Shown here: positions 1 to 64,000 of the stretch, one piece after another
How positions within the stretch are numbered: the first letter of the stretch is position 1
Layout of the letters: every line of letters starts with the position of its first letter
Virus record (IMG/VR): IMGVR_UViG_3300045995_000108
Location: 1-64,000 of that record
Source of the DNA: a virus
Reading direction: 5' to 3' (one strand)
Length of the DNA stretch: 64,000 nucleotides
Made by a program: the position numbers and the translations under genes
The notes under the pieces: model-generated
Database searches by the model: none
The model's input: the letters and a program-made list of their open reading frames with translations, nothing else
Told to the model about the DNA's origin: nothing

Positions 1-1500
1 TGTGCGATTTTAGGTTTAGGTGAAATATTTTTTACTTTGTACACTACTATGGTAGGTGGGTATACTACACTAGGACATATTTATAAGGTGTTAGGTTATT
101 TGTTTATATACAAGGCGTTAGTATCGCAAGCATTTGAAGAGCCATATGATGAGCTTGCAGACTCTCACTTGCGTATATCACAGTTGGTAAACTATGACGA
201 GTTAACAGGAATACCAAATAAACAATTGTTCAGGGAACGTGTAGAGCAGGCTATAAAATTGTCAGAACGAACTGAGCAAAGCTTTGCGTTATTTTTCTTA
301 GATCTTGACAATTTTAAGAACGTAAATGACACAATGGGGCATTATGCTGGAGACATTTTGCTGAAGGAAATTAGCAATCGGCTGCAAAATACTATTCGTG
401 ACTGCGACACCGTAGCCAGGGTTGGGGGTGATGAGTTTGTATTATTGGTCCAAAATGTAAACCATGCTGGTGCCACTGTAGTTGCAAAAAATATTATAGA
501 AGCTGTATCTGCACCGTTTACTGTAAACAACAATATCCTACTAAGTACCCCGTCAATAGGAATTTCAATATTTTGGAACGACGGCAGAGATTTTGACACG
601 TTATATCAACACGCAGACACCGCAATGTACACTGCTAAGAATCTTGGCAAGAATAATTATGCATTTTTTACGCAGGCAGTCCAAGACAAGATAGAACGAT
701 CCATGTCTATCGAATCGCATCTTCGAAATGCCATTGCTAACAATGAATTAAGTTTACATTACCAGCCACAGATATCATTGACTACCAATGAGTTAGTCGG
801 TGCAGAAGCTTTATTACGTTGGAACAGTCCTGTACTTGGTATCATGTCACCAGGCGATTTTATTCCTATTGCTGAAAAAACAGGTTTAATAGCTTCAATT
901 GGAAGTTGGGTAATAAGTACAGCTATAGCGCAGATTAAACAATGGGAAGACATAGGCCTTAAAACTGGTAATATTTCAATTAACATCTCAGCAGTGCAAT
1001 TTAACGATCCTAAACTTGCCGAGAAAATATTACAAGAGATAGCAGACTCGAATATAAAACTAACTACGCTAAGTGTTGAACTGACAGAAAGCGTGGCAAT
1101 GAACTTAGGGTCTAATGTTTTTAACATTATGGACAAGCTGCACCGAAATGACATTATGATTAGCATTGACGACTTTGGCACGGGATACTCATCATTGAGC
1201 GTACTTAAGAAGTTTAACATTTCTAAGATAAAGATTGACCAATCTTTTGTACGTGATCTTACAGTAGGTGAAAATGATTCTGCGATAGTTGCCGCAATTA
1301 TTAATATGGCTACAAGCTTAGGGTTCTCCACTATCGCAGAAGGAGTAGAGACATTAGAGCAAGCTACAATACTTAAACAGCTAGGGTGTGCTGAAATTCA
1401 AGGGTACCTAGTCAGTAGAGCTGTGACTGCTGCCAAATTTGAACAATTGGCTAGATATTATGAATCCACCAGTGGGGATACGATTAGTGGTCTTTTGTGA
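1..1500 (+). CDS. Diguanylate cyclase/phosphodiesterase (GGDEF-EAL) with probable MASE3 membrane sensor; 5' truncated by window edge
   Basis: Intact GGDEF (ARVGGDEF), EAL (GAEALLRW) and DDFGTGYSS motifs. Frame is open from base 1 (CAILGLGEIFFTLY...LGHIYKVLGYLFIYKAL), which resembles the MASE3 C-terminus. Confidence 0.92.
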   Translation, partial: CAILGLGEIFFTLYTTMVGGYTTLGHIYKVLGYLFIYKALVSQAFEEPYDELADSHLRISQLVNYDELTGIPNKQLFRERVEQAIKLSERTEQSFALFFLDLDNFKNVNDTMGHYAGDILLKEISNRLQNTIRDCDTVARVGGDEFVLLVQNVNHAGATVVAKNIIEAVSAPFTVNNNILLSTPSIGISIFWNDGRDFDTLYQHADTAMYTAKNLGKNNYAFFTQAVQDKIERSMSIESHLRNAIANNELSLHYQPQISLTTNELVGAEALLRWNSPVLGIMSPGDFIPIAEKTGLIASIGSWVISTAIAQIKQWEDIGLKTGNISINISAVQFNDPKLAEKILQEIADSNIKLTTLSVELTESVAMNLGSNVFNIMDKLHRNDIMISIDDFGTGYSSLSVLKKFNISKIKIDQSFVRDLTVGENDSAIVAAIINMATSLGFSTIAEGVETLEQATILKQLGCAEIQGYLVSRAVTAAKFEQLARYYESTSGDTISGLL

Positions 1501-1547
1501 CAATCCCATCTCCAATAACATTACAAAAGTTAGTTGTAAATACTGAT

Positions 1548-1658
1548 ATGATGAAAATATTAAAAACAATTATAGATATGGCACTGCCGATTGCTATTGC
1601 AGCGGGAATGATCACGCTATTAGTCGCAGTGATCCAAAGCATTCAGTCGCTACTTTAA
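1548..1658 (+). CDS. Small hydrophobic protein (36 aa)
   Basis: Read by hand: MMKILKTIIDMALPIAIAAGMITLLVAVIQSIQSLL; TAAATA box just upstream. Confidence 0.45.
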   Translation: MMKILKTIIDMALPIAIAAGMITLLVAVIQSIQSLL

Positions 1659-2107
1659 CGAGCGTCTGGCCAGTCTTTTAAATACTTACGTATAACGAGA
1701 TCAGAGCGTATTAGCTGAATCATCTTCTTGGACGCAATGTCCAATGAAGGAGACTTCAAATCAGTCTCCTTAGAGTTAGCTAATGTAAGCAGTTTTTCCT
1801 CTGGCTCAAAATTTGGAGGTAATGTCATTGCTGCTAGGTCCCACATTGGAAACTGCAAATCAGTAACAATTTCATACTCCACTATGTTGCACTCTGTGTG
1901 ACGTTTGTCATTGACAATTTTCTTGTACAGTGCGTTTACATTTGCGTGATTGCCTTCTATCGTTTGGAAGTAGAATCCGTGTGTAATAACGAGAAAGGCC
2001 GACAGCTGATGCGTATGATTGTACGTTACCGCAGGCTGTACAAACTCACGGACCGCAGTCATGATGTCTATTGTAGGTTTAGAGATATAAGTCAATCGAA
2101 CTAGCAT
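1655..2107 (-). CDS. BLUF-domain blue-light sensor
   Basis: MLVRLTYIS...N..HQLSAFL...FYFQTIEG..NVNALYKKIVNDKRH...FPMW matches the BLUF consensus, including the catalytic Tyr and Gln; start placed at MLVRL. Confidence 0.88.
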   Translation of the reverse strand: MLVRLTYISKPTIDIMTAVREFVQPAVTYNHTHQLSAFLVITHGFYFQTIEGNHANVNALYKKIVNDKRHTECNIVEYEIVTDLQFPMWDLAAMTLPPNFEPEEKLLTLANSKETDLKSPSLDIASKKMIQLIRSDLVIRKYLKDWPDAR

Positions 2108-2156
2108 TTCGTACTTATAGCGTAAACCATTATTGCAAACAGCGCATAAATACCTG

Positions 2157-2744
2157 ATGCTTATTAAAGAATTACTAGTAGAACGAGTCATCAATGCTTT
2201 TGATGAAAAGACAAAGCTTCACTACGGACAAGAGGTGTGGGATATTTTACAAAAATCCTATGCCAAAGTCCCAGGTGGCTTTGGTTCCGCGGACGACATT
2301 CTTGACCTAATTCAAAAGGGTGACCTCTGGAAGCTTATAACCCGTAACGGTAAGGTTACCGCAGTAGGCATTTATCGTGATCAGTATGGACGCAAAGCTA
2401 TTGCATCTGGAACTGACGGATCTCGCCAAGGACTGATGGACTATAAGATGATTAAAGGCGAAGATCAAAAGTTTCAGCGCTCATGGGCTGAAGTCTCGGG
2501 CAAGCCCGAGGCCGCGATGGTTAAAGCAGGGTTCAAACCACTACCGCATAAGTTCGCAGCAATACTATGCAAGAAGCCAATCATTGAGTTGAACCCAGAT
2601 GGTTATCACTATTCTCGTATGATTGCTGGCGGATTGCACGAAAAGATCATTTATGGCTCAGTTAAAGTTACGCCAGAACTAGCGCATCAGTTAGCTGCTA
2701 TGGGCATTCATTTGCACGAATTGCCATTACAGTTTAAGTCGTAA
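2157..2744 (+). CDS. Hypothetical phage protein, late-expressed (possible head-internal protein)
   Basis: ATAAATA at 2146-2152 immediately upstream; N-terminus MLIKELLVE. Confidence 0.7.
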   Translation: MLIKELLVERVINAFDEKTKLHYGQEVWDILQKSYAKVPGGFGSADDILDLIQKGDLWKLITRNGKVTAVGIYRDQYGRKAIASGTDGSRQGLMDYKMIKGEDQKFQRSWAEVSGKPEAAMVKAGFKPLPHKFAAILCKKPIIELNPDGYHYSRMIAGGLHEKIIYGSVKVTPELAHQLAAMGIHLHELPLQFKS

Positions 2745-3290
2745 CTATCCATTAAGCCCAATTAGCGTAGTTACCGTTTTAAGTTGAGCTTAACGCTCAA
2801 CTGCTCTTCGCTTGCGCTCGAGCCCTATTCTCCATACAGTGATATCTATTCTAGAGACTATGTTTCTATGGTAACCTGATGAATAACATTCCCATAGATT
2901 CAGTCATAATTTGCCTGGGCAAGGCAAATGTATGTGAAAACTTCCCATGAGTTCTTTGGACCATACTGTATAAAAGAGATTCGTTATCGGAACGACGGAG
3001 GCGGTTGACCGGTACCCCCTACTCTAGATTTGACTGTCAGCGGTGGCCATCATAATCCCCTACAGCGAAACTATGACGACGTGTGGTTGTAACTGTTTCA
3101 ACAGAGCCACATCTTTTAGATACTTACGTTGTATCCTGCCGAGTACCACCCAAGAATCCGTAGGCATGCGAAAGCAGAGGCCGCCTCAATGGGGTATAGC
3201 CAAGACGCTATACACTTAGATACTATGTTTTATGTATCCCAGTATGCACTGTAGGCCAAAATAAGTCATTCATTTTGAAATGAATAAATG
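2741..3290. ncRNA. Putative large structured non-coding RNA (class not assigned)
   Basis: No ORF >=60 aa in 2745-3399; more than 10 local and long-range stems of 5-9 bp; a GAAA tetraloop; possible pseudoknot (see findings). Confidence 0.55.
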
Positions 3291-3399
3291 GTTGATTTGT
3301 TCTAAACAACTTTACATTATAGTCGTACCATAGTGCGTGACATTACTGACTGTCTTGTTGTATAATAACTAAATATTAGTACATAAAGGAGCGTACCCG

Positions 3400-5343
3400 A
3401 TGACGATTGCCAATTTGTTCAAGAAGAACTTCGACAAAACAGTTTCTAAGTCAATGACTATTGATGAATACTTGGAACTATGTAAGACAGATAAAATGGC
3501 CTATGCTACAGCCAGTGAACGAATGGTAGCAGCAATCGGTGAGCCGACACTGGTGGATACATCAAAAGATGCAAGATTGTCTCGCATTTTCAGTAATCGC
3601 ACTGTTCGTATCTACCCAGGTTTCAAAGACTTTTACGGCATGGAAGATGCAGTTGAGCGCATCGTTGGCTACTTCCGCCAAAGCGCACAAGGACTAGAAG
3701 AACGCAAGCAGATTTTGTATTTGCTTGGTCCAGTAGGCGGCGGTAAATCGTCCCTTGCAGAAAAGCTAAAAGAATTGATTGAGAAGAATCCTATCTATGT
3801 GCTCGCCACAGAAGCAGGCGAATTGTCTCCTGTGTTCGAATCCCCATTGGGATTGTTCGCGACACCAGAGTACGTTGCAATGATTGGCACTGAGTACGGA
3901 ATCGACAAGCGTTATCTCGAAAGCATCATTTCGCCTTGGGCAATGAAACGCCTTGACGAATACGGTGGCGACATTTCCAAGTTCCGTGTCGTTCGTGTTA
4001 TGCCAAACAAGCTGCGCCAAATCGGTGTAATGAAGACCGAACCAGGCGACGAAAACAATCAGGATATCTCCACCCTAGTAGGCAAGGTTGACATCCGCAA
4101 GTTAGAGGATTTTTCCCAAAATGACACAGACGCATATAGCTACTCGGGTGGTCTCAATCGTTCCAACCAAGGCTTACTCGAGTTCGTTGAGATGTTTAAA
4201 GCGCCGATCAAAGTGCTTCACCCTTTACTTACAGCCACACAAGAAGGCAACTACGTCGGCACCGAAGCAATATCGGCAATTCCTTTCCAAGGAATCGTCC
4301 TCGCACACAGTAACGAGTCCGAGTGGACAACGTTTAGAAATAACAAGAACAACGAAGCTTTCCTGGATCGCATATGCGTCATTAAAGTCCCATATAGCCT
4401 TCGTGTTACGGAAGAACAAAAGATTTACGAAAAAATGATCACCGGCTCGGGGTTATCTGCTGCACCCTGCGCTCCACAGACGATTGAGATGATGGCACAA
4501 TTCTCGGTTCTAACACGTTTGTACGACCATGAAAACAGCAATTTGTACAGTAAGATGCGAGTATACGATGGACAAAACATCCGTGAACAAGATCCAAAAG
4601 CAAAGAGCATTCAAGAATATCGTGACGTAGCAGGCGTAAACGAGGGCATGGAAGGAATTTCAACACGCTTTGCGTATAAGATTCTGTCCAAAGTATTCAA
4701 CTACACACCAGAAGAGATCGCAGCTGATCCCGTCCATCTAATGGTGATACTTGAAGACTCCATCAAGCGTGAACAGTTTGGTGACGACCGTGAATCAAAG
4801 TACCTTGGCTTCATTAAGAGCGACCTCGCTCCTAAGTACGCAGAGTTCCTTGGTAACGAGATTCAAAAGGCATATTTGGAATCCTATGGCGAGTACGGAC
4901 AAAACTTGTTCGACCGTTACGTAGACTTTGCTGATTCGTGGATTCAAGACATTGAGTTCAAGGACCCAGACACTGGCTTGATGATGGATCGCAAGATGCT
5001 GAACGAAGAACTTGAGAAGATTGAAAAGCCAGCAGGCATTGCCAATCCTAAGGACTTCCGCAATGAGATCGTTACGTTCTGTCTACGTGCCCGTGCCAAG
5101 GTAGAGAACGCAGGTAAGAACCCAGCATGGACAAGTTATGCTATCCTGCGCGACGTAATTGAAAAGAAGATGTTCTCCCAAGTTGAGGACTTACTTCCTG
5201 TCATCTCCTTTGAAGGTAAGAAGGACAAGGACCTTGAGAAGAAACACAACGACTTTATAGCACGTATGTCCGAGCGTGGATACACACCTAAACAAATTCG
5301 TAGACTGTGCGATTGGTATCAACGAGTTCGTAAGAGCAGCTAA
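3400..5343 (+). CDS. prkA: PrkA/YeaG family AAA+ serine protein kinase
   Basis: Walker A GPVGGGKS; TEPGDENNQDISTLVGKVDIRKLE; EFVEMFKAPIKVLHPLLTATQEGNY; 647 aa; AAGGAG RBS. Confidence 0.96.
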   Translation: MTIANLFKKNFDKTVSKSMTIDEYLELCKTDKMAYATASERMVAAIGEPTLVDTSKDARLSRIFSNRTVRIYPGFKDFYGMEDAVERIVGYFRQSAQGLEERKQILYLLGPVGGGKSSLAEKLKELIEKNPIYVLATEAGELSPVFESPLGLFATPEYVAMIGTEYGIDKRYLESIISPWAMKRLDEYGGDISKFRVVRVMPNKLRQIGVMKTEPGDENNQDISTLVGKVDIRKLEDFSQNDTDAYSYSGGLNRSNQGLLEFVEMFKAPIKVLHPLLTATQEGNYVGTEAISAIPFQGIVLAHSNESEWTTFRNNKNNEAFLDRICVIKVPYSLRVTEEQKIYEKMITGSGLSAAPCAPQTIEMMAQFSVLTRLYDHENSNLYSKMRVYDGQNIREQDPKAKSIQEYRDVAGVNEGMEGISTRFAYKILSKVFNYTPEEIAADPVHLMVILEDSIKREQFGDDRESKYLGFIKSDLAPKYAEFLGNEIQKAYLESYGEYGQNLFDRYVDFADSWIQDIEFKDPDTGLMMDRKMLNEELEKIEKPAGIANPKDFRNEIVTFCLRARAKVENAGKNPAWTSYAILRDVIEKKMFSQVEDLLPVISFEGKKDKDLEKKHNDFIARMSERGYTPKQIRRLCDWYQRVRKSS

Positions 5344-5355
5344 CAAAGGCGGCAC

Positions 5356-6639
5356 ATGGCAAATATAATTGACCGCCGCCTTAACCCAAAAGACAAACAG
5401 ATCAAGAATCGTCAGAAGTTTGTCCAGCGGTCCCGCGAGCAGATTAAAAAAGCTGTAAAGGATTCCATTGACTCTGGTAACATAGCTGACATTGAAGATG
5501 GTAAAGCTAAGATCAAAGTCAAAGGCATTGGAGAGCCAACTTTTGGTACAGACCCTAAAACAGGCGACAAGAAATATGTCATGCCTGGTAATAAGGAGTT
5601 TGTGCAAGGTGACAAACAAGACAAGCCACCAGAGGAAGAAGGCGGTGGTGGCACTGCCGGAGGACTAGGCACAAGTGAAGACGATTTTGAGTTTGTACTT
5701 AATCCTGAAGAGTATCTTAACTTCATCTTTGACGACCTTGAGCTGCCTGATCTAATCAAGAAGCAAATGAAGGACGTTACCAAGGTAAAGCCTAAACGTG
5801 CTGGCTTCTCCAACGCAGGCAACCCAGCTCAGCTTGATGTCGTTCGCTCCCTAAAGAACAGCATGGGACGCCGCATTGGCTTATCGCGCCCCAAGAAGAA
5901 AGACATTGAAGCACTAGAAGCAGAGATTCTTGAACTTGAAGCTGTAATGAGTGGTAACCCATTCAACAGTGCCGCTAATGCTCGTTGGAAGATAGCGACA
6001 GAAGAACTTGCTGCAATGCGTAAGCGTATGCACGCCGTGCCTTGGATGGACCCGTTTGATATCCGCTACCGTGCGTTCACTATGCAGCCACAGCCAATGA
6101 CCAAAGCAGTAATGTTCTGTGTCATGGACGTATCTGGTTCTATGGGACAACGCGAGAAGGATCTTGCTAAACGCTTTTTCTTCTTCTTGCATATGTTCCT
6201 CCGCCGCAAGTACGAGAAGGTAGAGATCATCTTCATTAAGCACCACGAAACAGCATACGAAGTTTCTGAAGACGACTTCTTCCACAGTAAAGACAGCGGT
6301 GGTACGGTTGTGTCTGGTGCGCTGGAACTAACAACTAACATTCTCAAAGAGCGTTACAATCTAAACGATTGGAACATCTATGTTGCTCAAGCAAGCGACG
6401 GCGACAACTATGCCGCAGACCACGACAAGTCCCTTAACTGTATGCACGCCTTATTGCCTCTTGTGCAATATTTTGCGTATGTAGAGATTGGTCGTGCATA
6501 CGGTACAGCAAGGGCGACAGACTTGTGGGATACTTATCAGCAGTTGCGCGAAGAGTATCACCAGCTTAACATGCGGGTTGTGCAGGATAAGAAAGATATC
6601 TGGAAAGTATTTAAAGAGCTATTCTCTAAGGAACATTAA
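5356..6639 (+). CDS. yeaH: YeaH/YhbH (DUF444) vWA-like protein
   Basis: IIDRRLN N-terminus, AVMFCVMDVSGSM, GGTVVS and YVAQASDGDN motifs; directly follows prkA. Confidence 0.95.
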   Translation: MANIIDRRLNPKDKQIKNRQKFVQRSREQIKKAVKDSIDSGNIADIEDGKAKIKVKGIGEPTFGTDPKTGDKKYVMPGNKEFVQGDKQDKPPEEEGGGGTAGGLGTSEDDFEFVLNPEEYLNFIFDDLELPDLIKKQMKDVTKVKPKRAGFSNAGNPAQLDVVRSLKNSMGRRIGLSRPKKKDIEALEAEILELEAVMSGNPFNSAANARWKIATEELAAMRKRMHAVPWMDPFDIRYRAFTMQPQPMTKAVMFCVMDVSGSMGQREKDLAKRFFFFLHMFLRRKYEKVEIIFIKHHETAYEVSEDDFFHSKDSGGTVVSGALELTTNILKERYNLNDWNIYVAQASDGDNYAADHDKSLNCMHALLPLVQYFAYVEIGRAYGTARATDLWDTYQQLREEYHQLNMRVVQDKKDIWKVFKELFSKEH

Positions 6640-8087
6640 TGTCCAAATTACTATATGATAGCGACGACTGGTCGTTTGAACGTCTAGGCATTGTAGAAGA
6701 TGCAATTAAAGAGATAGCATACGACGAGTTGAACCTTGACGTCTATCCTAACCAGATTGAGATCATCTCCTCTGACCAAATGCTTGAGGCATACGCAAGC
6801 ATTGGTCTCCCACTGATGTACGATCACTGGAGTTTTGGTAAATCGTTCATCCAGCAAGAGCAATCGTATCGCAAAGGCCACCAAGGGCTTGCATACGAGA
6901 TTGTTATTAACAGTTCGCCTTGCATCTCCTACTTGATGGAGGAAAATTCCATGACAATGCAAGCATTGGTTATTGCTCATGCTTGTTACGGACACAATCA
7001 CTTCTTCAAGAACAACTACTTGTTCAAGCAATGGACTGATGCAGAGGGCATCCTTGACTACTTACAGTTTGCAAAGAACTATGTTGCAAAATGCGAAGAG
7101 AAGCATGGACGTCAAGCAGTAGAGGATACACTGGATGCCTGCCACGCTATTATGGACTACGGCGTTGATCGTTACAAGCGCCCAAGTAAGTTGAGCAAAG
7201 CTGCTGAAATGGAAGCACAAGAGCAACGTGCAGAGCGTGTACAACGCGAGGCAAATGAATTGTGGTCCACGATACCCAAGAAAGACAAAAAGGATGAGAA
7301 GGTTGTTAAGACATTTCCGTCTGAGCCACAAGAGAACCTTATGTACTTCATTGAGAAGCACAGTCCTGTTCTTGAATCGTGGCAACGTGAGTTGGTGCGT
7401 ATTGTACGTAAGACAGCACAATACTTTTATCCGCAACGGCAAACACAAGTGATGAACGAAGGTTGGGCCAGCTTTACACATTACTTTATTATGAACCGTC
7501 TGTGGGAAAAAGGACAAATCAGTGATGGCAACATGATGGAGTTCTTGCACTCGCACTCTGGGGTGTTGACGCAAAGGAAATTCAATGACAAACACTACTC
7601 CGGATTTAATCCTTATGCTATTGGGTTTGATCTCTATACTGATATTCGCCGTATATGCTCCGAACCCACCAAAGAAGATGAAGAGTTCTTTCCGCACCTG
7701 GTGGGTCAACCTTGGCTTCCCACTTGTCTTGACGCTGTGCGTAATTATCGTGATGAAAGCTTCATTTCACAGTTTCTGAGCCCACACCTAATTCGCAAGT
7801 GGGGATTGTTTGAGATTACAAACAAGGCTGCTGACAAGCATGTAACCATCTCCAACATTCAAGATGCTCGTGGGTACAATGCAGTACGCCAAAGCCTTGC
7901 ACAACAATATTCCGCAACATCACGCCAGCCGGACATTCAAGTCGTGGATGCTAACTTGCGTGGCAACCGCGAGTTGAAGCTGCAATACACATCACGCAAT
8001 GGCGCAAAGCTAAACAAGGACAAGGACAAAGTATTGTCCCACATTGGTAAGCTTTGGGGACACACTGTAACGATGTCTGACAAGTGA
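6639..8087 (+). CDS. ycgB: SpoVR/YcgB family protein
   Basis: HWSFGK, GLAYEIVINSSPCISYLMEEN, HACYGHNHFFKNN, QVMNEGWASF; canonical third gene of the prkA-yeaH-spoVR trio. Confidence 0.95.
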   Translation: MSKLLYDSDDWSFERLGIVEDAIKEIAYDELNLDVYPNQIEIISSDQMLEAYASIGLPLMYDHWSFGKSFIQQEQSYRKGHQGLAYEIVINSSPCISYLMEENSMTMQALVIAHACYGHNHFFKNNYLFKQWTDAEGILDYLQFAKNYVAKCEEKHGRQAVEDTLDACHAIMDYGVDRYKRPSKLSKAAEMEAQEQRAERVQREANELWSTIPKKDKKDEKVVKTFPSEPQENLMYFIEKHSPVLESWQRELVRIVRKTAQYFYPQRQTQVMNEGWASFTHYFIMNRLWEKGQISDGNMMEFLHSHSGVLTQRKFNDKHYSGFNPYAIGFDLYTDIRRICSEPTKEDEEFFPHLVGQPWLPTCLDAVRNYRDESFISQFLSPHLIRKWGLFEITNKAADKHVTISNIQDARGYNAVRQSLAQQYSATSRQPDIQVVDANLRGNRELKLQYTSRNGAKLNKDKDKVLSHIGKLWGHTVTMSDK

Positions 8088-8141
8088 TTTGACACTTAAT
8101 TCACCTTAATGTACACTGTAGCTATAGAAGGAGTAACGGTT

Positions 8142-8657
8142 ATGAAAAAAGGTGAAATGCTTGCAAAGATGTTGGTAATTGCTACCAACGCCCACGCTGG
8201 TCAGTTTGATAAGGGTGGAAATCCGTATATTTTGCACCCCTTGAAAGTGATGCACTATCTCAAGAGTGATGACGAGGAACTGCAATGTATTGCACTGGGA
8301 CACGATGTAATTGAAGATTGCAGCGGCAAGAAGATCTTTGTTGATGGGGAAGAAAAAGAAATCAGCTACTCAATGTTCCGCGAAGAAGGCATTAGCGAAC
8401 GGGTTATTGACGGCATTAAGGGAATGACAAAGGTTCCTGGACAAACGTACGAAGAATACAAAGAAGGCGTGTTTGACAATGTTGACAGCATGAAGGGCAA
8501 AATGGCTGACTTGCGTCACAACAGCGATATCCGCCGTCTCAAGGGTGTTACTGAAAAGGACGTTGCCCGTATTGCAAAGTACATGAAGTTTTACAGCGAA
8601 ATTCAAGCAAAGCTGGCAGAAACTGCAACTGTTTTGAAATCCAAAAAAGTACATTGA
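8142..8657 (+). CDS. HD-domain hydrolase, RelA/SpoT-type (small alarmone hydrolase-like)
   Basis: AHAGQFDKGGNPYILHP, ALGHDVIED, KMADLRHN; AAGGAG RBS. Confidence 0.85.
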   Translation: MKKGEMLAKMLVIATNAHAGQFDKGGNPYILHPLKVMHYLKSDDEELQCIALGHDVIEDCSGKKIFVDGEEKEISYSMFREEGISERVIDGIKGMTKVPGQTYEEYKEGVFDNVDSMKGKMADLRHNSDIRRLKGVTEKDVARIAKYMKFYSEIQAKLAETATVLKSKKVH

Positions 8658-8714
8658 GTTGACCCTAAAATCCACTTATTGTACAATAGTGGCTTAGTAA
8701 ATAGGAGTTTGAAC

Positions 8715-8891
8715 ATGTCTGAAGCCCGTACTTATCATGTGTTTTACAATGGCACGAAGCGTGAACTCGTTGCCTCGTCCTCGTACAATGCGCAAAAACT
8801 TGCTGCACAATTGCTCAAGGTTCCTGCCAAAAAGCAGTATATGATCTCTGTCGTTCTTGCTGACGTCCCCGTGTCAACCGCGAGCCTTTAA
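8715..8891 (+). CDS. Hypothetical early protein
   Basis: Early promoter plus AGGAG RBS upstream. Confidence 0.7.
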   Translation: MSEARTYHVFYNGTKRELVASSSYNAQKLAAQLLKVPAKKQYMISVVLADVPVSTASL

Positions 8892-9442
8892 TGACGACGA
8901 TTGTTTACTTGCATGGTTTTGCGAGCACTGGTGATTCTGATAAGTCCCGCGCTATTCGTGAGCGTTTTCCGGACTGTACGGTTCTTGCCCCTGACCTTTC
9001 GCCCAACTGCGGCGCTGAGATCATAAAGCTTTTGAGCGACAACCCATCAAAAAAGTACGTTTTCGTTGGGACATCGCTGGGCGGATTTTGGGCCAATGTG
9101 TTTGCCCACGTGACTGGATTCAGTGCAGTGTTGGTCAATCCATCCATCACCCCATCCGTGTCACTTAAAGGGGCAGTGGCAAAAAATTACAAAACTGGCG
9201 ATCTTGTAACCGTCACTGACACAGACATCAATGACATCAAAGCTGCTGAGCACCTTATTTCACATTTGTACACGGGCAAGCTTGTCTCGCTATTCCTTGC
9301 GACGGATGACGATGTCATTCCCTGGGAACCAACTTTAAAAGCACTAAAAGGCTACGACTCCGTATTAATCACTAAGGATGGCGGACACCGTTATGCACTG
9401 CACTGGGACAAAGTCCTGGATAAAGTAGCTGAGCTCATTTGA
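8891..9442 (+). CDS. YqiA/UPF0227-like alpha/beta hydrolase (esterase)
   Basis: YLHGFAS, nucleophile motif GTSLGG, LVNP, DDVI, GGH. Confidence 0.88.
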   Translation: MTTIVYLHGFASTGDSDKSRAIRERFPDCTVLAPDLSPNCGAEIIKLLSDNPSKKYVFVGTSLGGFWANVFAHVTGFSAVLVNPSITPSVSLKGAVAKNYKTGDLVTVTDTDINDIKAAEHLISHLYTGKLVSLFLATDDDVIPWEPTLKALKGYDSVLITKDGGHRYALHWDKVLDKVAELI

Positions 9443-9499
9443 CCATTAAATGGTTTTATTGTACAATAGTGGCTTAGTAAGTAGTTAACGGAGTCAAAA

Positions 9500-9865
9500 A
9501 TGTTTGCAGTTAAAGTTGGTGATGAAGTTGGTTTTGGTCGTTGCTCGCGCTACACTGGTTACCAGTCCGCTGGCTTCAGCACTGTTATCAAAGTTAACGG
9601 CCACGGTCACATCACCCTTGCAGACGGTAAGGTTTTTGACAAGTATGGCGATGAGCGCAAGAAGACTTACGGTGTGCATCTGATCCCTGCTGATGACCTG
9701 CGTACCTCGCAAGCATTGGTGAAAGCAGAGCGCGACCAAGCGCACGCCGTCCGCACAATCGAGCAAAAGATCAAGGATCTGTGGTCCTACTCTGGCACTG
9801 TGCACGTTACCCCTGAGCGCAAGGCAGAACTGTTGGCACTGGTGGGGCACTGTAATGTTTATTGA
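9500..9865 (+). CDS. Hypothetical early protein
   Basis: Early promoter and GGAG RBS upstream. Confidence 0.7.
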   Translation: MFAVKVGDEVGFGRCSRYTGYQSAGFSTVIKVNGHGHITLADGKVFDKYGDERKKTYGVHLIPADDLRTSQALVKAERDQAHAVRTIEQKIKDLWSYSGTVHVTPERKAELLALVGHCNVY

Positions 9866-10660
9866 CATGATGATTATGTCCGTGGTTCTCGTGTTGTTTG
9901 CGTTCACTTACATCTACGGCGAACTGGCTTGCTACAAGCGTGGTGGCGATGTTTGGCCCTGGACTGTTAAGTTGGCAATGTTTTTGAAAGGTCGAAAATG
10001 ACTGAACTTATAGTAGCGGTGGTACTGCTTTTCCTGGGATTTATGTGCGGTATTATGGCTGAGACAAACGACGTCCAAGAACGGTGTGTCGCAAAGTATG
10101 CATCAATGCCGCACAATGAAGTGGGCGATTACTGCAAGACGATTCTGAAATTTCAAAAGGAAGCAAAGTGAAATTTCCTTTGAAGCACGACACAGTTCGC
10201 CAACGGTTCGTTATCTTTTTGATCGGCTACGCAATTTTTGTTGCATTGACATTTCTTTTTTCACTCTGGATGGTAAAATGAGCAAGTATACATATGGTGT
10301 TTGGTTTGTTGCAGTGTCTGTCGCTGTAATGGTTGGCTACAATGCCAACATCGTGTCTGGCATCGCAAGCCTGTTCACAGTGTGGGGCATTGCTTACATG
10401 ATTACTGGTACGCTGGAAAGTGTGCTGAAAGCAATTTTTGCCCGCATGGGTAAGTAACATCATGGTATTTACAGACAACGAAACTAAATTTATCAAATGG
10501 TACGACTACCTTTGGTTGATAATTCCTATCGCGGGAATCGCGATGATGGTGGCTTGTGTCCTAGACCGTAAAGAGAGATCAAAATGAACGACGTTTTCCT
10601 GCTTATGGTTGTTGCCTTGATTACACACAAGGTCAAAATGTCTCCCCGCCCCGCTAAACC
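9856..10660 (+). other. Run of very short hydrophobic ORFs (membrane mini-proteins, below ORF-track cutoff)
   Basis: Stop/start-overlapping short ORFs rich in V/L/F/I, read by eye on the + strand. Confidence 0.5.
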
Positions 10661-10713
10661 AGATTTGCCCATTAAATCGTTTTAATGTACAATAGTGGCT
10701 TATTAAGGCACAT

Positions 10714-11064
10714 ATGAAATTCCTGCAAGAAACGACAGAGTGGAAAGACACTGCACCCAATCACTTGTATGTGATGGATGACAGCAAAGAGCGTATGCTT
10801 GCATACCGCCCTGTTGGCAAGACGGATTTCATGATCTTTAAAAAGCCTATCCGCATTGACACCCGTGGTCGCAAGTTTGCAGAAGTCAAGAACACTTTTG
10901 GCTTCAAGCTGGAAGAAGAAGTGCCTGAAGGTAAAGCGCACAAGGTGATTGGCACCAAGGGTGAGCTGTACACTGTGACAGAACTGCGCGGCGAATTTAG
11001 CTGCACTTGCTCGGGATTCAAGTTCCGCGGTATGTGCAAACACATTACAAACTTAGGACAATGA
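10714..11064 (+). CDS. SWIM-type zinc-finger protein
   Basis: C-terminal CTCSGFKFRGMCKH (CxC...CxH); early promoter upstream. Confidence 0.75.
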   Translation: MKFLQETTEWKDTAPNHLYVMDDSKERMLAYRPVGKTDFMIFKKPIRIDTRGRKFAEVKNTFGFKLEEEVPEGKAHKVIGTKGELYTVTELRGEFSCTCSGFKFRGMCKHITNLGQ

Positions 11065-11065
11065 A

Positions 11066-12700
11066 ATGACTGCAATTTTGAATATTCTCTGGTTTCTTGG
11101 ATTGATTCTGTCGATGATCCTGGTGTTCCATTTCATTGGCTTTGCGGGACTAACGCGAATGTTTCCAGAGGGACAACGAGCTTGGCATTTTCCCGCACAG
11201 CTGGCGACGCTGGCGTTCTTTGCAGCCATGGTGCTGTGCAACCCCTTTATTACTTGGAGCCTGACATGATGGAAACAGCAATGGCAATTTTGAAGCTCGC
11301 TCCGCTTGAGCAAGCTGGAACGATTACTCCTGCCCAACAACACGAGTTGGATCGCTTGCGTACACAGATGTTTAACATTGTACGCGGTACGCCAATCAAA
11401 GTTGAAGATCCGTTTGGTCTGCTTGATGAGGTGAATGAATGAGCCTCACATTTGAATGCAACTGGGAAGAGTTCAAGCATCGCGTGAAGGAATTCGCTGA
11501 TGCTGCACCCACGTTGAACCAAGCAGAGCTGGACAATGCGTACAAAGCAGTGGGCCTGTCTTACTTGGCAATGAATGAACCAATGTGGCAAAGCAGCGCA
11601 GCTATTGTGCTGAACATGGCGTCCCGTACTTTTATGCAACGTGAAATGGAATTGTCATGAACTACAAAAGCAAATACATTATCGTTGACAACAAAGACGG
11701 TATCATACCTGTGGTGTTTACTGAACTCGCTGTCCACAAAGAAGTGGCCCGTGGGTTCATGCCGGGAAAGATTCTTGGTGCAGGCTTTTGCTGGATCAAC
11801 GGCGATGGCAGGTATGAGTGCTACGGTGAAAGCACAAGCCTCAACGTTAAGTCCAACGACGAAGATGACGCAAAAATTCTCAACAAATTTCTTGGAGTAA
11901 ACTACGAATGAACCCGCATGAATACGGCAAAGACTTTAACGGTACTGAGCTACAGCTTGGTGACACAGTGGCATTCATTTCGCCCTACGTTAAGGGTTTA
12001 GTGGTTGGCACAGTGACAGGCTTCACTCCCAAAATGATTGAAATTGAGTGGATTTCCAATCGCACTTGGGGCAAGGATGTGGGACTGCCGGAAAAACTCT
12101 TCCGCAAAATTAGTTGGGTGGTAAAGGTGCCAGCATGACTGCAACACTAAAGGTCATCACCAACTCGCTTGGCTCAGGCGATTACGTCGTAGTGTATGAA
12201 ACAAACTGCGGCGAAGTGGTTTATGAAGGGCACAGTGTCAGCCCATACATGCTGCATAAAATTTTGAATGACACGAATGGTATGTGCGATTATGTCACGT
12301 ACCACGAATTGACTGACGAGCAAATGTTAGACTGGGGAGAGCACACATGATCAATTACGGCAAACTCATTGACTTCACGACAGACAACTACAACTCTGAC
12401 GGGTTGTCTGATATCATGCAGTCCACACTTGAGAACTATTTCTGTCACGGACTGGAACCTGGTGGATTTACGACTGCTGTACTTGAGGGTAACCTCTTTG
12501 CCGCAGCACAAAGGGCAGATCACTGGAACAAGGAAAACCTTGCAAAAATTGCAAACTGGATCTTCCAAAATGCTCCAGGTGGATCTTATGGCTCCAAGGA
12601 AGCAGTGCGAGATTGGCTGCATGACAAGGATTATCGTCGTACTATTTACCATGATGAAATGGAAAAGCGGTACGTTTGGAAAACGCTCAACGAAGCTTGA
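11066..12700 (+). other. Operon of 7 small hypothetical ORFs (11066-11269, 11266-11442, 11439-11660, 11657-11911, 11908-12138, 12135-12350, 12347-12700)
   Basis: Consecutive ATGA start/stop overlaps; no recognisable domains. Confidence 0.7.
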
Positions 12701-12730
12701 CTTGCTAACATTGTCGCTGTACAATGTTAC

Positions 12731-13612
12731 ATGACTACTTTACCCTTTGCTGGTTCAGCATCAATCAATGATGCAAGTACACTGGCATTATTGGATGCCA
12801 TTAAATTAAATGTAACCCCACCACCCATCTCTGCGTTTTTAACAGATTACCGGAAATGGGTGGCTTCGTCATCATCCAATACTATGGATGGATTTGACCT
12901 CTTTTCTGTTGCTGAATACTGCAATGGGTCCACAGAGGCATTTGACAAATTCTACATTAGAAATCATTCTCGCAGATTTAGAATATTCCGTGGTGAATAT
13001 CTGTATCATGCAATGACATGGCTTGATTGCAAACACGATTGGAAGTATGTTGAGGATGGCCCACTTGAAGAAAATGATGCATTGCTGGTGAGTGTGCCTT
13101 TTGCTGGTACAGGTAATGTTCACGAACAATTTGACGAAGTAATGGAGGAATGCGGGAGATTGTATATCCCTGTTTTAGTAGACTGCACATACTTTGGTAT
13201 TTGCTCTAACGTCCATTTTAACTTTGACCATAGTGCAATTAAAGAAGTGGTGTTTAGTTTGTCTAAAGTATTTCCCATTTCTAAGATGCGAGTTGCAATG
13301 CGACTTTCTGCTGGTGATTTTGATGATGGCATTAGCGCTTACAACAAAATTGGGTATGTTAATGAATATAGTGCCGCAATTGGCCATCAGTTCATTCAGG
13401 CATTTGGCCCTGATTATATTCCCACTAAATACAAAGACGCTCAACAAGAGTTTTGTGCGTTTCTAAATGTTGCACCAAGCAATACAGTAATTTACGGAAT
13501 TGGCGACGATAACTGGGCCGCGTATAAGCGTGGGATTCGAGAGAACGACACTAACCGCCTAAGCTTCCACCGCTTCCTGCACGACAAACAAAAATTTTAC
13601 GATGCTATATAA
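12731..13612 (+). CDS. PLP-dependent aminotransferase-like protein
   Basis: NGSTEAF, VLVDCTY and FSLSK (PLP lysine) pattern of fold-type I enzymes. Confidence 0.65.
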   Translation: MTTLPFAGSASINDASTLALLDAIKLNVTPPPISAFLTDYRKWVASSSSNTMDGFDLFSVAEYCNGSTEAFDKFYIRNHSRRFRIFRGEYLYHAMTWLDCKHDWKYVEDGPLEENDALLVSVPFAGTGNVHEQFDEVMEECGRLYIPVLVDCTYFGICSNVHFNFDHSAIKEVVFSLSKVFPISKMRVAMRLSAGDFDDGISAYNKIGYVNEYSAAIGHQFIQAFGPDYIPTKYKDAQQEFCAFLNVAPSNTVIYGIGDDNWAAYKRGIRENDTNRLSFHRFLHDKQKFYDAI

Positions 13613-14654
13613 CGCGACCTTTTTAGAATGGGAAATCACATCTGCATGTAATGCATCGTGCCCACAATGCCCACGTAATTACTATGGTGGCAAAACGTGG
13701 CATACGCTACCAATAGTGCAAGTTGACAGACAATGGGCAGAAGAACATCTGTCAATTGGGTTCATTGAGTCACTAACACATATTGATTTCTGTGGTACTT
13801 ACGGTGACCCTATCATGAATAACAACTTGATAGACATAGTTGAGTGGTTACAATCAGTTAACCCATCAGTGTACATAACAATAAAAACAAATGGTGGCAT
13901 TCGCAATGCCAATTGGTGGGCAAAATTAGGAAGTATCTTAAATGGTGCAGTTTATTTTGCATTGGATGGATTAGCAGACACTAATCATTTATACCGTCGT
14001 GGTGTAATTTTTGATGACGTGATCGTAAATGCACAAGCTTTCATGGCGGCAGGCGGTACTGCGCATTGGGCATACATCGTATTCAAGCACAACCAGCATC
14101 AAGTTGAAGAAGCAAGAGCAATGGCAGCTACCCTTGGGTTCACAGACTTCAATGTAAAGCTGACTAGCAGATTTTTTGATAAAAAGCATGTACTCACTGA
14201 TTCACTTGAAGTCAATGATGCAATTCCGTATACGATTTCAATTCCTGACAATGTAATGTATGTAAACAAGTCATACCAAAAAATCAACTTGGTGGGCAAA
14301 GACTATGCAGCCACCTCAACCATTAATTGCAAATTTAAACAGTTGAATCGTGTGTACTTATCTGCAGAAGGTTATGTTTTTCCGTGCGGGTGGTTGCATG
14401 ACAGGATGTACGGATTTGAAGCAGAGCAGCATCCAGATCACGAAAAACTATTTGCATTATTTGACATCGCTGGTGGCAAAGAGATGTCAAATGTTAACCA
14501 CACACCAATTGAGCAAATCGTTCATGGCAAGTGGTTTGAAACGCTGGAAGCAAGTTGGACAAACGACAATCGCTTGCACCGCTGCGGAATGATGTGCGGG
14601 GAAAAAGTGGATATCATAAAGGACCAAAACAAGCATATACGATTTGACAGTTAA
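13602..14654 (+). CDS. Radical SAM protein with SPASM/twitch-like C-terminal domain
   Basis: CNASCPQC (CxxxCxxC), GTYGDP, TNGG, LDGL, GYVFPC, C-terminal CxxxC. Confidence 0.9.
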   Translation: MLYNATFLEWEITSACNASCPQCPRNYYGGKTWHTLPIVQVDRQWAEEHLSIGFIESLTHIDFCGTYGDPIMNNNLIDIVEWLQSVNPSVYITIKTNGGIRNANWWAKLGSILNGAVYFALDGLADTNHLYRRGVIFDDVIVNAQAFMAAGGTAHWAYIVFKHNQHQVEEARAMAATLGFTDFNVKLTSRFFDKKHVLTDSLEVNDAIPYTISIPDNVMYVNKSYQKINLVGKDYAATSTINCKFKQLNRVYLSAEGYVFPCGWLHDRMYGFEAEQHPDHEKLFALFDIAGGKEMSNVNHTPIEQIVHGKWFETLEASWTNDNRLHRCGMMCGEKVDIIKDQNKHIRFDS

Positions 14655-14697
14655 TTGGCTTTAATGTACAATCATGACTAGTTAATAAGGAATACGA

Positions 14698-16104
14698 ATG
14701 AACGTCCCGTTTAAGATTTTGGCAGAGATTGCTGCAACAGACAGCAAAAACGAAAAGCAAGCAATTATCAAGCGCGAAGCAGTAGCGGGGAACGACGAGT
14801 TCTTCCGCGGTTTGCTTGGCACTTTTGACCCTATGATTACATACGGCGTCAAGAAGATTGAAGAAGCAGTTAAGGACGGCCCAGGCCTCCTACCCAACAC
14901 ATTTTGGGGTCTTGCAAAGGACCTCGCAGACCGCAAGCTGACAGGTAATGCTGCTCAACTCGCAATCAACCACGCCCGTATCAAATCCACCGTTGCAGAA
15001 TGGAACGGCTGGTATCGTCGCATTTTGATGAAGGACTTGAAGGCAGACTTCAGTGAGTCCACAGTCAACAAAGTTTGCGAAAAAGACTTCCCCAAGTACG
15101 TTGTCCCAGTGTTCAAGTGCCAGTTAGCAACTGACTGCGTTGACGACGAAGGCAACGTTGCAGAAGATCTGCTGACTGGCAAAAAGCAAATTGACGTCAA
15201 ATTGGACGGTATGCGTGTTCTCACTATCGTGAGCCCAGACGGGCAAGTGGATCAATTCTCCCGCAATGGCAAGGAACTGCTTAACTTTGGTCTGGTCAAA
15301 GAACAGATTGCAAAGCACGCCGTTTTCTTCAAGGAAGTAATGGTGCTGGACGGCGAGATTATGTCCGCCTCCTTCCAAGACTTGATGAAGCAAGCACGCC
15401 GCAAGACAGACGTGCAAGCTGACGACTCCGTGTTGAACCTGTTTGATATCATCCCTCTCCGTGAGTTCAAGTTGGGCAAGGGCACTGTCCCGCAAGAAAT
15501 GCGCACCGTGATACTTAACCAATGGTTTGCTCCGCTTGAAGAAAAGATGCCCAATGTTACTGTAGTTGGCACAGAACTTGTGGACCTTGACACAGTTGAA
15601 GGTCAAAACCGTTTGTCTGAGATCAACAAGGCTGCACTGCTTGGCAAGTACGAAGGCATCATGCTCAAGGACCCAAAAGCTGTATACGAGTGCAAGCGAG
15701 CAATGAACTGGTTGAAGATGAAGCCGTTCATTGAAGAGTCGCTTACCGTTGTGGATGTAGAAGAAGGCAAGGCAGGCTCCAAGTTTGAAGGTACTATGGG
15801 TGCGCTGGTTTGCCAAGATATGGTAGGCGACAAGCTGGTCCGTGTCAACGTTGGCGGTGGCTACTCCATCCGTCTCCGTGCTCAACTTTGGGCACGCCAC
15901 ACAGGCAAGGAAGTTTCCTGGAAGAAGAAAGTGGGCAAGGAATGGGTTACACTGGTTGAGCGTCCCGTTGGTGGCCCAGTGCTTGGACTGATTGCTGAAG
16001 TTCGTGCTGATGCACTTACAAAGAGCGAATCCAACGATACTTGGTCCATGCGTTTCCCGCGCTTCAAAACATTCCGTGGCACTGTAGCAGGTGAAAAACT
16101 GTAA
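14698..16104 (+). CDS. ATP-dependent DNA ligase (T4 gp30-like)
   Basis: Motif I KLDG, LDGE, EGIMLK, WLKMK, RFPRF. Confidence 0.95.
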   Translation: MNVPFKILAEIAATDSKNEKQAIIKREAVAGNDEFFRGLLGTFDPMITYGVKKIEEAVKDGPGLLPNTFWGLAKDLADRKLTGNAAQLAINHARIKSTVAEWNGWYRRILMKDLKADFSESTVNKVCEKDFPKYVVPVFKCQLATDCVDDEGNVAEDLLTGKKQIDVKLDGMRVLTIVSPDGQVDQFSRNGKELLNFGLVKEQIAKHAVFFKEVMVLDGEIMSASFQDLMKQARRKTDVQADDSVLNLFDIIPLREFKLGKGTVPQEMRTVILNQWFAPLEEKMPNVTVVGTELVDLDTVEGQNRLSEINKAALLGKYEGIMLKDPKAVYECKRAMNWLKMKPFIEESLTVVDVEEGKAGSKFEGTMGALVCQDMVGDKLVRVNVGGGYSIRLRAQLWARHTGKEVSWKKKVGKEWVTLVERPVGGPVLGLIAEVRADALTKSESNDTWSMRFPRFKTFRGTVAGEKL

Positions 16105-16359
16105 TGTTTATTATTGTTTGGGGATTTGTAATGGGTGCAGTATTAAGCGAGGCAGGGCTTAATATAATTGATAACCCCATCTGGTTTTTGGCGGTATCCA
16201 TTCCGCTAGTTATGGTGTGCGTAAACGTACAAGCCCTGTTCAAGCAAGGTAGGAAACAGTAATGTGGTGGTACTGCATGATGTTTGTGGTGATATTTTTA
16301 TTGGCGGCATTAATGCCGCTGTACTGTACAGCGGCATTGCCGCTGTACAAAGGTAAGAA

Positions 16360-16692
16360 ATGACTCAAGACGAAAAGGAAATGTGGGCAGTGTTGACAAA
16401 CGACGCTGCTTACTTTGCAGTCAATTATGCAAAGCGTTTGGTGGCAATTGAGGATAAGGAATTGCGGTCAAAAGCCTTTGACTATTACCTCACGTATGTC
16501 ATGGACAATGTGAAAGATTTTGAACAGGTTGTCCGCATTGCATCTACGTGGATGAAAAGTTCTATTAACTGCGCAATAAATGATTTACCTGCAATGGAAC
16601 GATTCCGTAATGAATACGGGTACCAAATGCTCAGAAACAACACACGAATCGTCGAATACACTGAAGACGATATTTTAATGGAAGTAGCTTAA
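16360..16692 (+). CDS. Hypothetical protein
   Basis: ORF with AAGG RBS; N-terminal DEKEMWAVL motif. Confidence 0.65.
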   Translation: MTQDEKEMWAVLTNDAAYFAVNYAKRLVAIEDKELRSKAFDYYLTYVMDNVKDFEQVVRIASTWMKSSINCAINDLPAMERFRNEYGYQMLRNNTRIVEYTEDDILMEVA

Positions 16693-16693
16693 C

Positions 16694-18028
16694 ATGGCAG
16701 CAACAATAGCCTCTAAACTTTATGTCACTATTCAATACCGCAAAGACGCAGGCAACGACGACGGGCATCTTGGGTTTGCTTCACCGTACACTAAAGATGC
16801 GGCATTCCAGAAACGCAAGTCTACCCAAGATCAGTGGGCCTATGGATACGGGACCACGATTGAAATTGACGACGAGGACGGCGTTACCTTCACTGCAAGC
16901 GAACGGTCCACTGTGGATGCAGCGTCTGCGTTCATTGGTGGCTGGTATCCGCAGATCGTAAAGAACGAGCCTGTTGAAGGATTTGAGATTGCCAAGTCAG
17001 TCCGCCGTTATGGCTGGTCTGGATCTGGCAATGTAGTATGGCGCATCACTGACCCACGCGGCTTTGACCTTGAAATCAGCTCTGACAACTTTGCATCTAT
17101 CATCGCTTGCGTTGATATGGAGAAAGGCGCGATTAAGGGGAAGTGTGTTTGGGGACGCGAAGGCGCAAAGAATGTGCTGCTACCTGAGGCATCTGAACCA
17201 TTCCAAGAAGCGCTCGCACGTACAAAGAAGGTAAACGCCAAGGTAAGTCTCAAGGATATCCAAATTGGCGACACTGTGGATCTGCTTACAACCAAGTTAA
17301 GCGACGACGATTCTATTGCGATTTACTACGGCAAGATGTACTTCTTGTGCGTTGAGAACGGCACAACCGATCAACCACGCGGCAGCAACGGCTACCACTA
17401 TTCTTCGTACCCAGTGTTTAACGGTATGTACTACCTTAACCGTGAGGTAAAAGAATCGTACTTGTTCAAGTCTGTTAAGACTGGAGAGTTTATTACGCTG
17501 GGGTCACCTAAGGTGTCAGCCATTGTAAACAAGCTGGCAACGCCCATTGACAAACATGCAATGGCACTCCAAGCTAACGCAGAGTACCAAGCAAACGGCA
17601 AGCGTGTGGGTGACATTTACAGTGTGATTTTGATCTCTGACACAAAGATTGATGTCACAAAGCTTGAGCTGCATACAATGCCAGTGCTTATGGGCGATAC
17701 TAATGATTGGCCGTTGGTCGAGGATTACTACTCGCGCACGTTCCTTGCACAGTTGGGCGAGAAGTTGTATCTCACCAACTACCCAGGCAAGTATGACCGC
17801 GCTCGTGACAAGAAGCTTACGCTGAGCGAAGTAGTGATGTCTCCAAATGAATGTGTAATCCAACACATCCGTTCTTTTGTTAAAGGCAGTGGTAGCTACT
17901 ACGGCGGAACGCGAGATTCTTACAATAACAATGAATTGACAACATTTGATTTTGCAGATGTAAAACTGTTTGAGATCAACATGCACTACGGCGACATCGT
18001 TGGCACAGTGAAATACCTGCGAGGTTAA
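16694..18028 (+). CDS. Hypothetical phage protein (444 aa)
   Basis: Long ORF; WRITDPRGFDLEIS segment; function unknown. Confidence 0.75.
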   Translation: MAATIASKLYVTIQYRKDAGNDDGHLGFASPYTKDAAFQKRKSTQDQWAYGYGTTIEIDDEDGVTFTASERSTVDAASAFIGGWYPQIVKNEPVEGFEIAKSVRRYGWSGSGNVVWRITDPRGFDLEISSDNFASIIACVDMEKGAIKGKCVWGREGAKNVLLPEASEPFQEALARTKKVNAKVSLKDIQIGDTVDLLTTKLSDDDSIAIYYGKMYFLCVENGTTDQPRGSNGYHYSSYPVFNGMYYLNREVKESYLFKSVKTGEFITLGSPKVSAIVNKLATPIDKHAMALQANAEYQANGKRVGDIYSVILISDTKIDVTKLELHTMPVLMGDTNDWPLVEDYYSRTFLAQLGEKLYLTNYPGKYDRARDKKLTLSEVVMSPNECVIQHIRSFVKGSGSYYGGTRDSYNNNELTTFDFADVKLFEINMHYGDIVGTVKYLRG

Positions 18029-18029
18029 C

Positions 18030-18302
18030 ATGGGAGCGTTTGACGGATATTGGGGCGGGTACGGTGGATACGGTGGATATGGCGGCGTTAGCAAGCGCGA
18101 GACTTATCCCTACTTTAGCAATCAATCATCGTTTGAATTCTTCAAAGGATTTGAGATGCCTGAGTTGAAAGCACTGTTAGTAGAAGCAGAGCGAGATGGC
18201 GATGACACTGTGTGGGTCCCACAGGAACGGCCAGGTGAAGGACGCAAGGGATTGAAGACTTGGTATGTAAGAGCATTAATTAAGGAATATGATCATGAAT
18301 AA
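18030..18302 (+). CDS. Hypothetical protein with GGY repeats
   Basis: GYWGGYGGYGGYGG N-terminus; GAGG RBS. Confidence 0.6.
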   Translation: MGAFDGYWGGYGGYGGYGGVSKRETYPYFSNQSSFEFFKGFEMPELKALLVEAERDGDDTVWVPQERPGEGRKGLKTWYVRALIKEYDHE

Positions 18303-18549
18303 AGACGAAATCAAAGCACAACTGCAAACTGGCATTTTTGAAGTGACGTTCACGAAAGTGGATGGAAGCGAGCGTGTAATGCCCTGCACACTAAAGGAAG
18401 ATTTGCTTCCTGCGGCTGCGCCAAGGTCTGATGAGAACACAAAGGTGCGGAAGGTAAACGACACTAACCTATCGGTGTGGTGCACAGACAAAGCTGAATG
18501 GCGTTCCTTCAAGGTGGCCAATGTTACTAACATTAAAGCTGTATCGTGA
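18289..18549 (+). CDS. Small SH3/WYL-like beta-barrel protein common in T4-like phages
   Basis: VTFTKVDGSERVMPCTL...WRSFK. Confidence 0.75.
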   Translation: MIMNKDEIKAQLQTGIFEVTFTKVDGSERVMPCTLKEDLLPAAAPRSDENTKVRKVNDTNLSVWCTDKAEWRSFKVANVTNIKAVS

Positions 18550-18705
18550 AAGCCTTACTAGAGTTTTTGTGGACTGGCCATTGGCCTTGCAATCACCACT
18601 GGGTAGAAACACATCGCAATCCAGTGGTGTATAATGGCACACCAGTTGGACAAGCAGTGTTCTGCACTTGTGACAAATGCGGCGAACCAAAACGATTTAA
18701 CTTAT

Positions 18706-18894
18706 ATGACGACAACTAAACCAACAACATGGATACTGGACGTCCAAGAAGATCCAGAAACCGGAGACCTTTTCCTTGAATTTCCTGCTGACTTGCTTGA
18801 GTCGCAAGGATGGAAAGAAGGCACTGTCCTGCAATGGGACATTAGCCCTGGCGGTGATGTTACACTAAAGAAGTCAGAAGAAAAGGGCACTTAA
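18706..18894 (+). CDS. AbrB/MazE-like swapped-hairpin protein
   Basis: GDLFLEFPADLLESQGWKEGTVLQW. Confidence 0.6.
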   Translation: MTTTKPTTWILDVQEDPETGDLFLEFPADLLESQGWKEGTVLQWDISPGGDVTLKKSEEKGT

Positions 18895-19127
18895 GCCCTT
18901 TCTCCCCAAACTTGTCTATGTTTGTCTAGTGCGTTAGCCCTAGCAAGCTCTAAGCGCATAGCGACATAATCACTTACACTATCGTCCTCGGACTGTTTGC
19001 GTTTAGCAGACACCCGAGGATTTCTGTATGCGACTGATGCGACGAAATCAAAATCGTCTTCGTCCTCATCGTCCTCTGCGTCTATTGCTTTACTTTGCTG
19101 GAGCGACCTTAACAGCAGGTGCGGCAA
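18891..19127 (-). CDS. Acidic hypothetical ORF lacking a good start (possible recoded extension of the upstream gene)
   Basis: Protein-like acidic/helical sequence; only a TTG without SD, located inside the upstream gene. Confidence 0.45.
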   Translation of the reverse strand: MPHLLLRSLQQSKAIDAEDDEDEDDFDFVASVAYRNPRVSAKRKQSEDDSVSDYVAMRLELARANALDKHRQVWGERA

Positions 19128-19314
19128 CGGCTTTAGGCTTGTGGCTTTTGTTGTGCTTTACCGCCTTAGCCTTTAACTTAGTTGCGTTCACTTGTGCTTG
19201 CACTGGTGGTTGAGCAGTCTTAACTGGCTCAGCTGCGTAAGCGAATCCCATTGTCGCCACTGCGCCGCAAGCGATGAATTGACCAAGCTTCTTTGTAAAT
19301 TTATCTGATCCCAT
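19090..19314 (-). CDS. Small secreted Ala/Lys/Pro-rich protein
   Basis: Signal-peptide-like N-terminus ending AYA; AAGGA RBS. Confidence 0.7.
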   Translation of the reverse strand: MGSDKFTKKLGQFIACGAVATMGFAYAAEPVKTAQPPVQAQVNATKLKAKAVKHNKSHKPKAVAAPAVKVAPAK

Positions 19315-19412
19315 GATAGTTTCCTTTAGGTTAATGTAGCAAAATATTCAGGCTACTAATATATAACGCGGCAGACTTGACTTCCGTTGACACATTGTTG
19401 TAAAATAGTGTT

Positions 19413-20009
19413 ATGACAGACATAGCCAAATCTCCGCATCAAAACGAAATATCGCATTCCGAAGAACGCCATACTTTTCAGCGGGATGCGTATATTAAGC
19501 GATGCGAAAAAGAAGGCGTAGAGCCAGACCCTGATCAAGTTGCGAAGTACAATGAGTGGAAGGAAAATGACACTCTTAAGCATCAAGACCCAGAATGGCA
19601 GAAAGATAATCTGGAATACGTTCTTAGAACGACTGGATGGATTCTGGAAAAGGCACGAGGCGACAAAATCTACGCTCAGCACATTTACGCCGCGCTATGT
19701 AATACTAACTGGCAAATGACTGAACCGTGGCCCATTTTAAAGAACCAAACTTGGTCTTGCTCTTGGCGCCACGCAGGTGGCATTGTGGCAGACATGCTGG
19801 GCGAAGGTGACTACATTGATTGGCACTGTTCTGGTATTGTCCAAACTTATCAGGACGATGACGAATGGTTCAAAACGGCCACAGAAGAACAACTTGAAAG
19901 ATACAAAAAAGGTCAAGCGCACGTTGGCGAAGGTATTGTCACTGACGAAATCAGAGAAGACTTTTTGAAATTAGGCTGGCAATTAGTTTGGGAATACGTC
20001 CCAGACTAA
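19413..20009 (+). CDS. Hypothetical phage protein
   Basis: YAQHIYAALCN, WSCSWRHAGGIVAD; promoter immediately upstream. Confidence 0.75.
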   Translation: MTDIAKSPHQNEISHSEERHTFQRDAYIKRCEKEGVEPDPDQVAKYNEWKENDTLKHQDPEWQKDNLEYVLRTTGWILEKARGDKIYAQHIYAALCNTNWQMTEPWPILKNQTWSCSWRHAGGIVADMLGEGDYIDWHCSGIVQTYQDDDEWFKTATEEQLERYKKGQAHVGEGIVTDEIREDFLKLGWQLVWEYVPD

Positions 20010-20095
20010 TCTTACCACTTTAGTTGCTTAATTGCTACACATTTGCTACAATAACCTTAGCGGCACAGGATGTCGCACTTTTTAAGGAAATCAAA

Positions 20096-20368
20096 ATGAC
20101 TACACTCAATATCAACCAAAACTCCAAGACTGGTAAGGTCTTTACAAAGCTCGTTCTGAACGGCGAAACACTGACTGAAGCACAAGCTCGTAAGTTGGGC
20201 GTTGGCAATCTTCGCGCTGAAGTATCCCGCATTCGCCAAACCGGCACTGCGATTTACGCTAACAAGCGTGTCGCTGCAAATGGTATCACAGTAACTGAAT
20301 ATCGCCATGGAAAGCCGAGTCGCGCTCTCATCGCGGCGGGATATAGGGCACTCGCAGCCGGAATTTAA
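20096..20368 (+). CDS. Small basic helix-turn-helix-like DNA-binding protein
   Basis: GETLTEAQARKLGVGNLRAEVSRIRQ; AAGGA RBS; followed by a terminator. Confidence 0.6.
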   Translation: MTTLNINQNSKTGKVFTKLVLNGETLTEAQARKLGVGNLRAEVSRIRQTGTAIYANKRVAANGITVTEYRHGKPSRALIAAGYRALAAGI

Positions 20369-20393
20369 TCTACTAACACGTAGATACTATGGA

Positions 20394-20418
20394 AAGGGCA
20401 GCAATGCCCTTCTCCTTT
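20394..20418 (+). terminator. Intrinsic terminator
   Basis: AAGGGCA-GCAA-TGCCCTT hairpin followed by a pyrimidine tract. Confidence 0.65.
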
Positions 20419-20451
20419 GACTGAATATTCCATTTAATGTACAATGGTATC

Positions 20452-21312
20452 ATGAAAATACAATTAGTCTCCGATCTTCACTTAGATATGTACGATATGT
20501 CGCTCCCGGGCGGCGATGTGCTGATTTTGGCTGGCGACATTTGTGAAGCCCGCGAGTATGGCAAGGGCAATTACAACAAAGACTGGGTAATGAAGCCAGG
20601 CGACAATCCTGGTAGACGGGAAGATCGCTACCTCCGCTTTATGCACGAGGAAGTCACAAAGTACAATAAAGTGTTCTACATTGCTGGTAATCACGAGCAT
20701 TGGGGCACAAAAATGTACAAAACCCACCAGTTTATGCGCGAAAATGCCCCAGCTAATACTACAGTGCTGGAAAACGAAATCTGCGTACACGAAGGCGTTT
20801 TATTTCTAGGTGCTACATACTGGACAGACTTTAACAAAGGTGATGGTCTGACAATGTACAATGCTGGCGCAGGTGCCAGTGCTAACAGCCAAATTGGAAT
20901 GAATGACTACAGGCACATCAAGCACCTGTCGCATGGAATTTACCGCAAGCTGCTTCCAAAAGACATTCTGGAAATCCATTACAAGTCGCGGCAATACTTT
21001 AACCATATTCTGAGCGAGAATCGTCAGAAAGAAAATCCTCTGCCTGTTGTAGTGATGACGCATCATGCACCTACTGCACTTAGTATTCCTGAGTGGTACA
21101 AAAACGATTACCTGATGAATGGTTGCTACTACAGCGACCAAAGTGATATGATACTTGACAACCCACAAATCAAATACTGGGTTCACGGACATACTCACCA
21201 ACCATTTAGGTACAATGTGGGCGACGATACTGAAGTTATCTGCAACCCACGGGGCTATTATGGGTACGAATCGTCTGCCAATAGTTATACCCCACTTGAG
21301 TTGGAGATCTAA
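20452..21312 (+). CDS. Calcineurin-like metallophosphoesterase
   Basis: SDLH, AGD, GNHE, THHAP, HGHTH, CNPRGY. Confidence 0.92.
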   Translation: MKIQLVSDLHLDMYDMSLPGGDVLILAGDICEAREYGKGNYNKDWVMKPGDNPGRREDRYLRFMHEEVTKYNKVFYIAGNHEHWGTKMYKTHQFMRENAPANTTVLENEICVHEGVLFLGATYWTDFNKGDGLTMYNAGAGASANSQIGMNDYRHIKHLSHGIYRKLLPKDILEIHYKSRQYFNHILSENRQKENPLPVVVMTHHAPTALSIPEWYKNDYLMNGCYYSDQSDMILDNPQIKYWVHGHTHQPFRYNVGDDTEVICNPRGYYGYESSANSYTPLELEI

Positions 21313-21806
21313 TGTCAAATAACAATACAGCCGGCACAGTTGGCCAAGCTGGTGCTCAAGCAATCTTGGATATGCTTAAGCAAACGCCGTTGCATAATCA
21401 AAACTGGAATGCAATCGCAGGTGTCGGTGCAGCGGGACCAATTGGATCAACTATCCCTGGCAGCATTGTTACTGGTGGGCTGACAACGGGGAGCGTTATT
21501 TCGTCAGGCGCTGCGTCAAGCGGCTACGCTGCGAGCTTCCAGATTGCACCGACGGGCACATTGACGGCATCGAACTACAATGCTGGGCTTGACCTTAGGG
21601 GTGACGCTGACATCTTGATTGCAGGAATGAGTCTCAAAGATTTTATGAAGCAGGTAACGCTACGTCTTAACTTGATGGTTCCTAACCCAGAGATTGAAAA
21701 GCAGTGGGATGAGTTGCGAACGTTGGGTGAAGCATATCGTGCAGTAGAGAAGGAATGCTTAGAGAAGGCCAAAGTTTGGGACATTCTCAAACGGGACAAC
21801 ATCTAA
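21312..21806 (+). CDS. Hypothetical phage protein
   Basis: Low-complexity N-terminus; helical C-terminus ending EKAKVWDIL. Confidence 0.7.
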   Translation: MSNNNTAGTVGQAGAQAILDMLKQTPLHNQNWNAIAGVGAAGPIGSTIPGSIVTGGLTTGSVISSGAASSGYAASFQIAPTGTLTASNYNAGLDLRGDADILIAGMSLKDFMKQVTLRLNLMVPNPEIEKQWDELRTLGEAYRAVEKECLEKAKVWDILKRDNI

Positions 21807-21991
21807 TGATTACTGTAACCCTCCCTGCAGATGTGCTGCTGGTAGCAGACGCTATTAAGTGGTGTGCTCTCAATATCCCAGACAAAGAAGGATGGGATAT
21901 GCAAGCAGACTTTAGTGCTAAGACGAAATACAGATTTGAGTTTGACGATGCGAGATATGCTACGTTATTTGCCTTGAAGTGGGTACATTAA
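21806..21991 (+). CDS. FxL[KR]W-array protein
   Basis: Ends FEFDDARYATLFALKWVH. Confidence 0.8.
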   Translation: MITVTLPADVLLVADAIKWCALNIPDKEGWDMQADFSAKTKYRFEFDDARYATLFALKWVH

Positions 21992-21998
21992 ATAATGA

Positions 21999-22286
21999 AT
22001 GCCCATACCATTACACCACATTAACCTATACAAACATGGAACAATTGCATACTATAATGGCAATCCATACTTCATTGATTACGTTACAATTCGTGGCCAT
22101 GAACTATTTGTTCGTCTCGAGGGCTTACGTGATACCGTTGCGCCTCACGACATTAGCGTGGAGGTAACAGTAATTGACTTCAACAGAGAAAACGGCGGAC
22201 CAAGGGCATGGGTTGACAGCAATGCGAGTCCTAATGAACCAGTACCCATTCAAAGTCCAGGCCTACCAGACGACTGGGTCTTCTAG
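21999..22286 (+). CDS. Hypothetical protein (non-member inside the array)
   Basis: ORF lacks the motif. Confidence 0.6.
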   Translation: MPIPLHHINLYKHGTIAYYNGNPYFIDYVTIRGHELFVRLEGLRDTVAPHDISVEVTVIDFNRENGGPRAWVDSNASPNEPVPIQSPGLPDDWVF

Positions 22287-22584
22287 CTGGGGCGATGCTG
22301 ATCTGATCAGCTTGCGGAAATACTGCATGGACGATGCAGCGTTTACAATGAAGGTAATGAAGAATCTTCAATACGGTCCCATTGCTACAGTGCCTAACAT
22401 TATTCAGGTTACTGGCCCGCACACAGTTGACGGCGAACCTTGGTATCAAATTGACCTTGACTATGAAGCTGCGCAATGGTTACGTGAGCTCGGTGATAAT
22501 CGAGTTATTGAGATAAAAGACATTGATCGCTGCTTCAACATCCCAGAAGATATTTACATCATGACTAAACTGAAGTGGGCTTAA
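22234..22584 (+). CDS. FxL[KR]W-array protein (variant); start uncertain
   Basis: Ends FNIPEDIYIMTKLKWA. Confidence 0.7.
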   Translation: MNQYPFKVQAYQTTGSSSWGDADLISLRKYCMDDAAFTMKVMKNLQYGPIATVPNIIQVTGPHTVDGEPWYQIDLDYEAAQWLRELGDNRVIEIKDIDRCFNIPEDIYIMTKLKWA

Positions 22585-22585
22585 T

Positions 22586-22957
22586 ATGGCACTGGAATCA
22601 TTTGATACACTGTACTGCAAGATAAAAGCCAATGGCGGATGGAAGCCTGGCAAGTTGATAACTTTTACTGGACGGCAATCAGGTAAGTCGACGTTCATGC
22701 AACAGTATATGACACAATGGGTCATGGAGCCTATACAGCCGTTTGCAAGAGTGCAGCTCGGCGCACCACTGCGCGATATGGTTGTGTGCGATGTGAACCA
22801 AGAGATTCAAGACTGGTTAATGGCAAACTTTGAGCCAGGTAAACTGTGGAAATACTTTACGACAAAAGACATTCACGGTGATTACCCTGGGCAGGGCAGG
22901 GATCGCGTTGCTATGCGTCAAGATGTTTATACTGCCCTTGTGTTGAGGTGGTCATGA
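22586..22957 (+). CDS. FxL[KR]W-array protein with N-terminal Walker A-like segment
   Basis: GGWKPGKLITFTGRQSGKST; ends YTALVLRWS. Confidence 0.8.
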   Translation: MALESFDTLYCKIKANGGWKPGKLITFTGRQSGKSTFMQQYMTQWVMEPIQPFARVQLGAPLRDMVVCDVNQEIQDWLMANFEPGKLWKYFTTKDIHGDYPGQGRDRVAMRQDVYTALVLRWS

Positions 22958-23145
22958 GTTACGAGTATTACGTTCAACGCAAGTCAGGTATTGACAGACT
23001 TGAAAGCGAAGAAGCTTGGTTAGAACGAATGGAAGATATGCGGCAGTGGTGCTATGACAGATTTGAAAAATGGGGCAGATCGCAAGAAATATTTTGGTTC
23101 CAGAAAGAAGAAGATTACGCAATGTTTATGCTGAGGTGGGCATGA
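22954..23145 (+). CDS. FxL[KR]W-array protein
   Basis: Ends FWFQKEEDYAMFMLRWA. Confidence 0.85.
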   Translation: MSYEYYVQRKSGIDRLESEEAWLERMEDMRQWCYDRFEKWGRSQEIFWFQKEEDYAMFMLRWA

Positions 23146-23330
23146 GCAAGTTTATTAAAGTCACAATAGACAAGGACAAGTTCTTTGAGGCTAAGAAGTG
23201 GGCTAAGAAAACATTTGGGAGAGCAAACCCAAATAAAGGACCGTGGAGCGACATGGTGTGGTATGCACATCATCACTTTTACTTCTCTGTCCCTGAACAC
23301 GCAACGATGTTTATGTTGAGGTGGATGTAA
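23142..23330 (+). CDS. FxL[KR]W-array protein
   Basis: Ends FYFSVPEHATMFMLRWM. Confidence 0.85.
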   Translation: MSKFIKVTIDKDKFFEAKKWAKKTFGRANPNKGPWSDMVWYAHHHFYFSVPEHATMFMLRWM

Positions 23331-23548
23331 TGGCAAAAGTATTGTTAACTGATGCAAAGTTTGAGTACAGGTATGCTCAACAGATTTTTAAAGAGCGTGA
23401 GTCGTGGGCACGGGAACATTGCCCGTCGTTTATGCAAATGGACATAGTTGATGTGAGTGACTATACTTACGAGTACGACCAAATTGCAACATACGAGTTT
23501 GGCGACGAGAAAGATGCGTTCTGGTTTACGACTGCGTGGCAATCATGA
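23330..23548 (+). CDS. FxL[KR]W-array protein (variant)
   Basis: Ends YEFGDEKDAFWFTTAWQS. Confidence 0.8.
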   Translation: MAKVLLTDAKFEYRYAQQIFKERESWAREHCPSFMQMDIVDVSDYTYEYDQIATYEFGDEKDAFWFTTAWQS

Positions 23549-23766
23549 TGCGAGTAAGACTTAAAGACAGGATGAAGATACACGCCGAGGGCGGAAACTC
23601 GCAAGCATATCTTGAAGAGGTGTATGCTTGGTTGGAAGAAGTGATACCTAACCCGCCCCTGCCAGAGGAACAGAATTTTACATTTGGTAACGGTGAATAT
23701 TTTGGACACATAGAGTTTAAAGACGATGACTACGCTACGTTGTTTGCGCTCAAATACGGGTACTGA
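23545..23766 (+). CDS. FxL[KR]W-array protein
   Basis: Ends IEFKDDDYATLFALKYGY. Confidence 0.85.
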   Translation: MMRVRLKDRMKIHAEGGNSQAYLEEVYAWLEEVIPNPPLPEEQNFTFGNGEYFGHIEFKDDDYATLFALKYGY

Positions 23767-23776
23767 GGAACAAGGA

Positions 23777-24031
23777 ATGATTAAGACAGTAATCAGGTTT
23801 ACGCCGGATATGTACGCTGACCAAAAGACACAACTTAAAGTTGATGTTGAAGCTTGGCTGGTTGAAATGTTTGGACCAGCAGTACCACGCAATAACAATA
23901 AGACACGCAGGCGCAAAAAGTGGTCGATAAAGACAAGCTACTGGGATACTAATAATCCGTCAGGAACAGTCGAAGTGTTCACTCGCTCTCCACAAGATGC
24001 GACGCTGGTGGCACTAAGGTGGGCAAAATGA
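23777..24031 (+). CDS. FxL[KR]W-array protein
   Basis: Ends SPQDATLVALRWAK. Confidence 0.85.
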   Translation: MIKTVIRFTPDMYADQKTQLKVDVEAWLVEMFGPAVPRNNNKTRRRKKWSIKTSYWDTNNPSGTVEVFTRSPQDATLVALRWAK

Positions 24032-24246
24032 CAGCATACGAATCAGCAGCACAGTTTACCCGTGTGTTTCCGTACTGTGTTTCCTTTCCTCGCACTGACG
24101 ATTGGTGGAACGGAGAGTGGCGAGATATAAGCAACTGGTGCTCCGAGACAATAGGTGGTGTTGTGACACATTGGGAATACATGGACAAGTGTTTTTGGTT
24201 TAAGAGGGAAGAGGACAAAACTCTGTTTTTACTAAAATGGAAATAA
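24028..24246 (+). CDS. FxL[KR]W-array protein
   Basis: Ends FWFKREEDKTLFLLKWK. Confidence 0.85.
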   Translation: MTAYESAAQFTRVFPYCVSFPRTDDWWNGEWRDISNWCSETIGGVVTHWEYMDKCFWFKREEDKTLFLLKWK

Positions 24247-24431
24247 GCGACATGATTGGCGTGGCAGTTGAGCGTTGGGATTACACCCACAGGGCGTGGG
24301 TGTGCACTTGGCTTACTGAAACATTTGGCGAACGTGGCAAGGAGACTTGGTTATTAGATCAAGACTACGATTTGCTTACGCTATGCATGACACCGGAGAT
24401 ATACACTCTGTATAAACTAAAATGGGAATAA
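24237..24431 (+). CDS. FxL[KR]W-array protein
   Basis: WLTETFG; ends EIYTLYKLKWE. Confidence 0.8.
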   Translation: MEISDMIGVAVERWDYTHRAWVCTWLTETFGERGKETWLLDQDYDLLTLCMTPEIYTLYKLKWE

Positions 24432-24622
24432 CTTTTGATCATCGGCCTGATCGCCAGTATCATTATGAGACAGTGATAAATTATAGGCCATTGCGACATA
24501 GTATGCTTGCTTGGTTGCTAGAAACATACGGGCCACCGGGTACTGAATGGGACGGCTACGGCTCTTGGATTAAAATTAGAAGCGAGGAAGATGCAACATT
24601 CTTCTTACTAAAATGGAGTTAA
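24422..24622 (+). CDS. FxL[KR]W-array protein
   Basis: WLLETYG; ends SEEDATFFLLKWS. Confidence 0.85.
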   Translation: MGITFDHRPDRQYHYETVINYRPLRHSMLAWLLETYGPPGTEWDGYGSWIKIRSEEDATFFLLKWS

Positions 24623-24858
24623 CAACAGTAAGTCCAGAGACGTTGGACAAAGTGTGGCAAAAGTGGCGAACGGAGCATAGTGCACCAAATGATGTGTGGG
24701 AGCGAAGCTATCAAAGAGTTACTCGGCGCTTTGGTGGCAAGCAGTTTGAAGAATGGTTGTTTACTGAAGGCGCAGTAGTGCAACAGATTAACGGCAAACG
24801 CCACTTACAGTTTATGGATGAAGAACAAGCATCTTACTTTTTATTGAGGTACGCATGA
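24613..24858 (+). CDS. FxL[KR]W-array protein
   Basis: Ends LQFMDEEQASYFLLRYA. Confidence 0.85.
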   Translation: MELTTVSPETLDKVWQKWRTEHSAPNDVWERSYQRVTRRFGGKQFEEWLFTEGAVVQQINGKRHLQFMDEEQASYFLLRYA

Positions 24859-25073
24859 TACCCAGACTACCATACTTGCAAAATGCAGTAAGTGGATATC
24901 ACAAACTACACCCAAGTAGTATTTGGTACCCAAATGCTTATAACTCGTATATCCAGTGGATGCAAGAACAAGGAGTCATTATGCCGATAAAGATGGAGGG
25001 CGATATAGATAGCGTCCGTATAGAATTTACTGATCCAGAATCAGAAACATTGTTTGTATTGAGGTGGGCATGA
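24855..25073 (+). CDS. FxL[KR]W-array protein
   Basis: Ends IEFTDPESETLFVLRWA. Confidence 0.85.
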   Translation: MIPRLPYLQNAVSGYHKLHPSSIWYPNAYNSYIQWMQEQGVIMPIKMEGDIDSVRIEFTDPESETLFVLRWA

Positions 25074-25291
25074 TGAATTGGAACTACTTTGTTAGGGACA
25101 CATGTGACTCCCCATTGGAGAACCCGTACTTTGAATGGGCACGAGAACAGTTTGGTAACATAGGCCCACGGTGGGATGCAAACTTCCAGGGATACTGGTT
25201 TATGAACAAGGAGGATGTCACTCTGTTCATGTTGCGTTGGTCAGGGCACCCACATTTAGGAGAGGTTGAAACAGATGAGTCACACAATTAA
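25070..25291 (+). CDS. FxL[KR]W-array protein
   Basis: WAREQFG; YWFMNKEDVTLFMLRWS. Confidence 0.85.
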   Translation: MMNWNYFVRDTCDSPLENPYFEWAREQFGNIGPRWDANFQGYWFMNKEDVTLFMLRWSGHPHLGEVETDESHN

Positions 25292-25502
25292 AGGCGATTG
25301 CAGTGCAAGCGAGCATGCCGCCCGATTTACGCGGGACAAATATAGTATTCCGTTTGATGAAACCATTGTCCCTAAGTTTGAGGCAGAGTTTAACTGCATA
25401 CTTGATTTTGGCAAGGACAAGCCAGATGCATATATGTATCCAGATTGGATTCAGTTTGAGACTGAGCAGGAAATGATGATGTTTCTGCTGCGATTTGCAT
25501 AG
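25275..25502 (+). CDS. FxL[KR]W-array protein
   Basis: Ends IQFETEQEMMMFLLRFA. Confidence 0.85.
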   Translation: MSHTIKGDCSASEHAARFTRDKYSIPFDETIVPKFEAEFNCILDFGKDKPDAYMYPDWIQFETEQEMMMFLLRFA

Positions 25503-25529
25503 TAAATAATCTTATTGTATAATGTTAAT

Positions 25530-25937
25530 ATGGTAAAACCTACACGCCCTTGGCCCAATCCGCATCGCAATGCTGCTGAACTAGCATTGTATTCGGCACA
25601 GATAAAAGTGATGAACGCTACGAAAAGCATAGCAGCTAAAGTGCTGTGGAAGTTTGGATCTGGACCAGAAGTAGTGGTTAAGTGGCCTGTTGGTTGGGTA
25701 TTGCTACATCAGAACGATGATGGTAGCGCAGTTAGCGCAGACTCAGCTGATCCAAACGATCACTATCGCCCATGGCTTGAAGCCAACGTAGGGAATCAGG
25801 GTTGGGACTGGGATTGGAAGATTAGTGGTATAGCTGCTGATAACGGTTTTGGAACAACAGGCGTTGATACAATATGTATCAAGCTGCGGAAGAAACAGGA
25901 ACATTTCGCAAGCGTAATTGCGTTAAAATGGGCATAG
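25530..25937 (+). CDS. FxL[KR]W-array protein (long)
   Basis: WLEANVG; ends FASVIALKWA. Confidence 0.8.
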   Translation: MVKPTRPWPNPHRNAAELALYSAQIKVMNATKSIAAKVLWKFGSGPEVVVKWPVGWVLLHQNDDGSAVSADSADPNDHYRPWLEANVGNQGWDWDWKISGIAADNGFGTTGVDTICIKLRKKQEHFASVIALKWA

Positions 25938-25997
25938 TACAAGAGTACAGTATTTTATCCTTAAATCAGTTATACATATTCATTTAAGGTGAACACA

Positions 25998-26408
25998 ATG
26001 AGATTAATGACAGCAGTTAAAGCGTTTTTTGATAAACGCGAGCAAGCTAAAAAAGCAGAGGCCAGAGCAGCATTGATATGGCCGCAAGCGTCACGAGTAG
26101 TGGATTTTTACAAAGGGTATCCGTATGTATTTGCTGTCCCTTGGCAGTGCTATGATAATGAATATTGGTCTCAGTTTTCTGATTCTTACGAAGGGATGGG
26201 AGAACTCATGGACTGGTGTCGCGAACACGATTTCAAAGAATTTCGCAGCGATGTACATAGAGTAAGTTTGTCAAATACGTACAATTCTCACAATGCGTCT
26301 GAATATATATTTGACGAGATGGGTGGCGGCGATGTAAAGTTCTTTGCTTTTACGTCATCTGAGGATTTTTGTTTCTTTGCACTACGCTGGGGTTACATTG
26401 CCAGTTAA
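25998..26408 (+). CDS. FxL[KR]W-array protein (long)
   Basis: WCREH; ends FAFTSSEDFCFFALRWGYIAS. Confidence 0.85.
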   Translation: MRLMTAVKAFFDKREQAKKAEARAALIWPQASRVVDFYKGYPYVFAVPWQCYDNEYWSQFSDSYEGMGELMDWCREHDFKEFRSDVHRVSLSNTYNSHNASEYIFDEMGGGDVKFFAFTSSEDFCFFALRWGYIAS

Positions 26409-26703
26409 CATAGGAAGCATTTCCTACTCTGAAGGCGGATTTGATGAGTTTCCTGCGGGTAGCGTTATGTCTAAAGTAGATTACATAGCATACCCTACTG
26501 GAAAAATACCAAGGCCGCCAAAAGGTTACCACTTTCAGATTCAATGCGTGGGTGCTGCCAATTGGGAGTTAGTTAGTCAAAGGCTTGCACAATGCAGATC
26601 AATGATGGAGTTTAATTTTAGATATAACGGTGGCAATAGCTACTTTGATGTTCATTTAACAGACGAGAAAGATATCACATGGTTGAGACTTGCCCTGGCA
26701 TAA
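26398..26703 (+). CDS. FxL[KR]W-array protein (variant), TTG start
   Basis: Ends LTDEKDITWLRLALA. Confidence 0.65.
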   Translation: MPVNIGSISYSEGGFDEFPAGSVMSKVDYIAYPTGKIPRPPKGYHFQIQCVGAANWELVSQRLAQCRSMMEFNFRYNGGNSYFDVHLTDEKDITWLRLALA

Positions 26704-26915
26704 AGCGCACAGTACACTTGAAAGAGTATCCTAAGTTTTGGGAACGGCTGCGTATTTCCGTATTGAAGTCCAGCTATCAAACAACCGCAGCAGGTGCAGA
26801 GCAAGTGATGAAAGAAGAGTTTGGTATTGACGTGGATATACGATCAGCAGACAAGTTAGGCACAGTAATGATGGATGAGGGAACCTATTCTTGGTTCATA
26901 CTACAATGGAGTTGA
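26679..26915 (+). CDS. FxL[KR]W-array protein
   Basis: Ends DEGTYSWFILQWS. Confidence 0.75.
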   Translation: MVETCPGIKRTVHLKEYPKFWERLRISVLKSSYQTTAAGAEQVMKEEFGIDVDIRSADKLGTVMMDEGTYSWFILQWS

Positions 26916-27142
26916 AAAAAGTAACACGCTCTAAGTTCAAGGTAACTATTGAGTGGCCTGAGTTTGATCGCGAAATGCTGTCATGGGCTGAGACTATTTT
27001 TGGCACAGGTGGTGGTCGCGGCACTTGGCGGTATGGGTGGGGTCACTGGATCAAAAGCCAAGACTCTACTCACCGCTTTTTCTTCCGGCGCGAGGAAGAT
27101 GCAACAATGTTTATGCTAAGGTGGGCAAACAATGGAAGATAA
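26906..27142 (+). CDS. FxL[KR]W-array protein
   Basis: WAETIFG; FFFRREEDATMFMLRWA. Confidence 0.85.
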   Translation: MELKKVTRSKFKVTIEWPEFDREMLSWAETIFGTGGGRGTWRYGWGHWIKSQDSTHRFFFRREEDATMFMLRWANNGR

Positions 27143-27536
27143 AGACGCAGATGCAGTGTCAGTAATAGGCAAGATTATCATGCCTGTGATGCGCAAACTC
27201 GCACCTGGATTGATAGCACAACAGATCGTAGGTGTGCAACCAATGACATCCGTGATTACTACCAACGGAGAGTTAGTGTTGGGCACTGCATTTCTTGGCG
27301 GCTCTAAGGAAGGTGAATGGTTTACTGTATCTATTTCTAAGCCCTTCTCCTTTTACTTTGGTAAGGTAGAGAAGAAAACAGACGAGTACAGGAACTGGTG
27401 CATTACAACGTTTGGCGAGTCTTACAATCACCTAACTGACCAATGCTTTTGGTTTGAGCGCGACGATAGGTTCTACTTCCGTAATGAGGCGGATAGAATG
27501 TTGTTCGTATTGAAATGGACACCCAATGGACAGTAA
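27132..27536 (+). CDS. FxL[KR]W-array protein fused to a major-capsid (gp23 Gol-like) peptide
   Basis: IIMPVMRKLAPGLIAQQIVGVQPMT; WCITTFG; FYFRNEADRMLFVLKW. Confidence 0.85.
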   Translation: MEDKDADAVSVIGKIIMPVMRKLAPGLIAQQIVGVQPMTSVITTNGELVLGTAFLGGSKEGEWFTVSISKPFSFYFGKVEKKTDEYRNWCITTFGESYNHLTDQCFWFERDDRFYFRNEADRMLFVLKWTPNGQ

Positions 27537-27816
27537 AGAAGCAATGTGGTTCCACGCGAACTACAACATACAAGAGTTTACAATACAAGATGACATTCGT
27601 TCCTTTGACGATGGACCAATGACCTACCAAATTCGCGGCGACAGAGGAACAGCAACAATAAAGCTGCCTACTCTTGCAGTGGAACGTCTTGTGCAAAATG
27701 CTAAGATTGGATTTGATGAACTTGAACGAGCAAGGGCAAGGGCAGATCATCCTAATGTGCAGGAAGCGTATGACGCATATATCACGCTACTTGCACTAAG
27801 TACAAAATATGACTAA
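27526..27816 (+). CDS. Hypothetical protein (non-member)
   Basis: Ends HPNVQEAYDAYITLLAL. Confidence 0.7.
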   Translation: MDSKEAMWFHANYNIQEFTIQDDIRSFDDGPMTYQIRGDRGTATIKLPTLAVERLVQNAKIGFDELERARARADHPNVQEAYDAYITLLALSTKYD

Positions 27817-28096
27817 CAAAGATGACGAAGAAATGGCCCGTGCGATGAGTGATTTCCTGGTCCCATGGGATTGGAACGATGTCATTTTGCACGAATACAA
27901 AGACGAGCACCTTGATTGGTGCCGTAGTAATGGATTGGTGTTTGGTAAGGACTTTTACATGCACATAGCAGAAGGTACTGAGCCCTCATACAACCCAAAG
28001 CAGAAATGGCCTTTCCCAGAATACAAAAAGATCCATCATTATCTGTTTAAAGACGCAGAAATGGCAACAGCATTTACACTAACATTTTTGACTTAA
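27809..28096 (+). CDS. FxL[KR]W-array protein (variant)
   Basis: WCRSNG; ends YLFKDAEMATAFTLTF. Confidence 0.8.
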   Translation: MTNKDDEEMARAMSDFLVPWDWNDVILHEYKDEHLDWCRSNGLVFGKDFYMHIAEGTEPSYNPKQKWPFPEYKKIHHYLFKDAEMATAFTLTFLT

Positions 28097-28121
28097 AAAC
28101 AATCTTATTGTACAATGCAAC

Positions 28122-28424
28122 ATGGAAATAATGTCGCGTGAAGAATTCAAGGATAGGTTTAGTGTTGACTTTAACGAAGTAATACGTGCAGACCATCCAC
28201 TTTGGATTCCTGAAAATGATTTTGCACCTAAGACTAAGTGCATAAAGTTTGTACTGACTACGAAGCTTAACTTTACGAGTGAAGCAAAGTATGAATATTG
28301 GGAATGGTGCAACAGTACGCTGAACGGCATCGTGCGTTGCTTTTCTTCTGGTGACGAAAATGAATGGTGGGGTTTTTCTGACCCTGATGACGTTGTTATT
28401 TGGACTCTTAAGTGGGCAAAATGA
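28122..28424 (+). CDS. FxL[KR]W-array protein
   Basis: Ends WGFSDPDDVVIWTLKWAK. Confidence 0.85.
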   Translation: MEIMSREEFKDRFSVDFNEVIRADHPLWIPENDFAPKTKCIKFVLTTKLNFTSEAKYEYWEWCNSTLNGIVRCFSSGDENEWWGFSDPDDVVIWTLKWAK

Positions 28425-28735
28425 AATACTTTTTACAGTGGTTAGTGAATGATATTAAGACGAGCTGGGCAGTAGATGCAGAGTCTCGTGCGAGAATGTG
28501 GGGTCATTTTTTAGACGTGGCTAAGTTTTTAGTTAGAATTTTTTCTGCGATAACGTTGATTGTCTCGGCAATATCAATTATTTTAATAACGGCAGAAGAT
28601 GGTCGCATTAACTGGGTCCGCGTTAGTGGTGTTATGATTGCATTACTGGTATTGAACGGTTCTATTTTCCTTGCTGGCAAGCTACGTAAATTTCGCAGCG
28701 AAAAAGATCAGCTAGTGCAAATGCTCAAAGAATAA
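28421..28735 (+). CDS. Two-TM membrane protein (non-member)
   Basis: Two hydrophobic stretches. Confidence 0.7.
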   Translation: MKYFLQWLVNDIKTSWAVDAESRARMWGHFLDVAKFLVRIFSAITLIVSAISIILITAEDGRINWVRVSGVMIALLVLNGSIFLAGKLRKFRSEKDQLVQMLKE

Positions 28736-28736
28736 A

Positions 28737-28982
28737 ATGAAAAAGCTGGTGTCACGTATCAAGGAACGTAAGGGCAACGACCACTATGTGGAAGTGCTGC
28801 TCTACGAACAAGCTACGCACCCAGACGAGTTTAACGATTACTACGACATAGACGAGGCTGATCTCATTGCTATTGCTGATTGGGTTACAGCGCACGAACT
28901 TGGTAAGCGTACATCACATAACCATTGGAAGCTAAACAGCAAAGAAGCTGTGACAATGTTTTTACTACGGTGGAACCAATGA
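28737..28982 (+). CDS. FxL[KR]W-array protein
   Basis: Ends SKEAVTMFLLRWNQ. Confidence 0.85.
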   Translation: MKKLVSRIKERKGNDHYVEVLLYEQATHPDEFNDYYDIDEADLIAIADWVTAHELGKRTSHNHWKLNSKEAVTMFLLRWNQ

Positions 28983-29185
28983 TAAAGCAAGCGTGGAAAA
29001 ACTATAAGCACATAGCAGAGGACTACAAAACCAAGGACGAGTTTGGAATATCATTTGATGGTGCTCGTTTTTGGAGCGACCTTCACGAACAGTTTGGTGC
29101 ACACGCTGACGGATTAGGTGGAATTTACTTTGACACAGAAGAAGGTGAACTGTGCTTCATCTTGAAGTACACAAAAGCAAAATGA
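28979..29185 (+). CDS. FxL[KR]W-array protein
   Basis: Ends IYFDTEEGELCFILKY. Confidence 0.8.
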   Translation: MIKQAWKNYKHIAEDYKTKDEFGISFDGARFWSDLHEQFGAHADGLGGIYFDTEEGELCFILKYTKAK

Positions 29186-29385
29186 TAACGTTCTCTGAGC
29201 GCGAGTGGGATGCAGTAAAAGAAACGTTGGCAGAAGACCACGGACCAACGATTATGCTGCTCCGTAATAGGTGCAAAGAGACGTTGGGATTTACTGTACG
29301 TTACGGCGTTTACGCCGCTCAAGAAGTGCATTTAGACTTCTTTGATGACACCAAGGAGACTTGGTTTAGGCTTCGTTACCTTTAG
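29182..29385 (+). CDS. FxL[KR]W-array protein
   Basis: Ends LDFFDDTKETWFRLRYL. Confidence 0.8.
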   Translation: MITFSEREWDAVKETLAEDHGPTIMLLRNRCKETLGFTVRYGVYAAQEVHLDFFDDTKETWFRLRYL

Positions 29386-30088
29386 ATCTACATTTTTCAA
29401 AGTGCCATTGCTTCATTACACCGCCCCCGCCACTTTTTCCGCAATGCGGACAGGTGACTATTATCTTTTGTTTTCCCCTATTAGCTTGCGCAATTTTTTC
29501 AATGTGCTCTGCCGTCCGTGGAGGCTTCTTTCGGCCTCGCTGGAAATCCGCAATTTTTTGGTTGTGCTCGGCTGTATGAACCTTACCTATATTTTTGGCC
29601 CCGCATTTAGCTTTAGTAGATTCCGAGTGTGTCTGTCCAAGTCTGGATTCTCTTATTTTTTGGATGTGTTCGGGCGAATTAGTGAGGCCTTTTCTGTTTT
29701 GATTTCCTTTACTGGAATTAGAAATTTTTTCCCTAACTTCGGGCGGCCGTTCGCGTCCCAAACTTCCACCGTATAATCCATCTTCAATTACTAAGTTTGC
29801 CCATTGTTTTGAAATAACAATATCGTTATCTTCAGAGAATTTAAGAGCATAGCTCACTAAAGAATGTATGTCAGTAAACAATTCACACCAAATAGTTTCT
29901 ACGTTGGATTTTCCGTGTTTAGCTAAATGAGCTTTCCAAATTTTCCCAGAGCCAGAATATTTGTAGGGATCTGGCCTGGTCGTTTTTCCGAAGTATTTCA
30001 ACCCAGTGATGGTATGCTGCTTTATATAAAGCCAAGTTGGCTTAAAAGTAGCTTGCTTTATATTTAAATTTTTAGTATAATGGTACAT
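29366..30088 (-). mobile_element. Free-standing GIY-YIG (Seg-like) homing endonuclease with NUMOD3 repeats
   Basis: WLYIKQHTITGLKYFGKT...YSGSG..W catalytic domain; repeated HSES/HTAE..KI NUMOD3-like units; C-terminal CPHC; opposite strand with its own ATAAATA box. Confidence 0.82.
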
Positions 30089-30147
30089 AGTAATATTTAT
30101 GCAAATGATGCTAAAGAAACCTTTTATTGACCTCAGAAAAGAACAAT

Positions 30148-33100
30148 ATGATTGATGATGCAGTTTTAGAATATGGGAAGCAAGTCAACGAGCTGATGGG
30201 CCCAATGGGCATCACAGCAGATGTGCACGAGCACGAGTCTTGCTACTACTTAACAGTGGACGGAAGCAAGCTGTATCCAACTGATGCAGAGTGGGTGGCA
30301 AACATTGGTAAAGGCTTTGTTGAATTCGTGCATGTCTTTGTGCCCAAGATGTTTACTGAGATGGAAGCAGCAACGATCAACGAGACTCGCGTTGAGTTTC
30401 GCATTGGTACACTGTTTGACATGATGGTACGGATTAAAGAATATGGCACCGAAGAGGATTAATATGGCGATCTCGCCCGTCATACAAGCCCGCATTGACT
30501 ACCTTAGGGAACTGCGGACCAATAACCCAATGTGGCTTCGCACTGCGATACAAACCATTCTGCGTGTGCCCAAGCGCCCAATGCGCCCTATACCGCAGCG
30601 GCCCACACCAACAACAGTTAGGAACTATGCTGCGAATCGTGCTGCACGAATGGCGCACCAACAGACTTACAAAGAGTGGAAGGAGGAGTTTAAAACCAAC
30701 CGCCCTATTACTTACTGGCTAACAGAGATACTGCCTAAATACTACTCATTTCTATTAGACAAAGTTGATGACAAGTGGTACGATGTGAAAGACAAGCTTG
30801 GTAACTTCCTGATCCATCGTGCAGACAGATGGAAGACTGGCGTAAGCCGTTGGGACTACGAGACGGCTGACGAGTTGATGCTGCAAGTGAACTTTGAGCA
30901 GTATGTAGAGTTTGTTGAATCTGTGTACTCACATCGTTACATCAACACAATGGTGCACCGCAACCGCAAAGCTGATCCTGGTGGTGTAGAAGAAAAGAAG
31001 TGGGTAAAAATAGACAAAGCAGCAGATCGCTATCCGTGGCTGCACTGGAAAAAGTATCGCAATAGTGAGTATGCTCTGCAATACTTACACTTGCAAATGG
31101 CTATTCCACACGATGATTACACTCCGCGGGACGAGATCCAGCGTCTCTGCCGTGCAATGTGTCTCTATGTGTGGTGGACGCAAGTTAGGCCAAACCGTGG
31201 CTCATCAGAAGAGAAATCAGGGCTGAAGGCATTCCGTGACCGTATTACTGCACAGTACGGCGAAGAAGATAAATGGTCCTACTCTGCGCTCACAAAAGAG
31301 CAGCAAGAAGAGTACAGCAAACTGATGCACGCCGACGATGATTTAGAACGGAAATGGTTAAATGAGGACACTGATATGCTGGTCCTTTTGGTAAAAGAAC
31401 GCCTAAACCTTTGGCAATAAATCAACTTTAATGTACAATGTAATATGACTACTGATGAACTAATCCTTTATGTAATTTTGGTGGGTTGCGTATTGCTATT
31501 TCTGGTACGCTTCTTGAAAGCAAAGGCCATAATGAATGAGGCCATGTCGCATGTTGTCGCAAAACACGTACATGAGATCAAAACGGAGATGCATGGCGAA
31601 ATGTTTTATTGGTTTGACCAAACAACTGACCAGTTTTACGCACAAGGCAAGACGATGGAAGAATGTGTTGTGCAACTTAAACAGGTTTATCCAGGGCATG
31701 TCTTTTTATATACAACTGTAGCAAACCAACAGTATTTGCTGGTTGGTCCAGATTTCGAGCCCATCCTGGTCGATGATGGCAGGACTCTTACTAAGAAGGA
31801 TTTTGAATGAGCGACGAGAAGAAAAAGGTATATCTCAGAACTGAGGAAGAGCGAGTTGCCTTCCTAGCTGAGCAACGTACTAAATGCAGGGAGTCAGAAA
31901 GCGCAGTTTTTGAAACTGAAGTTTTGTTTAAATACAATGCACGGACATTTTGGTGGGAGTATCTAGAAAAAGCACAAAAAATTGCACCAACAATTATGAC
32001 ATTCTGTGAATTTTGGGACGACAAAAACTCGTACCCGAGGACTATAGCGATTGATAATGCACCTGTTAGCTTGGCTAAGTGACGGAAATTGGTACAACTT
32101 AAAATTTTGGTCAGCTTGGATTGTGATATGTTATGTACTTTACTTACTAATGGATTTTGAATGAAAGACGAACTCGAACAGGATCTTTGCAAAAAGTATC
32201 CAAAGATTTTCAAAGACAATCGTCATCCTGACGCTCGCGTTTCTGGAATGCATTGGGGCATTTCCGTGGGTGATGGCTGGTATCATGCCATCAACAACGG
32301 CTGCTCGCTAGTGCAGAATCACATTGACCACTCACGCAAGCAACGTGTGCAAGCACTGCGATACAACCGCGCGATTAAACGTGCAAAAGGTGGGGACTCG
32401 TCCAGTCTACGCAAGACTTTTGCAATGAAAGACGGCACACTGACTCAGTGGCAAGAAAACGCTTTGCAAAAAGTATTTGATGAAGGGATGCAATTCAAGC
32501 CAGTGCCTGACGCTTGTGAACAAGTGATTGCAACGCAAGTCAAGGAAAAGTTTGGCGACCTGCGCTTCTACTACCAAGGTGGCGACAGCTTCTGCGGCGG
32601 CGTCATTGACATGATGGAAGCAATGACCTCTACTACTTGCGAAGACTGCGGCAACGTAGGTGCCAAGCTTGGCGGCGGGTGGATCAAGGTTCGCTGCGCA
32701 CCGTGCATACTTGGCTTCAAGCAATCAATGGCTGACTACGAAGTTGCAGATGACGAGCTAAGTGATCGTAATACCTAATGAATAAGATTTACTACGAAAA
32801 AGTGGGTCGCAAGTACGTGCCAGTGGCAGAGTACGACTCTATGTTTATGGATTCGTTTGCTAAAGGCAATCACCTGGTGATGTGCTATCCAGGCGGAACG
32901 TCACGCCGCTTTAACATTGAGCCTGCACTTGCTCCTATGATTGCAGCGGGTAGGTTTGCAGAAGACGAAATGTGTAGGATTATGGTTCTGAAAGCGACTG
33001 AGATGCGCCCGCAGTCAACCCCCGTCACTCCTGCGCAAAAAGACGCCTGGCAAAAACTCAGCGAAGCATTTGGTGACACTTCAACTGTGCTGCAAGGTGC

Positions 33101-33624
33101 GGCGATTCGAGACATTGTTGACGAAGGGTTAAAAGCATTGCAAGTAGAAGCTGAAAAGCTATTGCGAAATGAAGCAGTTAAACAAGCGTATGAGCAATTT
33201 CTGTTTATTGCTGCGCTAACAAAGGAACACAATGACAATGCATCTACATCATCCTAGTTTGTCGATGTCAGGTAAGAAAAAGGGCAAGCAAAAGTTTGCC
33301 AGTGCTGAAGCAAAACAACGCCACATGCAGCTCGAGCAAGAATGGGCTATACTTAAAAAGCAACATGGTGCTGACCTAGAAGAAAAGAAACGTTCTCGTG
33401 CAATGGGTGCTGACAATTTGTCATCTTATAGCCTCCAAGCACCACCAGGTCGTGAAACAAAGCATGTACCGTCACGTGGTGATGGTTTAGGATCTGCGGC
33501 ACTGGCACCCGCTAAAGTGTACACAGGCACAGAAATGCTGGGCATTGGGCAATTGCACAAGAGTAATGCAGTTCCAGTGTTCAGATCAGAGGATGCAGCA
33601 GACATTGCACGTATGCGGCGCTAA
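30148..33624 (+). other. Cluster of hypothetical phage ORFs (30148-30462, 30443-31420, 31445-31810, 31807-32082, 32161-32778, 32778-33257, 33232-33624)
   Basis: Contiguous + strand ORFs; 32161 has QVKEKFGDLRFY plus CxxC..CxxC; 33232 has YTGTEMLGIGQLHKSNAVPVF. Confidence 0.75.
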
Positions 33625-33660
33625 ATATATTGTCTAACGAAAGGATAACACAGACAACAC

Positions 33661-33879
33661 ATGGCTAAATCAGATTTAATGAAATTCGCAGGTAAGGTAG
33701 CCGAAGTCCTTCCTGGCGCAATGTTCCGAATCGTACTAGAGAACGAACACAAGATTCTTGCAACATTGGGCGGTAAACTTCGACAAAACAAGATCCAAAT
33801 TTTACTTGGTGACAACGTGGACATTGAAATGAGTCCATATGACCTATCTCGTGGGCGAGTAATTTACAGACACCGATGA
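33661..33879 (+). CDS. infA: Translation initiation factor IF-1
   Basis: 72 aa; GKVAEVLPGAMFRIVLEN, GKLRQNKIQILLGDNV, EMSPYDLSRGRVIYR. Confidence 0.96.
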   Translation: MAKSDLMKFAGKVAEVLPGAMFRIVLENEHKILATLGGKLRQNKIQILLGDNVDIEMSPYDLSRGRVIYRHR

Positions 33880-34199
33880 TTAACTTAACTGAAAACGCTG
33901 TAACTAAGATCAAAGACATCTTAGCAGAGGAAAACAACCCGCTCACAAAACTGCGCATATTTGTGCAAGGTGGCGGATGCTCAGGATTCTCGCATGGTTT
34001 CACCCTGGAAACTGAAGCTAACGAAGATGATTTCCAAGTTACTGACTACGGCTTTACTCTCCTGATTGACTCAATCAGCGCACAATACTTAACTGGTGCT
34101 AAAGTGGACTACAAAGAGTCACTAATGGGATCAAATTTCGCCATAGACGTACCTAACTCTACTGGATCTTGCGGCTGCGGCTCTTCTTTCTCAATGTAA
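33876..34199 (+). CDS. erpA: Fe-S cluster carrier, ErpA/IscA (HesB) family
   Basis: LRIFVQGGGCSGF and C-terminal CGCGSSF. Confidence 0.92.
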   Translation: MINLTENAVTKIKDILAEENNPLTKLRIFVQGGGCSGFSHGFTLETEANEDDFQVTDYGFTLLIDSISAQYLTGAKVDYKESLMGSNFAIDVPNSTGSCGCGSSFSM

Positions 34200-34247
34200 C
34201 CATAGTTGTTCTTTTGCTAAATACTACATTAGCAATGGAACAAACTC

Positions 34248-37200
34248 ATGAGTGTAAACTTAACAACGGTCAACATAGGAACTGAACCAAATAAGGGTGA
34301 TGGCGATCCAATTCGCACGGCTTTTGACCTCGTCAATAACAATTTCACTGAGGTTAAAAGCAAGATTGAGGGATTATCCAACGGTGTCATCAACAACGCG
34401 GGATACATAGATACTCAAGTTTTAGTTGCCAACACCAGTACAATCAATGCGTTAACGGTCAGCAACATTGCATATTTTAGTAGCAATGTCATTGCGGATA
34501 GCCTTTATGTAAACACTGCGATCACTGCTAATACAGTATCAAGCATTGGAAACATTACAGTAGGCGATAGCCTAAACGTAACTAATGATGTGATTATTAA
34601 TGGTAGCTTAACCGTGTTAGGCGCAGCGTCAGTAATCAGCTCTACTGATTTAACAGTACATGATTCGTTAATATCGCTGCATACTCCGTCCACTGGTACA
34701 CTAACGTCAGACGACACCAAAGATATAGGTGTATTATTTAATTACTACAAAAGTGGTGCAACAAATGCAGCATTAATATGGTCTAATACCACTGGGTCAT
34801 TGGAGTATTATTCTGAAGGCACGCAAGCATCAGGTAGAATCACTGGTGTGTACGGAGATATAAAGGCTGGTAGCTTTTTTGCAGCCAATACAAGTGCAAA
34901 CTCCATTGGAACAAATGGCGGAATAGCAGCGGCAGGCACAATAACAGCAACTTCATTAGTCAGTACAGATATTTCAGTGACTAACGCTGCAATTTCTGGA
35001 AACTTGACAATAGCAGTTCCATTGGCTGGTAAAAATATTCATGGAAGTTTATACTTAACTGGTACTGACAACGTATACATTAACGGTGAACCAGTAACTA
35101 CTTCTATGTCGCACTTTACTGGCGGCATGGTTCCTAACTTAGCATGGTTTGTTAACGGAGTAACGGCAAACAGTCAAGTTACCTCTACTAGCACTACAAG
35201 TGGTGCGATGACAGTAGACGGCGGGTTAGGTGTTACTGGTAACATCTACGCCGGCGCTATCCGTAATACTCCTATATCAGGTAGCACGGGTGACTTCACT
35301 GCATTGTCAGTAGCATCTACTTTTGCTGCATCATCTGTGTCGTTCTTGGGTGGCTACATTACTAACGTCCACGGCGATGCTACTCAATGGGCGGTAACTG
35401 ATTTTGTTTCTGGTAATGTTAAAATTACTGGCGGAACTATTACTGGTTTGACTGGCTTAGGTGCAGCCAATGCTACTATTACTTCTGGTACTATCACAGG
35501 CTTATCTAACTTAACATCCAGTGCAGCAACTATTACTTCAGGGTCATTGACAGGGCTGTCACAAGTTACAACAACTAACTTGACATCTGCTAATGGACTA
35601 GTAACCAATGCAAATGGTGCACGTATTGCTGGTGACTTCACTAACGCAACAGTAGCTAACAGGTTGATGTTCCAAACAACTGTTACTAACGGTGCGACTA
35701 ACATATCCGCTATCCCACGTGGTACTATCGTGACAACGGCGTTAACGGGTGCGTTTCGCATTGAGGATGCATCATCAATCATAACAGGCAATGGGTCAAG
35801 TGGTGGAATAGAGTTATATCAAGATACAGAACTTCGCTTAGTTTCCTCAACTCGTGGTACTGGTACGTATTTACCAATAACTGTGCACACGAACGGCAGC
35901 AAAGCTGCTCAATTCTCCACTGGTCATGATTTTACAGTTTACAATACTGGCGGCACTGCTGGTGTTATCACGCTGGGTGCAAATGGTGTTGTAACAGCAA
36001 CATCATTTACTGGGCGTTTAATAGGTCTTGCAGATACTGCGACCTTGGCAAACGGCGTAACTTGGGGTAATGTAACAAGTAAGCCAACATTTGCGACTGT
36101 GGCGACTAGCGGTTTGTACACTGATCTAAGTGGCACCCCAATTATTCCAGCAGCACAAGTGCAGTCCGACTGGACAGCAGCATCTGGTGTTACAGCTATA
36201 CTCAACAAACCATCCCTGGCGGCAGTAGCTACCAGTGGTTCATACACTGACTTAACTAGCAAGCCAACTATTCCTACTGTTCCTACAGCAGTGTCGGCGT
36301 TTACAAATGATTCAGGTTACATTACTTCTGCGACCCTTGGTACGTATGGTGTAAGTCAAATTATCGCTGGCACGAATATTGTTATCAGTCCTGCTGGTGG
36401 CACAGGCAATGTAACTATCAGCACTACTGCAACAGCTAATGCATCGTTATTAACAAGTAGCACATTATCGTCTAATGTAACTGCATCGTCATTAACCAGT
36501 GTTGGCACATTAACCAGCTTAACGACAAGTGGCAGTATTACAGTTGGCGGTAACTTGATTGTTAACGGTACAACTACCACAATTAATGCAACGACATTAG
36601 ACGTAGCAGACTTAAATATTACTGTAGCTAAGAATGCGGCGACAGCGGCGGCAGCGAATGGTGCTGGCATTACAGTTGCAGGTTCCAACGCAACGTTTAC
36701 TTATACAAGTGCAGATGATCGCTGGAACGCAAACAAGACTATTAACGGTACAATTACTAATGCTACACTAGCAGCTGGTGTAGATTGGGCCAATGTAACT
36801 AGCAAGCCAACTATTCCAGCGGCACAAGTGCAAACTGATTGGAATGCTGTATCTGGTTTAGGTGTATTACTAAACAAGCCAACACTAGCAACAGTCGCAA
36901 CAAGTGGGTCATACATTGACTTAACTAACAAGCCAACTATTCCAGCAGCACAGGTACAAACTGATTGGAATGCTGTATCTGGTTTAGGTGTATTACTAAA
37001 CAAGCCAACTATTCCAGCAGCACAAGTACAGTCCGATTGGAATGCAGTGTCTGGCATTGGTGTCATCCTTAATAAGCCAACATCGCTACCTGGTGCAAAG
37101 TATACAGAAAGTGCATCCGCACCAAGCGGTCCAACAGCAGGCGATCGTTGGTATAATACTGCATCTGACATCTTGTATCAATACATTGGTACATCGTGGG

Positions 37201-37817
37201 TAGACGTTTTCACTGCGGGCATTACTGCTACGTCAACAGCAACAGCAAACGCTATTGCACAACGTGATGCGACAGGTGGATCAGCATTTAGCACAATGAC
37301 AGCAGCCAATGTATTCGTTACAGGTACCGTAACAACATCCGGTGCAGGCACTGTTAACATTGGTACGAACACGAACAAGTTTGGTACTATCTACGGTACA
37401 GCAACAACAGCGCAATATGCTGACTTGGCTGAGATTTACATGTCAGACAAGAACTACTTACCAGGCACTGTGGTTGTATTTGGTGGCAGAGACGAAATCA
37501 CAGTGAACGACCACGAATACGATACAAGAATTGCAGGTGTCGTATCCACTATGCCTGCGTACTTGATGAACGACGTGGCGGCAGGCTTACAAGAAACTGG
37601 TGCTTATGCAATTCCAGTGGCATTAACTGGTCGTGTACCTTGCCGTGTGCTTGGTCCGATTAAGAAGGGTGACTTGCTAGTAGCATCTAAGTTTGCAGGT
37701 GTAGCAAAAGCTATAAACAACGCACAATGGTTACCTGGATGCGTTATTGGTAAAGCATTATCTGACTTACCTAACGTAGAGATAACAATAATTGAAGTAG
37801 TAATAGGGAGATTTTAA
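34248..37817 (+). CDS. Tail fibre-like virion protein (1189 aa)
   Basis: N-terminal NIGTEPNKGDGDPIRTAF; T/G/S/A-rich body; internal repeats; C-terminal YADLAE...ALTGRVPC domain; late CTAAATA box. Confidence 0.8.
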   Translation: MSVNLTTVNIGTEPNKGDGDPIRTAFDLVNNNFTEVKSKIEGLSNGVINNAGYIDTQVLVANTSTINALTVSNIAYFSSNVIADSLYVNTAITANTVSSIGNITVGDSLNVTNDVIINGSLTVLGAASVISSTDLTVHDSLISLHTPSTGTLTSDDTKDIGVLFNYYKSGATNAALIWSNTTGSLEYYSEGTQASGRITGVYGDIKAGSFFAANTSANSIGTNGGIAAAGTITATSLVSTDISVTNAAISGNLTIAVPLAGKNIHGSLYLTGTDNVYINGEPVTTSMSHFTGGMVPNLAWFVNGVTANSQVTSTSTTSGAMTVDGGLGVTGNIYAGAIRNTPISGSTGDFTALSVASTFAASSVSFLGGYITNVHGDATQWAVTDFVSGNVKITGGTITGLTGLGAANATITSGTITGLSNLTSSAATITSGSLTGLSQVTTTNLTSANGLVTNANGARIAGDFTNATVANRLMFQTTVTNGATNISAIPRGTIVTTALTGAFRIEDASSIITGNGSSGGIELYQDTELRLVSSTRGTGTYLPITVHTNGSKAAQFSTGHDFTVYNTGGTAGVITLGANGVVTATSFTGRLIGLADTATLANGVTWGNVTSKPTFATVATSGLYTDLSGTPIIPAAQVQSDWTAASGVTAILNKPSLAAVATSGSYTDLTSKPTIPTVPTAVSAFTNDSGYITSATLGTYGVSQIIAGTNIVISPAGGTGNVTISTTATANASLLTSSTLSSNVTASSLTSVGTLTSLTTSGSITVGGNLIVNGTTTTINATTLDVADLNITVAKNAATAAAANGAGITVAGSNATFTYTSADDRWNANKTINGTITNATLAAGVDWANVTSKPTIPAAQVQTDWNAVSGLGVLLNKPTLATVATSGSYIDLTNKPTIPAAQVQTDWNAVSGLGVLLNKPTIPAAQVQSDWNAVSGIGVILNKPTSLPGAKYTESASAPSGPTAGDRWYNTASDILYQYIGTSWVDVFTAGITATSTATANAIAQRDATGGSAFSTMTAANVFVTGTVTTSGAGTVNIGTNTNKFGTIYGTATTAQYADLAEIYMSDKNYLPGTVVVFGGRDEITVNDHEYDTRIAGVVSTMPAYLMNDVAAGLQETGAYAIPVALTGRVPCRVLGPIKKGDLLVASKFAGVAKAINNAQWLPGCVIGKALSDLPNVEITIIEVVIGRF
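36140..37080 (+). repeat. Intragenic AAQVQ[ST]DW...LNKP repeats in the tail fibre
   Basis: Four peptide copies; a 53-nt identical block at 36831-36883 and 36957-37009. Confidence 0.9.
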
Positions 37818-38452
37818 TGGCGTTTCCAGCAAGTCCGACAAACGGGCAAACAACAACCATAAACAGCGTAACATATACTTTTGCCAGTGCATCTAATTCC
37901 TGGACGAGAACTGGAGTCGTCGTAACTGTTGGTACAGTTTCATCTGCAGGACCAATTACACTTAATGGTGACCAAAACTTAGGTGCAGCAGGTGCGTATA
38001 ATTCTGGGTCTGTAACCAATGGCTGGGCAACAGTATACGCGACTAACTTTGCGGGCACAGCAAGCACCGCAAAGTACGCTGACTTGGCTGAAATGTACAA
38101 GGCAGATAAAGAATACGGTCCTGGCACTGTGCTAGTGCTTGGTGGTAGAGCAGAGGTTACTGAAACTAACATGCCAGCGGACTATAGGGTTGTTGGTGTG
38201 GTATCCACTGAGCCAGCTTACTTAATGAACTCACATTGTGGCGGTATCTCAGTACCAATTGCATTACGTGGGCGTGTTCCCCTTAAGGTAGTAGGATTGG
38301 TGTCGTCAGGTGACTTGCTTATTACATCCGAAGTACAAGGCTATGCTAAGAGCATTGGTGGCGATACGTCGTATGGGCCGGCAATTTTTGCTAAAGCAAT
38401 CACATCACACGCAGGACAATATTTAGGTTCAATTGAAGCAGTTATTTTATAA
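37817..38452 (+). CDS. Short tail-fibre-related protein
   Basis: MAFPASPTNGQ N-terminus; shares the YADLAE..GVVST.PAYLMN..ALRGRVP domain with the upstream gene. Confidence 0.75.
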   Translation: MAFPASPTNGQTTTINSVTYTFASASNSWTRTGVVVTVGTVSSAGPITLNGDQNLGAAGAYNSGSVTNGWATVYATNFAGTASTAKYADLAEMYKADKEYGPGTVLVLGGRAEVTETNMPADYRVVGVVSTEPAYLMNSHCGGISVPIALRGRVPLKVVGLVSSGDLLITSEVQGYAKSIGGDTSYGPAIFAKAITSHAGQYLGSIEAVIL

Positions 38453-41001
38453 TGTCATATATTACTTGGAACACTAAATCTGGTTTACTGGGTGCTATTG
38501 CGCAGTCGCAATACTACGAGTTCCCGTTAAGTGCAATTGATTCAAATTCAATGGCGTTACAATTTACGCACATTGCTGGTACTATGCCTATAGGTATGCG
38601 TATTGATAGTACCACTGGTATAGTTAAAGGTGTACCAGTCATTCAAGCTACTGGGCTATCCAAGACAGTGTCTAATATGTTCACTATACGAGCAAGCAAT
38701 GCTAACGGTGTAGTCGCAGATAGGTCATTTACTATAACTGTGAACAACTTTAGTTCTGTCAAAATCAGCATCAACAGTGGCGTGCTTGGCACGTATGATG
38801 ATGGTAAGTTATTATCATACCAATTTACAGCCACGTCAGACAATCCAGCACCACAGTTAACGTGGAGCATCGTTGACGGTGAGTTACCAATGGATATGGT
38901 TACTGGCAAACCCATCACTCTTGATTCAACTGGCCTATTGCATGGACACATTAGCAGACTAGTTGACTCAACTGGAGTTCCGATTGGTTACGATCAGACT
39001 AACGAGGATACATTCCCATATGACTTTCCTGCTGAAGGGCAAGATAGGTCTTATACGTTTACGTTAATGGTGTCTGATGGCGCAAATTTTGATACTGCAT
39101 CCATTAACATTAATGTTGTGGCTAAAGGTCACTTAACCGCTGATAACGCAATTACATTAATCAATAATACATTTCTGACAGTGGATACTGATAACAATTA
39201 TCCACCTGTTATTATCACAGATCCATCCACTATCCCTGTCTTAACAGTGGGCGACAATTTTACGTTTAAATTTGATGCAATTGATCCAGACGATGGTAAT
39301 CACGGCGCGACCAGATGGGGAACGTCTGCAAACATTAGTGCAGCAGGGATGACAATTAGTAACATTACTGGATGGATGAGTGGAACAGTGCCACAGCAAT
39401 CAGAAGCACAAAAAGAGTACACATTTGGTGTGTATGCATATCATGAGACTAACCCAACAGTCCTAAGTGTTATTGTACCAGTAACCATAACCACAGTTAA
39501 AGATAGCTCTAACTATATTACGTGGACCACACTAGCTAAATTGGGCACACTGGTTAACGGAACAATAAGCGAGTACAAGATAACAGCTATCAACAATGCA
39601 GGAAGAGATCTTACGTATTCATTACTGCCACGTTATGCAGTTACCATTAACGGTACCACAGTTAAAGTAGATGCTGCGGATGTATTTGCTGCGATTGCAA
39701 TGGTACGTGAAAAATTACAAATCAACCAGTCAGTTCCAGACAGCGCATTTACAATAACCCCCATTGCGGCTAATATGCCATCTAATTTGTCATTGATGCC
39801 CAATGGTGAAATTGTGGGCCGCTGCGGTTTTGAATACTTCTCAATTGACAATCACTCTGCCAATATCACCGTGGACAATACATCGGGCATTACAACTGGA
39901 ATGAATGTTACGGGACCAGGTGTTGCTGCTGGTTGTCACGTTATAGGTGTTTATGGGCCAAATACAGTCAAGATTCAGCCGTCAGTGTTCATCACTGAGG
40001 GTTCGGAAATCAATTTCATTAACCTAATCACTAACGTAAGCGTAACGAAAGCACTAACTAGCCTAAGTACAACTACTCTAATAGATGGTGGCAAAACGAC
40101 GTTTGATAACTCTTACAACTTCACCGTTAAAGCATCGTCAGTGGATGGTTCAGTGTCAGACACAAAAGTATTCACTATTGCTAAAGAAAATTACAATAGA
40201 GCGCCATATGTTGATGTTTGGTTACGTGCATTATTACTTAAAGAACAACGTGACTTGTATTACAGCATAGTCACTAACACTGACATATTCCCAACTGAAT
40301 TAATTTACCGTATAGATGATCCGTACTTTGGCGTAGCGGACACACTAAAAATGTTATTTGCTCCAGGACTAACTTCTAGCGAATTATCAGTATATGCGTC
40401 TGCCGCAGTGCTAAACCACTACAACAAAACCATCAAGTTTGGTAGCATCAAGACTGCTCGTGCACTAGACGACAAGTTTAACGTGCAATATGAAGTGGTG
40501 TATATTGATGTGGCTGACGACAAAGAATCTAAAGGAAAGTCAGCGGGATTGTCGCAAGAGCCCGGAGTAAATCCATTCTTGTACAATCGCTATCCTGACG
40601 ATAATAATCCTTATGCTTACGTTGCTGACGAGTTTACAACGTTGTACCCAAACAGTTATACTAACATGCGTTACCGCTTGAGCAGTGGCGTTGGGTACGC
40701 TAACCGCGGAGCCCTTCCACGCTGGATGACATCACGCCAAGAAGATGGTAAAGAACTTGGGTTGGTTCGTGCGATTGTCTTGGCTTATACTGTGCCAGGT
40801 GCGAGTAAGCTAATTGCATACAGACTTAAAGACAGTGGAATTGTGTTTAGTGACATACATTTTGTGACTGATAGATATTATGTTGGTACCAGTGCATCAT
40901 CTAATTACAATCCAGTAACAAACGACTTCTTTGTTCCTACTGAGGACACTGATCTAACAGATAAATACATACATTACAAACAATACGGAGTTTACCGATA
41001 A
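38452..41001 (+). CDS. Baseplate/virion structural protein with Ig-like repeats
   Basis: Repeated ITW.T..G.LG, G..P.G..I/L...G...G and Y.FT..A units; structural gene neighbourhood. Confidence 0.7.
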   Translation: MSYITWNTKSGLLGAIAQSQYYEFPLSAIDSNSMALQFTHIAGTMPIGMRIDSTTGIVKGVPVIQATGLSKTVSNMFTIRASNANGVVADRSFTITVNNFSSVKISINSGVLGTYDDGKLLSYQFTATSDNPAPQLTWSIVDGELPMDMVTGKPITLDSTGLLHGHISRLVDSTGVPIGYDQTNEDTFPYDFPAEGQDRSYTFTLMVSDGANFDTASININVVAKGHLTADNAITLINNTFLTVDTDNNYPPVIITDPSTIPVLTVGDNFTFKFDAIDPDDGNHGATRWGTSANISAAGMTISNITGWMSGTVPQQSEAQKEYTFGVYAYHETNPTVLSVIVPVTITTVKDSSNYITWTTLAKLGTLVNGTISEYKITAINNAGRDLTYSLLPRYAVTINGTTVKVDAADVFAAIAMVREKLQINQSVPDSAFTITPIAANMPSNLSLMPNGEIVGRCGFEYFSIDNHSANITVDNTSGITTGMNVTGPGVAAGCHVIGVYGPNTVKIQPSVFITEGSEINFINLITNVSVTKALTSLSTTTLIDGGKTTFDNSYNFTVKASSVDGSVSDTKVFTIAKENYNRAPYVDVWLRALLLKEQRDLYYSIVTNTDIFPTELIYRIDDPYFGVADTLKMLFAPGLTSSELSVYASAAVLNHYNKTIKFGSIKTARALDDKFNVQYEVVYIDVADDKESKGKSAGLSQEPGVNPFLYNRYPDDNNPYAYVADEFTTLYPNSYTNMRYRLSSGVGYANRGALPRWMTSRQEDGKELGLVRAIVLAYTVPGASKLIAYRLKDSGIVFSDIHFVTDRYYVGTSASSNYNPVTNDFFVPTEDTDLTDKYIHYKQYGVYR

Positions 41002-41477
41002 TGACAAGCTTAATTAACCCATCTAACATTGACATCACGTATCCAATTGCAGGCCAAGACAATGATAGCCAAGGGTTTCGTGACAATTTTAAAAACATCC
41101 AGACAGGGTTAGAAACTGCCCGCTCGGAAATCACTATATTACAATCTGACCTTACTTCGGCAATTGCTGATATTGCGGTAAAAGGATTGGAGACCTTGCA
41201 ATACGAAATTCCAGCAACGGGCGCAACGATAACAGTATCTGGCATCACTTCTGTTTTAGTCGTTAAACCTGCCAGCACTATCGCTTCAGCAACCATCGTA
41301 TTCCCAACAACTCCCACAAACGGGAAAACATTAAATATTTCGTTTGGTGCCGACATCACTGCATTGACATTGAGCAGTACTGACACCATCAGTGGTACAG
41401 TCACATCAGCCATAACCAATTCTTATGCTAAATGGGTATATAGCACAATTGGAACAACTTGGTTTAGAATAGGTTAA
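41001..41477 (+). CDS. Virion structural protein
   Basis: YPIAGQDNDSQGFRDNF; late ATAAATA box upstream. Confidence 0.65.
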   Translation: MTSLINPSNIDITYPIAGQDNDSQGFRDNFKNIQTGLETARSEITILQSDLTSAIADIAVKGLETLQYEIPATGATITVSGITSVLVVKPASTIASATIVFPTTPTNGKTLNISFGADITALTLSSTDTISGTVTSAITNSYAKWVYSTIGTTWFRIG

Positions 41478-41537
41478 TCAAACTCATTGACTCCTGTGTC
41501 CTGATTAGCTTACAATAGCTAACACATAGGAGTTTTC

Positions 41538-41933
41538 ATGGATAACAAACAATATTTGGAATTGAGCGACCGTACTTGCAAGCATGTCGAAACATTGACA
41601 ATGGATGCAAAGAAATATGATTTGATGCACGCCACTTTGGGCATTGCAGGCGAGTCTGGCGAGATCGTTGACGCAGTTAAGAAGAGCGTCATTTATGGCA
41701 AGGAACTTGACGTTGCCAATATGCGCGAAGAAATTGGCGACATTATGTGGTATATTGCACTCGCTTGCCGCACGTTGGATTTTGATCTGAACGAGATTTT
41801 GGACGAGAACATTGCAAAGCTGCAAAAGCGTTACCCAGACAAGTACAGTGACTTCCACGCTGGCGCACGTTTGGACAAAGTAGAAGATGCCATTGTGGCA
41901 GCAGTAGCACAGTCTACGTGGATCGAGCCCTAA
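41538..41933 (+). CDS. MazG-like NTP pyrophosphohydrolase
   Basis: LGIAGESGEIVDAVKK, EEIGDIMWY, NIAKLQKRYP. Confidence 0.92.
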   Translation: MDNKQYLELSDRTCKHVETLTMDAKKYDLMHATLGIAGESGEIVDAVKKSVIYGKELDVANMREEIGDIMWYIALACRTLDFDLNEILDENIAKLQKRYPDKYSDFHAGARLDKVEDAIVAAVAQSTWIEP

Positions 41934-42051
41934 TGCAACTATTAGATCGCGATAAGTTGCTTGAGATTTACGCAATTTTAGTCTCTGGTCGCACTCACGA
42001 AGCGAGATTATTGTTAGCTAAATACTTGAAAATCGAAGAACATTTGACGAA

Positions 42052-42609
42052 ATGATTAAACTTGCGGCACTCTTAATTACAGTATTTTTAGTAGGATGTA
42101 GTTCTGTGCCGCACGTTGAGTCAGTGGCTGAAGCACCAATAATCGAATACAAAGGTGGTGGGGATGGTTCAGTACCACCGCCACCAATGCCTGCGCCAGT
42201 AGCCGAGAATTGCTGTCACACCAGTAGTCAGTTGTTGTCACAAGCATTTGGTCAAACACCAGAGCCAGTGTACACCGAGGGTGAGGGAATGAGTGCCCCA
42301 ACTGCAAGCAAGCCAAAAGCTCAGCACAAGGCAGCAAAGATTGCCACCGCAGTAGTTGGGACCATAATGTCAGCAGCACAAGCAGCGACTGATTCGGTAG
42401 AAACAAAGATAGAGCGTGACGCAACTGGCAGTATTGTTAAACAAGAAGAAGTGATCAAGCACGATTCGATATTAGGAACACTAACCAAAGTTGTTGGCCT
42501 GATAACAGGTATGTTCGGACTATATGTCGGAGCAAAGAACTTCAAAGAGAAATATTATGCATCCACTAGCACCAAGCCTAAAAGACGTACCGGACCAAGA
42601 GTTATATAA
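42052..42609 (+). CDS. Lipoprotein with C-terminal TM helix
   Basis: Lipobox LVGC; Pro-rich linker; hydrophobic C-terminal helix. Confidence 0.65.
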   Translation: MIKLAALLITVFLVGCSSVPHVESVAEAPIIEYKGGGDGSVPPPPMPAPVAENCCHTSSQLLSQAFGQTPEPVYTEGEGMSAPTASKPKAQHKAAKIATAVVGTIMSAAQAATDSVETKIERDATGSIVKQEEVIKHDSILGTLTKVVGLITGMFGLYVGAKNFKEKYYASTSTKPKRRTGPRVI

Positions 42610-42817
42610 AAAGTATAACGACTTGCTCGCAAGGTTGAACCAAGCATGGCGTTACGGTCCTCATGGTCTTGTCCCACAAATTCAAATGATGATGGAACAC
42701 TACAAGACCGAAATCTCAGAGCGTATGATCAAACAACAGCAAGACATGGCTGAACGTGCAGCCAAAGGTAAAACTAAAGATGGCAAGGGTTATACTGGAG
42801 TCATTGACATTGTCTAG
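42557..42817 (+). CDS. Hypothetical phage protein
   Basis: MHPLAPSLKD... helical ORF. Confidence 0.65.
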   Translation: MHPLAPSLKDVPDQELYKKYNDLLARLNQAWRYGPHGLVPQIQMMMEHYKTEISERMIKQQQDMAERAAKGKTKDGKGYTGVIDIV

Positions 42818-43097
42818 CATTCCGTTTAACATTGTTAGGGAAGCGGTGGGCAAAACGCACAGGCTACAAGCAAAATGGACAATACAACAGATGCCTGAAG
42901 AACCAACTTGGTACGAGGAATACGAACTCACCGACGAGGAAAAAGAAGGATTGGGTCCCGTAGAGCAGGAGGTGTGGAAAGCTCTTAAAACATCAAAGAT
43001 GCTCGACTTAGAGTCCGAGATTATGGATATGCTGTCTGCAGAAATATGTAAAGAGATGGATGCGCAAATTCTTAAGGAAATGTTACGTGGAACATAA
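42810..43097 (+). CDS. Small protein resembling a fragment of T4-type major capsid protein
   Basis: FNIVREAVGKTHRLQAKWT...LDLESEIMDMLSAEICKEMDAQIL; TTG start with GGAG upstream. Confidence 0.7.
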   Translation: MSSIPFNIVREAVGKTHRLQAKWTIQQMPEEPTWYEEYELTDEEKEGLGPVEQEVWKALKTSKMLDLESEIMDMLSAEICKEMDAQILKEMLRGT

Positions 43098-43242
43098 GCT
43101 AAATGAAGATGAGCAAAAGGTGTGGGAGATTTTGTCTACTCCATATGTCCCGCCGTATGACATGAATGATCCTGCTTACATTCAAAAGTTGATTGACGAA
43201 GTTAAAGCATCATTTCTAGCAAAGCAAAATGAGATACGATAA
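43087..43242 (+). CDS. Hypothetical protein
   Basis: GTG start with AAGGA RBS; EQKVWEIL motif. Confidence 0.55.
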   Translation: MEHKLNEDEQKVWEILSTPYVPPYDMNDPAYIQKLIDEVKASFLAKQNEIR

Positions 43243-43747
43243 ATTCGGACAAGGTTACGCCACACAAGACGAGCTCTGTGATTTATTGTACAGAGATCCA
43301 GCACTAAAGCTGGAACAGTTTAAGGTAGAGGATTGGGACGAGTATAACTATCATGTCAAATCGACATACGCCCCCTTCCCCCTAGTACAAGAGTACCACC
43401 CACTGCCACCAGATTACGACATTGCTTCTTACGATAGAGCACAGCAAGAGAACTGGTATATGCCAGACGAATATAAAACATTGGATATAGCGGCATACGT
43501 TTTAGGACTATGCAAGACAGAAGAAGAGTTACAGAGAGTGGGACAAGAGCTACTGTTATTTTATGACCGTAACCTTGAGAACCTGCTAAGATATATGAAG
43601 TACATGGTAGATACCATGCGTAAGAACAATGTCGTGATGGGGTTAGGTCGTGGGTCAAGTACAGCAAGCTATGTGCTCTACTTGTTAGGGGTGCACAAAA
43701 TCAATTCGATCTACTTCGACCTGCCAATTGAGGAATTTTTGAAGTGA
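43229..43747 (+). CDS. DNA polymerase III alpha-subunit fragment (split DnaE)
   Basis: RVGQELLLF, YMVDTMRKNNVVMGLGRGSSTASYVLYLLGVHKIN matches the family-C GRGS motif; only 172 aa. Confidence 0.85.
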   Translation: MRYDKFGQGYATQDELCDLLYRDPALKLEQFKVEDWDEYNYHVKSTYAPFPLVQEYHPLPPDYDIASYDRAQQENWYMPDEYKTLDIAAYVLGLCKTEEELQRVGQELLLFYDRNLENLLRYMKYMVDTMRKNNVVMGLGRGSSTASYVLYLLGVHKINSIYFDLPIEEFLK

Positions 43748-44040
43748 CAGATGTTATATACATTGATGCTGGGTATTACGACTACGATTTTAAACTGGAC
43801 AAGCACTGTGCTGATGTAATCCGTATTAAAGAAGGGATTGACGGAAAAGTAACGTTTATTTGCAATTCCGCAGCAAAGTTCAGTGTTGGTGATGTATATC
43901 AAATAGCTTTTAATCACCCACAAGATGAAGGCGATATGTTATTCTTTAAACTAAAGTACCCACATTTGCAAATCATCGACCGTGAAAAAGCGGTAGCATA
44001 TATTTCTAAGTCGACACATTTACAGTTAAATACACTATAG
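43744..44040 (+). CDS. Dispersed FxL[KR]W-family member
   Basis: IAFNHPQDEGDMLFFKLKY. Confidence 0.55.
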   Translation: MTDVIYIDAGYYDYDFKLDKHCADVIRIKEGIDGKVTFICNSAAKFSVGDVYQIAFNHPQDEGDMLFFKLKYPHLQIIDREKAVAYISKSTHLQLNTL

Positions 44041-44049
44041 GAGATACAG

Positions 44050-44532
44050 ATGGCTCAAGCAACACACAGATCAGCAAACGGTAAAATGATAGCAATGGAA
44101 ACATTGCGTCTAGAGAATGAAAAAACAATTGCAGTGGGTAACATGAAAGTTAACGCTCGCGGTGATACATTAGGTCCGGGTGGTCGCCCAATGGCAACAA
44201 AGCAAGAAACGGTAAACGAGTATTACAACTTACATACGCCCACCATTGGTGGCAATCAGGTTGTACCTGCGCAAGCAGTATTACGCGAGCAGCAATTTGA
44301 TGCACCATCTGCAGACCCATTGATTGAAGAACAAGACGCATTTGACGTAGAAGCTACACCAGCGCCAGCCCCACAAAAGCCAAATCCACACAATGTATCT
44401 GCACCAGCTGGTCAAAAGCCAGTTCGCGGTTCGTTAGCTGCAAGCGTGGCACAGAAGCCAATTGACATCAAGCAAGAGTTAATGAAGTCAGCTAAACAGC
44501 AACATAAAGCAAAAGGTCCAGCACGGTTCTAA
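44050..44532 (+). CDS. Hypothetical late phage protein
   Basis: AVGNMKVNARGD; TAAATA box and AGGAG RBS. Confidence 0.75.
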   Translation: MAQATHRSANGKMIAMETLRLENEKTIAVGNMKVNARGDTLGPGGRPMATKQETVNEYYNLHTPTIGGNQVVPAQAVLREQQFDAPSADPLIEEQDAFDVEATPAPAPQKPNPHNVSAPAGQKPVRGSLAASVAQKPIDIKQELMKSAKQQHKAKGPARF

Positions 44533-44714
44533 TATGAAAGTTATCACATCATTATTCGAAAAAGACGACCGTCTTTACGGTAAGTCTGAGTTTGACGGTA
44601 CCGGTTTTAATATATACAATTTGCTGAACCGCCCACTCACCGAATGGGATTTCAGTCAAGTCGTAGCCGGCAAGGAATTGCTAGACAAATATCTACCTCA
44701 GAAAAAAGAATCAA

Positions 44715-45125
44715 ATGCGTAAAGAAGAACAGTTATTTCAAACAAGTGGCAAACTGCAAGCCACTAACTCAATCAAAGGCCTCAAGCCAATTAAAGACCA
44801 TGTAATAGTAACTGACATGGACTTTGGTAATCGCAAATTGTCCTCGGGCATTGTGCTACTTAACGACGATGGGAAGTCTGAAGGCATCCGTCCACGTTGG
44901 GCAAAAGTATACAAAGTAGGACCAGAGCAGCGCGATGTTAAAGAAGGTCAATGGATCTTTATTGAGCACGGTCGTTGGACACGTGGTCTAAAGGTGGAAA
45001 TCGACGGGTCGGAATTTACAGTGCGCAGAGTGGACGCTGCCGCTATTATTGGAGTTCAAGATGAAGAGCCTACAGAAGATGACACCATCAGCACAGCAGT
45101 TGTTGGCGACAGCAAGAAACGATAA
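44715..45125 (+). CDS. groES: GroES-like co-chaperonin
   Basis: LKPIKDHVIV, SSGIVL mobile loop, VGP, VKEGQ. Confidence 0.82.
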   Translation: MRKEEQLFQTSGKLQATNSIKGLKPIKDHVIVTDMDFGNRKLSSGIVLLNDDGKSEGIRPRWAKVYKVGPEQRDVKEGQWIFIEHGRWTRGLKVEIDGSEFTVRRVDAAAIIGVQDEEPTEDDTISTAVVGDSKKR

Positions 45126-45727
45126 AAGCATAACCTTCAAAGGCATCACTTTGTTTTGCGGTGTAGAACCAAAAGAAGCAGTAGGTAAGAGCAGGGAGGT
45201 TAAAGGCAGTGAGCGTGATGAGATATTAACCTATCTCACTCTCAAAGAGGAACAATCCGTTCCCTATCAAACAAACATAATGGAGATACATCGCGTTGGC
45301 GATAAGATCTATTCCATTTCGTATTACAACGATTCTGAACCATTTGTAGAAGAACTACAGCCATTTAAAAAATGAACATTCAACCAAAAGACACATCAAA
45401 GAATCACTTCCGTGTTTCTATGGCCAAAAGCTTGCTCCGCGTTTTTGCTGGTGCTGCACTTATGTCCCAAATGTTTTACACCACAGGACTTTTAATCATT
45501 CTAGCAGAGGTGCTAGGTATTGTAGAGGAACTAGTATGAGTGGAAAAGGTTCGGCACCGCGTCCGTTTAGCGTATCACAGCACGAGTATGACACACGCTG
45601 GGATGCAATCTTCGGCAAAGACAAACACCATTGTGAGCATTGTGGCAAGACTGATTGCCCACATGCTATTGATCCTGCCAAGGAATGCTGCTATAATGTA
45701 GATACACATTCGCAACAAGGCAGCTAA

Positions 45728-46654
45728 ATGAAACAATTATGGGTAGAAACGTATAGACCGAATACGGTAGACGGGTACGTCTTTCAAGACGACAACCAAA
45801 AGCAGCAAGTAATGTATTGGATCAAAGAAGGTTCAATTCCACATTTGCTATTGTCTGGCAGTGCTGGTACAGGTAAGACCACTTTGGCCAAGATGCTTAT
45901 CAATGAATTGAAAATTGATGAGTATGACATTATGATTGCTAACGGCTCTAAAGAAGCACGTAAGGTCGAATGGGTAGACAAGCTTATTAACTTCTGCCAA
46001 ACTATGCCTTTTGGTAAGTTTAAGGTTGTGCTGATTGACGAAGCAGACTACATGAACATTAACTCAGTGCAACCTGCACTCCGTAATTTGATGGAAGACT
46101 ATTCTGCTAACGTTCGATTCATCCTCACTTGCAACTACCCAAACAAGATCATGCCTGCTATCCACAGCAGGTGCCAAGGCTTCCACATTGACAAGACTGA
46201 CCTCACAGAGTTTACTGCTCGTGTTGCAACAGTGTTGGCAACAGAAGGAATGGACTTTGATCTGGATACATTGGATAGCTATGTTAAGGCTACATACCCA
46301 GACTTGCGTAAGTGCTTGAACTTGCTACAAGCCAACAGCACAACTGGTACGCTGGTTGCTCCTTCTTCCAGCGATGCAAGCATGAAGGACTGGAAGCTTG
46401 AGGCAGTTGACATGTTTAAACGTGGTAAAATCCGCGAAGGTCGTCAGATCATCTGTACACAAGGAAGTGTGGATGACATTGATGGTGTGTTCCGTTGGAT
46501 GTACGACAATCTTGAACTGTGGTCTAAGACTGAAGCAGGGCAGGACGAAGCTATCCTTGCAATTCGCAAAGGGCTAGTAAATCACTCTATGATTGCTGAT
46601 CCAGAAATCAACTTATCCGCTACGTTAGTAGAACTAACTCAAATTGAGGTATGA
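45728..46654 (+). CDS. Sliding-clamp loader AAA+ subunit (gp44/RFC small)
   Basis: LWVETYRP, GSAGTGKTT, IDEAD, FILTCN, SRC motif. Confidence 0.95.
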   Translation: MKQLWVETYRPNTVDGYVFQDDNQKQQVMYWIKEGSIPHLLLSGSAGTGKTTLAKMLINELKIDEYDIMIANGSKEARKVEWVDKLINFCQTMPFGKFKVVLIDEADYMNINSVQPALRNLMEDYSANVRFILTCNYPNKIMPAIHSRCQGFHIDKTDLTEFTARVATVLATEGMDFDLDTLDSYVKATYPDLRKCLNLLQANSTTGTLVAPSSSDASMKDWKLEAVDMFKRGKIREGRQIICTQGSVDDIDGVFRWMYDNLELWSKTEAGQDEAILAIRKGLVNHSMIADPEINLSATLVELTQIEV

Positions 46655-47349
46655 AAATAGGAGTGTTCGGGGATAGCTATTGTCAAGCAGTTGACTATAA
46701 CTCTGCTGGATACAGTAGCTGGTTCGAACTTCTCGGTACATATGGTCACAATGTGACAAGTTATGGAGTTGGTGGTGCAAGCGTAACGTATGCTGCTCAA
46801 CAGATCTTGAAGCACGGCGACGAATATGATTTTATAATATGGTGTGTCACATCTCCTAGTAGGATATCAGTACCAGTAGATGAGGGTCCGCAATTACTAC
46901 CATTCACTGCACCGGACTCCTTTGATAATTGGGAATTTCCGTTTAAAAAATTTGATACTTTACAAAAGATTGCCGCAGTGCGTTCTTGGTATATGTGGCT
47001 ATTTGATATGGATACTGCGATACTTACGGACACCGCGTTAACGCATTATGTGAGTAGCAAGTTCGCAAACGTAATGATTTTACCTTGCTTCTCTGATCCG
47101 TTGGGAGAAAAATTTAATTTGTATTCAGTGTGTGAAATCGAAATGTTGCACTATTTCAACAACAAGAATATCAAAAGCATTTATGAGAAATTTAACGACA
47201 TTCGGCGCTGTCACTTCTCAGTAGAGAATAACAAAATTTTAGCCGAGTTAATTGCTAATAATTTACGTCCAGGAATATTTGACACAAGTTATGATAATTT
47301 CTGCCATACTCCGCAAGCACCATTAGAAACATATTTTAGGAAAAAATAA
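46651..47349 (+). CDS. SGNH/GDSL-like hypothetical protein
   Basis: N-terminal VFGDS and C-terminal CHFS; AT-rich. Confidence 0.55.
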   Translation: MKIGVFGDSYCQAVDYNSAGYSSWFELLGTYGHNVTSYGVGGASVTYAAQQILKHGDEYDFIIWCVTSPSRISVPVDEGPQLLPFTAPDSFDNWEFPFKKFDTLQKIAAVRSWYMWLFDMDTAILTDTALTHYVSSKFANVMILPCFSDPLGEKFNLYSVCEIEMLHYFNNKNIKSIYEKFNDIRRCHFSVENNKILAELIANNLRPGIFDTSYDNFCHTPQAPLETYFRKK

Positions 47350-48042
47350 TGAAACAAAAAGACATTTACCTCGTTGGCTTTTACAGCATGAAGCCACGAC
47401 CAGGCGTGCGTACAACTGTTAAAGGTTGGATGAACGATCAAGCTAACCTACAGTACGACGAGAAGGTAGAGATTACTCGCGGCGTTAAAAACTCTGCAAT
47501 GACTGCGAAGATTGTTCTTAACTTGTCCAAGAAGACAGTTGAGCGCAATGGCTTCAATGCTGACCGTGAGTTCAAGTCGCTATTCAAATACTTCTTTGGC
47601 GGCTACCATCAGTACATTACTGAGGTAATGAAACAACTTGACCCAGCTTATCTTACAACTGTGTTGGATGAATTGCAAGCTGAGATGGAAGCTGCACAAG
47701 CTGCACAAGCTGCGACGATCAAAGAGATCTATGCAACAGCAGTGGCTGATCCTGCACCGCTTCCGCAGGACCCAACGCCTGCGCTAATGGGATACTAAAT
47801 ACAGTATGAATCCCGCAATGCTCAAGTTAATGAAGGCTAAAAAGAAGCGTCCTGTTGACCCAAACGCTCCGCCTCGCCCTAATTTGATGTCTCACGACAA
47901 AGTCATTCGCGGGCAAAAAGCGACAATTGATCAACTGCAATACGAGATCATGGCGCTGAAGCAGCAAATGGAGGCAGTGGCTACTAAACTGCATTACCAA
48001 ACGCAATACCTACAACAATTGCATTCACAAATCAAACGTTAA
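47349..48042 (+). other. Two hypothetical ORFs (47349-47798, 47806-48042)
   Basis: Contiguous ORFs; second is a coiled coil with a CTAAATA box upstream. Confidence 0.7.
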
Positions 48043-48401
48043 TCGCAATGCGATCCAGTAGGGTCAAATTCATCAAGTAAATTTTCACACACGTAGACAG
48101 CCATTCGCTTCTGACGTGTGTTTTTACGAGTCCTTTTCCAACGTGATAGTCTGCGTGTCACAAGCCATTCTTTTGGTAACTCTACAAAGAAAAATGGCGC
48201 TATAAAAAGGTTAGCAAGTACGTCTACTATAAAGCCCACCACAAGCCACGGAAACGCCAAAACGAACCTCACTCCTACGAGTTTCTTCTTCAAATGGACG
48301 CGATAAAGGCCCATAACGAGCACGAAAAGCCCCCAAAACACCCAAAGGTAAATCATCAGCCCAAGGACAGTGTATAGCAGTGCAAAAAGTGCGGTGATCA
48401 T
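48039..48401 (-). CDS. Membrane protein
   Basis: Hydrophobic helices; ends LDEFDPTGSHC; ATAAATA upstream on the - strand. Confidence 0.7.
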   Translation of the reverse strand: MITALFALLYTVLGLMIYLWVFWGLFVLVMGLYRVHLKKKLVGVRFVLAFPWLVVGFIVDVLANLFIAPFFFVELPKEWLVTRRLSRWKRTRKNTRQKRMAVYVCENLLDEFDPTGSHCD

Positions 48402-48451
48402 TATATGTGTATTTATTTGACTAATAATGTGCTTTAATATACAATACGTGT

Positions 48452-49003
48452 ATGAAAACTTTTATTACATCTGACCTGCACTTTGGGCACAAGAACATCA
48501 TGTCGTTCTGCCCTAAGTCCCGTGCACGATTCCGAAACGACGTTGACTACATGAATGAAGCAATGGTGCGCGAATGGAACGAACTGATCTCCCCTGGGGA
48601 CCTGGTTTACATTCTGGGCGACGTTGCATTTTGCAATGCTGCTCAAGCAACTGCTTACATGCGGCGCTGTAATGGTCGCAAGATCCTGATTGAGGGTAAC
48701 CACGATAAGAAGCTGGTGCAGGACAAGGCCTTCTCCGCAGAATTTGAATCTATCCACAAGTATCTGGACATCAACTACGACGGAAACAAGATCGTCATGT
48801 TCCACTATCCAATTTTTGAATGGGACCAAGCACACCGCGGCGCTATCCACTTCTACGGACACAAGCACGGTGGTGAATGTCCTGAGATGACAAAGTACCG
48901 CGCACGTGACATGGGAATGGATGCTACTGGCGTTATTGCTATGACAATGGAAGACGCAATCAAAGACGCACTGAAAGGTGCAATTAAAGGACATCATGTT
49001 TAA
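48452..49003 (+). CDS. Calcineurin-like metallophosphoesterase
   Basis: TSDLHFGH, LGD, GNHD, HYP, GHKH. Confidence 0.92.
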   Translation: MKTFITSDLHFGHKNIMSFCPKSRARFRNDVDYMNEAMVREWNELISPGDLVYILGDVAFCNAAQATAYMRRCNGRKILIEGNHDKKLVQDKAFSAEFESIHKYLDINYDGNKIVMFHYPIFEWDQAHRGAIHFYGHKHGGECPEMTKYRARDMGMDATGVIAMTMEDAIKDALKGAIKGHHV

Positions 49004-49150
49004 GATTTTTGTTGTAACGTTTGCAACTGGCGTGGTAGTTGACACTAAGGTGCTTGAGTATAGCATCAAGGCTGATGCTGACCGTGCATACCTGTTACTC
49101 AATGATGCGTCAGGCAAATCGTTCAATGTGGTGCTGACGAAGCTGTACTA

Positions 49151-49617
49151 ATGATTACGCATGTCGCAATTAAGTACGATGGCAAGATTTATTCTCTGCC
49201 ATCCCCTAATCGTCACCATCACGTTATCCGTATGATTGCGAAAGAGAATGGTGTTGGTATTAAGGGACCTGATGTGCAAGGATTCTTGGACAATGAAGGC
49301 AACTTCCTAAACCGTCGGGAAGCATACATTCACGCAAAGGAATGTGTTCAGGTTATACGCAAAGTAGGACCTGGCATGTATGATGGCAATTCACTTTTTT
49401 CTGAGGACTTGTGGTAATGGCTGAAATCGAAACTGGAATTACAATTAACGTTTACGCTGACCCTGAATATGGGTATGCTGTGAACGTTGCGGAAGACGAA
49501 CTGTCTATTGCTTATACTGACAGTAAAGGCAACGTGGACGGAACTGCAATCACATTTGGCTCAAAGGCTGAAATGGAAGCAGTGGCGCTGGCCATGCTCA
49601 AGGCCTGCAAAATCTAA
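49151..49617 (+). other. Two small hypothetical ORFs (49151-49417, 49417-49617)
   Basis: First has RHHH and QGFLD..G.F..R.EA...LFSEDLW. Confidence 0.7.
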
Positions 49618-49680
49618 TTTGCAGTTTTATTCACCTTAATATACAATGCATGTATCGTTAACTAACCCTAAGGAAATTTT

Positions 49681-50457
49681 ATGAACGAGATGGAAATTAA
49701 AAAAGAGCAACTTGCCAAGATGGTCAAATATGGCCTGATTGGATTGTTCTGTGCGGTCGCGGCACCTGTAGCGTGGCTCGCAGTGACTGGTATTGCAGGA
49801 ATGCTTGCTGCACTTGGTGTCGCGGCAGTTGGCTACAATCTCGCACCCGTGGTTGCGCTGAAGCTTGCCAATTACAAGTACCGTGCATTGGACGCTGAGC
49901 GAGTTGAGCACCTTGAAAAAGTGCAAGCTGCCGCAGCAGAGAATCCAATTGAAACGATCCAGCTATCGTATAACGGGCGTGTGCAGGATGCTGCAAAGTT
50001 TGCAGACTCCATTACAGAGTTCCGAACTGAGATTAAGAACTACGAAGGCACAGTGAAGGAATTCGAAGCAGAATACCCTGACGACGCCAAAGCGGGACGC
50101 GAACAACTTGCATTTATGCGAGAAAATTTGAAGGAACGCGAAAACCGTTACCAAGCGGTACAAGCTGAACTGGCAAATCTTGCTGCAACAATCAAGAAAA
50201 TGCGAGCTCTCTGGAAGCTGGCTTTGGCTACGCAACGGATGAACAAGCTTGCTGGAATGAACACTGGCGACGAGTTTGCTCGTATTAAAAACGAAGCTGC
50301 CGTGGATAGCGTTATGTCCAACCTCAACAAAGCGTTTGCCCAAATGGAAACTGCTACAATGGTGAATCGCAAGCCAGCAGCGCAGCAAGCGATTGCGAAT
50401 GATCCCTCCCCTGTCCTAATTGTGGACGCAACTGTAACCCAGAAAGTGAGTGCTTAA
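49681..50457 (+). CDS. Membrane-anchored coiled-coil protein, PspA/IM30-like
   Basis: Two N-terminal TM helices followed by a long coiled coil (ENPIE...). Confidence 0.55.
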   Translation: MNEMEIKKEQLAKMVKYGLIGLFCAVAAPVAWLAVTGIAGMLAALGVAAVGYNLAPVVALKLANYKYRALDAERVEHLEKVQAAAAENPIETIQLSYNGRVQDAAKFADSITEFRTEIKNYEGTVKEFEAEYPDDAKAGREQLAFMRENLKERENRYQAVQAELANLAATIKKMRALWKLALATQRMNKLAGMNTGDEFARIKNEAAVDSVMSNLNKAFAQMETATMVNRKPAAQQAIANDPSPVLIVDATVTQKVSA

Positions 50458-51532
50458 TATGGTAAAAGTAATTGGTTCCGTAGTATTTTTGATTGTGATG
50501 TTGCTGGGCGGCTACTTTGCTGACGCGAAGTTCAAGGCGCAAATTGACGGCATGTTGGGCAAGGGCAACGCTACCGCAACTGAAGCAGTAAGCAAGGCAG
50601 TGCCTGATCGAGTTGAAGCAAAGGCGGGTGGACGACTTGCTACAATTCAGGAAAGTGGCGTGGTAACGGCAAGTGTGCAAAATCCGTCCAAGCCGTTCTA
50701 TAGCAACGATGGCGGACGAGCAAAAGGCTTTAACGTTGACTTCATGAAGATCTTGTTTGATCAGAGTGAGTTTAAGGGCAAGATCAAAGTTGAAGCAAGC
50801 GCAGTTGAGACATATGCTGATGTGCCCAAGCAATTGCTGGATAACAAGAAAGTGGATATCGCGATTGACGGCCTGACGTTTAACGACGAAGACTTGAATG
50901 GCGTTGTGTACACTATCCCTTACGTGAAGGACTTTGGCTACAGTTTGATTATGGCCAAGGGTGACTCTCCTGGCGCTGGTATGCGAATTGGTGTGCTGCA
51001 AGGCGACCCTGATGCAAAGGCTGCGGCTGAGAGTGCTTTCCCTGACGCTAAGATCATCGAAGTAAGCGACAAAGCTGATGCAAATGGTAAGTGGATCGTG
51101 GGCCATATTAAGTCCAAGAAGGTTGATGCAGTGATGTATGACTATCCGTTCGCCGTAGCAGAAGTCGAAGGAACTGACCTCCAGTTCGCAATCGCTAAGA
51201 TCAAGGGTACTGACATTAAGTACAGCATTGGTGTGCGCAAGGATGACAAGGATTTGCTGGCTGCGTTGAACAGCGCAATTCGCAAGGCAATGGACACGCC
51301 AGAGTATCCTGACATGCTGAAGACGTACTTCATGAGCACAAGTGTTGCCGCAGTGCGCCGCGCAAGCTCTGGTGAAGTTAGCTACATCGTTGTCAAGGGC
51401 GATACGTTGAGCACTATTGCACAAGCGCAACTTGGCGACATCAAGCGTTACACTGACATCCAGGCACGTAATAACTTGGCTAACCCCAACTTTATTGCAG
51501 TGGGCCAGAAGCTGGTTATGCCTGCTAAGTAA
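50450..51532 (+). CDS. Family-3 periplasmic solute-binding domain fused to a C-terminal LysM
   Basis: GFNVD, VDIAIDGLT, YTIPY, VDAVMYD; LysM YIVVKGDTLSTIA...NNLANPNFIAVGQKLVMP. Confidence 0.85.
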   Translation: MLNMVKVIGSVVFLIVMLLGGYFADAKFKAQIDGMLGKGNATATEAVSKAVPDRVEAKAGGRLATIQESGVVTASVQNPSKPFYSNDGGRAKGFNVDFMKILFDQSEFKGKIKVEASAVETYADVPKQLLDNKKVDIAIDGLTFNDEDLNGVVYTIPYVKDFGYSLIMAKGDSPGAGMRIGVLQGDPDAKAAAESAFPDAKIIEVSDKADANGKWIVGHIKSKKVDAVMYDYPFAVAEVEGTDLQFAIAKIKGTDIKYSIGVRKDDKDLLAALNSAIRKAMDTPEYPDMLKTYFMSTSVAAVRRASSGEVSYIVVKGDTLSTIAQAQLGDIKRYTDIQARNNLANPNFIAVGQKLVMPAK

Positions 51533-51549
51533 GCTGGTTTAACGCAGAG

Positions 51550-51572
51550 AAAGGGCTGAAATATGCCCTTTC
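51550..51572 (+). terminator. Intrinsic terminator-like hairpin
   Basis: AAAGGGC-TGAAATAT-GCCCTTT downstream of the LysM gene. Confidence 0.55.
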
Positions 51573-51601
51573 GTCACGATTTGACGATTAAATCCACTTA
51601 A

Positions 51602-51866
51602 TGTACAATAGTGGCTTAGTAAGTAAACAAGGCGATAGAGATGAACAAAGCACTGTACTACATTAACCTGCCACTCCTGCCTGCGTTCTTTGCAGTATCG
51701 TTTGCGCTGAACATGTATAAACTCACAAAGCAAGCTTTCCGCTGGTCAGTAAGCGAGACAAAAGACACTTATCGTTCCAATCGCCGCCACTACAATGTCT
51801 GATTTGACCATTTAATGGTTTTATTGTACAATAGTGGCTTAGTAAGTAAACAAGGCGATAGAGATG
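51602..51866 (+). repeat. 42-bp perfect direct repeat (promoter -10, leader, RBS and ATG)
   Basis: TGTACAATAGTGGCTTAGTAAGTAAACAAGGCGATAGAGATG at 51602-51643 and 51825-51866. Confidence 0.95.
51641..51802 (+). CDS. Small early protein (53 aa, not in ORF track)
   Basis: MNKALYYINLPLLPAFFAVSFALNMYKLTKQAFRWSVSETKDTYRSNRRHYNV behind the repeated promoter cassette. Confidence 0.65.
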   Translation: MNKALYYINLPLLPAFFAVSFALNMYKLTKQAFRWSVSETKDTYRSNRRHYNV

Positions 51867-52061
51867 CAAATTTTTAAAAACACAGTTATCCAGTCCACTT
51901 TGCGTTTCGCTAAGGACTTCACTGTTGTCCAGATTCTGGGTTGCGGCTTTGTTGTCATCCATTCTGCCTTTGCGTTGAATGCTGCTAAAGAGACAGGACA
52001 CAAGGTGCGCACTATCTGTGGCAAGAGCTTTGGTCTCTCCCTGTTCACCCGCGCCGTTTGA
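51864..52061 (+). CDS. Small early protein
   Basis: Lies behind the second copy of the promoter cassette. Confidence 0.7.
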   Translation: MQIFKNTVIQSTLRFAKDFTVVQILGCGFVVIHSAFALNAAKETGHKVRTICGKSFGLSLFTRAV

Positions 52062-52092
52062 CACTTTAATAGGTTTAATGTAGAATACTTAC

Positions 52093-53004
52093 ATGATGCA
52101 AAAGCGACTAAAACAATTTGTTCAAGACAATCCTAAGCTGGTTACCATGCGCGAGTGTGGCGACGGCATTTTTGTCTTGAAGTACAAGAAGACTGTCTTC
52201 TTTGACAATCTGTGGAACGAGTATTTGGAAGAATGCCGTGGCACGATTGTGGATGCTGACTTCAATGTCGTGTCCCGTCCCTTCACCAAAATCTACAATT
52301 ACGGAGTGGAAGCTAAGGCTCCTGTTCTGTCTGACGACACCCCTGTTACTGCTTACCGCAAGGTAAACGGTTTTATGGTAGCAATGACTTGGTACAAGGG
52401 TGACATCCTTGTGTCCACTACTGGCTCCACTGACAACGACTACACTGCTATGGCAAAAGAGTTGATGTTGAAGCACCAGTGCTGGGAAGATTGGCAATTT
52501 GAGTTGCGGGCTGCTGAAGGCGTGACTCTGATGTTTGAATGCTGCCACAAAAACGATCCGCACATTGTTGTGGAAAACGAAGGTCTGTACTTTTTGGGAC
52601 TGCGCGAAAACTCGTGGGATTCCAAAGTAAAGATGTTTGGTCCTGAGATGACTGAGTGGGCACGTGATTACGCTCTGTCGCATTTGAAGTGTGGATATTC
52701 CGAAGCTTTCCATGTAACAATGGGTGAGCTGAAGGAAATGTCTGCTAAAGTGCAACATGAAGGCTTCGTGCTTTATACTAAGGATGGCGTATCTTCCAAG
52801 ATCAAGTCTCCTTACTACCTAACATCAAAGTGGGTAGCACGTAACCCTCGCACTGACAAGTTGGTTAACCCTGACTTCAAGAAGCAAATCGACGAGGAAT
52901 ATTACCCACTCGTGGATGCAATCAACGCCAACATCGTTGAATATACTGCAATGGACGAGCAAGGTCGCCTTGCTTGGGTACGTAAATTTTTGGGAGTAGT
53001 GTAA
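52093..53004 (+). CDS. RNA ligase 1 (T4 Rnl1-like)
   Basis: ECRG, PFTKIYNYG, motif I KVNG, FE, EGFV, KIKSPYY. Confidence 0.88.
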   Translation: MMQKRLKQFVQDNPKLVTMRECGDGIFVLKYKKTVFFDNLWNEYLEECRGTIVDADFNVVSRPFTKIYNYGVEAKAPVLSDDTPVTAYRKVNGFMVAMTWYKGDILVSTTGSTDNDYTAMAKELMLKHQCWEDWQFELRAAEGVTLMFECCHKNDPHIVVENEGLYFLGLRENSWDSKVKMFGPEMTEWARDYALSHLKCGYSEAFHVTMGELKEMSAKVQHEGFVLYTKDGVSSKIKSPYYLTSKWVARNPRTDKLVNPDFKKQIDEEYYPLVDAINANIVEYTAMDEQGRLAWVRKFLGVV

Positions 53005-53471
53005 TGCCAACTTTATACATGCTTATTGGTGTTCCTGGTTCAGGCAAGTCTACCTGGATCAAAGCGCAAAACTTTGATATGTCTAAGACATTGATCGCGT
53101 CCACTGACGACCAAATCGAGCGACTTGCAGCCGCAGCAGGCAAGACTTACAGCGAGGTGATTAATGACCTCATTAAGCCTGCCACTAAGGTTATGAATCA
53201 ACAGGTCCTTGAAGCCATTCAAGTGGGTGCAGATGTTGTGTGGGATCAAACCAACATAAGCGTTAAAAGTCGTGCACCCAAGCTGGCAGTGTTTCCAAAA
53301 GAATACAAAAAGGTAGCAGTAGTATTTCCTACGCCAGGCGCAGTTGAACTGGGCCGTCGTCTCGCAAGCCGTGCAGGGAAGAACATTCCCGACTATGTTA
53401 TGCGCAGCATGATTGCTAACTTGCAACCTCCTTCCGCAAGGGAAGGCTTTGACAAGATTATAACGGCATGA
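53004..53471 (+). CDS. Polynucleotide kinase (P-loop, AAA_33)
   Basis: GVPGSGKSTW, STDD, WDQTN; translationally coupled to the RNA ligase. Confidence 0.85.
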   Translation: MPTLYMLIGVPGSGKSTWIKAQNFDMSKTLIASTDDQIERLAAAAGKTYSEVINDLIKPATKVMNQQVLEAIQVGADVVWDQTNISVKSRAPKLAVFPKEYKKVAVVFPTPGAVELGRRLASRAGKNIPDYVMRSMIANLQPPSAREGFDKIITA

Positions 53472-56055
53472 CAAACCCGGTTGACATTATTGGGCGTGAA
53501 CTCAACATAGGCGACTTTGTTGTGTTTACGAACAGCGTATATGAAGTAAAGGGATTGGGCAAGGCCAACCCAAGCTATCACGGTTATGGCACTGTGCAAA
53601 TTATGTTGGCAAACCCGTCCAAGACTACACGACCGCAAAAGAAAAACAGCGGGGATATGTGCCTTATTCCCAAAGAAGAATACTTGATTTACTTACTGAA
53701 AAAGAAATAACATGACAAAAACAGTTTATATTGTATTGGCAATCTTAGTAGTGGTTGCTGGTGTAAAGCTTTCCGACAACAAGGAAAAAGCCAATGAGCA
53801 ACTGGCGCAATGTATTGCATCCGGCGGCACCGCATTGCGCGGTAGTACGTGCGTAAATTTTTCAACTCAACCCAAGTAACAAATATGGAACAAGTATCAG
53901 GATTTATGGTTTTTTGGACGCATCAGCCACACGGCGCTGATTGTATGCAACCAAGCGCAAGCCATTTTGAAATGAACGAAATGAGCGCAGCACTTGCGTT
54001 CATGGAATCACTGCGCAAGGAAGGCCTCGCCCAGTTTGTGACGATGGTTTCCCAAAATTCCAACTCAGTTGGTAAGGCTGGTGTCGCTTCCATTGTTGAC
54101 GGCAAGACTCCTGACGGATTTGCCTATGAATGGTCTAAGGCTGGTCGCGCAGGCAAGATGAAGCGTTCTGAGCGTACAGTGTCTGCACTGCAAGGCACTG
54201 ATGCTGTGGAAGTGAAACAGGACGACGAATAATGTACGGCAATCCTTACATTGCCATTGCCATTGTAGTGGTACTTTTTGTGCCATGCCTTGTGGTGGCA
54301 ATGTTGTGGCTTGCAAAAATGACGAATCACAATGCATTGGATAAAGAATGACTTGCACCCACACAAGAGAACACAGCCGCTGGGTCACAAAAGTAGACGA
54401 CTGGTACGGACACGATACAAGCGAGTGGGAATACACGACAGAAAACACCACTGTTGACATTGACTTGCATAGATATAAATGTACGCAATGTAATCAAATA
54501 ATGTATTACTCTGGTGCGGCAAGAGAATACTACGAAACTGGTGTGGACCGCAAGGGACTATTTAAATGATTAATGAGCAAGACCTCGTCTACCGTCTGCG
54601 CAAACGTGCAGAGATACGCCGACAGATTCCCGGGCGGCGAAGTGTGGAAGAAGGCACTCCTGACCGCATTGCGGATATTCTGGAAGAAGCGGCAAACGAA
54701 ATTGAAAAGTTGCGTAACGACATTGAACATTGTTGGCAAGACGCCGCAGGAGCAAGTTTATGAAAGAATCTAAGAATATGCTTTATCGGGGGCATATAGA
54801 CTTGGCTATGAAGTTGGTTTTACATTGCGAGCAATCGCAGCGTTTGTCGACTTCATGATGTTTCCGTTTCCTCGGTAATCAACTTTAAGGGATATTATGG
54901 CAACCGCAGTACAAATGACAAACCAGAAGACTGGTATTGTTAAGCAGGGATTTTTTGGATTTAGCTGGACTTACTTATTCTTCGGATGGTTCGTTCCATT
55001 GCTCCGTGGCCATTATGCCATGGCTGGCATTCACTTTATGATCGCAATTGTGTCAGCGTTTACGTTTGGCATTCCACAGTTGATCCTGGCATTTATGTTT
55101 AACAAGTTTTACACATTGCGCCTGCTTGAAGACGGATACACTTTCAGTGATCCAGACGAAGCACTGGTACAACGTGCAAAGCGTACTTTGGGTCTTGTTC
55201 TTTAACAGGTAATTATCATGCGCAAACTATTGATTGCTCTCCTGGCGTTTTCTGCTATCACTGCAACTGCACAAGTGGTTGATCAACGTGGTACTTACAA
55301 CTACATTCCAAACGCGGGCGACCGTGTACCAGACGGCGCAAGCGGTCCAGGGATTGTTTACACTCAACGCACAACAGGCACGATCATTTCAGTAGGCATG
55401 CCCGTGTACAAGAACGTGGTCAATGGACAGCAATGTGAAGGGCAACCTGTCCAGTGCACTCCCACGTTTGAACAACGCCTGGTTGGCTATCCGTTTACAG
55501 TGCAGTACAACCACTTGCAGATGCTGGGCTTTATGACTCGTCGTCCACAGATTGGCGAAACCGCGGAAGTCATTATCCGCAGCACGTTCTACGCCGCACA
55601 GTGATTTGACAGTGAATGCACTTTAATGTACAATGTATTATGACAGAGCAAAAAACATTTTACATTAACGATCACCCTTTCCTGAAGTGGACTTGCGAAA
55701 GCGTGGAAGTCGTGCTAACCGGACTGCGCGGTTTCGTGCAGGACGGTCATTGGCACATGGACTACATCGAAGCAGAAAAAGTGGTCAACGTATGTATCGG
55801 ACGGATGGGCTCGGTTGATTGGGATCACCCCATCAACGTGATGAAAGTAAAGACACTGAGGCGCGAATGATCCGAAGTTTGACAAGAAAACAGGTTGACG
55901 CCGTTCATGCTCTTATGCTAGAGTATGATGACGCTAGAGAAGTAACCTTTAGTACCGAAAGCAACAGCGGAATTGGCACTAACATTTACGCAACCATAAA
56001 GTATCTTGGCTATCGTGAAGTTACAATTGACATAACAGACTACGAGAATTGGTAA
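53468..56055 (+). other. Cluster of small hypothetical ORFs (53468-53710, 53885-54232, 54348-54569, 54566-54763, 54897-55205 membrane, 55218-55604 secreted, 55640-55870, 55867-56055)
   Basis: Contiguous + strand ORFs; no confident domain calls. Confidence 0.65.
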
Positions 56056-56531
56056 TGCCATTTATTGAGAACATAGCAGCAAGTGATGTGCCTCGTGGGT
56101 TACACCGTGACCCAGGGCCAAATTCTATGCTGATCCAAATTACAGATCCAGGTGGATGGAAGCCTGATCCAAAGCACGTATTCAAGGAGCGTCACTTTTT
56201 TGAGTTCCTTGACGTTGAGAAGGACACTGAGGTGGACGACGAAGAAATGCGTTGCTCACAGGAACAGGCGTCTCAACTTGCTGCTTTGTTAAAGAAGGCT
56301 CTCGCTGAAGACATGAACGTTATTGTGCACTGCTATGCCGGCGTAGCACGTTCTGGTGCAGTAGCAGAGGTAGGTGTGATGATGGGGTTCGACGATACCT
56401 ATACATACCGTGCACCTAACTTGCATGTCAAGCACAGGATGCTGCATTACTTAGGTATGCAGTATGATCCAGACGAGGTGCTGGACGAGGAATTTTGCTG
56501 GAAACATACTAAAATAGGATGGGAACGATGA
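56055..56531 (+). CDS. Protein-tyrosine/dual-specificity phosphatase-like protein
   Basis: VHCYAGVARS (CX5R). Confidence 0.85.
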   Translation: MPFIENIAASDVPRGLHRDPGPNSMLIQITDPGGWKPDPKHVFKERHFFEFLDVEKDTEVDDEEMRCSQEQASQLAALLKKALAEDMNVIVHCYAGVARSGAVAEVGVMMGFDDTYTYRAPNLHVKHRMLHYLGMQYDPDEVLDEEFCWKHTKIGWER

Positions 56532-56685
56532 AACTTAAACGAGATACCAAAGACGCATTGAAGCTGGGTGGCATAGTAATTGCCGTGGTTGCATTTTTTG
56601 CAATTGGCATTTACTACGAGATGGCCGTGTGGCAGGAATGCCGCCAAACCAACTCTTGGTTTTATTGCATGAGGGTACTAAGCAA

Positions 56686-57282
56686 ATGAAGCGCAAATTT
56701 AAAAATCTAATCCTTACTGACGCGGATGGCGTGCTACTAGATTGGGAGTGGGCCTTCTCAGTATGGATGCAGGAAAAAGGTTATAAGCTGGCAGAGGGCC
56801 ATAAAAAAACATACGCACTGCATCACTGGTTTACTGACCTTGAATTACCTGACGCACGGAAGCTGATTATCCAATTCAATGAATCCGCAGCGATTGGCTT
56901 TTTGCCTGCGTTCCGTGACAGTATGTTCTACGTTAAGCGGTTGTATGAGGAACACGGATTTAGATTCCACGTAATCACAAGCCTTAGCCTGGATGCCAAT
57001 GCGGGCAGATTGCGTGAGATGAATCTACATAAACTGTTTGGTGACGCGATTGAAACTGTTACATGCCTTGACACCGGTGCTGACAAAGATGAAGCACTAG
57101 AACCCTTCAAGGGGAGTGGGTTGTATTGGATTGAAGATAAGCCAAGCAATGCTGACCTGGGTCTTGAACTTGGGCTAAAGAGTTTGCTTGTTGAACACGG
57201 GCACAACATGGGACACGACAATCCTCACTTGCCAGTTGTCAAAAGCTGGAAAGAAATTTACGACATAATTACCAAGAAGTAA
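56686..57282 (+). CDS. HAD-family 5'-nucleotidase-like phosphatase
   Basis: DADGVLLDW, ITS, WIEDK. Confidence 0.82.
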   Translation: MKRKFKNLILTDADGVLLDWEWAFSVWMQEKGYKLAEGHKKTYALHHWFTDLELPDARKLIIQFNESAAIGFLPAFRDSMFYVKRLYEEHGFRFHVITSLSLDANAGRLREMNLHKLFGDAIETVTCLDTGADKDEALEPFKGSGLYWIEDKPSNADLGLELGLKSLLVEHGHNMGHDNPHLPVVKSWKEIYDIITKK

Positions 57283-57299
57283 TTTATTGAACTCATGAC

Positions 57300-57323
57300 A
57301 AAGCGGGCTCGGGCCCGCTTTTC
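57300..57323. terminator. Bidirectional intrinsic terminator between convergent genes
   Basis: AAAGCGGGC-TCGG-GCCCGCTTT(T). Confidence 0.8.
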
Positions 57324-57350
57324 ATTGTGTTATTGCAATGTAATCAAATA

Positions 57351-58139
57351 TTAATTCTCCCCGTAAAGTCTTAATACTTCACGCATTGCGACACTACGTT
57401 GTGCGTCTTTTGCAGCAAACTTCGTGTAGCCGAAGATGTCTGAACCATCCGCTACGATCTTGTCAATGAAATCCAACAGTCCATTGTCGCGGGCAAACTG
57501 ATTATCCGTTTGGTTCAGGTCACCTGTTACAACCATCTTCGAGTTCTCACCGAGGCGTGTTAAAATCATCTTCATCTGATTAATGGAAGAATTTTGGGCT
57601 TCATCAAAGATGATCCAAGCATTCTTAAAGGTACGTCCTCTCATAAAAGCTAGGGGAGCGAGCTCAATTTGTTGTTCTTCTAGCATTTTAGTGACCTCGA
57701 TTGGTCTGTAGTATTCCAAGACATAATCCATAATTGGCTTAGTCCATGGCTCCATTTTCGCATTCAAGTCTCCTGGTAGGAAACCATGCTTCTCATCGTC
57801 TACGCCGACGGCTGGTCGTGTAATGATGATCTTCTTGCAAGTGCCGTCTCTGAATGCTTGTAGAGCTGCGAGCACTGCAATCATAGTCTTACCTGTACCT
57901 GCTGGGCCTGTGGCAAAGACTACGTGTTTGTCTGGGTTTTGTAAATCGTCAATGTAATCCTCTTGTGCGCGAGATTTAGGAGTAAGGTTAATCGGGCGTT
58001 GGCGTTGAGGTCTATAGTTATCAATATCTATCGTATTATTCGCGTTTGTTTGTGTTGCGTTGTGGCGGTTGTATGTGTTGCTACGGGATTGAGTTTGGAA
58101 CTCAGGTTGGGCTAGAGCCCTATTCTTACGCTTGGACAA
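57351..58139 (-). CDS. phoH: PhoH-like ATPase
   Basis: GPAGTGKT, GFLPGDL, LAFMRGRTF, DEAQN, LTRLGENS, GDLNQTD; TTG start with AAGGAG. Confidence 0.95.
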   Translation of the reverse strand: MSKRKNRALAQPEFQTQSRSNTYNRHNATQTNANNTIDIDNYRPQRQRPINLTPKSRAQEDYIDDLQNPDKHVVFATGPAGTGKTMIAVLAALQAFRDGTCKKIIITRPAVGVDDEKHGFLPGDLNAKMEPWTKPIMDYVLEYYRPIEVTKMLEEQQIELAPLAFMRGRTFKNAWIIFDEAQNSSINQMKMILTRLGENSKMVVTGDLNQTDNQFARDNGLLDFIDKIVADGSDIFGYTKFAAKDAQRSVAMREVLRLYGEN

Positions 58140-58290
58140 ATGTAACTCCTTAGTTGTTATAACTTTGTGCATTTCGATTACAAGCTCAGTTTGTTTGCTT
58201 GTACTATTATTTAAAGATAGGGTTAACATAGTTTAAACATAGTACATAACTTTGTCGTCGCAGCATAAGTATTAAGCTAAGTGCGACGTG

Positions 58291-58821
58291 TTAGCGTTTC
58301 CATTCAGCGTAGATTCTATTGTTTGTGTCCCATACACATTCTACTAACTTAAACCCAAACTTGTCAGATAATCGCACATGCTCTTCCACAGTCCAAGGAT
58401 AGAAGTTGATGTCTTGACATTCAACGTTTAGGTGATCCTTGCTACCTGGGTTGCAGCGCCAATAGATTCTAGCTTTGTCGGTTAACAGTGATACTACTTT
58501 AGTAGTTTGTCTTTCAACATCCTCTACTGTGCCAAAATTGATAGAGCCTAAGCAAAATGCAACATCAAACTTCTTGTTCGTTTGGAGGTCGTCGATTCCT
58601 ACTTTCATATCAGCTTGGTCAAATGCAGGGTCAATGCCAAATAGATTTGGTATCAAACCTTTGAACGGATTTGCTCCGCAGCCAACGTCAATTACGGACT
58701 CACCGTAGTTAACTTTTTTAACCAGCGCGAGGCCAGATTTTTCGTATTGCGCTAGTGAGCCGTTTTTACGGTACCAGATGGTACCAAAGTAATGGTTGAG
58801 ATATTCTTGATTTACAGTCAT
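58291..58821 (-). CDS. Class I SAM-dependent methyltransferase-like protein
   Basis: VIDVGCG, GID, FDVAFCLGSINF. Confidence 0.7.
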   Translation of the reverse strand: MTVNQEYLNHYFGTIWYRKNGSLAQYEKSGLALVKKVNYGESVIDVGCGANPFKGLIPNLFGIDPAFDQADMKVGIDDLQTNKKFDVAFCLGSINFGTVEDVERQTTKVVSLLTDKARIYWRCNPGSKDHLNVECQDINFYPWTVEEHVRLSDKFGFKLVECVWDTNNRIYAEWKR

Positions 58822-58860
58822 GATTTAGTGTATAATGTAATTAACTATGTATTTATTTCT

Positions 58861-60318
58861 ATGGACATCTACTTAAACTATCTTCCCTACGTGCTTGCTG
58901 GTACGTTGTACGGATTCATATTCGGGCTCATTCCTGTAGCAGGTGCACTAACTGGGCTAATCACCATTTACGGATTCATTGACGTATTTCATAACTCACC
59001 CTACGGATTGGTTGTGTTTACCACCGCCCTAGTTGTCAGTTGTAGCATAGGTGACTTATTCTCGTCTATCGTTATGAACATTCCCGGTGCTGCGGGCAGT
59101 GCAGCAACAATGGTAGATGGGTTTCCAATGTCTAAGAAAGGACAAGCGGCAAGGGCACTTAGCGCAGGTATCTTCTCTAGCGTGGGGCAAGGTGCAATCT
59201 GGGGCATACTCGTTTTTGCTTTCCTTCCGTACTATGCGCCTGTGGTGTTAAGTTTTGGTATACCAGAAATGCTGTGCTTCCTAATACTTGCAATGACTTG
59301 CGTTACCTTTATCAACAGTCATTATTGGGTGCGTGGACTTATTGCATTGGCCGCAGGCATCTTTGTTGGGCTAATTGGTATGGACCCAAACACAGGTGCA
59401 GCACGATTTACGGGTGGCTGGTACTACTTACAAGATGGTGTTCAGATTGTCCCTATTTTGGCAGGCTTCCTGGCTATACCAGAATTGCTAGAAGCACTGT
59501 ACTTTCAAGTCAAACACATCCCACCACCAAAGGATACATGGGAACAGATTAAGCAAGGTATGCGTGATGCGTGGCGTTACAGAAATGACAGTGCAAGGGC
59601 AGGATTGATTGGTGGTGTGATTGGTTTACTGCCTGGCATTGGTGGTAGCATTGTGGATTGGCTAGCGTATGGGCAAACATGTGCACTAGCGAAGAACGAC
59701 AAGATTCCGTTTGGCGAAGGTAATGTGCGTGGTGTAGTGGGAGCAGAGGGTGCGGGTATGGCACAGAAGGCAACTGCTTATGTCCCCACAGTTTTGTTTG
59801 GTGTCCCAGCAGCGCCGTTTGAAGTTATCATCATGTCACTGTTCATGATGGTAGGGTTGGAAATGGGATCAGTGCAGTTACTCACTGATAGGACGTTCTT
59901 TAATGCGCTAAGTTATGGTTACATGGTAAGCCTTGTACTTACATTCTTCATATCTATCGTGTTCATTAAGTATGCGTCAGGCATAACAAAAGTGCCCATG
60001 AAGTATTATTTCATCCCTATCCTGGGCGTAATTGTGTGGTCGTCCGTGCAGTACACAGGTGGGTGGGAAGACTATGTCATCCTTGCAATTTGCTCTGCCC
60101 TGGGTATGTTATTCAAGCACTTTAAATTTAGCCGTGCATGTCTTATCGTGGGTGTTGTATTGGCAGGTAGATTGGAAAAGACATCAATTCAGTTTAATAC
60201 ACTGTACACCTGGCAAGAAGTTATTACTCGTCCTATTGCAATGGGCTTGCTTGCATTTACTTTGGTTGCCATAGTCTATGGGATATTTTTCAGTAAGTCT
60301 AAGATAAGCTACACATAA
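58861..60318 (+). CDS. Tripartite tricarboxylate transporter TctA-like membrane subunit
   Basis: GLIP, NIPGAAGSAATMVDGFPMSKKGQAARAL, GLLPGIGG, FGEGNVRGVVGAE. Confidence 0.88.
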   Translation: MDIYLNYLPYVLAGTLYGFIFGLIPVAGALTGLITIYGFIDVFHNSPYGLVVFTTALVVSCSIGDLFSSIVMNIPGAAGSAATMVDGFPMSKKGQAARALSAGIFSSVGQGAIWGILVFAFLPYYAPVVLSFGIPEMLCFLILAMTCVTFINSHYWVRGLIALAAGIFVGLIGMDPNTGAARFTGGWYYLQDGVQIVPILAGFLAIPELLEALYFQVKHIPPPKDTWEQIKQGMRDAWRYRNDSARAGLIGGVIGLLPGIGGSIVDWLAYGQTCALAKNDKIPFGEGNVRGVVGAEGAGMAQKATAYVPTVLFGVPAAPFEVIIMSLFMMVGLEMGSVQLLTDRTFFNALSYGYMVSLVLTFFISIVFIKYASGITKVPMKYYFIPILGVIVWSSVQYTGGWEDYVILAICSALGMLFKHFKFSRACLIVGVVLAGRLEKTSIQFNTLYTWQEVITRPIAMGLLAFTLVAIVYGIFFSKSKISYT

Positions 60319-60405
60319 ATACTTGGCTTGCACAGTAAGTACACTCAACACCAAGGTTGCGAGAGTACAGTTATTAACCAAGCTGACACTTCAAAAGGAA
60401 AAATC

Positions 60406-61473
60406 ATGTCATTATTTAAACGTGCCATTCTGGCACTCGCGGTCTTTACGGCTGCACTTTCTGCTCACGCGGATTATCGTTTCATCGTACCACAAGAACC
60501 CGGAAACGGAACAGACATTTGGGCACGTATCATTGCTAGAGAAATGGAAAAGAAGCTAGGTGAGAAAATCATCGTAGACAACATTCCAGGCGCTAACGAT
60601 GTACCGGGCTTTAACAAGTTCCACAATACACTGCGCAAAGATCCAAAGACAGTTATGGTCGCACACGGTGGCAACGCTGAATCGTTCTTGTACCAAAACG
60701 TAGATTACAACTATGCAGAGTACGACCCAATTGGTCTGCAAAACTTAACTATTATGGTTGGTCGTCGTAACGACTCTGATCCATTCAAAGATGTAGTAAA
60801 GTTTCCTAATGCGTCAGGAACCAATCCTGACATCATTGCAATGACGTTGCTTGTATGTGGACCAGGCAAGACAATGAAAGAGTATGCTGCTTGCTTCCAC
60901 GAACATTTCAAATATGTTAAAGGCATGACAGGCAATGAGCGTAAACTGTCTTACATGCGCGGTGAAGTTAACGCTATCCGCGAAACTCCATCTGCGTACT
61001 TAAAGAACATTCGGCCACAGCCTGCCAACATTGATTGGTTTAGTGCAGGTGTCCTTGATCTGAAGACTGGAAAGGTTGTAGCAGATGTTAATTTTCCAGG
61101 AGTAGACTTCCAATCAGTTTACAAAAAGAAGTGGGGCGTTGCTCCTTCTGGTGACTTATACGATGCATGGTCGTTAATTAAGAACTATCGTGACGTATTG
61201 CAAAAGGCGCTGTACGTTGACAAAGGCAATCCTAACAAGGAAGTATTGCGCAAGGCATTGCGTGATACATTAGCTGATCCAGTGTCGCTTGCTATCATCG
61301 AAAAAGAAACTGGCAAGTACGAATGGTTCATTGGCGACGATGTGGCTAAGGCACACAAAGCACTTGAAGCATTGACTACCCGTAAGGCACTAAAGGATCT
61401 AGTATGGTGGGTTTCCACTGTGCTTAACCAAGAAGCTATCTACAAAGACAACATCGCTAAAGTAGCGCACTAA
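60406..61473 (+). CDS. TctC/Bug-like periplasmic binding protein
   Basis: Signal peptide; IVPQEPGNGTDIWAR, IIVDNIPGA. Confidence 0.8.
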   Translation: MSLFKRAILALAVFTAALSAHADYRFIVPQEPGNGTDIWARIIAREMEKKLGEKIIVDNIPGANDVPGFNKFHNTLRKDPKTVMVAHGGNAESFLYQNVDYNYAEYDPIGLQNLTIMVGRRNDSDPFKDVVKFPNASGTNPDIIAMTLLVCGPGKTMKEYAACFHEHFKYVKGMTGNERKLSYMRGEVNAIRETPSAYLKNIRPQPANIDWFSAGVLDLKTGKVVADVNFPGVDFQSVYKKKWGVAPSGDLYDAWSLIKNYRDVLQKALYVDKGNPNKEVLRKALRDTLADPVSLAIIEKETGKYEWFIGDDVAKAHKALEALTTRKALKDLVWWVSTVLNQEAIYKDNIAKVAH

Positions 61474-61474
61474 C

Positions 61475-62101
61475 ATGCCCGCCTACAAATATATTTTCAT
61501 TGTAGGTGCTCCTGGTAGCAAGTGGAGTGGGGTCAGTAAAAATATTTACTATTCAAAGGATATTGATCGCAGCGATTACAGCGAGGAGCGAGAATATTGG
61601 CGTAACGGGCAACTCATGCACTCAGGCGCATATTTTGACCCGGGTATGGAGTTTGGCGAGTTTTTTGATGTGCTTCACATGCACACAAAAGAAGAATGCG
61701 AAGCAGAGTTTGATCGTCCGTTCTCAGGAGAGGGTGTTCGCATCATTAAGTCGCATTGCTTTGCTAATCACATTGACTTTATCAAGGAAACATGGCCTGA
61801 GTGCCCTGTTGTGCTAGTGTACAGGGATGATGATCAATGTTTGGGCTGGTGGGTGAAGAGTGGGCATTTTGATATTACCTATCCGCTATATAATAAATAT
61901 TATGTGAACCTGCATGAAATGGGCGTGATTATTTCGCAACAAAACGCAGGCATCCTTGAGGCTGAGCGCAAGTATTTTAAGTTTGAGTTTATGGATCTTC
62001 GTAATAATCTTCAACTATGCGATGCGTTGGACATCGCTACCCCACCAGTTGAGTACATGCAGCAATACTCGGAATCAGATGTAAAGGTATATGTAATATG
62101 A
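61475..62101 (+). CDS. Sulfotransferase-like P-loop protein
   Basis: IFIVGAPGSKWS, IIKSH, VLVYR. Confidence 0.5.
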   Translation: MPAYKYIFIVGAPGSKWSGVSKNIYYSKDIDRSDYSEEREYWRNGQLMHSGAYFDPGMEFGEFFDVLHMHTKEECEAEFDRPFSGEGVRIIKSHCFANHIDFIKETWPECPVVLVYRDDDQCLGWWVKSGHFDITYPLYNKYYVNLHEMGVIISQQNAGILEAERKYFKFEFMDLRNNLQLCDALDIATPPVEYMQQYSESDVKVYVI

Positions 62102-62169
62102 CAACAAAAAGAATGCATTCCACTTGACCCCATAGTCCAAGCTAAATAACATATAACTGAATTAAAACT

Positions 62170-62760
62170 ATGGCACAGGACATTACAGACGTAATCAACA
62201 ACGTAAAAACGCTAACTATGACGGATAGCGCCATCAATACCATGATGGACTTTGAACGTGTGATTGATGAATTAGATTTATACGCATTTGCTAACTGGAA
62301 AAAGGGCGAACTAGTAGAAGGTCCCATTTACGAAAAGTATTTCGTAACATGCACATTTATGTGGCCTTACAAGTTTATGCCCGATCCACGTGCAGCAGAG
62401 CGTTTAACTGACTATGGCTGCGAAGTAGGTTACAAGCGTGACCACTTAGAATATCCTGTTAAGATTAAGCAATCAACAGATTTTAAGCCTGGCACTAAGT
62501 TTCCCAAATCAGCTAAGGCACCTGTTTGGTTAGTAAAGATTGTTATGCCTAAGACGTTAATGCAAGAGATTCACCAAGGTTCTATGGAACTTGAAGCTGG
62601 CGACGTTGACATGGAAGACATTGAACAAGCATACGAAACTGGACAGGACGACAAACAATATAAGACCGGCACTGCCGCACCAGTAGGTGGGCAACCGGCA
62701 CCAGGCGGCGCTCCGGGCGCACCTGCACCAGGTGGAGCACCAAATGCACAGCAAGCTTAA
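62170..62760 (+). CDS. Hypothetical late phage protein
   Basis: CTAAATA upstream; DFERVIDELDLYAFANW; P/A/G-rich tail. Confidence 0.75.
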   Translation: MAQDITDVINNVKTLTMTDSAINTMMDFERVIDELDLYAFANWKKGELVEGPIYEKYFVTCTFMWPYKFMPDPRAAERLTDYGCEVGYKRDHLEYPVKIKQSTDFKPGTKFPKSAKAPVWLVKIVMPKTLMQEIHQGSMELEAGDVDMEDIEQAYETGQDDKQYKTGTAAPVGGQPAPGGAPGAPAPGGAPNAQQA

Positions 62761-63292
62761 TGAAGGTTTAGAGCAAAACGACTTGAAGCGCCTTGTGCAC
62801 TCCGAGTTGCACATTGACGAGTTTAAGAGCAAGCTAGGTCGTGACGAAGATGTTATTGTCACAAGCTTCAAGCTAAAGGGTAAAGAACCAGCTAAAGACT
62901 TGATGAGCTTCTGCGAAAAGGGCTATACTTGGGTATTAGACGCTGATGTTTCCTCTGGTGAAATGGACGATGGTGACTATGTTGTGTTCGTTGAATGCGA
63001 GCGTAACGAGCAGTACCCAGAGAATCTAATGCAATTGATGTTTGACTTGATGAACTTGACTGAGCAAAAGATTGAAGACTGGCGCTTTCGCTACCACAAG
63101 TCCCACGAAGATCACGAAGTTGATACAGACGTACTTCGCGAGATTGTTCCGTTAAGCACTAGCGCATACGAGAAGAAGTTCGGTCATACAGAGATAGACA
63201 AACTCAAAGCATCAGCTGGTGTTAAAGTAACAACCAAGGCTCCAGTCAACGCTCATACTGAATCCCTTCGTCGTGCAGCGGGCTTAATTTAA
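62744..63292 (+). CDS. Hypothetical phage protein
   Basis: IDEFKSKLG, LDADVSSGE; GGAG RBS. Confidence 0.75.
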   Translation: MHSKLNEGLEQNDLKRLVHSELHIDEFKSKLGRDEDVIVTSFKLKGKEPAKDLMSFCEKGYTWVLDADVSSGEMDDGDYVVFVECERNEQYPENLMQLMFDLMNLTEQKIEDWRFRYHKSHEDHEVDTDVLREIVPLSTSAYEKKFGHTEIDKLKASAGVKVTTKAPVNAHTESLRRAAGLI

Positions 63293-63329
63293 CCGAAAAT
63301 CCATAAATACGGTATCAAGGAGATATCGT

Positions 63330-63971
63330 ATGGATTTCACAAAAGAGCAATTAGAGCAAATTATCGTTGGTAACGATCACGTAGACGAGTGGTACACCGC
63401 GTTGCAAACGGTAATCGAGAAGTACGAGTTAAACACTCCTAATCGTTTAGCAGGATTCCTTGCGCAATGTGCACACGAATCCAATGGATTCAAAGTAATC
63501 CGCGAGAACCTAAATTACAAGTGGGAATCGCTACGCCGTGTGTTCCCTAAGTATTTCCCAACAGACGACTTAGCAAAGCTATACGCACACAATCAAGAGA
63601 AAATTGCTAATCGCGTATATGGCGGGCGTATGGGCAACGGACCAGAAACAACAGGTGACGGTTGGAAGTACTCTGGTCGCGGATTAATCCAACTTACAGG
63701 TCACGACAATTACAAAAATTTTGCTGACAGCATTGGCATGACGCTGGACGAAGTAGTAGCACATTTAGGTACATTTGAAGGTGCTGCTGACTCTGCAGGT
63801 TGGTTCTGGAACTCACGCAATTTAAATGATTGCGCTGATGCGGATGACATTCTCACAATGACTAAGAAGATCAATGGCGGCACAATTGGATTAGAAGAGC
63901 GTACTAAAAATTACGAACACGCCAAGGAAGTATTAACTCCTAAGGAAGAACAAAATGCTGTGGATTCTTAA
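63330..63971 (+). CDS. Glycoside hydrolase family 19 endolysin
   Basis: FLAQCAHES, ENLNY, GRGLIQLTG..NY, TKKINGG; late ATAAATA box and AAGGAG. Confidence 0.92.
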   Translation: MDFTKEQLEQIIVGNDHVDEWYTALQTVIEKYELNTPNRLAGFLAQCAHESNGFKVIRENLNYKWESLRRVFPKYFPTDDLAKLYAHNQEKIANRVYGGRMGNGPETTGDGWKYSGRGLIQLTGHDNYKNFADSIGMTLDEVVAHLGTFEGAADSAGWFWNSRNLNDCADADDILTMTKKINGGTIGLEERTKNYEHAKEVLTPKEEQNAVDS

Positions 63972-64000
63972 TTTTTTCCCTGACTGGTTCTTTCACTTAA

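What the first reader, a model, noticed from the sequence alone, without database searches (positions are those of the whole stretch)
2741..3290. ~550-nt ORF-free, extensively paired region with a possible pseudoknot: candidate large ncRNA
Seen: by far the longest non-coding gap in a very dense genome. Stems: GTAACTA/TAGTTAC (2741/2768), AGTTGAGC/GCTCAACT (2782/2795), ATACAGT/ACTGTAT (2834/2965), TCTATGG/CCATAGA (2865/2892), ATTTGCCT/AGGCAAAT (2909/2922), GTGTGGTT/AGCCACAT (3081/3105), TGC-GAAA-GCA (3167), GTATAGC/GCTATAC (3194/3207), CCTACAG/CTGTAGG (3059/3249). GAGGCGG(2998)/CCGCCTC(3181) and TACCCC(3013)/GGGGTA(3191) occur in crossed order, which is pseudoknot topology; the latter competes with the 3194 hairpin. 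G-U pairs mildly favour the + strand. I see no tRNA, tmRNA or RNase P hallmarks. Inference: a large ornate phage RNA (GOLLD/ROOL size class), a regulatory leader for the prkA operon, or a structured replication origin.
Basis: partly seen in the sequence, partly recalled or inferred. Interest (0 to 1): 0.78.

Follow-up and report, generated by a model that had tools for sequence, protein, structure and literature searches.

The report
Orphan twin-box phage RNA gene
The gene-free gap holds a real, intricately folded non-coding RNA gene on the opposite strand from the one proposed; it is a very divergent, nuclease-less copy of a widespread giant-phage RNA family whose first third was catalogued in 2010 and whose job is still unknown.

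Summary
The gap 2745-3399 is the longest ORF-free stretch of the window. It encodes a structured non-coding RNA.

- **Homology.** A profile built from 39 homologues, without the window, hits 2807-3216 at E = 2.7e-26. The invariant 23-nt core occurs in at least 119 IMG/VR phage contigs.
- **Structure.** On a 36-sequence alignment, 48 of 76 pairs show compensatory changes. None of 500 shuffles reaches this.
- **Strand.** The evidence is GNRA loops, 281 G·U against 27 A·C cells, and the strand of Rfam RF01718 matches in bridging relatives.
- **Family.** It belongs to the "twin-box", extended Polynucleobacter-1 family. Relatives sit directly behind a 142-aa GIY-YIG gene. RF01718 models only their first third and does not score this copy.
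- **This copy.** It is the most divergent found (86 bits). It has no nuclease gene. It has a candidate promoter of its own, back-to-back with the prkA promoter. It keeps the invariant core and two identical 7-nt boxes (AUGGGAA).
- **Rejected readings.** It is not a prkA leader and not a replication origin.
- **Function.** Unknown. My best guess is a trans-acting RNA whose two boxes are read by one partner.

This scan met the same family before on other genomes.

The parts
3316..3343 (-). Candidate sigma-70-type promoter of the RNA: -35 ATGTCA at 3343-3338, 16-nt spacer, -10 TATAAT at 3321-3316. It stands back-to-back with the prkA promoter (GTGACA-18-TATAAT, 3337-3366, plus strand) and shares its -35 region.
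   Evidence: 10 of 12 matches; coordinates. As many consensus matches are expected by chance in this region (3 found, 2.9 in shuffles), so this is a candidate only.
3268..3285 (-). A-U-rich hairpin in the leader, specific to this window (AUUCAUU-UCAA-AAUGAAU). It lies between the candidate start near 3309 and the start of family homology near 3222.
   Evidence: No comparative support.
2803..3222 (-). Body of the RNA that is homologous to the twin-box / extended Polynucleobacter-1 family.
   Evidence: nhmmer profile built without the window: 2807-3216, E = 2.7e-26, 86 bits, model positions 37-405 of 411. Alignments A1 and A2.
3194..3213 (-). First hairpin: GUAUAGC (3213-3207) with GCUAUAC (3200-3194).
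   Evidence: 7 of 7 pairs. In the family, 5 of 6 pairs of this hairpin carry compensatory changes (helix 1).
3149..3193 (-). Helix S2: CCCA (3193-3190) with UGGG (3152-3149). It encloses the local hairpin UGC-UUUC-GCA (3176-3167).
   Evidence: (helix 2: 4 of 4 pairs covary). In canonical members the enclosed hairpin carries a U-GNRA-UAC loop, which this copy lacks.
3119..3135 (-). Hairpin hpB: GAUAC (3135-3131) with GUAUC (3123-3119), loop AACGUAA. The family has UUGCU-AACUUAA-GGCAA, so all five pairs are exchanged while the loop is kept.
   Evidence: (helix 5).
3082..3111 (-). Helix H4: UGUGG (3111-3107) with CCACA (3086-3082), and the inner CUGU/ACAG (3104-3101 with 3096-3093).
   Evidence: (helices 6 and 7).
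3052..3074 (-). Helix X: AUAGUUUC (3074-3067) with GGGAUUAU (3059-3052). Three of its pairs are G·U, so it can form only on the minus strand.
   Evidence: helix 8: 97% of cells paired, 7 of 10 pairs covary, G·U dominant.
2965..3066 (-). Pseudoknot H3: the loop of helix X, GCUGUA (3066-3061), pairs with UACAGU (2970-2965).
   Evidence: helices 9 and 10; 3-4 covarying pairs; 6 of 6 pairs in the window.
2975..3025 (-). Helix H6: AGAG (3025-3022) with CUCU (2978-2975). It encloses the core and helix H2.
   Evidence: helix 11: UA 20, AU 14, GC 2 at the outer pair. A natural variant contig in run X8 carries A2975T together with T3025A.
2997..3019 (-). Invariant core hairpin: GGGGG-UAC-CGG-UCAA-CCG-CCUCC.
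   Evidence: At least 119 exact matches in IMG/VR. It never varies in A2. In more distant relatives the closing helix covaries: GUGG/CCAC, GGGGG/CCCCC, AGAGG/CCUCU.
2981..2995 (-). Hairpin H2: UCGUU (2995-2991) with AACGA (2985-2981), loop CCGAU. Most relatives have a GNRA tetraloop here.
   Evidence: (helix 14).
2942..2948 (-). Twin box, first copy on the RNA: AUGGGAA preceded by CUC.
   Evidence: The family pattern CUC-N7 ... UCU-N7 is shown.
2909..2929 (-). Hairpin hpA between the two boxes: AUUUGCC (2929-2923) with GGCAAAU (2915-2909).
   Evidence: (helix 15). The family has UUCACC/GGUGAA, so the window's pairs are compensatory.
2889..2895 (-). Twin box, second copy: AUGGGAA preceded by UCU.
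2826..2888 (-). Insertion found only in this window. Its CCAUAGA (2871-2865) pairs with UCUAUGG (2898-2892), which overlaps the second box.
   Evidence: insert states in the profile alignment; 7 of 7 pairs. No comparative support.
2803..2823 (-). Helix P1: GCUC (2823-2820) with GAGC (2806-2803).
   Evidence: (helix 16: 6 of 6 pairs covary in the family).
2782..2802 (-). Terminal hairpin P0: AGUUGAGC-GUUAA-GCUCAACU. It stands directly after P1 in all subfamilies and is the probable 3' end or terminator, possibly working in both directions.
   Evidence: In canonical members the loop reads UNCG on the other strand, so which transcript it belongs to is not settled.

Best explanation
The gap carries, on the minus strand, a gene for a structured non-coding RNA. 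The RNA is about 440 nt long if it starts where family homology starts (near 3222), or about 530 nt if it starts at the candidate promoter (near 3309). It ends near 2780.

**Identity.** It is a highly divergent, 'orphan' member of the twin-box RNA family of uncultured T4-like giant phages. That family is the full-length form of the Rfam motif Polynucleobacter-1 (RF01718), which models only the 5' third.

**Shown here**
- Homology to the family.
- A multi-helix fold with one pseudoknot, kept by compensatory changes.
- An invariant core hairpin.
- Two identical 7-nt boxes (AUGGGAA), preceded by CUC and by UCU. No consistent partner for them was found inside the RNA.
- Minus-strand polarity.
- No nuclease gene next to it, unlike the relatives.

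**Inferred**
- It is transcribed leftwards from its own sigma-70-type promoter, which diverges from the prkA promoter.
- It ends at the P0 hairpin.

**Most likely mode of action** (inference; I put it at about 30-35%). It is a trans-acting RNA whose rigid knotted scaffold presents the two identical boxes to a single reader. The invariant core would then be the functional centre. Because this copy persists without the GIY-YIG gene, the RNA does not need that gene in cis.

The confidence of 0.8 is for identity, fold and strand, not for the mode of action.
For: **Homology**
- The core 23-mer has at least 119 exact matches in IMG/VR.
- The profile built without the window hits 2807-3216 at E = 2.7e-26. 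It is the only hit in the 115-kb record.

**Structure** (alignment A2)
- 93.4% of cells are paired, against 82.8% in shuffles and about 42% with slid partners.
- 48 of 76 pairs carry compensatory changes, against 26.9 in shuffles and 14-25 with slid partners. None of 500 shuffles reaches the observed value.
- The window's own helices were checked base by base.

**Strand**
- The H2 loop reads GNRA on minus in about 75 of 94 sequences (GAAA, GCAA, GUAA, GCGA, GGAA).
- The S3 loop reads U-GNRA-UAC in 83 of 94.
- G·U 281 against A·C 27 cells on minus.
- RNAalifold gives -181 kcal/mol on minus against -153 on plus.
- RF01718 matches of 80-114 bits lie directly 5' of my profile's matches and on the strand opposite to the profile's orientation, in L223, L232, L236, L269 and L287.

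**Twin boxes**
- They are identical at the aligned positions in 90 of 94 unique members. The window and L113 are also identical after a small shift of register.
- They stay identical through unrelated words: AGAUGAU, GGAUAAU, AGCAGAA, ACAUGAU, and AUGGGAA in the window.
- No consistent complement exists inside the RNA.

**Ongoing selection on this copy**
- The variant contig in run X8 carries the compensatory pair A2975T + T3025A.
- Its other differences fall in loops and linkers, and both boxes are untouched.

**Expression hint**
- A 232-nt contig of a peat metatranscriptome covers 2835-3063 with 3 differences.

**Promoter**
- ATGTCA-16-TATAAT on the minus strand.

**Context in relatives**
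- A 142-aa SegE-like GIY-YIG gene ends 13-20 nt before the RNA.
- There is none in this record.
Against: - Function is untested.
- The RNA contig cannot show strand or ends, and it may be DNA carried over into the library.
- The promoter match is no better than chance for this A+T-rich stretch.
- No canonical terminator was found on either strand.
- This copy scores lowest of all members (86 bits). It lacks the GNRA loops of H2 and S3 and carries a 60-nt insertion that could cover part of the second box. A decaying copy is therefore not excluded.
- The RF01718 model itself finds nothing here, even at E <= 10.
- The record is only about 29% of the genome, so a canonical copy with its nuclease gene may lie elsewhere in the same phage.
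Confidence: 0.8

Rival explanations
1. A decaying remnant. The RNA gene was relocated or lost its nuclease partner and is drifting. It is still recognisable but no longer functional.
For: - It has the lowest profile score of all members: 86 bits, against 139-400 for the others.
- The GNRA loops of H2 and S3 are lost.
- There is a window-specific insertion at 2826-2888.
- No GIY-YIG gene is present in the record.
Against: - Every family helix is kept by compensatory changes; hpB has all 5 pairs exchanged.
- The two boxes are still identical, although they differ completely from those of other members.
- The core is untouched.
- A sister variant shows a compensatory double change, with its other differences confined to loops.
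- Near-identical copies occur in at least 7 metagenome runs.
Confidence: 0.1
2. A plus-strand RNA: the 3' UTR of the 203-aa gene, or a long regulatory leader of the prkA-yeaH-spoVR operon.
For: - All neighbouring genes are on the plus strand.
- The single-sequence folding z-score is slightly better on plus, -2.6 against -1.8.
- The P0 loops of canonical members read UNCG on that strand.
- The window's own S3 hairpin has a GAAA loop on plus.
Against: - The GNRA statistics, helix X and the G·U counts favour minus.
- The strand of the RF01718 matches in bridging members favours minus.
- prkA has its own promoter at 3337-3366, only about 35 nt before its start codon.
- 80 phage prkA loci lack the element.
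- The family occurs in unrelated gene contexts.
Confidence: 0.05
3. A DNA-level element. The conserved core would be a recognition or homing site for the neighbouring nucleases, or the region would be a replication origin, and the RNA fold would be incidental.
For: - The core is 100% identical at the DNA level across very divergent members.
- Different nuclease families sit next to the element: GIY-YIG alone, GIY-YIG with NUMOD3, and PDDEXK. This is what free-standing homing endonucleases do beside conserved targets.
Against: - 48 of 76 pairs change in a compensatory way.
- The loop identities (GNRA) and the G·U asymmetry are RNA-level signals.
- There is no skew inflection, and I saw no repeats other than the two boxes.
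- A nuclease target site could coexist with an RNA gene, but it does not explain the fold.
Confidence: 0.04
4. An RNA partner of the nuclease, acting as guide, scaffold or inhibitor. This copy would serve a nuclease encoded elsewhere in the unsampled 70% of the genome.
For: - The RNA and the nuclease gene are adjacent and co-directional, 13-20 nt apart, in roughly 100 loci and across subfamilies.
- The boxes vary like guide sequences, always in step.
Against: - No nuclease gene lies within 115 kb here.
- The partner enzymes belong to unrelated folds.
- 7 nt is short for a guide.
- The complement of the box is not enriched near the locus.
- The complement does not occur twice anywhere else in two complete genomes.
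- No binding test is possible with these tools.
Confidence: 0.12

Closest known systems
Polynucleobacter-1 RNA motif (Rfam RF01718; Weinberg et al. 2010, Genome Biol 11:R31, PMC2864571)
   Same: - It is the same RNA family by transitive homology. In L223, L232, L269, L287 and L236 the RF01718 model scores 80-114 bits directly 5' of a match to my profile of the window's family, on the same transcript. L236 scores 80 bits with RF01718 and 116 bits with my profile.
- Those RNAs have the same core hairpin and the same CUC-N7 / UCU-N7 twin boxes.
- The flanks printed in the 2010 seed alignment show AACUC-AGCGAAA and AAUCU-AGCGAAA.
- The paper says the motif lies downstream of one small gene family. 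Here that gene is the 142-aa GIY-YIG gene.
   Different: - RF01718 models 141 positions, only the 5' third. The core, the pseudoknot and the twin boxes are not catalogued.
- The model does not detect this window at E <= 10.
- It does not detect the large subfamily with the exact core either: one match of 7.2 bits (E 0.76), away from the element, in 45 related records.
- This copy has no upstream nuclease gene.
GOLLD and ROOL large phage-associated RNAs
   Same: The same size class: 400-800 nt, ornate, pseudoknotted, encoded by phages, function unknown. This comparison rests on my own knowledge of those families.
   Different: - No Rfam model matches the window at E <= 10.
- No tRNA genes are nearby.
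- The conserved core and the architecture are different.
Guide or bridge RNAs of mobile-element enzymes (OMEGA/HEARO RNAs of IscB, IS110 bridge RNA)
   Same: A structured RNA encoded next to a small DNA-cutting enzyme, with short variable segments set in a conserved scaffold. This is an analogy from my own knowledge.
   Different: - No homology.
- The partner enzymes here are GIY-YIG or PDDEXK nucleases, not RuvC/HNH enzymes or DEDD recombinases.
- The two variable segments are identical to each other and only 7 nt long.
- No target was found.
- This copy has no enzyme gene.

Membership tests
Polynucleobacter-1 (RF01718) | The covariance model scores at or above its gathering threshold of 37 bits | tested here: not met
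   - No match in the window's 115-kb record, even at E <= 10.
- None in cmscan of 2600-3500 at E <= 10.
Polynucleobacter-1 (RF01718) | Homology to RNAs that the model does recognise | tested here: met
   - My profile of the window's family hits L236 (E 1.8e-34) and L223, L232, L269 and L287 (E about 5e-12), next to RF01718 matches of 80-114 bits on the same transcript.
- The same profile, built without the window, hits the window at E = 2.7e-26.
Polynucleobacter-1 (RF01718) | Lies directly downstream of one small gene family (GOS11034 in the 2010 paper; the 142-aa SegE-like GIY-YIG gene here) | tested here: not met
   - Relatives meet it.
- In the window the sequence upstream of the RNA is the prkA promoter region.
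- PF19835 has no match in the record. The record is about 29% of the genome.
Twin-box RNA (full-length family as defined by this scan; not published) | Core hairpin GGUACCG-NNN-AACCGCC closed by a 4-5 bp helix | tested here: met
   It stands at 2997-3019 on the minus strand and is identical to the canonical core.
Twin-box RNA (full-length family as defined by this scan; not published) | Two identical 7-nt words, one preceded by CUC and one by UCU, on either side of a conserved hairpin | tested here: met
   - AUGGGAA stands at 2948-2942 (after CUC) and at 2895-2889 (after UCU), with hairpin hpA between them.
- The word is not enriched elsewhere in the window.
Twin-box RNA (full-length family as defined by this scan; not published) | The covarying helices P1, hpA, H2, H6, helix X, the H3 pseudoknot, H4, hpB, S2 and the first hairpin | tested here: met
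   All of them form in the window with compensatory sequence.
Twin-box RNA (full-length family as defined by this scan; not published) | GNRA-type loops on hairpins H2 and S3 | tested here: not met
   The window has CCGAU on H2 and UUUC on S3, read on the minus strand. Most relatives have GNRA loops.
tRNA / tmRNA | Recognised by ARAGORN | tested here: not met
   No gene was found in the whole window.
GOLLD, ROOL, group I/II introns, RNase P and all other Rfam 15 families | Match to the family's covariance model | tested here: not met
   - Nothing at gathering scores in the window.
- At E <= 10 over 2600-3500 there are only two chance-level matches outside the element.

The most novel reading that the evidence does not exclude
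The two always-identical boxes are guide segments. The knotted RNA would hold two nucleic-acid strands, or two sites, that share the same 7-nt word and hand them to a small nuclease. That would make it a new kind of RNA-directed DNA or RNA cutting or joining system in giant phages. In this phage the RNA gene would have been uncoupled from the enzyme gene and reprogrammed to a new word (AUGGGAA).
Probability: 0.06. Interest if true: 0.9.

Novelty: new variant of a known kind. Interest (0 to 1): 0.6.

Why it matters
- **An orphan motif gets its full form.** Polynucleobacter-1 has been an unexplained motif since 2010. Here it is shown to be only the front third of a 400-450-nt pseudoknotted RNA. 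The full RNA has an invariant core and two boxes that change together, and it is common in uncultured T4-like giant phages.
- **What this copy adds.** It is the most divergent copy found, and it stands alone with a candidate promoter of its own and no nuclease gene. If it is expressed, the RNA works independently of the nuclease gene in cis.
- **What it offers for experiments.** Its box word (AUGGGAA) and its missing GNRA loops are natural variants that show which features are dispensable.
- **Open questions.** The partner that reads the boxes and the role of the core are concrete, testable questions about a large class of phage RNAs.

Tried and rejected
**Searches for relatives of this copy or its neighbours**
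- DNA search of phage GenBank records with the gap: no match.
- Upstream regions of 80 phage prkA loci: no similarity by blastn or nhmmer.
- Relatives of the 203-aa neighbour: none.
- Close relatives of this particular copy: none in IMG/VR and none in JGI metagenome contigs. A looser pattern returned only canonical members.
- Cellular genomes: the core 20-mer occurs only in two contigs of one Haliscomenobacter MAG, plus two chance matches in G+C-rich DNA.

**RF01718**
- One match of 7.2 bits (E 0.76), away from the element, in 45 records of the exact-core subfamily.
- Nothing in cmscan of 27 loci and one element.
- The link appeared only after I collected members with a variant core.

**Strand**
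- G·U counts on an early helix list were ambiguous: 159 against 86, dominated by two terminal columns. This was settled later.

**Partner of the twin boxes**
- No consistent complement inside the RNA.
- The linkers behind the two boxes do not pair better in native than in mismatched combinations: -5.5 against -5.4 kcal/mol.
- Box variants are independent of the GNRA loop variants.
- The cognate complement is not enriched in 838 kb of flanking DNA.
- The box does not match the start region of the nuclease gene.
- In two complete 337-347-kb genomes the word occurs twice within 61 nt only in the RNA gene itself.
- The word is not enriched in the window.

**Other**
- Terminator scan: none on either strand.
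- RNA run X13 has no contig on the flanking genes. That absence of cover is not evidence.
- Literature: no paper holds the core sequence or links GIY-YIG with a structured phage RNA.
Full report
**1. The observation**

The stretch 2745-3399 lies between the stop codon of a 203-aa ORF (2133-2744; no Pfam or PHROG family) and the start codon of prkA at 3400. It is the longest part of the window without an ORF of 60 aa or more in any frame: 655 nt, against 319 nt for the next longest.

The window is the first 64 kb of a 115-kb IMG/VR virus record that CheckV rates as 29% complete. Almost all long ORFs are on the plus strand. The record carries many host-like genes: GGDEF-EAL, prkA-DUF444-SpoVR, TctA/TctC and a DNA ligase. 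It is a fragment of a giant phage.

Other first checks:
- Folding energy alone is unremarkable: z = -2.6 on plus and -1.8 on minus.
- Rfam 15 finds nothing at gathering scores in the window, and nothing relevant at E <= 10 in 2600-3500.
- ARAGORN finds no tRNA or tmRNA.

**2. Homologues**

The prkA operon of 80 other phage contigs does not carry this sequence upstream. The 203-aa ORF has no relatives.

Around the core the contigs align with the window over about 400 nt.

A profile HMM built from 39 of them, without the window, hits the record once. The hit is at 2807-3216, E = 2.7e-26, 86 bits, covering model positions 37-405 of 411. This is the lowest score among about 120 members, which otherwise score 139-400 bits.

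In cellular genomes the core occurs only in two contigs of one MAG, which look like phage, plus two chance matches. Two complete 337-kb and 347-kb phage genomes hold one copy each.

**3. Structure**

Mutual-information and helix scans on 94 unique sequences recover a set of covarying helices. I tested them on a fresh 36-sequence alignment in RNA sense (A2). The structure has 76 pairs in 17 helices, one of them a pseudoknot.

| Measure | Observed | Shuffled | Slid partners |
|---|---|---|---|
| Cells paired | 93.4% | 82.8% | about 42% |
| Pairs with compensatory change | 48 of 76 | 26.9 | 14-25 |
| Covariation score | 0.311 | 0.131 | 0.05-0.07 |

No shuffle out of 500 reaches any observed value.

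The window forms every one of these helices with its own, often fully exchanged, sequence. Examples:
- hpB is GAUAC/GUAUC where the family has UUGCU/GGCAA, with the loop AACNUAA kept.
- hpA is AUUUGCC/GGCAAAU where the family has UUCACC/GGUGAA.

A natural variant contig in run X8 is about 9% different over 2889-3058. It carries A2975T together with T3025A, the two sides of the outer pair of H6. Its other differences fall in loops and linkers, and both boxes are untouched.

**4. Strand**

My first alignments followed the window's plus strand, and early G·U counts were ambiguous. Notes from earlier agents of this scan described the family as lying behind a nuclease gene, which implied the other strand, so I tested that directly. 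Five lines of evidence agree on the minus strand.

- (a) The H2 loop reads GAAA, GCAA, GUAA, GCGA or GGAA on minus in about 75 of 94 sequences. The 8-nt S3 loop reads U-GNRA-UAC in 83 of 94, with four different GNRA words.
- (b) Helix X is 97% paired on minus, with G·U at four positions. It would be full of A·C mismatches on plus.
- (c) Over the whole structure, G·U cells outnumber A·C cells 281 to 27 on minus. RNAalifold gives -181 against -153 kcal/mol.
- (d) In members with a variant core, Rfam's RF01718 model matches directly 5' of my profile's match. It does so on the strand opposite to the profile's orientation.
- (e) In relatives the RNA then starts 13-20 nt after the stop codon of a co-directional 142-aa gene.

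In the window the RNA therefore runs right to left, antisense to every neighbouring gene.

**5. Ends of the RNA**

A sigma-70-like promoter stands on the minus strand at 3343-3316 (ATGTCA-16-TATAAT, 10 of 12). It is back-to-back with the prkA promoter at 3337-3366. Matches of this quality are expected by chance in this A+T-rich stretch, so it is a candidate only.

Family homology begins near 3222 and ends with P1 (2823-2803). P1 is followed by the hairpin P0 (2802-2782). P0 stands in the same place in all subfamilies and probably marks the 3' end. No canonical terminator was found.

One RNA-library contig from a peat metatranscriptome covers 2835-3063 with three differences. This hints at transcription, but the contig carries no strand information and could be carried-over DNA.

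**6. What family it is**

RF01718 (Polynucleobacter-1) does not match the window. In 45 related records it gives only one match, of 7.2 bits (E 0.76) and away from the element.

I then collected members with a variant core.
- My profile hits 18 of them, over a continuous range from 358 down to 12 bits.
- RF01718 matches five of those at 80-114 bits; its threshold is 37.
- L236 scores well with both models: 80 bits with RF01718, and 116 bits (E 1.8e-34) with my profile.

Those RNAs have the same core hairpin, whose closing helix now covaries: GUGG/CCAC, GGGGG/CCCCC, AGAGG/CCUCU. They also have the same CUC-N7 ... UCU-N7 twin boxes, with other words: AGAUAAU, AGCAGAA, ACAUGAU.

The 2010 paper states that the motif lies downstream of one small gene family and that its 3' half is not always detected. 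The flanks printed in its seed alignment show the words AACUC-AGCGAAA and AAUCU-AGCGAAA.

So the window's RNA belongs to the full-length form of Polynucleobacter-1, of which Rfam models only the first third. The upstream gene of the canonical and RF01718-type members that I checked is a SegE-like GIY-YIG domain protein of 142-152 aa. Divergent members sit behind other genes:
- a PDDEXK nuclease;
- an 81-aa ORF of no known family that itself follows a GIY-YIG-NUMOD3 gene (L113);
- a NUMOD3 protein;
- an unnamed 335-aa protein.

L101, like the window, has no co-directional gene upstream.

**7. The twin boxes**

At the aligned positions the two 7-nt words are identical to each other in 90 of 94 unique members. 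The window and L113 are also identical after a small shift of register.

The two variable positions of the canonical word are among the strongest non-Watson-Crick couplings in the alignment. The variants assort independently of other features, so the identity has been kept through repeated changes.

In the window both boxes read AUGGGAA (2948-2942 and 2895-2889). I found no partner for them:
- none inside the RNA;
- none in 838 kb of flanking DNA;
- none at the nuclease start codon;
- no second paired site in two complete genomes;
- no enrichment of the word in the window.

Something reads both boxes in the same way. What it is remains unknown.

**8. Interpretation**

Established here:
- a real minus-strand gene for a structured RNA;
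- membership of the twin-box / extended Polynucleobacter-1 family;
- an orphan and very divergent state: no nuclease gene within 115 kb, no GNRA loops on H2 and S3, and a 60-nt insertion whose hairpin overlaps the second box.

Inferred:
- its own promoter;
- a 3' end at P0;
- trans action through the two boxes and the invariant core.

Rejected:
- A prkA leader is excluded by strand, by prkA's own promoter and by the element's absence from other prkA loci.
- For an origin there is no skew inflection, and the selection seen is at the RNA level.
- GOLLD, ROOL, introns, RNase P and tmRNA give no match.

Not excluded:
- a decaying copy, although the compensated helices, the identical boxes and the compensatory natural variant speak against it;
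- a role as partner of a nuclease encoded in the unsampled 70% of the genome.

**9. Novelty**

The family is partly catalogued (RF01718, 2010). Its full architecture is not in the literature that I could search. Earlier agents of this scan described the same family on other genomes. I re-derived their main claims here:
- the link to RF01718;
- the twin boxes;
- the pseudoknot;
- the nuclease neighbourhood.

This window adds the most divergent, nuclease-less, antisense-oriented copy.

Noticed in passing
window 1-8657: A phage-borne GGDEF-EAL protein with a MASE3 remnant (1-1500). It is followed by a complete prkA (3400-5343), DUF444/yeaH (5356-6639) and SpoVR (6639-8087) operon, and then by a weak HD-domain ORF (8109-8657). 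At least 235 IMG/VR stretches encode prkA relatives.
   Followed up: partly
L004:7203-7940, L007:7214-8151, L008:5929-6640, L010:5929-6366 and 7622-8119, L021:5926-6665, L029:5866-6608: In several related phage prkA operons, segments of 0.4-0.9 kb are inserted between prkA, DUF444 and SpoVR, which abut in the window. They may be mobile genes or further non-coding elements.
   Followed up: no
L178:1209-1718, L113:2526-3599, L150:3742-4449: Divergent members of the RNA family sit behind other nuclease types instead of the 142-aa GIY-YIG gene: PDDEXK_15, a full-length GIY-YIG-NUMOD3 protein, and a NUMOD3 protein. In L178 and L199 the two boxes are not identical.
   Followed up: partly
L204 and L205 (NZ_JBBAKG010000003.1 and NZ_JBBAKG010000001.1): Two contigs (148 and 183 kb) of one Haliscomenobacter MAG each carry a canonical GIY-YIG gene plus twin-box RNA. 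They are probably giant-phage contigs binned with the bacterium, and perhaps a hint at the host.
   Followed up: no
window 3316-3366: Two sigma-70-like promoters face away from each other and share the -35 region: minus strand ATGTCA-16-TATAAT, plus strand GTGACA-18-TATAAT.
   Followed up: partly
window 58792-61473, 14698-16104, 13602-14654: More host-like genes in the phage fragment: the TctA and TctC tricarboxylate transporter parts, an ATP-dependent DNA ligase, and a weak radical-SAM match.
   Followed up: no
L082-L200, start codons of the 142-aa GIY-YIG genes: These nuclease genes mostly start as ACACATGACATGG, with no visible Shine-Dalgarno sequence before the ATG.
   Followed up: no

What the first reader, a model, noticed from the sequence alone, without database searches (positions are those of the whole stretch)
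21806..29385. 7.6-kb tandem array of 26 divergent mini-genes sharing a C-terminal FxL[KR]W domain: candidate modular effector/decoy library
Seen: 26 of 29 consecutive ORFs (about 60-140 aa) end in variants of [FI]x[FL]xxExDAxxFxL[KR][WY], often preceded by W[CLA]xx[TQN][FY]G. Their N-terminal parts are unrelated and variable in length. One more copy lies at 43744. Early-type promoters at 20417, 25495 and 28088 drive the array. Inference: this is a gene accordion built on one small conserved scaffold or docking module carrying diversified cargo. That architecture is expected of a phage anti-defence or host-takeover arsenal under diversifying selection. I cannot assign the domain to a characterised family.
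Basis: partly seen in the sequence, partly recalled or inferred. Interest (0 to 1): 0.88.

Follow-up and report, generated by a model that had tools for sequence, protein, structure and literature searches.

The report
Chained array of LRW-tail mini-proteins
A giant uncultured freshwater phage carries about two dozen old, very different copies of one tiny phage-only protein that no catalogue describes, chained so that each gene's last codons also form the next gene's ribosome-binding site; one copy carries a piece of the phage's own capsid protein, and what any of them does is untested.

Summary
29 back-to-back + strand ORFs fill 21806-29385. A profile built only from foreign sequences finds 22 of them (E<0.1; 18 at E<0.01), and these are the top 22 of 1,974 ORFs in the 115-kb contig. 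Four more share only the tail motif. The copy at 43744 is not supported.

The family is large and undescribed:
- 1,862 clusters in metagenomes, with no Pfam, PHROG, NCBIfam or PDB match.
- It was found in all 80 fetched viral contigs, always as same-strand arrays, with 9-37 matches in near-complete 260-364 kb genomes.
- It also occurs in cultured Sinorhizobium phage Phosso and, weakly, in PA5oct.

Most members are one confident beta-beta-alpha-beta-beta-alpha domain, not a C-terminal module plus cargo. The Leu-Arg-Trp tail is dual-coded: Arg is AGG in 73% of cases against 8% elsewhere. TTGAGGTGGnCATGA supplies the next gene's Shine-Dalgarno and start.

The array is not a recent accordion. Paralogues are at most 43% identical, 806 of 830 members match best in another genome, and dN/dS is about 0.12.

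ORF 27132-27536 belongs to a conserved subfamily that carries the capsid protein's N-terminal, Gol-equivalent segment.

Function is inferred only: early small binding proteins. This scan found the same family earlier in at least 8 other genomes.

The parts
20417..20445 (+). sigma70-like promoter TTGACT-N17-(TG)TACAAT, first of three candidate promoters for the array transcription units
   Evidence: Exact match to a motif with 12 matches in the window (up to 1 mismatch) against 0.63 expected. Function as a promoter is inferred.
20437..21312 (+). metallophosphoesterase gene, first gene behind the promoter
   Evidence: Pfam Metallophos, E 4.7e-12. In PA5oct a family member lies directly upstream of a metallophosphoesterase gene.
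21312..21806 (+). 164-aa ORF of unknown function; its stop overlaps the start of the first array gene (TAATG)
   Evidence: no Pfam family
21806..21991 (+). family member 1 (61 aa)
   Evidence: foreign-only HMM E 1.6e-6
21999..22286 (+). non-member ORF (95 aa) inside the array
   Evidence: no motif and no HMM hit
22327..22584 (+). weak member; start uncertain (22174-22327)
   Evidence: Tail motif only; leave-one-out E 0.11. A similar ORF stands in the G001 array.
22586..22957 (+). member (123 aa) with an N-terminal extension holding an isolated Walker-A-like GRQSGKST
   Evidence: HMM E 0.019. The extension is conserved in L032 and L029. Pfam gives only AAA_14, E 0.087.
22954..23145 (+). member (63 aa)
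   Evidence: HMM E 5.9e-12
23142..23330 (+). member (62 aa)
   Evidence: HMM E 2.5e-12; close metagenomic relative P0002
23330..23548 (+). member (72 aa)
   Evidence: HMM E 1e-4
23545..23766 (+). member (73 aa)
   Evidence: HMM E 5.2e-4
23777..24031 (+). member (84 aa)
   Evidence: HMM E 3.6e-7
24028..24246 (+). member (72 aa)
   Evidence: HMM E 5.2e-11; 62% identical orthologue in L033
24237..24431 (+). member (64 aa); its ATG lies inside the preceding gene's AAA-TGG (Lys-Trp) codons
   Evidence: HMM E 7.7e-5; start context
24422..24622 (+). member (66 aa); start inside the preceding AAATGG
   Evidence: HMM E 1.9e-9
24613..24858 (+). member (81 aa); start inside the preceding AAATGG
   Evidence: HMM E 0.0033
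24855..25073 (+). member (72 aa)
   Evidence: HMM E 1.2e-4
25070..25291 (+). member (73 aa) with an unusual 15-residue tail after LRW
   Evidence: HMM E 2.8e-13
25275..25502 (+). member (75 aa), last gene of the first transcription unit
   Evidence: HMM E 1.4e-4
25494..25523 (+). second promoter-like site (TTTGCA-N18-TATAAT with TTATTG upstream of the -10)
   Evidence: Its 21-nt core is 90% identical to the 28097-28117 site (D14).
25530..25937 (+). weak member (135 aa) of a distinct long subfamily
   Evidence: HMM E 1.5. N-terminal part is conserved in ORFs of 7 other arrays, E 1e-13 to 5e-6.
25989..26408 (+). member (139 aa) with a conserved N-terminal extension
   Evidence: HMM E 1.4e-5; extension conserved in 7 arrays
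26467..26703 (+). doubtful member (ends LRLALA); start uncertain
   Evidence: HMM E 6.6; leave-one-out E 6.7
26679..26912 (+). member (78 aa, ends LQW)
   Evidence: HMM E 0.069
26906..27142 (+). member (78 aa); the copy that was folded
   Evidence: HMM E 2.4e-12. AlphaFold2 pLDDT 85, pTM 0.76, beta-beta-alpha-beta-beta-alpha.
27132..27536 (+). member (134 aa) of the capsid-arm fusion subfamily: residues about 5-57 are homologous to the major capsid protein's N-terminal region, followed by the LRW domain
   Evidence: HMM E 8e-13. Pfam Gp23 E 1.2e-5. Aligns to T4 gp23 residues 85-121. hhalign to the clade's MCP residues 50-100 gives probability 98%, E 5e-14.
27526..27816 (+). non-member ORF (96 aa)
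   Evidence: HMM E 1.5; one weak relative in L014
27809..28096 (+). member (95 aa, ends FTLTFLT)
   Evidence: HMM E 0.0018
28088..28116 (+). third promoter, exact TTGACT-N17-TACAAT
28122..28424 (+). member (100 aa)
   Evidence: HMM E 0.017
28421..28735 (+). non-member, hydrophobic (membrane-like) 104-aa ORF
28737..28982 (+). member (81 aa)
   Evidence: HMM E 0.0016
28979..29185 (+). member (68 aa)
   Evidence: HMM E 0.012
29182..29385 (+). weak member (67 aa, ends FRLRYL), last gene of the array
   Evidence: HMM E 0.25; leave-one-out E 0.06
29366..30088 (-). convergent homing-endonuclease-like gene with NUMOD3 repeats; overlaps the last array gene by 20 nt and bounds the array
   Evidence: Pfam NUMOD3, E 1.3e-5

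Best explanation
Shown:
- The region is an old multigene family of small (about 60-140 aa) phage-only proteins.
- The one member folded, a typical 78-aa copy, is a single beta-beta-alpha-beta-beta-alpha domain. Median family length (83 aa against a 57-position domain profile) suggests most members are the same. The conserved residues (Trp, Cys, Phe, Gly, Trp, Phe, Phe, Leu, Trp) are mainly aromatic or hydrophobic.
- The genes form a translationally chained polycistron behind three sigma70-type promoters.
- The last helix ends Leu-Arg-Trp-x-stop, written TTG AGG TGG nCA TGA. The protein's tail therefore also encodes the Shine-Dalgarno sequence and the overlapping ATG of the next gene.
- Each paralogue type has orthologues in other giant phages and evolves under purifying selection.
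- Which types a phage carries, how many (9-37) and in what order all differ. Blocks of homology between related arrays break at the gene junctions, so whole genes are gained, lost or replaced as cassettes without breaking expression.

Inferred:
- The conserved aromatic and hydrophobic residues are taken to be the core of the fold, and the remaining, variable positions its surface. No coordinates were available to check burial.
- The proteins are early-expressed small binding proteins. Each has its own host (or rival-phage) target and serves host takeover or counter-defence.
- The member at 27132-27536 presents a flexible copy of the capsid protein's N-terminal, Gol-equivalent segment on this scaffold. 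It most likely mimics that segment towards whatever binds it, such as a capsid sensor or EF-Tu.
For: Family and fold:
- Alignments A1-A3.
- 1,862 representative clusters at E<1e-3, all 44-141 aa among the best 150 listed, with the domain at the C-terminus.
- AlphaFold2 pLDDT 85, pTM 0.76.

Phage-only and undescribed:
- No Pfam, PHROG or NCBIfam match for 80 diverse members.
- No PDB sequence or fold match above background.
- BFVD and ESM Atlas return only uncharacterised viral proteins.
- No relative in 185,579 prokaryote genomes.

Arrays everywhere: 2-26 same-strand copies in each of 80 viral loci; 9-37 matches in near-complete genomes.

Dual coding:
- Arg at the motif is AGG in 73% of cases against 8% elsewhere in the same genes.
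- The next ATG overlaps the stop in about half the cases.
- The junction consensus comes from 614 unique genes.
- The domain ends within 3 residues of the stop in 98.7% of members.

Ancient, conserved paralogues:
- Best hit lies in another genome for 806 of 830 members.
- dN/dS 0.125 against 0.081 for large flanking genes; none above 1.
- Scrambled order.
- Homology-block breakpoints lie within 20 nt of a family stop in 49% of cases against 10% by chance.

Early class:
- Promoter motif with 12 matches against 0.63 expected; it also precedes the DNA ligase and clamp-region genes.
- The relative PA5oct relies on host RNA polymerase (PMC7318152).

Diverse surfaces: pI 4.4-10.2.

Capsid-arm fusion. 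The arm has low pLDDT (44-56) while the domain has 81-90.
Against: - No experiment or expression data exist for any member, and no RNA run holds the region.
- 'Early' rests on promoter resemblance alone.
- Purifying selection and conserved orthologues fit any conserved function, not specifically host takeover.
- There is no similarity to any known anti-defence protein.
- The fold search gave only generic alpha/beta sandwiches (best Z 6.2, below the 7-8 typical of unrelated best hits), so binding is inferred from the absence of catalytic-looking conserved residues.
- The dN/dS sample is biased towards conserved pairs (70% or more aa identity).
- Breakpoints at gene ends are expected for any whole-gene replacement, and near-duplicate loci make the counts non-independent.
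Confidence: 0.5

Rival explanations
1. Recent gene accordion. The array arose by recent tandem amplification in this phage and is being diversified by positive selection in an arms race.
For: Tandem same-strand arrangement; copy number varies 9-37 between relatives; the family is phage-only.
Against: - Window paralogues are at most 43% identical, and most are undetectable by BLAST.
- DNA repeats are confined to the 20-50 nt junction.
- 806 of 830 members match best in another genome.
- dN/dS is 0.125 with none above 1.
Confidence: 0.08
2. Selfish or near-neutral cassettes. The units persist because each carries the signals that keep the downstream gene translated and because the conserved junction promotes recombination. 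The proteins themselves contribute little to phage fitness.
For: Dual-coded junction; breakpoints at junctions; fluid content and order; branching of metagenome contigs at junctions (loose ends at 25019, 25051 and 27107).
Against: - dN/dS of about 0.12 across the whole coding sequence shows selection on the proteins.
- A confident conserved fold.
- Orthologues are kept across phages whose capsid proteins differ by about 35%.
Confidence: 0.15
3. Capsid-assembly or virion-associated proteins. The domain docks on the head or scaffold, and the capsid-arm fusion takes part in or regulates head assembly.
For: A conserved subfamily carries the MCP N-terminal arm. Another array member in G003 carries a mid-MCP segment.
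Against: - Sigma70-type promoters shared with replication genes.
- The three PA5oct homologues carry no 'ESI-MS/MS' virion note, while 93 virion proteins do.
- Only 12 of 68 long members carry a capsid segment.
- The domain itself shows no similarity to MCP.
Confidence: 0.12
4. Small nucleic-acid-binding regulators, for example translational or RNA-binding proteins acting on phage or host messages.
For: Weak fold resemblance to KH, ACT, eIF1/SUI1 and DCoH-like alpha/beta sandwiches (Z 5-6). About a third of members are basic (pI above 8).
Against: - The Z scores are below the background for unrelated best hits.
- 44% of members are acidic.
- No conserved basic or GXXG-type motif; conserved positions are hydrophobic.
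Confidence: 0.1
5. Artefact. The shared tail is only a nucleotide-level ribosome-binding signal, and the ORFs are otherwise unrelated or non-coding.
For: Strong codon bias (AGG, TTG) at the tail shows selection at the RNA level.
Against: - Conservation extends 45-70 residues upstream (WCxExFG, W, FxF, DA).
- Confident fold.
- dN/dS 0.125.
- The profile finds 1,862 clusters.
Confidence: 0.02

Closest known systems
Hyperplastic regions of T4-type phages shuffled through PeSL (promoter-early stem-loop) cassettes (Arbiol et al. 2010, PMC2839356)
   Same: Runs of small, non-essential, mostly ORFan early genes in T4-related phages. Content differs between relatives by insertion, deletion and replacement of whole genes at short conserved repeats.
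   Different: In PeSL regions the repeat is an intergenic promoter plus terminator stem-loop, and the genes are unrelated to each other. Here the repeat is inside the coding sequence (the Leu-Arg-Trp tail, which also serves as Shine-Dalgarno and start). There are only three promoters for 29 genes and no stem-loops between units. All units are paralogues of one fold.
Translational coupling by ATGA/TAATG stop-start overlap with the Shine-Dalgarno inside the upstream gene (general bacterial and phage operon feature; own knowledge)
   Same: The downstream start overlaps the upstream stop, and the SD lies in the upstream coding sequence.
   Different: Here the SD is fixed in a conserved structural motif of a protein family across hundreds of genes (AGG 73% against 8%). 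Protein tail and translation signal therefore co-evolve, and the domain is forced to the extreme C-terminus (98.7%).
Lineage-specific expansions of small proteins in jumbo phages (own knowledge of comparative surveys; not checked in a paper here)
   Same: Many paralogues of a small domain in one giant phage genome, with function mostly unknown and variable copy number.
   Different: This family matches no described domain and has the chained junction.
T4 gp23 Gol region, which binds EF-Tu and activates the Lit protease (review PMC3014915)
   Same: ORF 27132-27536 and its subfamily carry a homologue of the same capsid-protein region: T4 gp23 residues 85-121, the most conserved part of gp23.
   Different: Here the segment is not in a capsid protein. 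It is fused to an unrelated 70-residue domain in a small gene of an early-type array. EF-Tu binding or any effect on Lit-like systems is untested. The exact Gol residue numbers are from memory.

Membership tests
'LRW-tail' mini-protein family (undescribed; defined here by profile) | Match to a profile built from foreign members only | tested here: met
   18 ORFs at E<0.01 and 22 at E<0.1. They are the top 22 of 1,974 ORFs in the contig. Four claimed members fail (E 0.25 or worse).
'LRW-tail' mini-protein family (undescribed; defined here by profile) | Domain ends at the extreme C-terminus with [LM][RK][WFY]-x-stop, and the tail codons give AGGTGG or AAATGG before an overlapping start | tested here: met
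   Window junctions are listed. Family-wide figures: 98.7% end within 3 residues of the stop; AGG 73%.
'LRW-tail' mini-protein family (undescribed; defined here by profile) | Beta-beta-alpha-beta-beta-alpha single-domain fold | tested here: met
   AlphaFold2 on 26906-27139 with 80 homologues gives pLDDT 85, pTM 0.76. The domain part of 27132-27533 has pLDDT 81-90. Only two members were folded.
'LRW-tail' mini-protein family (undescribed; defined here by profile) | Same-strand tandem arrays in giant phages with a T4-type (Gp23 family) capsid protein | tested here: met
Major capsid protein Gp23 (PF07068), for ORF 27132-27536 | Full-length HK97-type capsid protein matching most of the 376-position profile | tested here: not met
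   Only profile positions 3-32 (window) or 2-61 (relatives) match. The protein is 134 aa and the rest is the LRW domain, so it is a fragment fusion and not a capsid protein.
PeSL cassettes (Arbiol et al. 2010) | Strong sigma70-like promoter plus terminator stem-loop between the shuffled genes | tested here: not met
   Three promoter-like sites for 29 genes. No intergenic stem-loops. Most genes overlap by 1-10 nt.
T4 internal proteins / capsid-targeted proteins | Conserved N-terminal capsid-targeting sequence with a protease site and a variable C-terminal body | tested here: not met
   Conservation is C-terminal and the N-termini are variable.
Known defence or anti-defence and annotated phage families (Pfam, PHROGs, NCBIfam, PDB) | Significant sequence or fold match | tested here: inconclusive
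   No family recurs among 80 members. PDB Foldseek best E 0.18 and VIA best Z 6.2. No dedicated anti-defence library was available, and PADLOC was not run.
Gol-type EF-Tu-binding peptide | Binds EF-Tu domains II/III and enables Lit cleavage | not testable with these tools
   Only homology of the segment to the gp23 region is shown. The host is unknown.

The most novel reading that the evidence does not exclude
The LRW domain is a phage 'display scaffold'. Its conserved capsid-arm subfamily (here 27132-27536) presents the most conserved, Gol-equivalent segment of the major capsid protein early in infection. It would act as a molecular mimic that blocks or pre-empts host factors recognising that segment, such as capsid-sensing abortive-infection systems or EF-Tu-dependent ones. 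The other 20-odd paralogues would each neutralise a different host defence or takeover target. The chained junction would then be a purpose-built system for swapping such inhibitors between giant phages.
Probability: 0.15. Interest if true: 0.85.

Novelty: new variant of a known kind. Interest (0 to 1): 0.6.

Why it matters
- The family takes up 9-37 genes per genome in a whole clade of 260-470 kb phages and has at least 1,862 sequence clusters in metagenomes. It is nevertheless absent from Pfam, PHROGs, NCBIfam and the PDB, so it is one of the larger blind spots in giant-phage gene content.
- Fusing a protein's structural tail with the next gene's ribosome-binding site is a clean natural example of a self-chaining gene cassette. 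It explains why the domain is always C-terminal.
- The capsid-arm fusion gives a concrete, testable lead on how phages might deal with immunity that senses capsid proteins.
- Two cultured phages carry the family: Sinorhizobium phage Phosso with about 31 matches, and Pseudomonas phage PA5oct with 3 weak ones. Experiments are therefore possible.

Tried and rejected
- Megablast and tblastn of the array and of single members against 50,697 GenBank phages gave no match. The one exception is the capsid segment, which hits real capsid genes.
- The search for related loci with the broad alignments failed because no stretch was conserved enough. A single member found nothing.
- Complex prediction of the G001 capsid protein with its own capsid-arm fusion gave no verdict (score 0.00). 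This is not evidence either way.
- Sequencing runs: no RNA holder is listed.
- Laying contigs of four freshwater runs gave fragmentary cover, with parts of 22936-25504 uncovered in two runs and no contig joining across. This is unusable for presence or absence.
- I tested whether the LRW domain descends from the capsid protein. hhalign of the domain against MCP gave E 0.27, so the idea is rejected at this sensitivity.
- I tested whether N-terminal extensions are a general library of fragments of many proteins. Only Gp23 recurs, in 12 of 68 long members. The Walker-A-like piece gives only weak hits: AAA_14 E 0.087, KaiC E 0.36-1.8, and about 480-aa P-loop ORFs at E 0.02-0.07.
- Co-variation of the fusion's arm with its own genome's MCP could not be tested, because the MCP arm is nearly invariant across the five genomes.
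- The PA5oct paper's supplements with per-gene expression are not held. No paper on Phosso was found.
- The T4 late-promoter motif TATAAATA occurs once in the window against 2.3 expected, which is uninformative.

Full report
**What is there**

The window is the first 64 kb of a 115,428-bp IMG/VR viral contig that CheckV rates 29% complete, so it comes from a giant phage. The window carries T4-type replication genes (clamp loader, Cpn10-like co-chaperonin, ATP-dependent ligase), a PrkA-DUF444-SpoVR operon and a TctA transporter. Between 21806 and 29385, 29 small + strand ORFs follow one another with overlapping or abutting stops and starts. 26 of them end in ..F.F..E.DA..F.L[KR][WYF], and most have W[CL]xExFG upstream.

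**Is it more than chance**

- An HMM of the 26 C-termini finds nothing else in the 115 kb; the next best hit has E 0.13.
- Leave-one-out profiles recover 15 of 26 at E<1e-3.
- A profile built only from 267 foreign sequences scores 18 window ORFs at E<0.01 and 22 at E<0.1. These are the top 22 of 1,974 six-frame ORFs.
- Four claimed members are supported only by the tail motif.
- The copy claimed at 43744 (E 0.66-0.77) and ORF 27526-27816 are not members.

**How big the family is**

- The window profile finds 1,862 cluster representatives (E<1e-3) among 1.84 billion proteins. The best 150 listed are all 44-141 aa, with the match at the C-terminus.
- Eighty diverse members match no Pfam, PHROG or NCBIfam family.
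- GenBank phages give no tblastn match to single members.
- A scan of 185,579 prokaryote genomes finds none.
- All 80 IMG/VR loci fetched through one conserved subfamily hold 2-26 same-strand copies.
- Five large relatives (260-364 kb, 74-100% complete, one with terminal repeats) hold 9, 13, 15, 26 and 37 matches in one or two arrays.
- Their capsid proteins are about 66% identical to those of Vibrio phage 2.275.O, PA5oct, Sinorhizobium phage Phosso and Rak2-like coliphages.
- A profile search of those cultured genomes finds 31 matches in Phosso, three weak ones in PA5oct (EST35_0247, 0274, 0275) and none in 2.275.O or Turkey5. All are annotated 'hypothetical'.
- The window's array occurs nearly identically in riverine, pond and wetland metagenomes.

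**Fold**

AlphaFold2 on the 78-aa member 26906-27139, with 80 homologues, gives pLDDT 85 and pTM 0.76. The model is a single beta-beta-alpha-beta-beta-alpha domain covering the whole protein. So the 'variable N-terminal part' of a typical member is the first hairpin of the same domain.

Median member length is 83 aa, and only 76 of 830 members have 35 or more residues ahead of the domain. Foldseek against the PDB finds nothing (best E 0.18). The Foldseek-independent search gives only generic two-layer alpha/beta sandwiches at Z up to 6.2, below the background for unrelated models. BFVD and the ESM Atlas return only uncharacterised proteins of uncultured phages.

Conserved positions are aromatic or hydrophobic (W, C, F, G, W, F, F, L, W). 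Tryptophan makes up 5.5% of residues, and pI ranges from 4.4 to 10.2.

**The junction**

In 712 unique family genes, the Arg of Leu-Arg-Trp is AGG in 73% of cases against 8% for other Arg codons of the same genes. One residue follows Trp in 574 of the 648 genes with the motif, and the next ATG overlaps the stop (ATGA) in about half. The consensus over 614 junctions is TTG AGG TGG nCA TGA.

In the window, three genes instead start at the ATG inside AAA-TGG. DNA repeats in the array are confined to these 20-50 nt. The last helix of the protein therefore also encodes the Shine-Dalgarno and start of the next gene. This explains why the domain ends within three residues of the stop in 98.7% of members. 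I found this before consulting earlier notes, which report the same thing for other genomes.

**Evolution**

- Window paralogues are at most 43% identical, and most are undetectable by BLAST.
- 806 of 830 members have their best match in another genome. The window's best hits elsewhere are 28-62% identical.
- The order of orthologues is not conserved.
- Long N-terminal extensions (22586, 25530, 25989, 27132) recur in orthologues of other arrays.
- Orthologue pairs have median dN/dS 0.125 (IQR 0.09-0.17, none above 1), against 0.081 for large flanking genes.
- Ends of 88%-or-more identical blocks between related arrays lie within 20 nt of a family stop in 49% of 147 cases, against 10% by chance. 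These cases are not independent.

This is an old, diversified family with cassette-wise turnover. It is not a recent accordion.

**Expression signals**

TTGACT-N17-TACAAT, usually preceded by TG, has 12 matches in the window with up to 1 mismatch, against 0.63 expected. Eleven are on the + strand. They include 20417 and 28088 and sites ahead of the ligase and other replication-region genes. The site at 25494 is a close variant. The related PA5oct relies on host RNA polymerase (PMC7318152). Early timing is inferred, not shown.

**The capsid-arm member**

- ORF 27132-27536 matches Pfam Gp23 at its N-terminus (E 1.2e-5).
- It aligns to T4 gp23 residues 85-121.
- Many homologues of 105-135 aa carry the same precomputed Gp23 hit. 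They form a well-conserved subfamily: arm, then KYKFSRAKWY hairpin, then WCxEQFGP..DAWSRW..FRDEKDYxxFxLRW.
- Profile-profile comparison places the arm on residues 50-100 of the clade's own capsid protein (probability 98%, E 5e-14). The LRW domain itself shows no similarity to that protein.
- In the model the arm is of low confidence (pLDDT 44-56) and the domain is confident.
- In T4 this region holds Gol, the most conserved part of gp23, which binds EF-Tu and enables Lit (PMC3014915). The exact Gol residue numbers are from memory.
- Among 68 non-redundant long members, 12 carry a Gp23 segment and no other family recurs.
- One G003 array member carries a mid-capsid segment instead.

What the fusion does is unknown. 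A complex prediction with the cognate capsid protein gave no verdict.

**Reading**

The shown parts are the family, the fold model, the dual-coded chain, the age, the purifying selection, and the variable complement.

The inferred part is function. The arguments for it:
- Early-class promoters.
- Phage-only distribution.
- A conserved core with divergent surfaces and charges.
- Per-paralogue conservation.
- Free gain and loss between phages.

From these I take the proteins to be small binding proteins, each with its own target in the host or a competitor. I give this moderate confidence. The rivals (selfish cassettes, assembly factors, nucleic-acid binders) are not excluded.

The nearest described analogue in behaviour is PeSL-mediated modular shuffling in T4-type hyperplastic regions (PMC2839356). 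The defining PeSL features (intergenic promoter plus stem-loop) are absent here.

**Earlier work by this scan**

The scan had already reported this family in at least eight other genomes. This window adds:
- the foreign-only profile test;
- dN/dS;
- counts in complete genomes;
- the breakpoint statistic;
- the presence in Phosso and PA5oct;
- the demonstration that the capsid-arm fusion is a conserved subfamily homologous to the clade's own capsid protein.

Noticed in passing
window 42756-43097 (+): A separate 113-aa ORF outside the array carries a segment matching the middle of the Gp23 profile (positions 162-197; E 4e-5 to 9e-4). It has no LRW domain. This is a second stand-alone capsid-fragment gene.
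   Followed up: partly
G003:C1:209020-209409 (locus L090): In a related 321-kb phage, one 138-aa array ORF combines a mid-capsid segment (Gp23 profile 129-190, E 9e-7) with an LRW tail (E 1e-5). More than one part of the capsid protein has therefore been fused to this domain.
   Followed up: partly
window 43229-43747 (+): A 172-aa ORF matches only positions 20-94 of the DNA_pol3_alpha NTPase domain (E 5.8e-10).
   Followed up: no
window 22586-22720 (+); P0163, P0066; L089 2290-2670 (-): Several long family members carry an isolated Walker-A-like piece (GRQSGKST, GRGVGKST, ARRTGKSS) ahead of the domain. It gives only weak hits: KaiC/RecA-type P-loops, and about 480-aa P-loop ORFs of related phages at E 0.02-0.07.
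   Followed up: partly
window, 12 sites (8659, 9439, 12697, 14644, 20417, 28088, 39472(-), 44592, 48417, 51581, 51804, 55606): Phage promoter motif TTGAC[TCA]-N17-TACAAT, mostly with TTAwTG before the -10. It has 12 matches against 0.63 expected by chance.
   Followed up: partly
window 29366-30088 (-): Convergent homing-endonuclease-like gene with NUMOD3 repeats. It overlaps the last array gene by 20 nt. On the + strand its repeats appear as a 60-nt periodic repeat at 29489-29575.
   Followed up: no
window 3400-8087 (+): Complete PrkA (AAA_PrkA plus PrkA), DUF444 (YeaH-like) and SpoVR operon in a phage.
   Followed up: no
window 58792-61473 (+): TctA tricarboxylate transporter (E 2.6e-82) and a weak TctC-like receptor encoded by the phage.
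   Followed up: no
window 25019, 25051, 27107 (loose ends in runs X3, X5): Metagenome contigs from other freshwater samples join different LRW-family sequence onto the window's conserved junctions. This could mean co-occurring relatives or recombinant arrays. Two runs also lack cover over parts of 22936-25504.
   Followed up: no
PA5oct MK797984.1 165381-165596 (L112): A distant family member (EST35_0247) lies directly upstream of a metallophosphoesterase gene. In the window the array follows a metallophosphoesterase, which may be a remnant of synteny.
   Followed up: no

Follow-up and report, generated by a model that had tools for sequence, protein, structure and literature searches.

The tandem array of small genes at positions 21806-29385 of the window (the whole 64,000-nt stretch analyzed here, part of a 115-kb contig from an uncultured freshwater phage) is probably best read, from its junction sequences, as a set of early polycistronic units of tandemly duplicated genes coupled by termination-reinitiation, in which the codons for a conserved protein terminus would also provide the following gene with its ribosome-binding site or start codon. 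The array spans 7.6 kb and, like all features described below, lies on the plus strand. It comprises 24 HMM-supported paralogous small genes (61 to 136 aa) and about five divergent or non-family open reading frames (ORFs), so that 24 of the roughly 29 array ORFs form one family; no member was found outside these coordinates in the whole 115-kb contig. The family numbers 1,932 clusters at 50% identity, occurs tandemly arrayed in more than 116 IMG/VR contigs, and has no Pfam match, no PHROG match and no relative in the PDB. Its C-terminal helix closes with F-x-L-(R/K)-(W/Y/F), whose L69 and W71 reach at least 90% conservation among 100 homologues; in an AlphaFold model (pLDDT 86) the terminal helix finishes with this motif. 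Members without a coupled neighbor retain the motif with its arginine spelled CGT, CGA or CGC. Because this CGN-coded motif persists where no gene follows, it is conserved as protein, and any constraint at the nucleotide level would be added on top of that conservation.

Seven members spell the motif arginine AGG just upstream of the next ATG, each where the earlier note had reported it. Three of these have the form (T/C)TG AGG TGG NNA TGA: TTGAGGTGGTCATGA (TTG AGG TGG TCA TGA, 22943-22957; Shine-Dalgarno [SD] sequence GAGGTGG, next ATG at 22954, stop codon at 22955-22957; ΔG = -8.5), CTGAGGTGGGCATGA (CTG AGG TGG GCA TGA, 23131-23145; ATG 23142, ΔG = -8.2) and TTGAGGTGGGCATGA (TTG AGG TGG GCA TGA, 25059-25073; ATG 25070, ΔG = -8.3). 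An Arg-Tyr variant is found in TTGAGGTACGCATGA (TTG AGG TAC GCA TGA, 24844-24858; ATG 24855, ΔG = -6.9). The others are TTGAGGTGGATGTAATG (TTG AGG TGG ATG TAA TG, 23316-23332), where the ATG at 23330 overlaps the stop codon by 1 nt (ΔG = -7.8), CTAAGGTGGGCAAAATGA (CTA AGG TGG GCA AAA TGA, 24014-24031; ATG 24028, ΔG = -8.1) and CTAAGGTGGGCAAACAATG (CTA AGG TGG GCA AAC AAT G, 27116-27134), where the ATG at 27132 gives an 11-nt overlap (ΔG = -8.1). Predicted duplex energies with the anti-SD sequence thus range from -6.9 to -8.5 kcal/mol at these seven, and eight array junctions in all reach -6.9 kcal/mol or lower, with 5 to 10 nt between the GAGG core and the ATG.

In four further members it is the (K/Q)-W codons that hold the next ATG, again as previously noted: AAA TGG at 24235-24240 (ATG 24237, a 10-nt overlap and no SD, ΔG = +1.5), 24420-24425 (ATG 24422) and 24611-24616 (ATG 24613), and CAA TGG at 26904-26909 (ATG 26906). 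The start at 24422 is confirmed by two orthologues, P0001 and L091:6071, which begin MEITLTRRPD and MNIQFKHRPG, respectively. None of the four has an SD (anti-SD ΔG, +1.8 to -2.2), and an SD is therefore not obligatory for this arrangement.

Other members spell the motif arginine differently. CGA (25491-25493) occurs in the member ending at 25502, which would close a transcription unit and precedes a gene with a promoter-like sequence of its own, and CGT (29374-29376) in the array's final member, which ends at 29385 and has no gene 3' of it on the same strand; both exceptions had been recognized before and hold. Three other members, absent from the earlier note's listing, also lack AGG. The first carries CGC (26385-26387) in a motif lying six codons before its stop codon (26408), with a 58-nt spacer to the next gene. 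Another has an internal LRW with CGT at 25235 (feature 25235-25277; member 25070-25291; ΔG = -8.7), with GGAGAGGT (25259-25266) in its 16-codon tail, 8 nt ahead of the ATG at 25275. The third, CGG (28968-28970; member ending at 28982), has a weaker SD (ΔG = -5.1) and counts as a true exception, because its neighbor is ATGA-coupled (ATG 28979).

Codon choice at the motif is far from that of the genome at large. A comparison of AGG at the motif arginine with genome-wide arginine usage, as the earlier note had suggested, bears out its expectation: AGG is used at 7 of 8 coupled junctions, where the next start lies 8 to 13 nt on, compared to 0 of 4 uncoupled ones (Fisher P = 0.010), against a background of 5 to 7% of the contig's arginine codons (binomial P = 6e-8 against 7%), although these counts are not fully independent since the members are paralogues. 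Summed over junctions, the anti-SD energy is -95.2 kcal/mol, compared to -57.0 ± 5.9 kcal/mol when upstream codons are resampled synonymously (z of about -6.5). Gene starts across the contig are enriched for TAAGG, AAGGA and GGAGT, and the host therefore uses a canonical SD. Overlaps occur at 18 of 25 array junctions (72%; 7 ATGA, 1 of 1 nt and 10 longer), compared to 35% elsewhere in the contig.

The same pattern extends well beyond this phage. Across 404 non-redundant junctions from 116 IMG/VR loci, AGG accounts for 250 of 325 arginine codons at coupled junctions (77%, against a background of 7.5%), and for 136 of 211 (64%) once junctions matching the search pattern are removed. The neighboring leucine is TTG in 69% of cases, compared to 22% in the background, and the dominant junction in other contigs is TTG AGG TGG NNA TGA. 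Start offsets are confined to 8 (259 junctions), 11 (54) and 13 to 14 (32). Junctions of the NNA-TGG type number 73, with AGA in 45, AAA in 19 and CGA in 9. That the 3' end serves as a translational coupler, as first proposed from this window, thus has good statistical support from the sequences of this array and of more than 100 other phage contigs. The junctions themselves, and a codon bias that varies with their type and recurs across the family, are shown directly; from them we infer that neighboring genes are actually coupled and that they are grouped in transcription units.

We propose that host RNA polymerase transcribes the array early, as polycistronic units headed by three sigma-70-like promoters, with the first ORF of each unit probably leaderless. 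The first unit likely starts at TTGACT-17-TACAAT (20417-20454), where an ATG 7 nt past the -10 element would provide a leaderless start, and reads into the array. Within the array there are only two promoter motifs (25494-25523 and 28088-28116), neither of which is adjoined by a stem-loop. The first, TTTGCA-18-TATAAT (25494-25532 with its start codon), has its -35 element within the final codons of the member before it and is followed by an ATG at 25530, 7 nt past the -10 element; the second, TTGACT-17-TACAAT (28088-28124), is followed by an ATG at 28122, 6 nt past it. Where the next start lies 8 to 14 nt past the first base of the arginine codon, Leu-Arg-Trp is spelled (T/C)TG AGG TGG or CTA AGG TGG, and the resulting GAGGTGG or TAAGGTGG is complementary to the 3' end of 16S rRNA and lies 5 to 10 nt ahead of an ATG sharing bases with the stop codon (ATGA or TAATG). 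This intragenic SD may hold the terminating ribosome and allow it to re-initiate on the next ORF. Where the basic residue is instead spelled NNA (AAA or CAA here, AGA or CGA elsewhere), NNA-TGG holds the next ATG itself, giving a 10-nt overlap and no SD, and re-initiation at such junctions would presumably proceed through a short backward movement of the ribosome. As the junction sits inside the repeated unit, duplication or unequal exchange between similar 3' ends would recreate a coupled gene each time.

Coupling of this kind is in itself textbook biology. Termination-reinitiation with an intragenic SD has been described experimentally (Huber et al. 2019, PMC6728339) and reviewed (PMC12548453); the coupler arrangement is normal for overlapping prokaryotic gene pairs, and an intragenic SD at such pairs is the rule in most prokaryotes (PMC6728339). 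In Escherichia coli, removal of the SD lowered re-initiation in four of five pairs, being strictly essential in one and causing a 60 to 90% loss in three (PMC6728339). Like those pairs, the array genes are co-directional, overlap by -4 or -1 nt (ATGA, TAATG) and carry an SD in the final codons of the upstream gene, 5 to 10 nt before the start, with synonymous choice bent to fit. Unlike them, the array has its SD written into a conserved motif (Leu-Arg-Trp as TTG AGG TGG) that ends every member, so that a 15-nt junction is repeated seven times here and hundreds of times in other phages. The array also differs in that an SD-less NNA TGG junction alternates with this one, and its coupling is predicted from sequence. 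It therefore offers an unusually clean natural case of dual coding, one short sequence being constrained as a translation signal as well as a conserved protein end, and the arginine or lysine codon that is chosen tells which of two coupling designs operates. The signature TTGAGGTGGNNATGA moreover serves to find, in large environmental phages, arrays of this very large family of small early proteins, which lacks annotation.

A second reading, which we hold only tentatively and which is compatible with the SD role, is that the conserved 3' end and junction are primarily a recombination substrate, a coding-sequence analogue of the promoter-early stem-loop (PeSL) cassettes found in the hyperplastic regions of T4-type phages (Arbiol et al. 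2010, PMC2839356; Comeau et al. 2014, PMC4122927). Phage recombination would then use short homology such as TTGAGGTGGnnATGA, along with as much as about 50 nt of coding sequence that is similar at the 3' end, to excise, insert and permute whole genes, and a gene landing behind any member would be translated automatically. The earlier note had called the 3' end a homology patch, and similarity between paralogues in the window is indeed found mainly in the 3'-terminal 18 to 51 nt (63 to 89% identity), the rest being one shared promoter motif and two short matches, probably due to chance. The 17 identical nucleotides reported for two members, GCGAGGAAGATGCAACA, occur exactly at 24582-24598, encoding (S/R)EEDAT, and at 27090-27106, and these two members rank among the closest paralogues (37% identity over the last 58 aa). 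Mapping of array breakpoints between relatives used the related arrays L010 and L011 and not the window's own phage. Their homology blocks (67 to 91% identity) contain the same genes reordered, with gene-sized gains and losses, and for 11 of the 14 block ends the nearest gene boundary is no more than 8 nt away, compared to 8.5% expected (P = 5e-10). Breakpoints do cluster at junctions, but boundaries there are expected under any mechanism given selection against disrupted genes, so purifying selection alone could explain them; the patch idea is plausible and has partial support. Module z moves together with the preceding CTACGATGGCTAT, which places the exchange point within the last codons of the upstream gene, and a truncated member tail (..MFVLRYS*) lies in a gap of L010 (3650-3844). 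In four related contigs the arrays make up a hypervariable island, with conserved sequence on either side.

Shuffling by way of PeSLs is an established precedent (PMC2839356, PMC4122927). In both systems, small non-essential early genes of a hypervariable region are bordered by short conserved stretches that bear an expression signal, and where related phages (here L010 and L011) differ by inserted, deleted or permuted segments of gene size, these segments end at such stretches. The PeSL element, however, is a promoter-terminator pair in an intergenic spacer that acts on transcription, whereas the array element consists of coding sequence together with an SD, a start and a stop codon, would act on translation, and is much shorter (9 to 17 nt exact). 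We found no PeSL-type promoter and terminator stem-loop between array genes, whose junctions overlap and leave no spacer. Against a primary role in recombination, the exact shared stretches are short, and the conserved nucleotides fit the anti-SD at SD-like spacing, a fit that recombination does not need. Mini-circles and recombinants of the kind known for PeSLs were not observed, nor were population indels, among public contigs that are fragmentary, those from four other samples too much so. If the junction does guide recombination, the idea of expression signals as exchange points would extend from transcription signals to coding sequence. The 15-nt (T/C)TG AGG TGG NNA TGA could even be a self-propagating module combining helix end, ribosome-binding site, start, stop and recombination microhomology, a possibility we consider doubtful but which, if true, would give large freshwater phages fast-reshuffled small early proteins, each new arrangement being translated without signals of its own.

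The array does not amount to a new capture system of the integron kind. The proposal that cassettes are captured and automatically expressed in integron fashion finds no support in its stated form, although the array does share with integron cassettes (IntI, attI, attC, Pc) promoterless co-oriented genes, an upstream promoter and variation by whole genes. Unlike integrons, it has no tyrosine recombinase, attI or attC, its genes overlap and mostly form one paralogous family, and their expression would depend on translational coupling. No IntI tyrosine recombinase was found among the scanned flanking ORFs (a metallophosphoesterase, a NUMOD3 endonuclease-like ORF and ORFs without Pfam matches), and no recombinase domain in the scanned array members. 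Neither does any attC-like inverted repeat follow the genes; overlaps of 1 to 25 nt leave no room for such an intercistronic element, and junction folds are unremarkable. While 20% of coupled downstream genes family-wide lack a family signal, as recombination would allow, 68% are clear family paralogues, unlike the diverse cargo of a capture system. Orthologues of several members at 40 to 58% identity in distant phages indicate that members are old and not recent captures. Given the paralogues downstream, the array appears to be the product of one family's tandem duplication and shuffling, a mechanism we infer from this composition, and the junction looks like simply a part of the repeated unit.

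It is unlikely that the AGG and TTG spelling is merely inherited from an ancestral copy, having been frozen by chance during tandem duplication and now lacking any function. The members are paralogues, and codon identity at other identical-residue sites (62% versus 42% expected) points to residual shared descent, with synonymous sites incompletely randomized. In the wider sample, truly uncoupled junctions retain AGG in 50 to 59% of cases (n = 14 to 17), which does not differ significantly from coupled ones (P = 0.39), and at some of them a dead ATGA persists ahead of a very short ORF; inheritance or another role at the nucleotide level may therefore account for part of the bias. However, mean protein identity among the AGG members is only 29%, yet the genome's rarest arginine codon is kept in 21 of 21 pairs, and the spelling persists in hundreds of members from more than 100 contigs that differ in GC content and codon usage. 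The codon also tracks junction type (AGG with an SD, NNA with the start in the motif, and CGN where junctions in the window are uncoupled), and orthologues A and A' switched from CGA to AGG alongside a new downstream neighbor.

Programmed frameshifting or read-through at GAGGTGG, yielding neighboring ORFs as fusions, is highly improbable: an SD-like element a few nucleotides ahead of a stop codon superficially resembles that of prfB, and two-domain proteins (P0028, P0150) do occur naturally in the family, but the downstream ORF is read in the -1 frame with respect to its upstream neighbor, a slippery heptamer is lacking, and different codons (TCA, GCA, ATG, AAA) precede the stop. In addition, every ORF downstream opens with an ATG of its own at a constant offset, and loss of a stop codon is a simpler source of fused proteins.

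The array occupies 21806-29385 of the window, where approximately 29 small ORFs are tightly packed on the plus strand. A family profile built from the last 45 residues of the array ORFs detects 24 members (E = 2e-14 to 4e-4) plus two weaker candidates, and a search with it returned no further members in the rest of the contig. The N-terminal parts of the members differ, while a C-terminal module of ~45-55 residues is common to all, with the pattern W..E.FG ... W ... F.F..E.DA..F.L(R/K)(W/Y/F), mostly with 0-2 residues between it and the stop codon. An exhaustive profile search returned 1,932 clusters at 50% identity (E ≤ 1e-3), and among the best 150 of these all are small proteins (44-141 aa) that carry the module at or near the C terminus. 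The terminal Leu-(Arg/Lys)-(Trp/Tyr/Phe) motif is at least 90% conserved in 100 homologues, and in an AlphaFold2 model (100 homologues, pLDDT 86) it closes the last helix of an alpha-beta-alpha-beta-beta-alpha arrangement. Neither Pfam nor PHROGs gave a family match for the 20 members tested, the PDB sequence-profile search gave none below E = 0.17 and Foldseek against the PDB gave none at E ≤ 0.001. A wide VIA-align search reached a best Z of 5.4 against generic alpha/beta sandwiches (L10, ACT/RRM-like folds), with no convincing structural match, and Atlas entries for the family are viral "hypothetical protein" clusters only. As the motif is kept with CGN codons in members without a downstream start and is conserved among homologues, it is independently constrained as protein. 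The convergent minus-strand ORF at 29366-30088 (240 aa) overlaps the last array gene by 20 nt and carries NUMOD3 motifs, resembling a homing endonuclease.

The window covers the opening 64 kb of one 115,428-bp contig of an uncultured large phage, which is found in metagenomes from rivers, ponds and wetlands. Genes for PrkA/DUF444/SpoVR, an ATP-dependent DNA ligase and TctA/TctC lie on the contig, and there are no tRNA genes within the window. The GenBank phage collection held no near-identical and no protein-level relatives of the window, and family members were absent from loci with relatives of the phosphoesterase flanking the array (L003-L008, 38-40% identity). Scans of viral and metagenome contigs with the protein starting at 24422 and with database protein P0001 gave no matches; the same kind of scan with database protein P0151 returned solely a 39%-identity array (L001/L002) of ~25 tandem genes that end in ..AFKLRFGL* and overlap through TTA TGA. 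This array lies on a metagenomic contig of 36% GC (L001:1-5060, and likewise L002) and forms a sister branch with the ending ..EDA.AFKLRFGL*, in which nearly all junctions are TTA TGA (ATGA) overlaps and the motif Arg is AGA or AGG.

Within the window, the end of one gene would supply the signal that starts the next, and the coordinates and sequences that the earlier note gave were all correct. In seven members Leu-Arg-Trp/Tyr is spelled (T/C)TG or CTA, then AGG, then TGG or TAC, and the next ATG lies 8, 11 or 13 nt past the first base of AGG. These seven Shine-Dalgarno (SD)-type junctions are predicted to pair with the 16S 3' end at -6.9 to -8.5 kcal/mol, compared to +1.8 to -2.2 kcal/mol at four junctions where AAA TGG or CAA TGG itself holds the next ATG (24237, 24422, 24613 and 26906). 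The latter four ORFs have no alternative ATG, and the start at 24422 was confirmed by orthologues (P0001 and contig locus L091:6071) whose N termini align from the first residue. Three further plus-strand members were absent from the earlier list. The member at 25070-25291 has an internal LRW with CGT for Arg, and in its conserved 16-codon tail GGAGAGGT precedes the next start by 8 nt. In the member that ends at 26408 the codon is CGC, with a spacer of 58 nt behind the gene; in the one that ends at 28982 it is CGG, and the neighbor of that gene is nevertheless ATGA-coupled.

Codon choice at the motif departs strongly from chance. In the long ORFs of the contig AGG makes up 5-7% of Arg codons, whereas it is used at seven of eight motif Arg codons with a start within 8-13 nt and at none of four without (Fisher P = 0.010; binomial P = 6e-8 for 7/8 against 7%), so the genome-wide comparison proposed with the original observation came out in its favor. 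When protein sequences were held fixed and upstream codons redrawn from genomic usage at 20 family junctions, the summed SD energy was -57.0 ± 5.9 compared to -95.2 observed, and 0 of 2,000 resamples were as low. Lys at the motif is AAA where its last A begins the next gene, and AAG (giving a weak AAGTGGG) in three of four Lys-type junctions with a start a few nt downstream, the exception being AAA at 27536. Other starts in the genome are enriched for TAAGG, AAGGA and GGAGT, which indicates that a canonical SD is in use. An alternative hypothesis is that the shared AGG was simply inherited. The AGG members average 29% identity, and all 21 pairs nonetheless share this rarest of Arg codons; codon identity between these paralogues at other identical-residue sites is 62% compared to 42% expected, so shared descent partly persists. 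The contrast between coupled and uncoupled members within the window supports selection for an SD.

The array is probably read from three sigma-70-like plus-strand promoters (20417-20445, 25494-25523 and 28088-28116) with a phage-specific consensus, TTTGAC ... TTAWTGTAYAAT or TTTGAC-N17-TAYAAT with TTAWTG ahead. This consensus occurs in 14 copies in the contig, on the plus strand only, including those at 20434, 25512, 28105, 31428 and 55623. At five of the 14 sites, including all three array-unit promoters, an ATG lies 6-7 nt past the -10 element, so that the mRNAs may be leaderless; the remaining sites mostly have a common leader starting AGTGGCTTAGTAAG. Overlapping junctions make up 72% of those in the array compared to 35% elsewhere in the contig. 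We therefore propose that each promoter would head one unit with a leaderless first ORF, that the small ORFs of each unit would be chained via overlaps, and that termination-reinitiation coupling by an intragenic SD could carry translation to the next ORF. Array junctions are similar to known termination-reinitiation pairs, i.e., overlapping genes with an SD inside the upstream gene. An intragenic SD is the rule for overlapping gene pairs in most prokaryotes, and its removal substantially reduced re-initiation in four of five E. coli pairs, being strictly essential in one and costing 60-90% in three (PMC6728339). Mean unpaired probability over positions -14 to +3 is ~0.42 at AGG junctions compared to 0.52 ± 0.15 at control starts, and junction folding energies gave no signal of RNA structure masking the SD (z-scores scatter around 0). 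The role of translational coupler, as originally suggested, is well supported by codon bias, SD energies and overlaps, and would be of a well-known kind. Frameshift fusion of neighboring ORFs was rejected because the frame is wrong and a slippery site is absent.

The arrangement is not peculiar to this phage. Family arrays were recovered from IMG/VR and JGI contigs, and in ten of these loci (L009-L018) the commonest junction is TTG AGG TGG NNA TGA. A pattern scan for TTTNTNTTGAGGTGGNNATGA matched at least 116 contigs, many of which belong to phages of 100-340 kb; the matches listed (116 contigs) hold 501 family ORFs, no more than 16 in any one contig piece, and motif junctions number 404 once redundancy is removed. 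Accepting ATG, GTG or TTG starts, AGG makes up 77% of Arg at coupled junctions among the matches listed (7.5% background) and 64% without the junctions that match the search pattern, while TTG makes up 69% of Leu (22% background). Among the same matches, start offsets are 8 (259 junctions), 11 (54) or 13-14 (32), and 73 junctions have the NNA-TGG design with the start inside the motif (AGA 45, AAA 19, CGA 9). Most seemingly uncoupled cases in this wide sample are GTG or TTG starts at offset 8. Truly uncoupled junctions among the matches listed are 50-59% AGG (14-17 Arg codons only), with no significant difference from coupled ones in so small a class (P = 0.39). In several of them a dead ATGA is still present ahead of a very short ORF, suggesting that neighbors were recently lost. 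Nucleotide-level conservation in the wide sample is strong, and would be expected from present function and inheritance alike. The AGG junction in the conserved tail is a real pattern with strong statistics, and a general one. New here is how far a single conserved protein end also serves as expression signal for the gene that follows, throughout a very large, undescribed phage family, and the junction provides a nucleotide signature that can be used to find such arrays.

The same tail had been proposed as a recombination homology patch, a plausible reading for which related arrays give partial support. Nucleotide similarity between window paralogues lies mainly in the 3'-terminal 18-51 nt (63-89% identity); outside the 3' ends it is confined to the promoter motif that they share and to two short matches, each in two copies, that probably arose by chance. 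The 17-nt identity singled out in the earlier note links two paralogues that are among the closest and codes for the conserved EEDAT, so shared ancestry suffices to explain it. In two arrays of related phages (L010 and L011), genes are shared at 67-91% nucleotide identity and their order differs (A z B C D E P F G g2 q H h2 I J ... compared to A B X P F q H Y y2 D E I z W J ...). Homology blocks end within 8 nt of a gene boundary in 11 of 14 cases (8.5% expected; P = 5e-10), the same downstream gene follows unrelated upstream genes via a shared TTGAGGT..TCATGA, and module z moves together with its preceding CTACGATGGCTAT. Orthologues A and A' have CGA and AGG for the motif Arg, changing in step with different neighbors. 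A 190-nt gap at L010:3650-3844 ends in a truncated member tail (..MMFVLRYS*) coupled directly to the next gene, and looks like the scar of an intragenic deletion or exchange. Comparison of four related contigs shows the array as a hypervariable island whose flanks are conserved, and the L010/L011 rearrangements resemble shuffling mediated by PeSLs, the promoter-early stem-loop cassettes of T4-type phages (PMC2839356, PMC4122927). Breakpoints between related genomes thus fall near junctions, as the patch reading predicted; the same pattern would arise from selection against broken genes, so the recombination mechanism is one that we infer. Contigs of four other freshwater metagenome runs (X5-X8) over 20400-30200 were short pieces nearly identical to the window, with neither an indel nor a usable joint among them, and too fragmentary to speak to array polymorphism. 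One pond contig (run X5) matches the window at 25051-25073 and 25115-25180 only, its dissimilar flanks encoding family-type motifs (..FWFRNEADRT.. before, ..GHNGFYFAEE.. after); it may be a relative that has diverged, or else a recombinant whose joint lies in the conserved 3' end.

The suggested integron-like expansion, in contrast, is not supported: no integrase, attI or attC was found at the array, and unlike an integron its cargo is mostly one family. Of the 368 coupled downstream genes among the matches listed, 250 clearly belong to the family, 44 are weak hits and 74 give no signal. Orthologues of several members occur in distant phages at 40-58% identity, which marks these members as old paralogues, not recent captures. 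Tandem duplication and unequal exchange, with the junction within the repeat unit, explain the "self-chaining" without capture machinery. Two-module proteins such as P0028 and P0150, database proteins with two family modules in tandem per chain, would result if a junction lost its stop codon. Within the array, the plus-strand ORF at 28421-28735 is not a family member; it probably encodes a membrane protein (hydrophobic stretch FSAITLIVSAISIILI...) and is ATGA-coupled to the previous member via CTT AAG TGG GCA AAA TGA. The N-terminal stretch of the plus-strand member at 27132-27536 resembles the beginning of the T4-type major capsid protein, with hits to Pfam Gp23 (positions 3-32, E = 1.2e-5) and PHROG 138. 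Arrays of other phages carry homologous fusions (MTDPKLIIPMLRKVLPGIIAQDIVG...LRWS; L010:3844-4152 and L011:5675-5983), which indicates a conserved subfamily and not a one-off.

Follow-up and report, generated by a model that had tools for sequence, protein, structure and literature searches.

A stand-alone gene related to a segment of Gp23-type major capsid proteins in a giant uncultured freshwater phage

The window analysed here is a stretch of 64,000 nucleotides (positions 1 to 64,000) of the 115-kb IMG/VR virus record IMGVR_UViG_3300045995_000108, which is estimated to be ~29% complete. On its plus strand, positions 42810-43097 hold a coding sequence (the mini-gene) for a 95-aa protein (the mini-protein) resembling a fragment of a major capsid protein (MCP). 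According to the list of open reading frames and the sequence itself, the mini-gene starts with TTG and ends with a TAA stop codon at 43095-43097, and a Shine-Dalgarno-like GGAG (42797-42800, +) is found 9 nt upstream of the TTG. The TTG at 42810 is also the start used in database gene calls (P0001 and P0002, which begin L-S-S-I-P). A longer reading from the GTG at 42756 is unlikely, because these gene calls and all homologues begin at the position equivalent to 42810, and an ORF on the opposite strand (42716-42931) was without support. The mini-gene start overlaps the stop codon (TAG, 42815-42817) of an upstream small gene (42557-42817, +) for a viral hypothetical protein, whose length is 86 aa if it starts at ATG 42557 and 97 aa if it starts at 42524. 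At its 3' end, the mini-gene is overlapped by a downstream small gene (43087-43242, +) that starts either at GTG 43087, preceded by AAGGAA, or at ATG 43060. Since there are overlaps with both neighbouring ORFs, the translational coupling of the mini-gene is real as a sequence feature. The T4 late-promoter motif TATAAATA was observed once versus 2.3 times expected and is thus not enriched, no enrichment of sigma-70-like sites was seen, and the sequencing runs listed as containing the stretch include no RNA run.

The only Pfam match of the mini-protein is Gp23 (PF07068; 20.3 bits, E 4e-4), a score that for this protein alone falls below the family cut-off of 24.4 bits; the match links residues 59-92 to profile positions 162-195, and in all only positions 162-197 of 376 match. 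All seven aligned members of the mini-protein family described below matched the same profile, with a best E value of 1e-8. When the family was compared with 27 MCPs using hhalign, the probability was 98% (E 2.3e-13) over 61 columns with 46% identity and one 27-residue gap. Conversely, a profile of the mini family found a 406-aa MCP (P0011) at E 1e-5 in a search of 5.8 billion proteins, and tblastn of 50,697 phage records returned only full-length MCPs, from the jumbo phages XacN1, Xoo-sp13, RAS14, CM1 and RsoM2USA. A chance resemblance to MCPs is therefore unlikely on these alignments. In comparison with solved structures, the two blocks of the mini-protein fell on residues 252-278 and 276-311 of T4 gp23, and its ends are colinear with a single MCP segment, which spans 252-311 in T4 gp23 and 160-222 in the closest MCP.

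The N-block (aa 1-28; 42810-42893, +) is the homologue of a β-strand of the MCP P-domain (T4 gp23 ~252-275; P0011 160-185) and carries a net charge of +3. It is followed by a family-specific acidic segment (aa 29-55; 42894-42974, +), delimited by alignment, with a counted net charge of -10. The C-block (42975-43094, +) contains a predicted helix (67-94), and its end coincides with the end of the MCP spine helix (L-x-G-T). The initial annotation had placed both blocks in gp23 and had quoted the corresponding T4 strings; the strings were correct, and the alignment of both blocks is borne out by the profile comparisons above. It had also described an unrelated insert replacing the middle of the fragment, which does not hold: the 27 residues are inserted at a single point, between those matching T4 A275 and Q276, and the flanking MCP residues are retained on both sides. 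The insertion point is identical in all members of the mini family. Finally, the fragment was said to derive from another region of gp23 than a Gol-like fusion encoded elsewhere in the window. Indeed, the ORF at 27132-27536 (+) is a second MCP-derived gene, in which a Gol-region N-arm motif (aa 6-42) precedes an unrelated C-terminal module (hhalign against the MCP N-arm: probability 95.6%, E 1.1e-8), whereas the mini-protein corresponds to gp23 252-311.

We take Gp23-type MCPs to comprise the PF07068 proteins, among them T4 gp23/gp24 (PDB 5VF3, 6UZC) and the MCPs of Ralstonia phage RsoM2USA and Xanthomonas phage XacN1. The mini-protein shares with them three consecutive elements, the P-domain β-strand, the short P-domain helix and the spine helix, at 46% identity over 61 columns. 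In contrast to these MCPs, which have a complete HK97-type fold (N-arm, E-loop, P-domain sheet and A domain; ~400-520 aa), the 95-aa mini-protein covers 61 of ~442 alignment columns, about 15% of the fold, and is without N-arm, E-loop, insertion domain, A domain and P-domain sheet. It further differs in its conserved 27-aa acidic insertion, in its several-fold faster evolution and in not being encoded with head genes. From these comparisons, we conclude that the mini-protein is a derivative of the Gp23 MCP family and not itself a capsid protein.

Exhaustive searching of 1.8 billion representatives with phmmer retrieved five further proteins (73-102 aa), and additional searches yielded two more (95 and 107 aa), so that the mini family has eight members. 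The other seven, which come from JGI, Logan and ENA metagenomes, are 73-107 aa long and 38-86% identical to the mini-protein of the window. All members with the N-block begin just ahead of the MCP strand, and all end at the end of the spine helix (L-x-G-T); the homologues of 93-107 aa share their ends with the window protein. Conservation within the family is highest in the insertion, with the motif L-T-E/D-E-E-K-E-x-L ... E-Q-x-V-W and a net charge of -5 to -10 across members. A D-x-E turn is conserved as well. Invariant columns are concentrated within the insert (T41, E44, K45, L59, K60) and within the C-block (E68, S76, I79, E82). Between the mini-protein and its 86% identical relative, none of the 13 differences is located in the last 32 residues (p ~0.005 under an even spread). 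The 18-aa motif L..(E/D)EQxVWxxL is common to the insert and to the product of the downstream small gene (43087-43242), a weak similarity (hhalign probability 49%, E 1.7e-4), and the insert may be a reused small module.

In a tree built from 70 columns and including seven full-length mini-proteins (P0006 and the ORFs with a single MCP motif, see below, were left out), the mini-proteins formed one clade (aLRT 94, UFBoot 97) nested in the clade of RsoM2USA/XacN1-type MCPs; the MCPs of the Phosso, Atu_ph07 and GAP32 type and that of T4 fell outside the latter. The mini-protein branches were long, 0.3-1.3 substitutions per site versus 0.04-0.3 for MCPs. Because a single clade inside the MCP clade is combined with such long branches, we read the mini-gene as one old capture, followed by fast evolution under a new constraint. 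A conserved, same-sized family with common ends and a common insertion points to a domesticated gene rather than debris. This agrees with the initial annotation, which had judged the ORF to be intact, coupled to its neighbours and not pseudogene debris: the frame is open from TTG 42810 to the TAA ending at 43097, both adjacent ORFs are overlapped, and the product belongs to a conserved family of stand-alone proteins of similar length. At the level of sequence, the analysis thus shows a stand-alone gene that has been maintained and that goes back to a single derivation from a Gp23-type MCP of the RsoM2USA/XacN1 kind.

Debris of a decayed second MCP copy, or a recombination accident left open by chance, could also have produced such an ORF, and both the coverage of only ~15% of an MCP and the sub-threshold Pfam score of the window protein would fit such a relic. 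Opposed to this are the eight intact proteins of similar length, which keep the same ends and the insertion down to 38% identity with strong conservation of the insert and the C-block, the flanking ORFs, which have no similarity to MCPs, and the mini-gene's own ribosome-binding site and overlaps with both neighbours. The reading as a neutral relic is therefore largely refuted, and we regard it as very improbable.

The mini family is sporadic in its distribution. A search with the mini-family profile showed the mini-gene to be absent from 19 other genomes of huge or T4-type phages (Atu_ph07, GAP32, XacN1, RsoM2USA, RAS14, T4 and 13 of the 14 large IMG/VR relatives, five of them complete). There, the profile found only the full MCP, which was matched as two pieces, as expected since the profile carries the insertion. 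Two proteins, each with a longest contig of 3573 bp, had suggested a position of the mini-gene beside an MCP gene; this is not supported, as no small homologue of the mini-protein occurred within 10 kb of 80 related MCP genes. Scans of viral, metagenome and genome contig collections likewise found no mini-family locus.

Other huge phages contain small ORFs that resemble single MCP motifs. The spine helix alone was found in ORFs of LR756502 (70 aa), LR745206 (67 aa), Phosso (61 aa, annotated as hypothetical) and one IMG/VR phage (133 aa), while LR756504 has an N-arm ORF and LR745206 also a C-terminal-strand ORF. In five of these six ORFs, Gp23 was the only Pfam match, with E values of 2e-4 to 6e-2 at the corresponding profile positions; that of Phosso had no Pfam match and was found with the mini-family profile alone (E 0.059). 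The mini-ORFs of the megaphages LR756502, LR745206 and LR756504 (L018:1495-1707, L124:1459-1662, L132:502-699, L133:411-638 on the minus strand and L133:616-768 on the minus strand) resemble the mini-gene in being small stand-alone ORFs that carry a conserved MCP motif. They differ from it in that each motif-bearing ORF (65-75 aa) has a single MCP motif and a basic tail, approximately K-I-x-x-I-F-K, whereas the mini family combines strand, helix and acidic insert. The basic tail is common to the four motif-bearing megaphage ORFs and to a neighbouring 50-aa ORF without a Gp23 match, and it does not occur in the mini family, whose members end in G-T or G-T-x-T-K. All three megaphages also encode full Gp23-type MCPs. 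In the 133-aa ORF (L119:1541-1942; 368-kb IMG/VR record G004), which directly follows a UvsX/RecA-like gene, the spine-helix-like motif is C-terminal (mini-family profile E 1e-4; Pfam Gp23 E 0.06). Neighbours in the ESM Atlas were short clusters labelled 'Gp23 domain'; as these could represent truncated gene predictions, they were not counted as evidence. A literature search found no published description of capsid-fragment mini-genes.

The source of the window is a giant uncultured freshwater phage. The stretch is present in river, wetland and pond metagenomes, and pieces from three of those runs (river and wetland) were identical to the window, i.e., with zero polymorphism. The family-B DNA polymerase of the record (G000 79469-82144) is closest to those of Sinorhizobium phage Phosso (49.5%) and Agrobacterium phage Atu_ph07, and its PrkA-like kinase to those of uncultured megaphages of 635-642 kb and of RsoM2USA. 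Genes for this PrkA/YeaG-like kinase (59-65% identity to the kinases of megaphages and of Enterobacter phage LAU1), a YeaH-like and a SpoVR-like protein are consecutive at 3400-8087 (+), with strong PHROG matches. An ATP-dependent DNA ligase (14698-16104, +) and a MazG-type pyrophosphohydrolase (41538-41933, +) are ordinary auxiliary genes of large T4-like phages. The mini-gene lies within a run of small plus-strand genes that includes this MazG gene, a lipoprotein-like ORF, a 172-aa DnaE fragment and a Cpn10/GroES-like gene. The DnaE-type (Pol III alpha) fragment (43229-43747, +) stands alone and stops just short of the catalytic aspartates. Its match to phrog_11127 runs from end to end (E 4e-40), and the replicase of the phage itself is the family-B polymerase. 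The Cpn10/GroES-like co-chaperonin gene (44715-45125, +; Pfam E 1.6e-5) follows the mini-gene at a distance of 1.6 kb. The T4 analogue of GroES, gp31, is specialised in the folding of gp23, and the closeness of the two genes here may be a coincidence. Elsewhere in the record, a 105-aa ORF (G000 95759-96076, i.e., L003:1459-1776, +) has a G-x-Y-Y-x-P-Y-x-P-L-L stretch resembling the conserved C-terminal MCP motif; the similarity is weak (Pfam E 0.009, hhalign probability 18%), and the ORF may be a third MCP excerpt in the same genome. Neither a full MCP nor the genes for portal and prohead protease were found in the 115-kb record, at its completeness of ~29%.

An AlphaFold model of the mini-protein was of poor confidence (pLDDT 60). 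In the model, the N-block is disordered, and helices are predicted at 42-45 and 50-60 (pLDDT 61-77) and at 67-94; the disorder would be expected for a strand that needs a partner sheet. A stand-in MCP model, also of low confidence (pLDDT 44), has a strand at 161-170 and helices at 183-193 and 197-225. The predicted complex of the mini-protein with this stand-in MCP, whose fold is uncertain, scored 0.01 and carries no weight for or against an interaction.

Neighbouring capsomers of the T4 head are joined near the quasi-threefold axes by charge contacts, in which a short negative P-domain helix on one capsomer meets a positive part of the P-domain strands of the next (PMC9546572). The gp23 head-length mutations A268V, A275T, D285V and D287V/N adjoin this short acidic helix, H282 and M284 face the portal, and the gp31-bypass changes G292S, V306I and V307I are located in the spine helix (PMC9546572). 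With numbering checked against the structure alignment, all these positions fall within the segment homologous to the mini-protein (252-311). The insertion of the mini family is positioned in or beside the short P-domain helix.

For the two MCP-derived genes, the initial annotation had suggested miniature capsid mimics, either immune decoys or assembly modulators, both of which are candidate roles. The observations suggest the following model. The mini-protein would act as a mimic of the MCP capsid surface, in which the short helix is split and enlarged by the conserved, strongly acidic 27-residue insertion. Its N-terminal strand, predicted to be disordered alone, would pair with a partner sheet, and the basic strand and the enlarged acidic helix together would reproduce both halves of the inter-capsomer charge contact. 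As the mini-protein carries both charge partners, the acidic one enlarged, its likeliest partner would be an MCP subunit or capsomer. The effect would be that assembly of the head shell is tuned, capped or disturbed, either that of the phage itself or that of a co-infecting relative. We assign a probability of about 0.4 to this reading, in which the mimic of the capsid surface would act on the shell through its binding to MCP subunits, and we rank it first, with an immune decoy next. Several points count against it. The phage's own MCP is absent from the 115-kb record, the mini-gene is placed among small accessory genes and not with head genes, the family is rarer than one would expect of a core assembly factor, and fast evolution would fit a role in conflict at least as well as one in assembly. 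Furthermore, the insert is the most conserved part of the protein yet has no MCP counterpart, and the key activity may therefore not be mimicry.

The main rival, possible but less likely, is an explanation in which the mini-protein would serve anti-defence: it would show a conserved MCP surface to a host capsid sensor and block it or soak it up, without itself forming capsids. Sensing of capsid proteins is known for CapRel, for Lit/Gol and for MCP-binding Avs proteins. An immune decoy would agree with the sporadic, accessory-like distribution and fast evolution of the family and with the surroundings of the mini-gene, which are small accessory genes at a distance from any head gene. It would also fit that the genome has another MCP motif, the N-arm of the Gol region, within an array of diversified mini-genes, and that megaphages have mini-ORFs with N-arm-, spine-helix- and C-terminal-like MCP motifs, each match being sub-threshold (Pfam E 2e-4 to 9e-3). 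We also count in its favour that Avs sensors are reported to bind conserved cores of MCPs (2026 preprint, 10.64898/2026.01.04.697583). On the other hand, there is no known sensor for the copied segment, the PADLOC defence models gave no match to the mini-protein at E <= 0.01, and no decoy made from a capsid fragment turned up in the literature search. Moreover, one would expect the native short helix to be retained in a true surface decoy, not to be split by the best-conserved 27-aa insert, and, judging from the models, an isolated strand and helix are unlikely to present a folded MCP surface.

The mini-protein might instead be a virion accessory, i.e., a small protein of the decoration, cement or internal head type, which would attach to the shell by strand addition and remain part of the particle. 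Docking at capsomer junctions is seen in lambda gpD and T4 Soc, and decoration proteins are dispensable, patchy in distribution and often encoded away from head genes. These habits would suit the mini-gene, and a small, acidic protein with an N-terminal strand that is disordered in the model and with homology to the inter-capsomer contact region would be a plausible candidate. Since Gp23 is its sole Pfam match and it has no sequence relation to known decoration proteins, we consider this explanation unlikely. Least credible is a split MCP gene, with the shell protein made from separately encoded pieces at ~27 kb, 43 kb and perhaps 95.8 kb: the record has no full MCP and the Gp23 profile matches three colinear places on the plus strand, but at ~29% completeness the portal and prohead protease are missing too, the pieces amount to ~37 + 61 (+19) of ~400 residues fused to unrelated sequence, the third match is weak (hhalign probability 18%), and the megaphages with analogous mini-ORFs also have full-length MCPs.

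For the capsid-surface mimic, several known systems offer partial parallels. The T4 Gol peptide (gp23 ~93-122) triggers the Lit protease with EF-Tu. Like the mini-protein, it is a short conserved MCP segment, one that is active on its own, and the genome studied here has a copy of the Gol region at 27132-27536. Gol acts within full gp23 and not as a separate gene, and the mini-protein maps to gp23 252-311 instead of the Gol region. The prohead core proteins gp67 and gp68 of T4 are small acidic head-assembly proteins that affect head length, and the mini-protein covers the gp23 segment with the length mutations of the ptg cluster (A268, A275, D285, D287). Unlike the genes for gp67 and gp68, the mini-gene is not beside portal or protease genes, and a relation of its product to gp67 was rejected (hhalign probability 0.04). 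Ccm of cos-type PICIs is a full-length HK97-fold MCP homologue by which the satellite redirects capsids. Together with eukaryotic microProteins, it provides a parallel in concept only, in which a protein derived from a multimeric one engages its parent protein and alters assembly. In contrast to Ccm, the mini-protein is a 61-residue excerpt encoded by the phage itself and known here from its sequence.

We tentatively propose a broader interpretation, which we consider possible rather than probable: huge phages may encode previously undescribed capsid microproteins, excerpts from the best-conserved parts of the MCP that are kept as separate, fast-evolving conflict genes. If this is true, such proteins would blind host capsid sensors or poison the shell assembly of competing phages, and the mini family would be a distinct subtype, its enlarged acidic helix aimed at the inter-capsomer contact. 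Should the excerpts bind the capsid protein or its sensors, very large phages would have in them a new tool kit for controlling head assembly, excluding rivals or evading capsid-sensing immunity, and the excerpts would provide short natural peptides against the contact that sets the size of T4-type heads. For working out what mini-capsid genes do, the mini family, at 95 residues with a pair of MCP blocks and a single conserved insert, is a compact, testable case.
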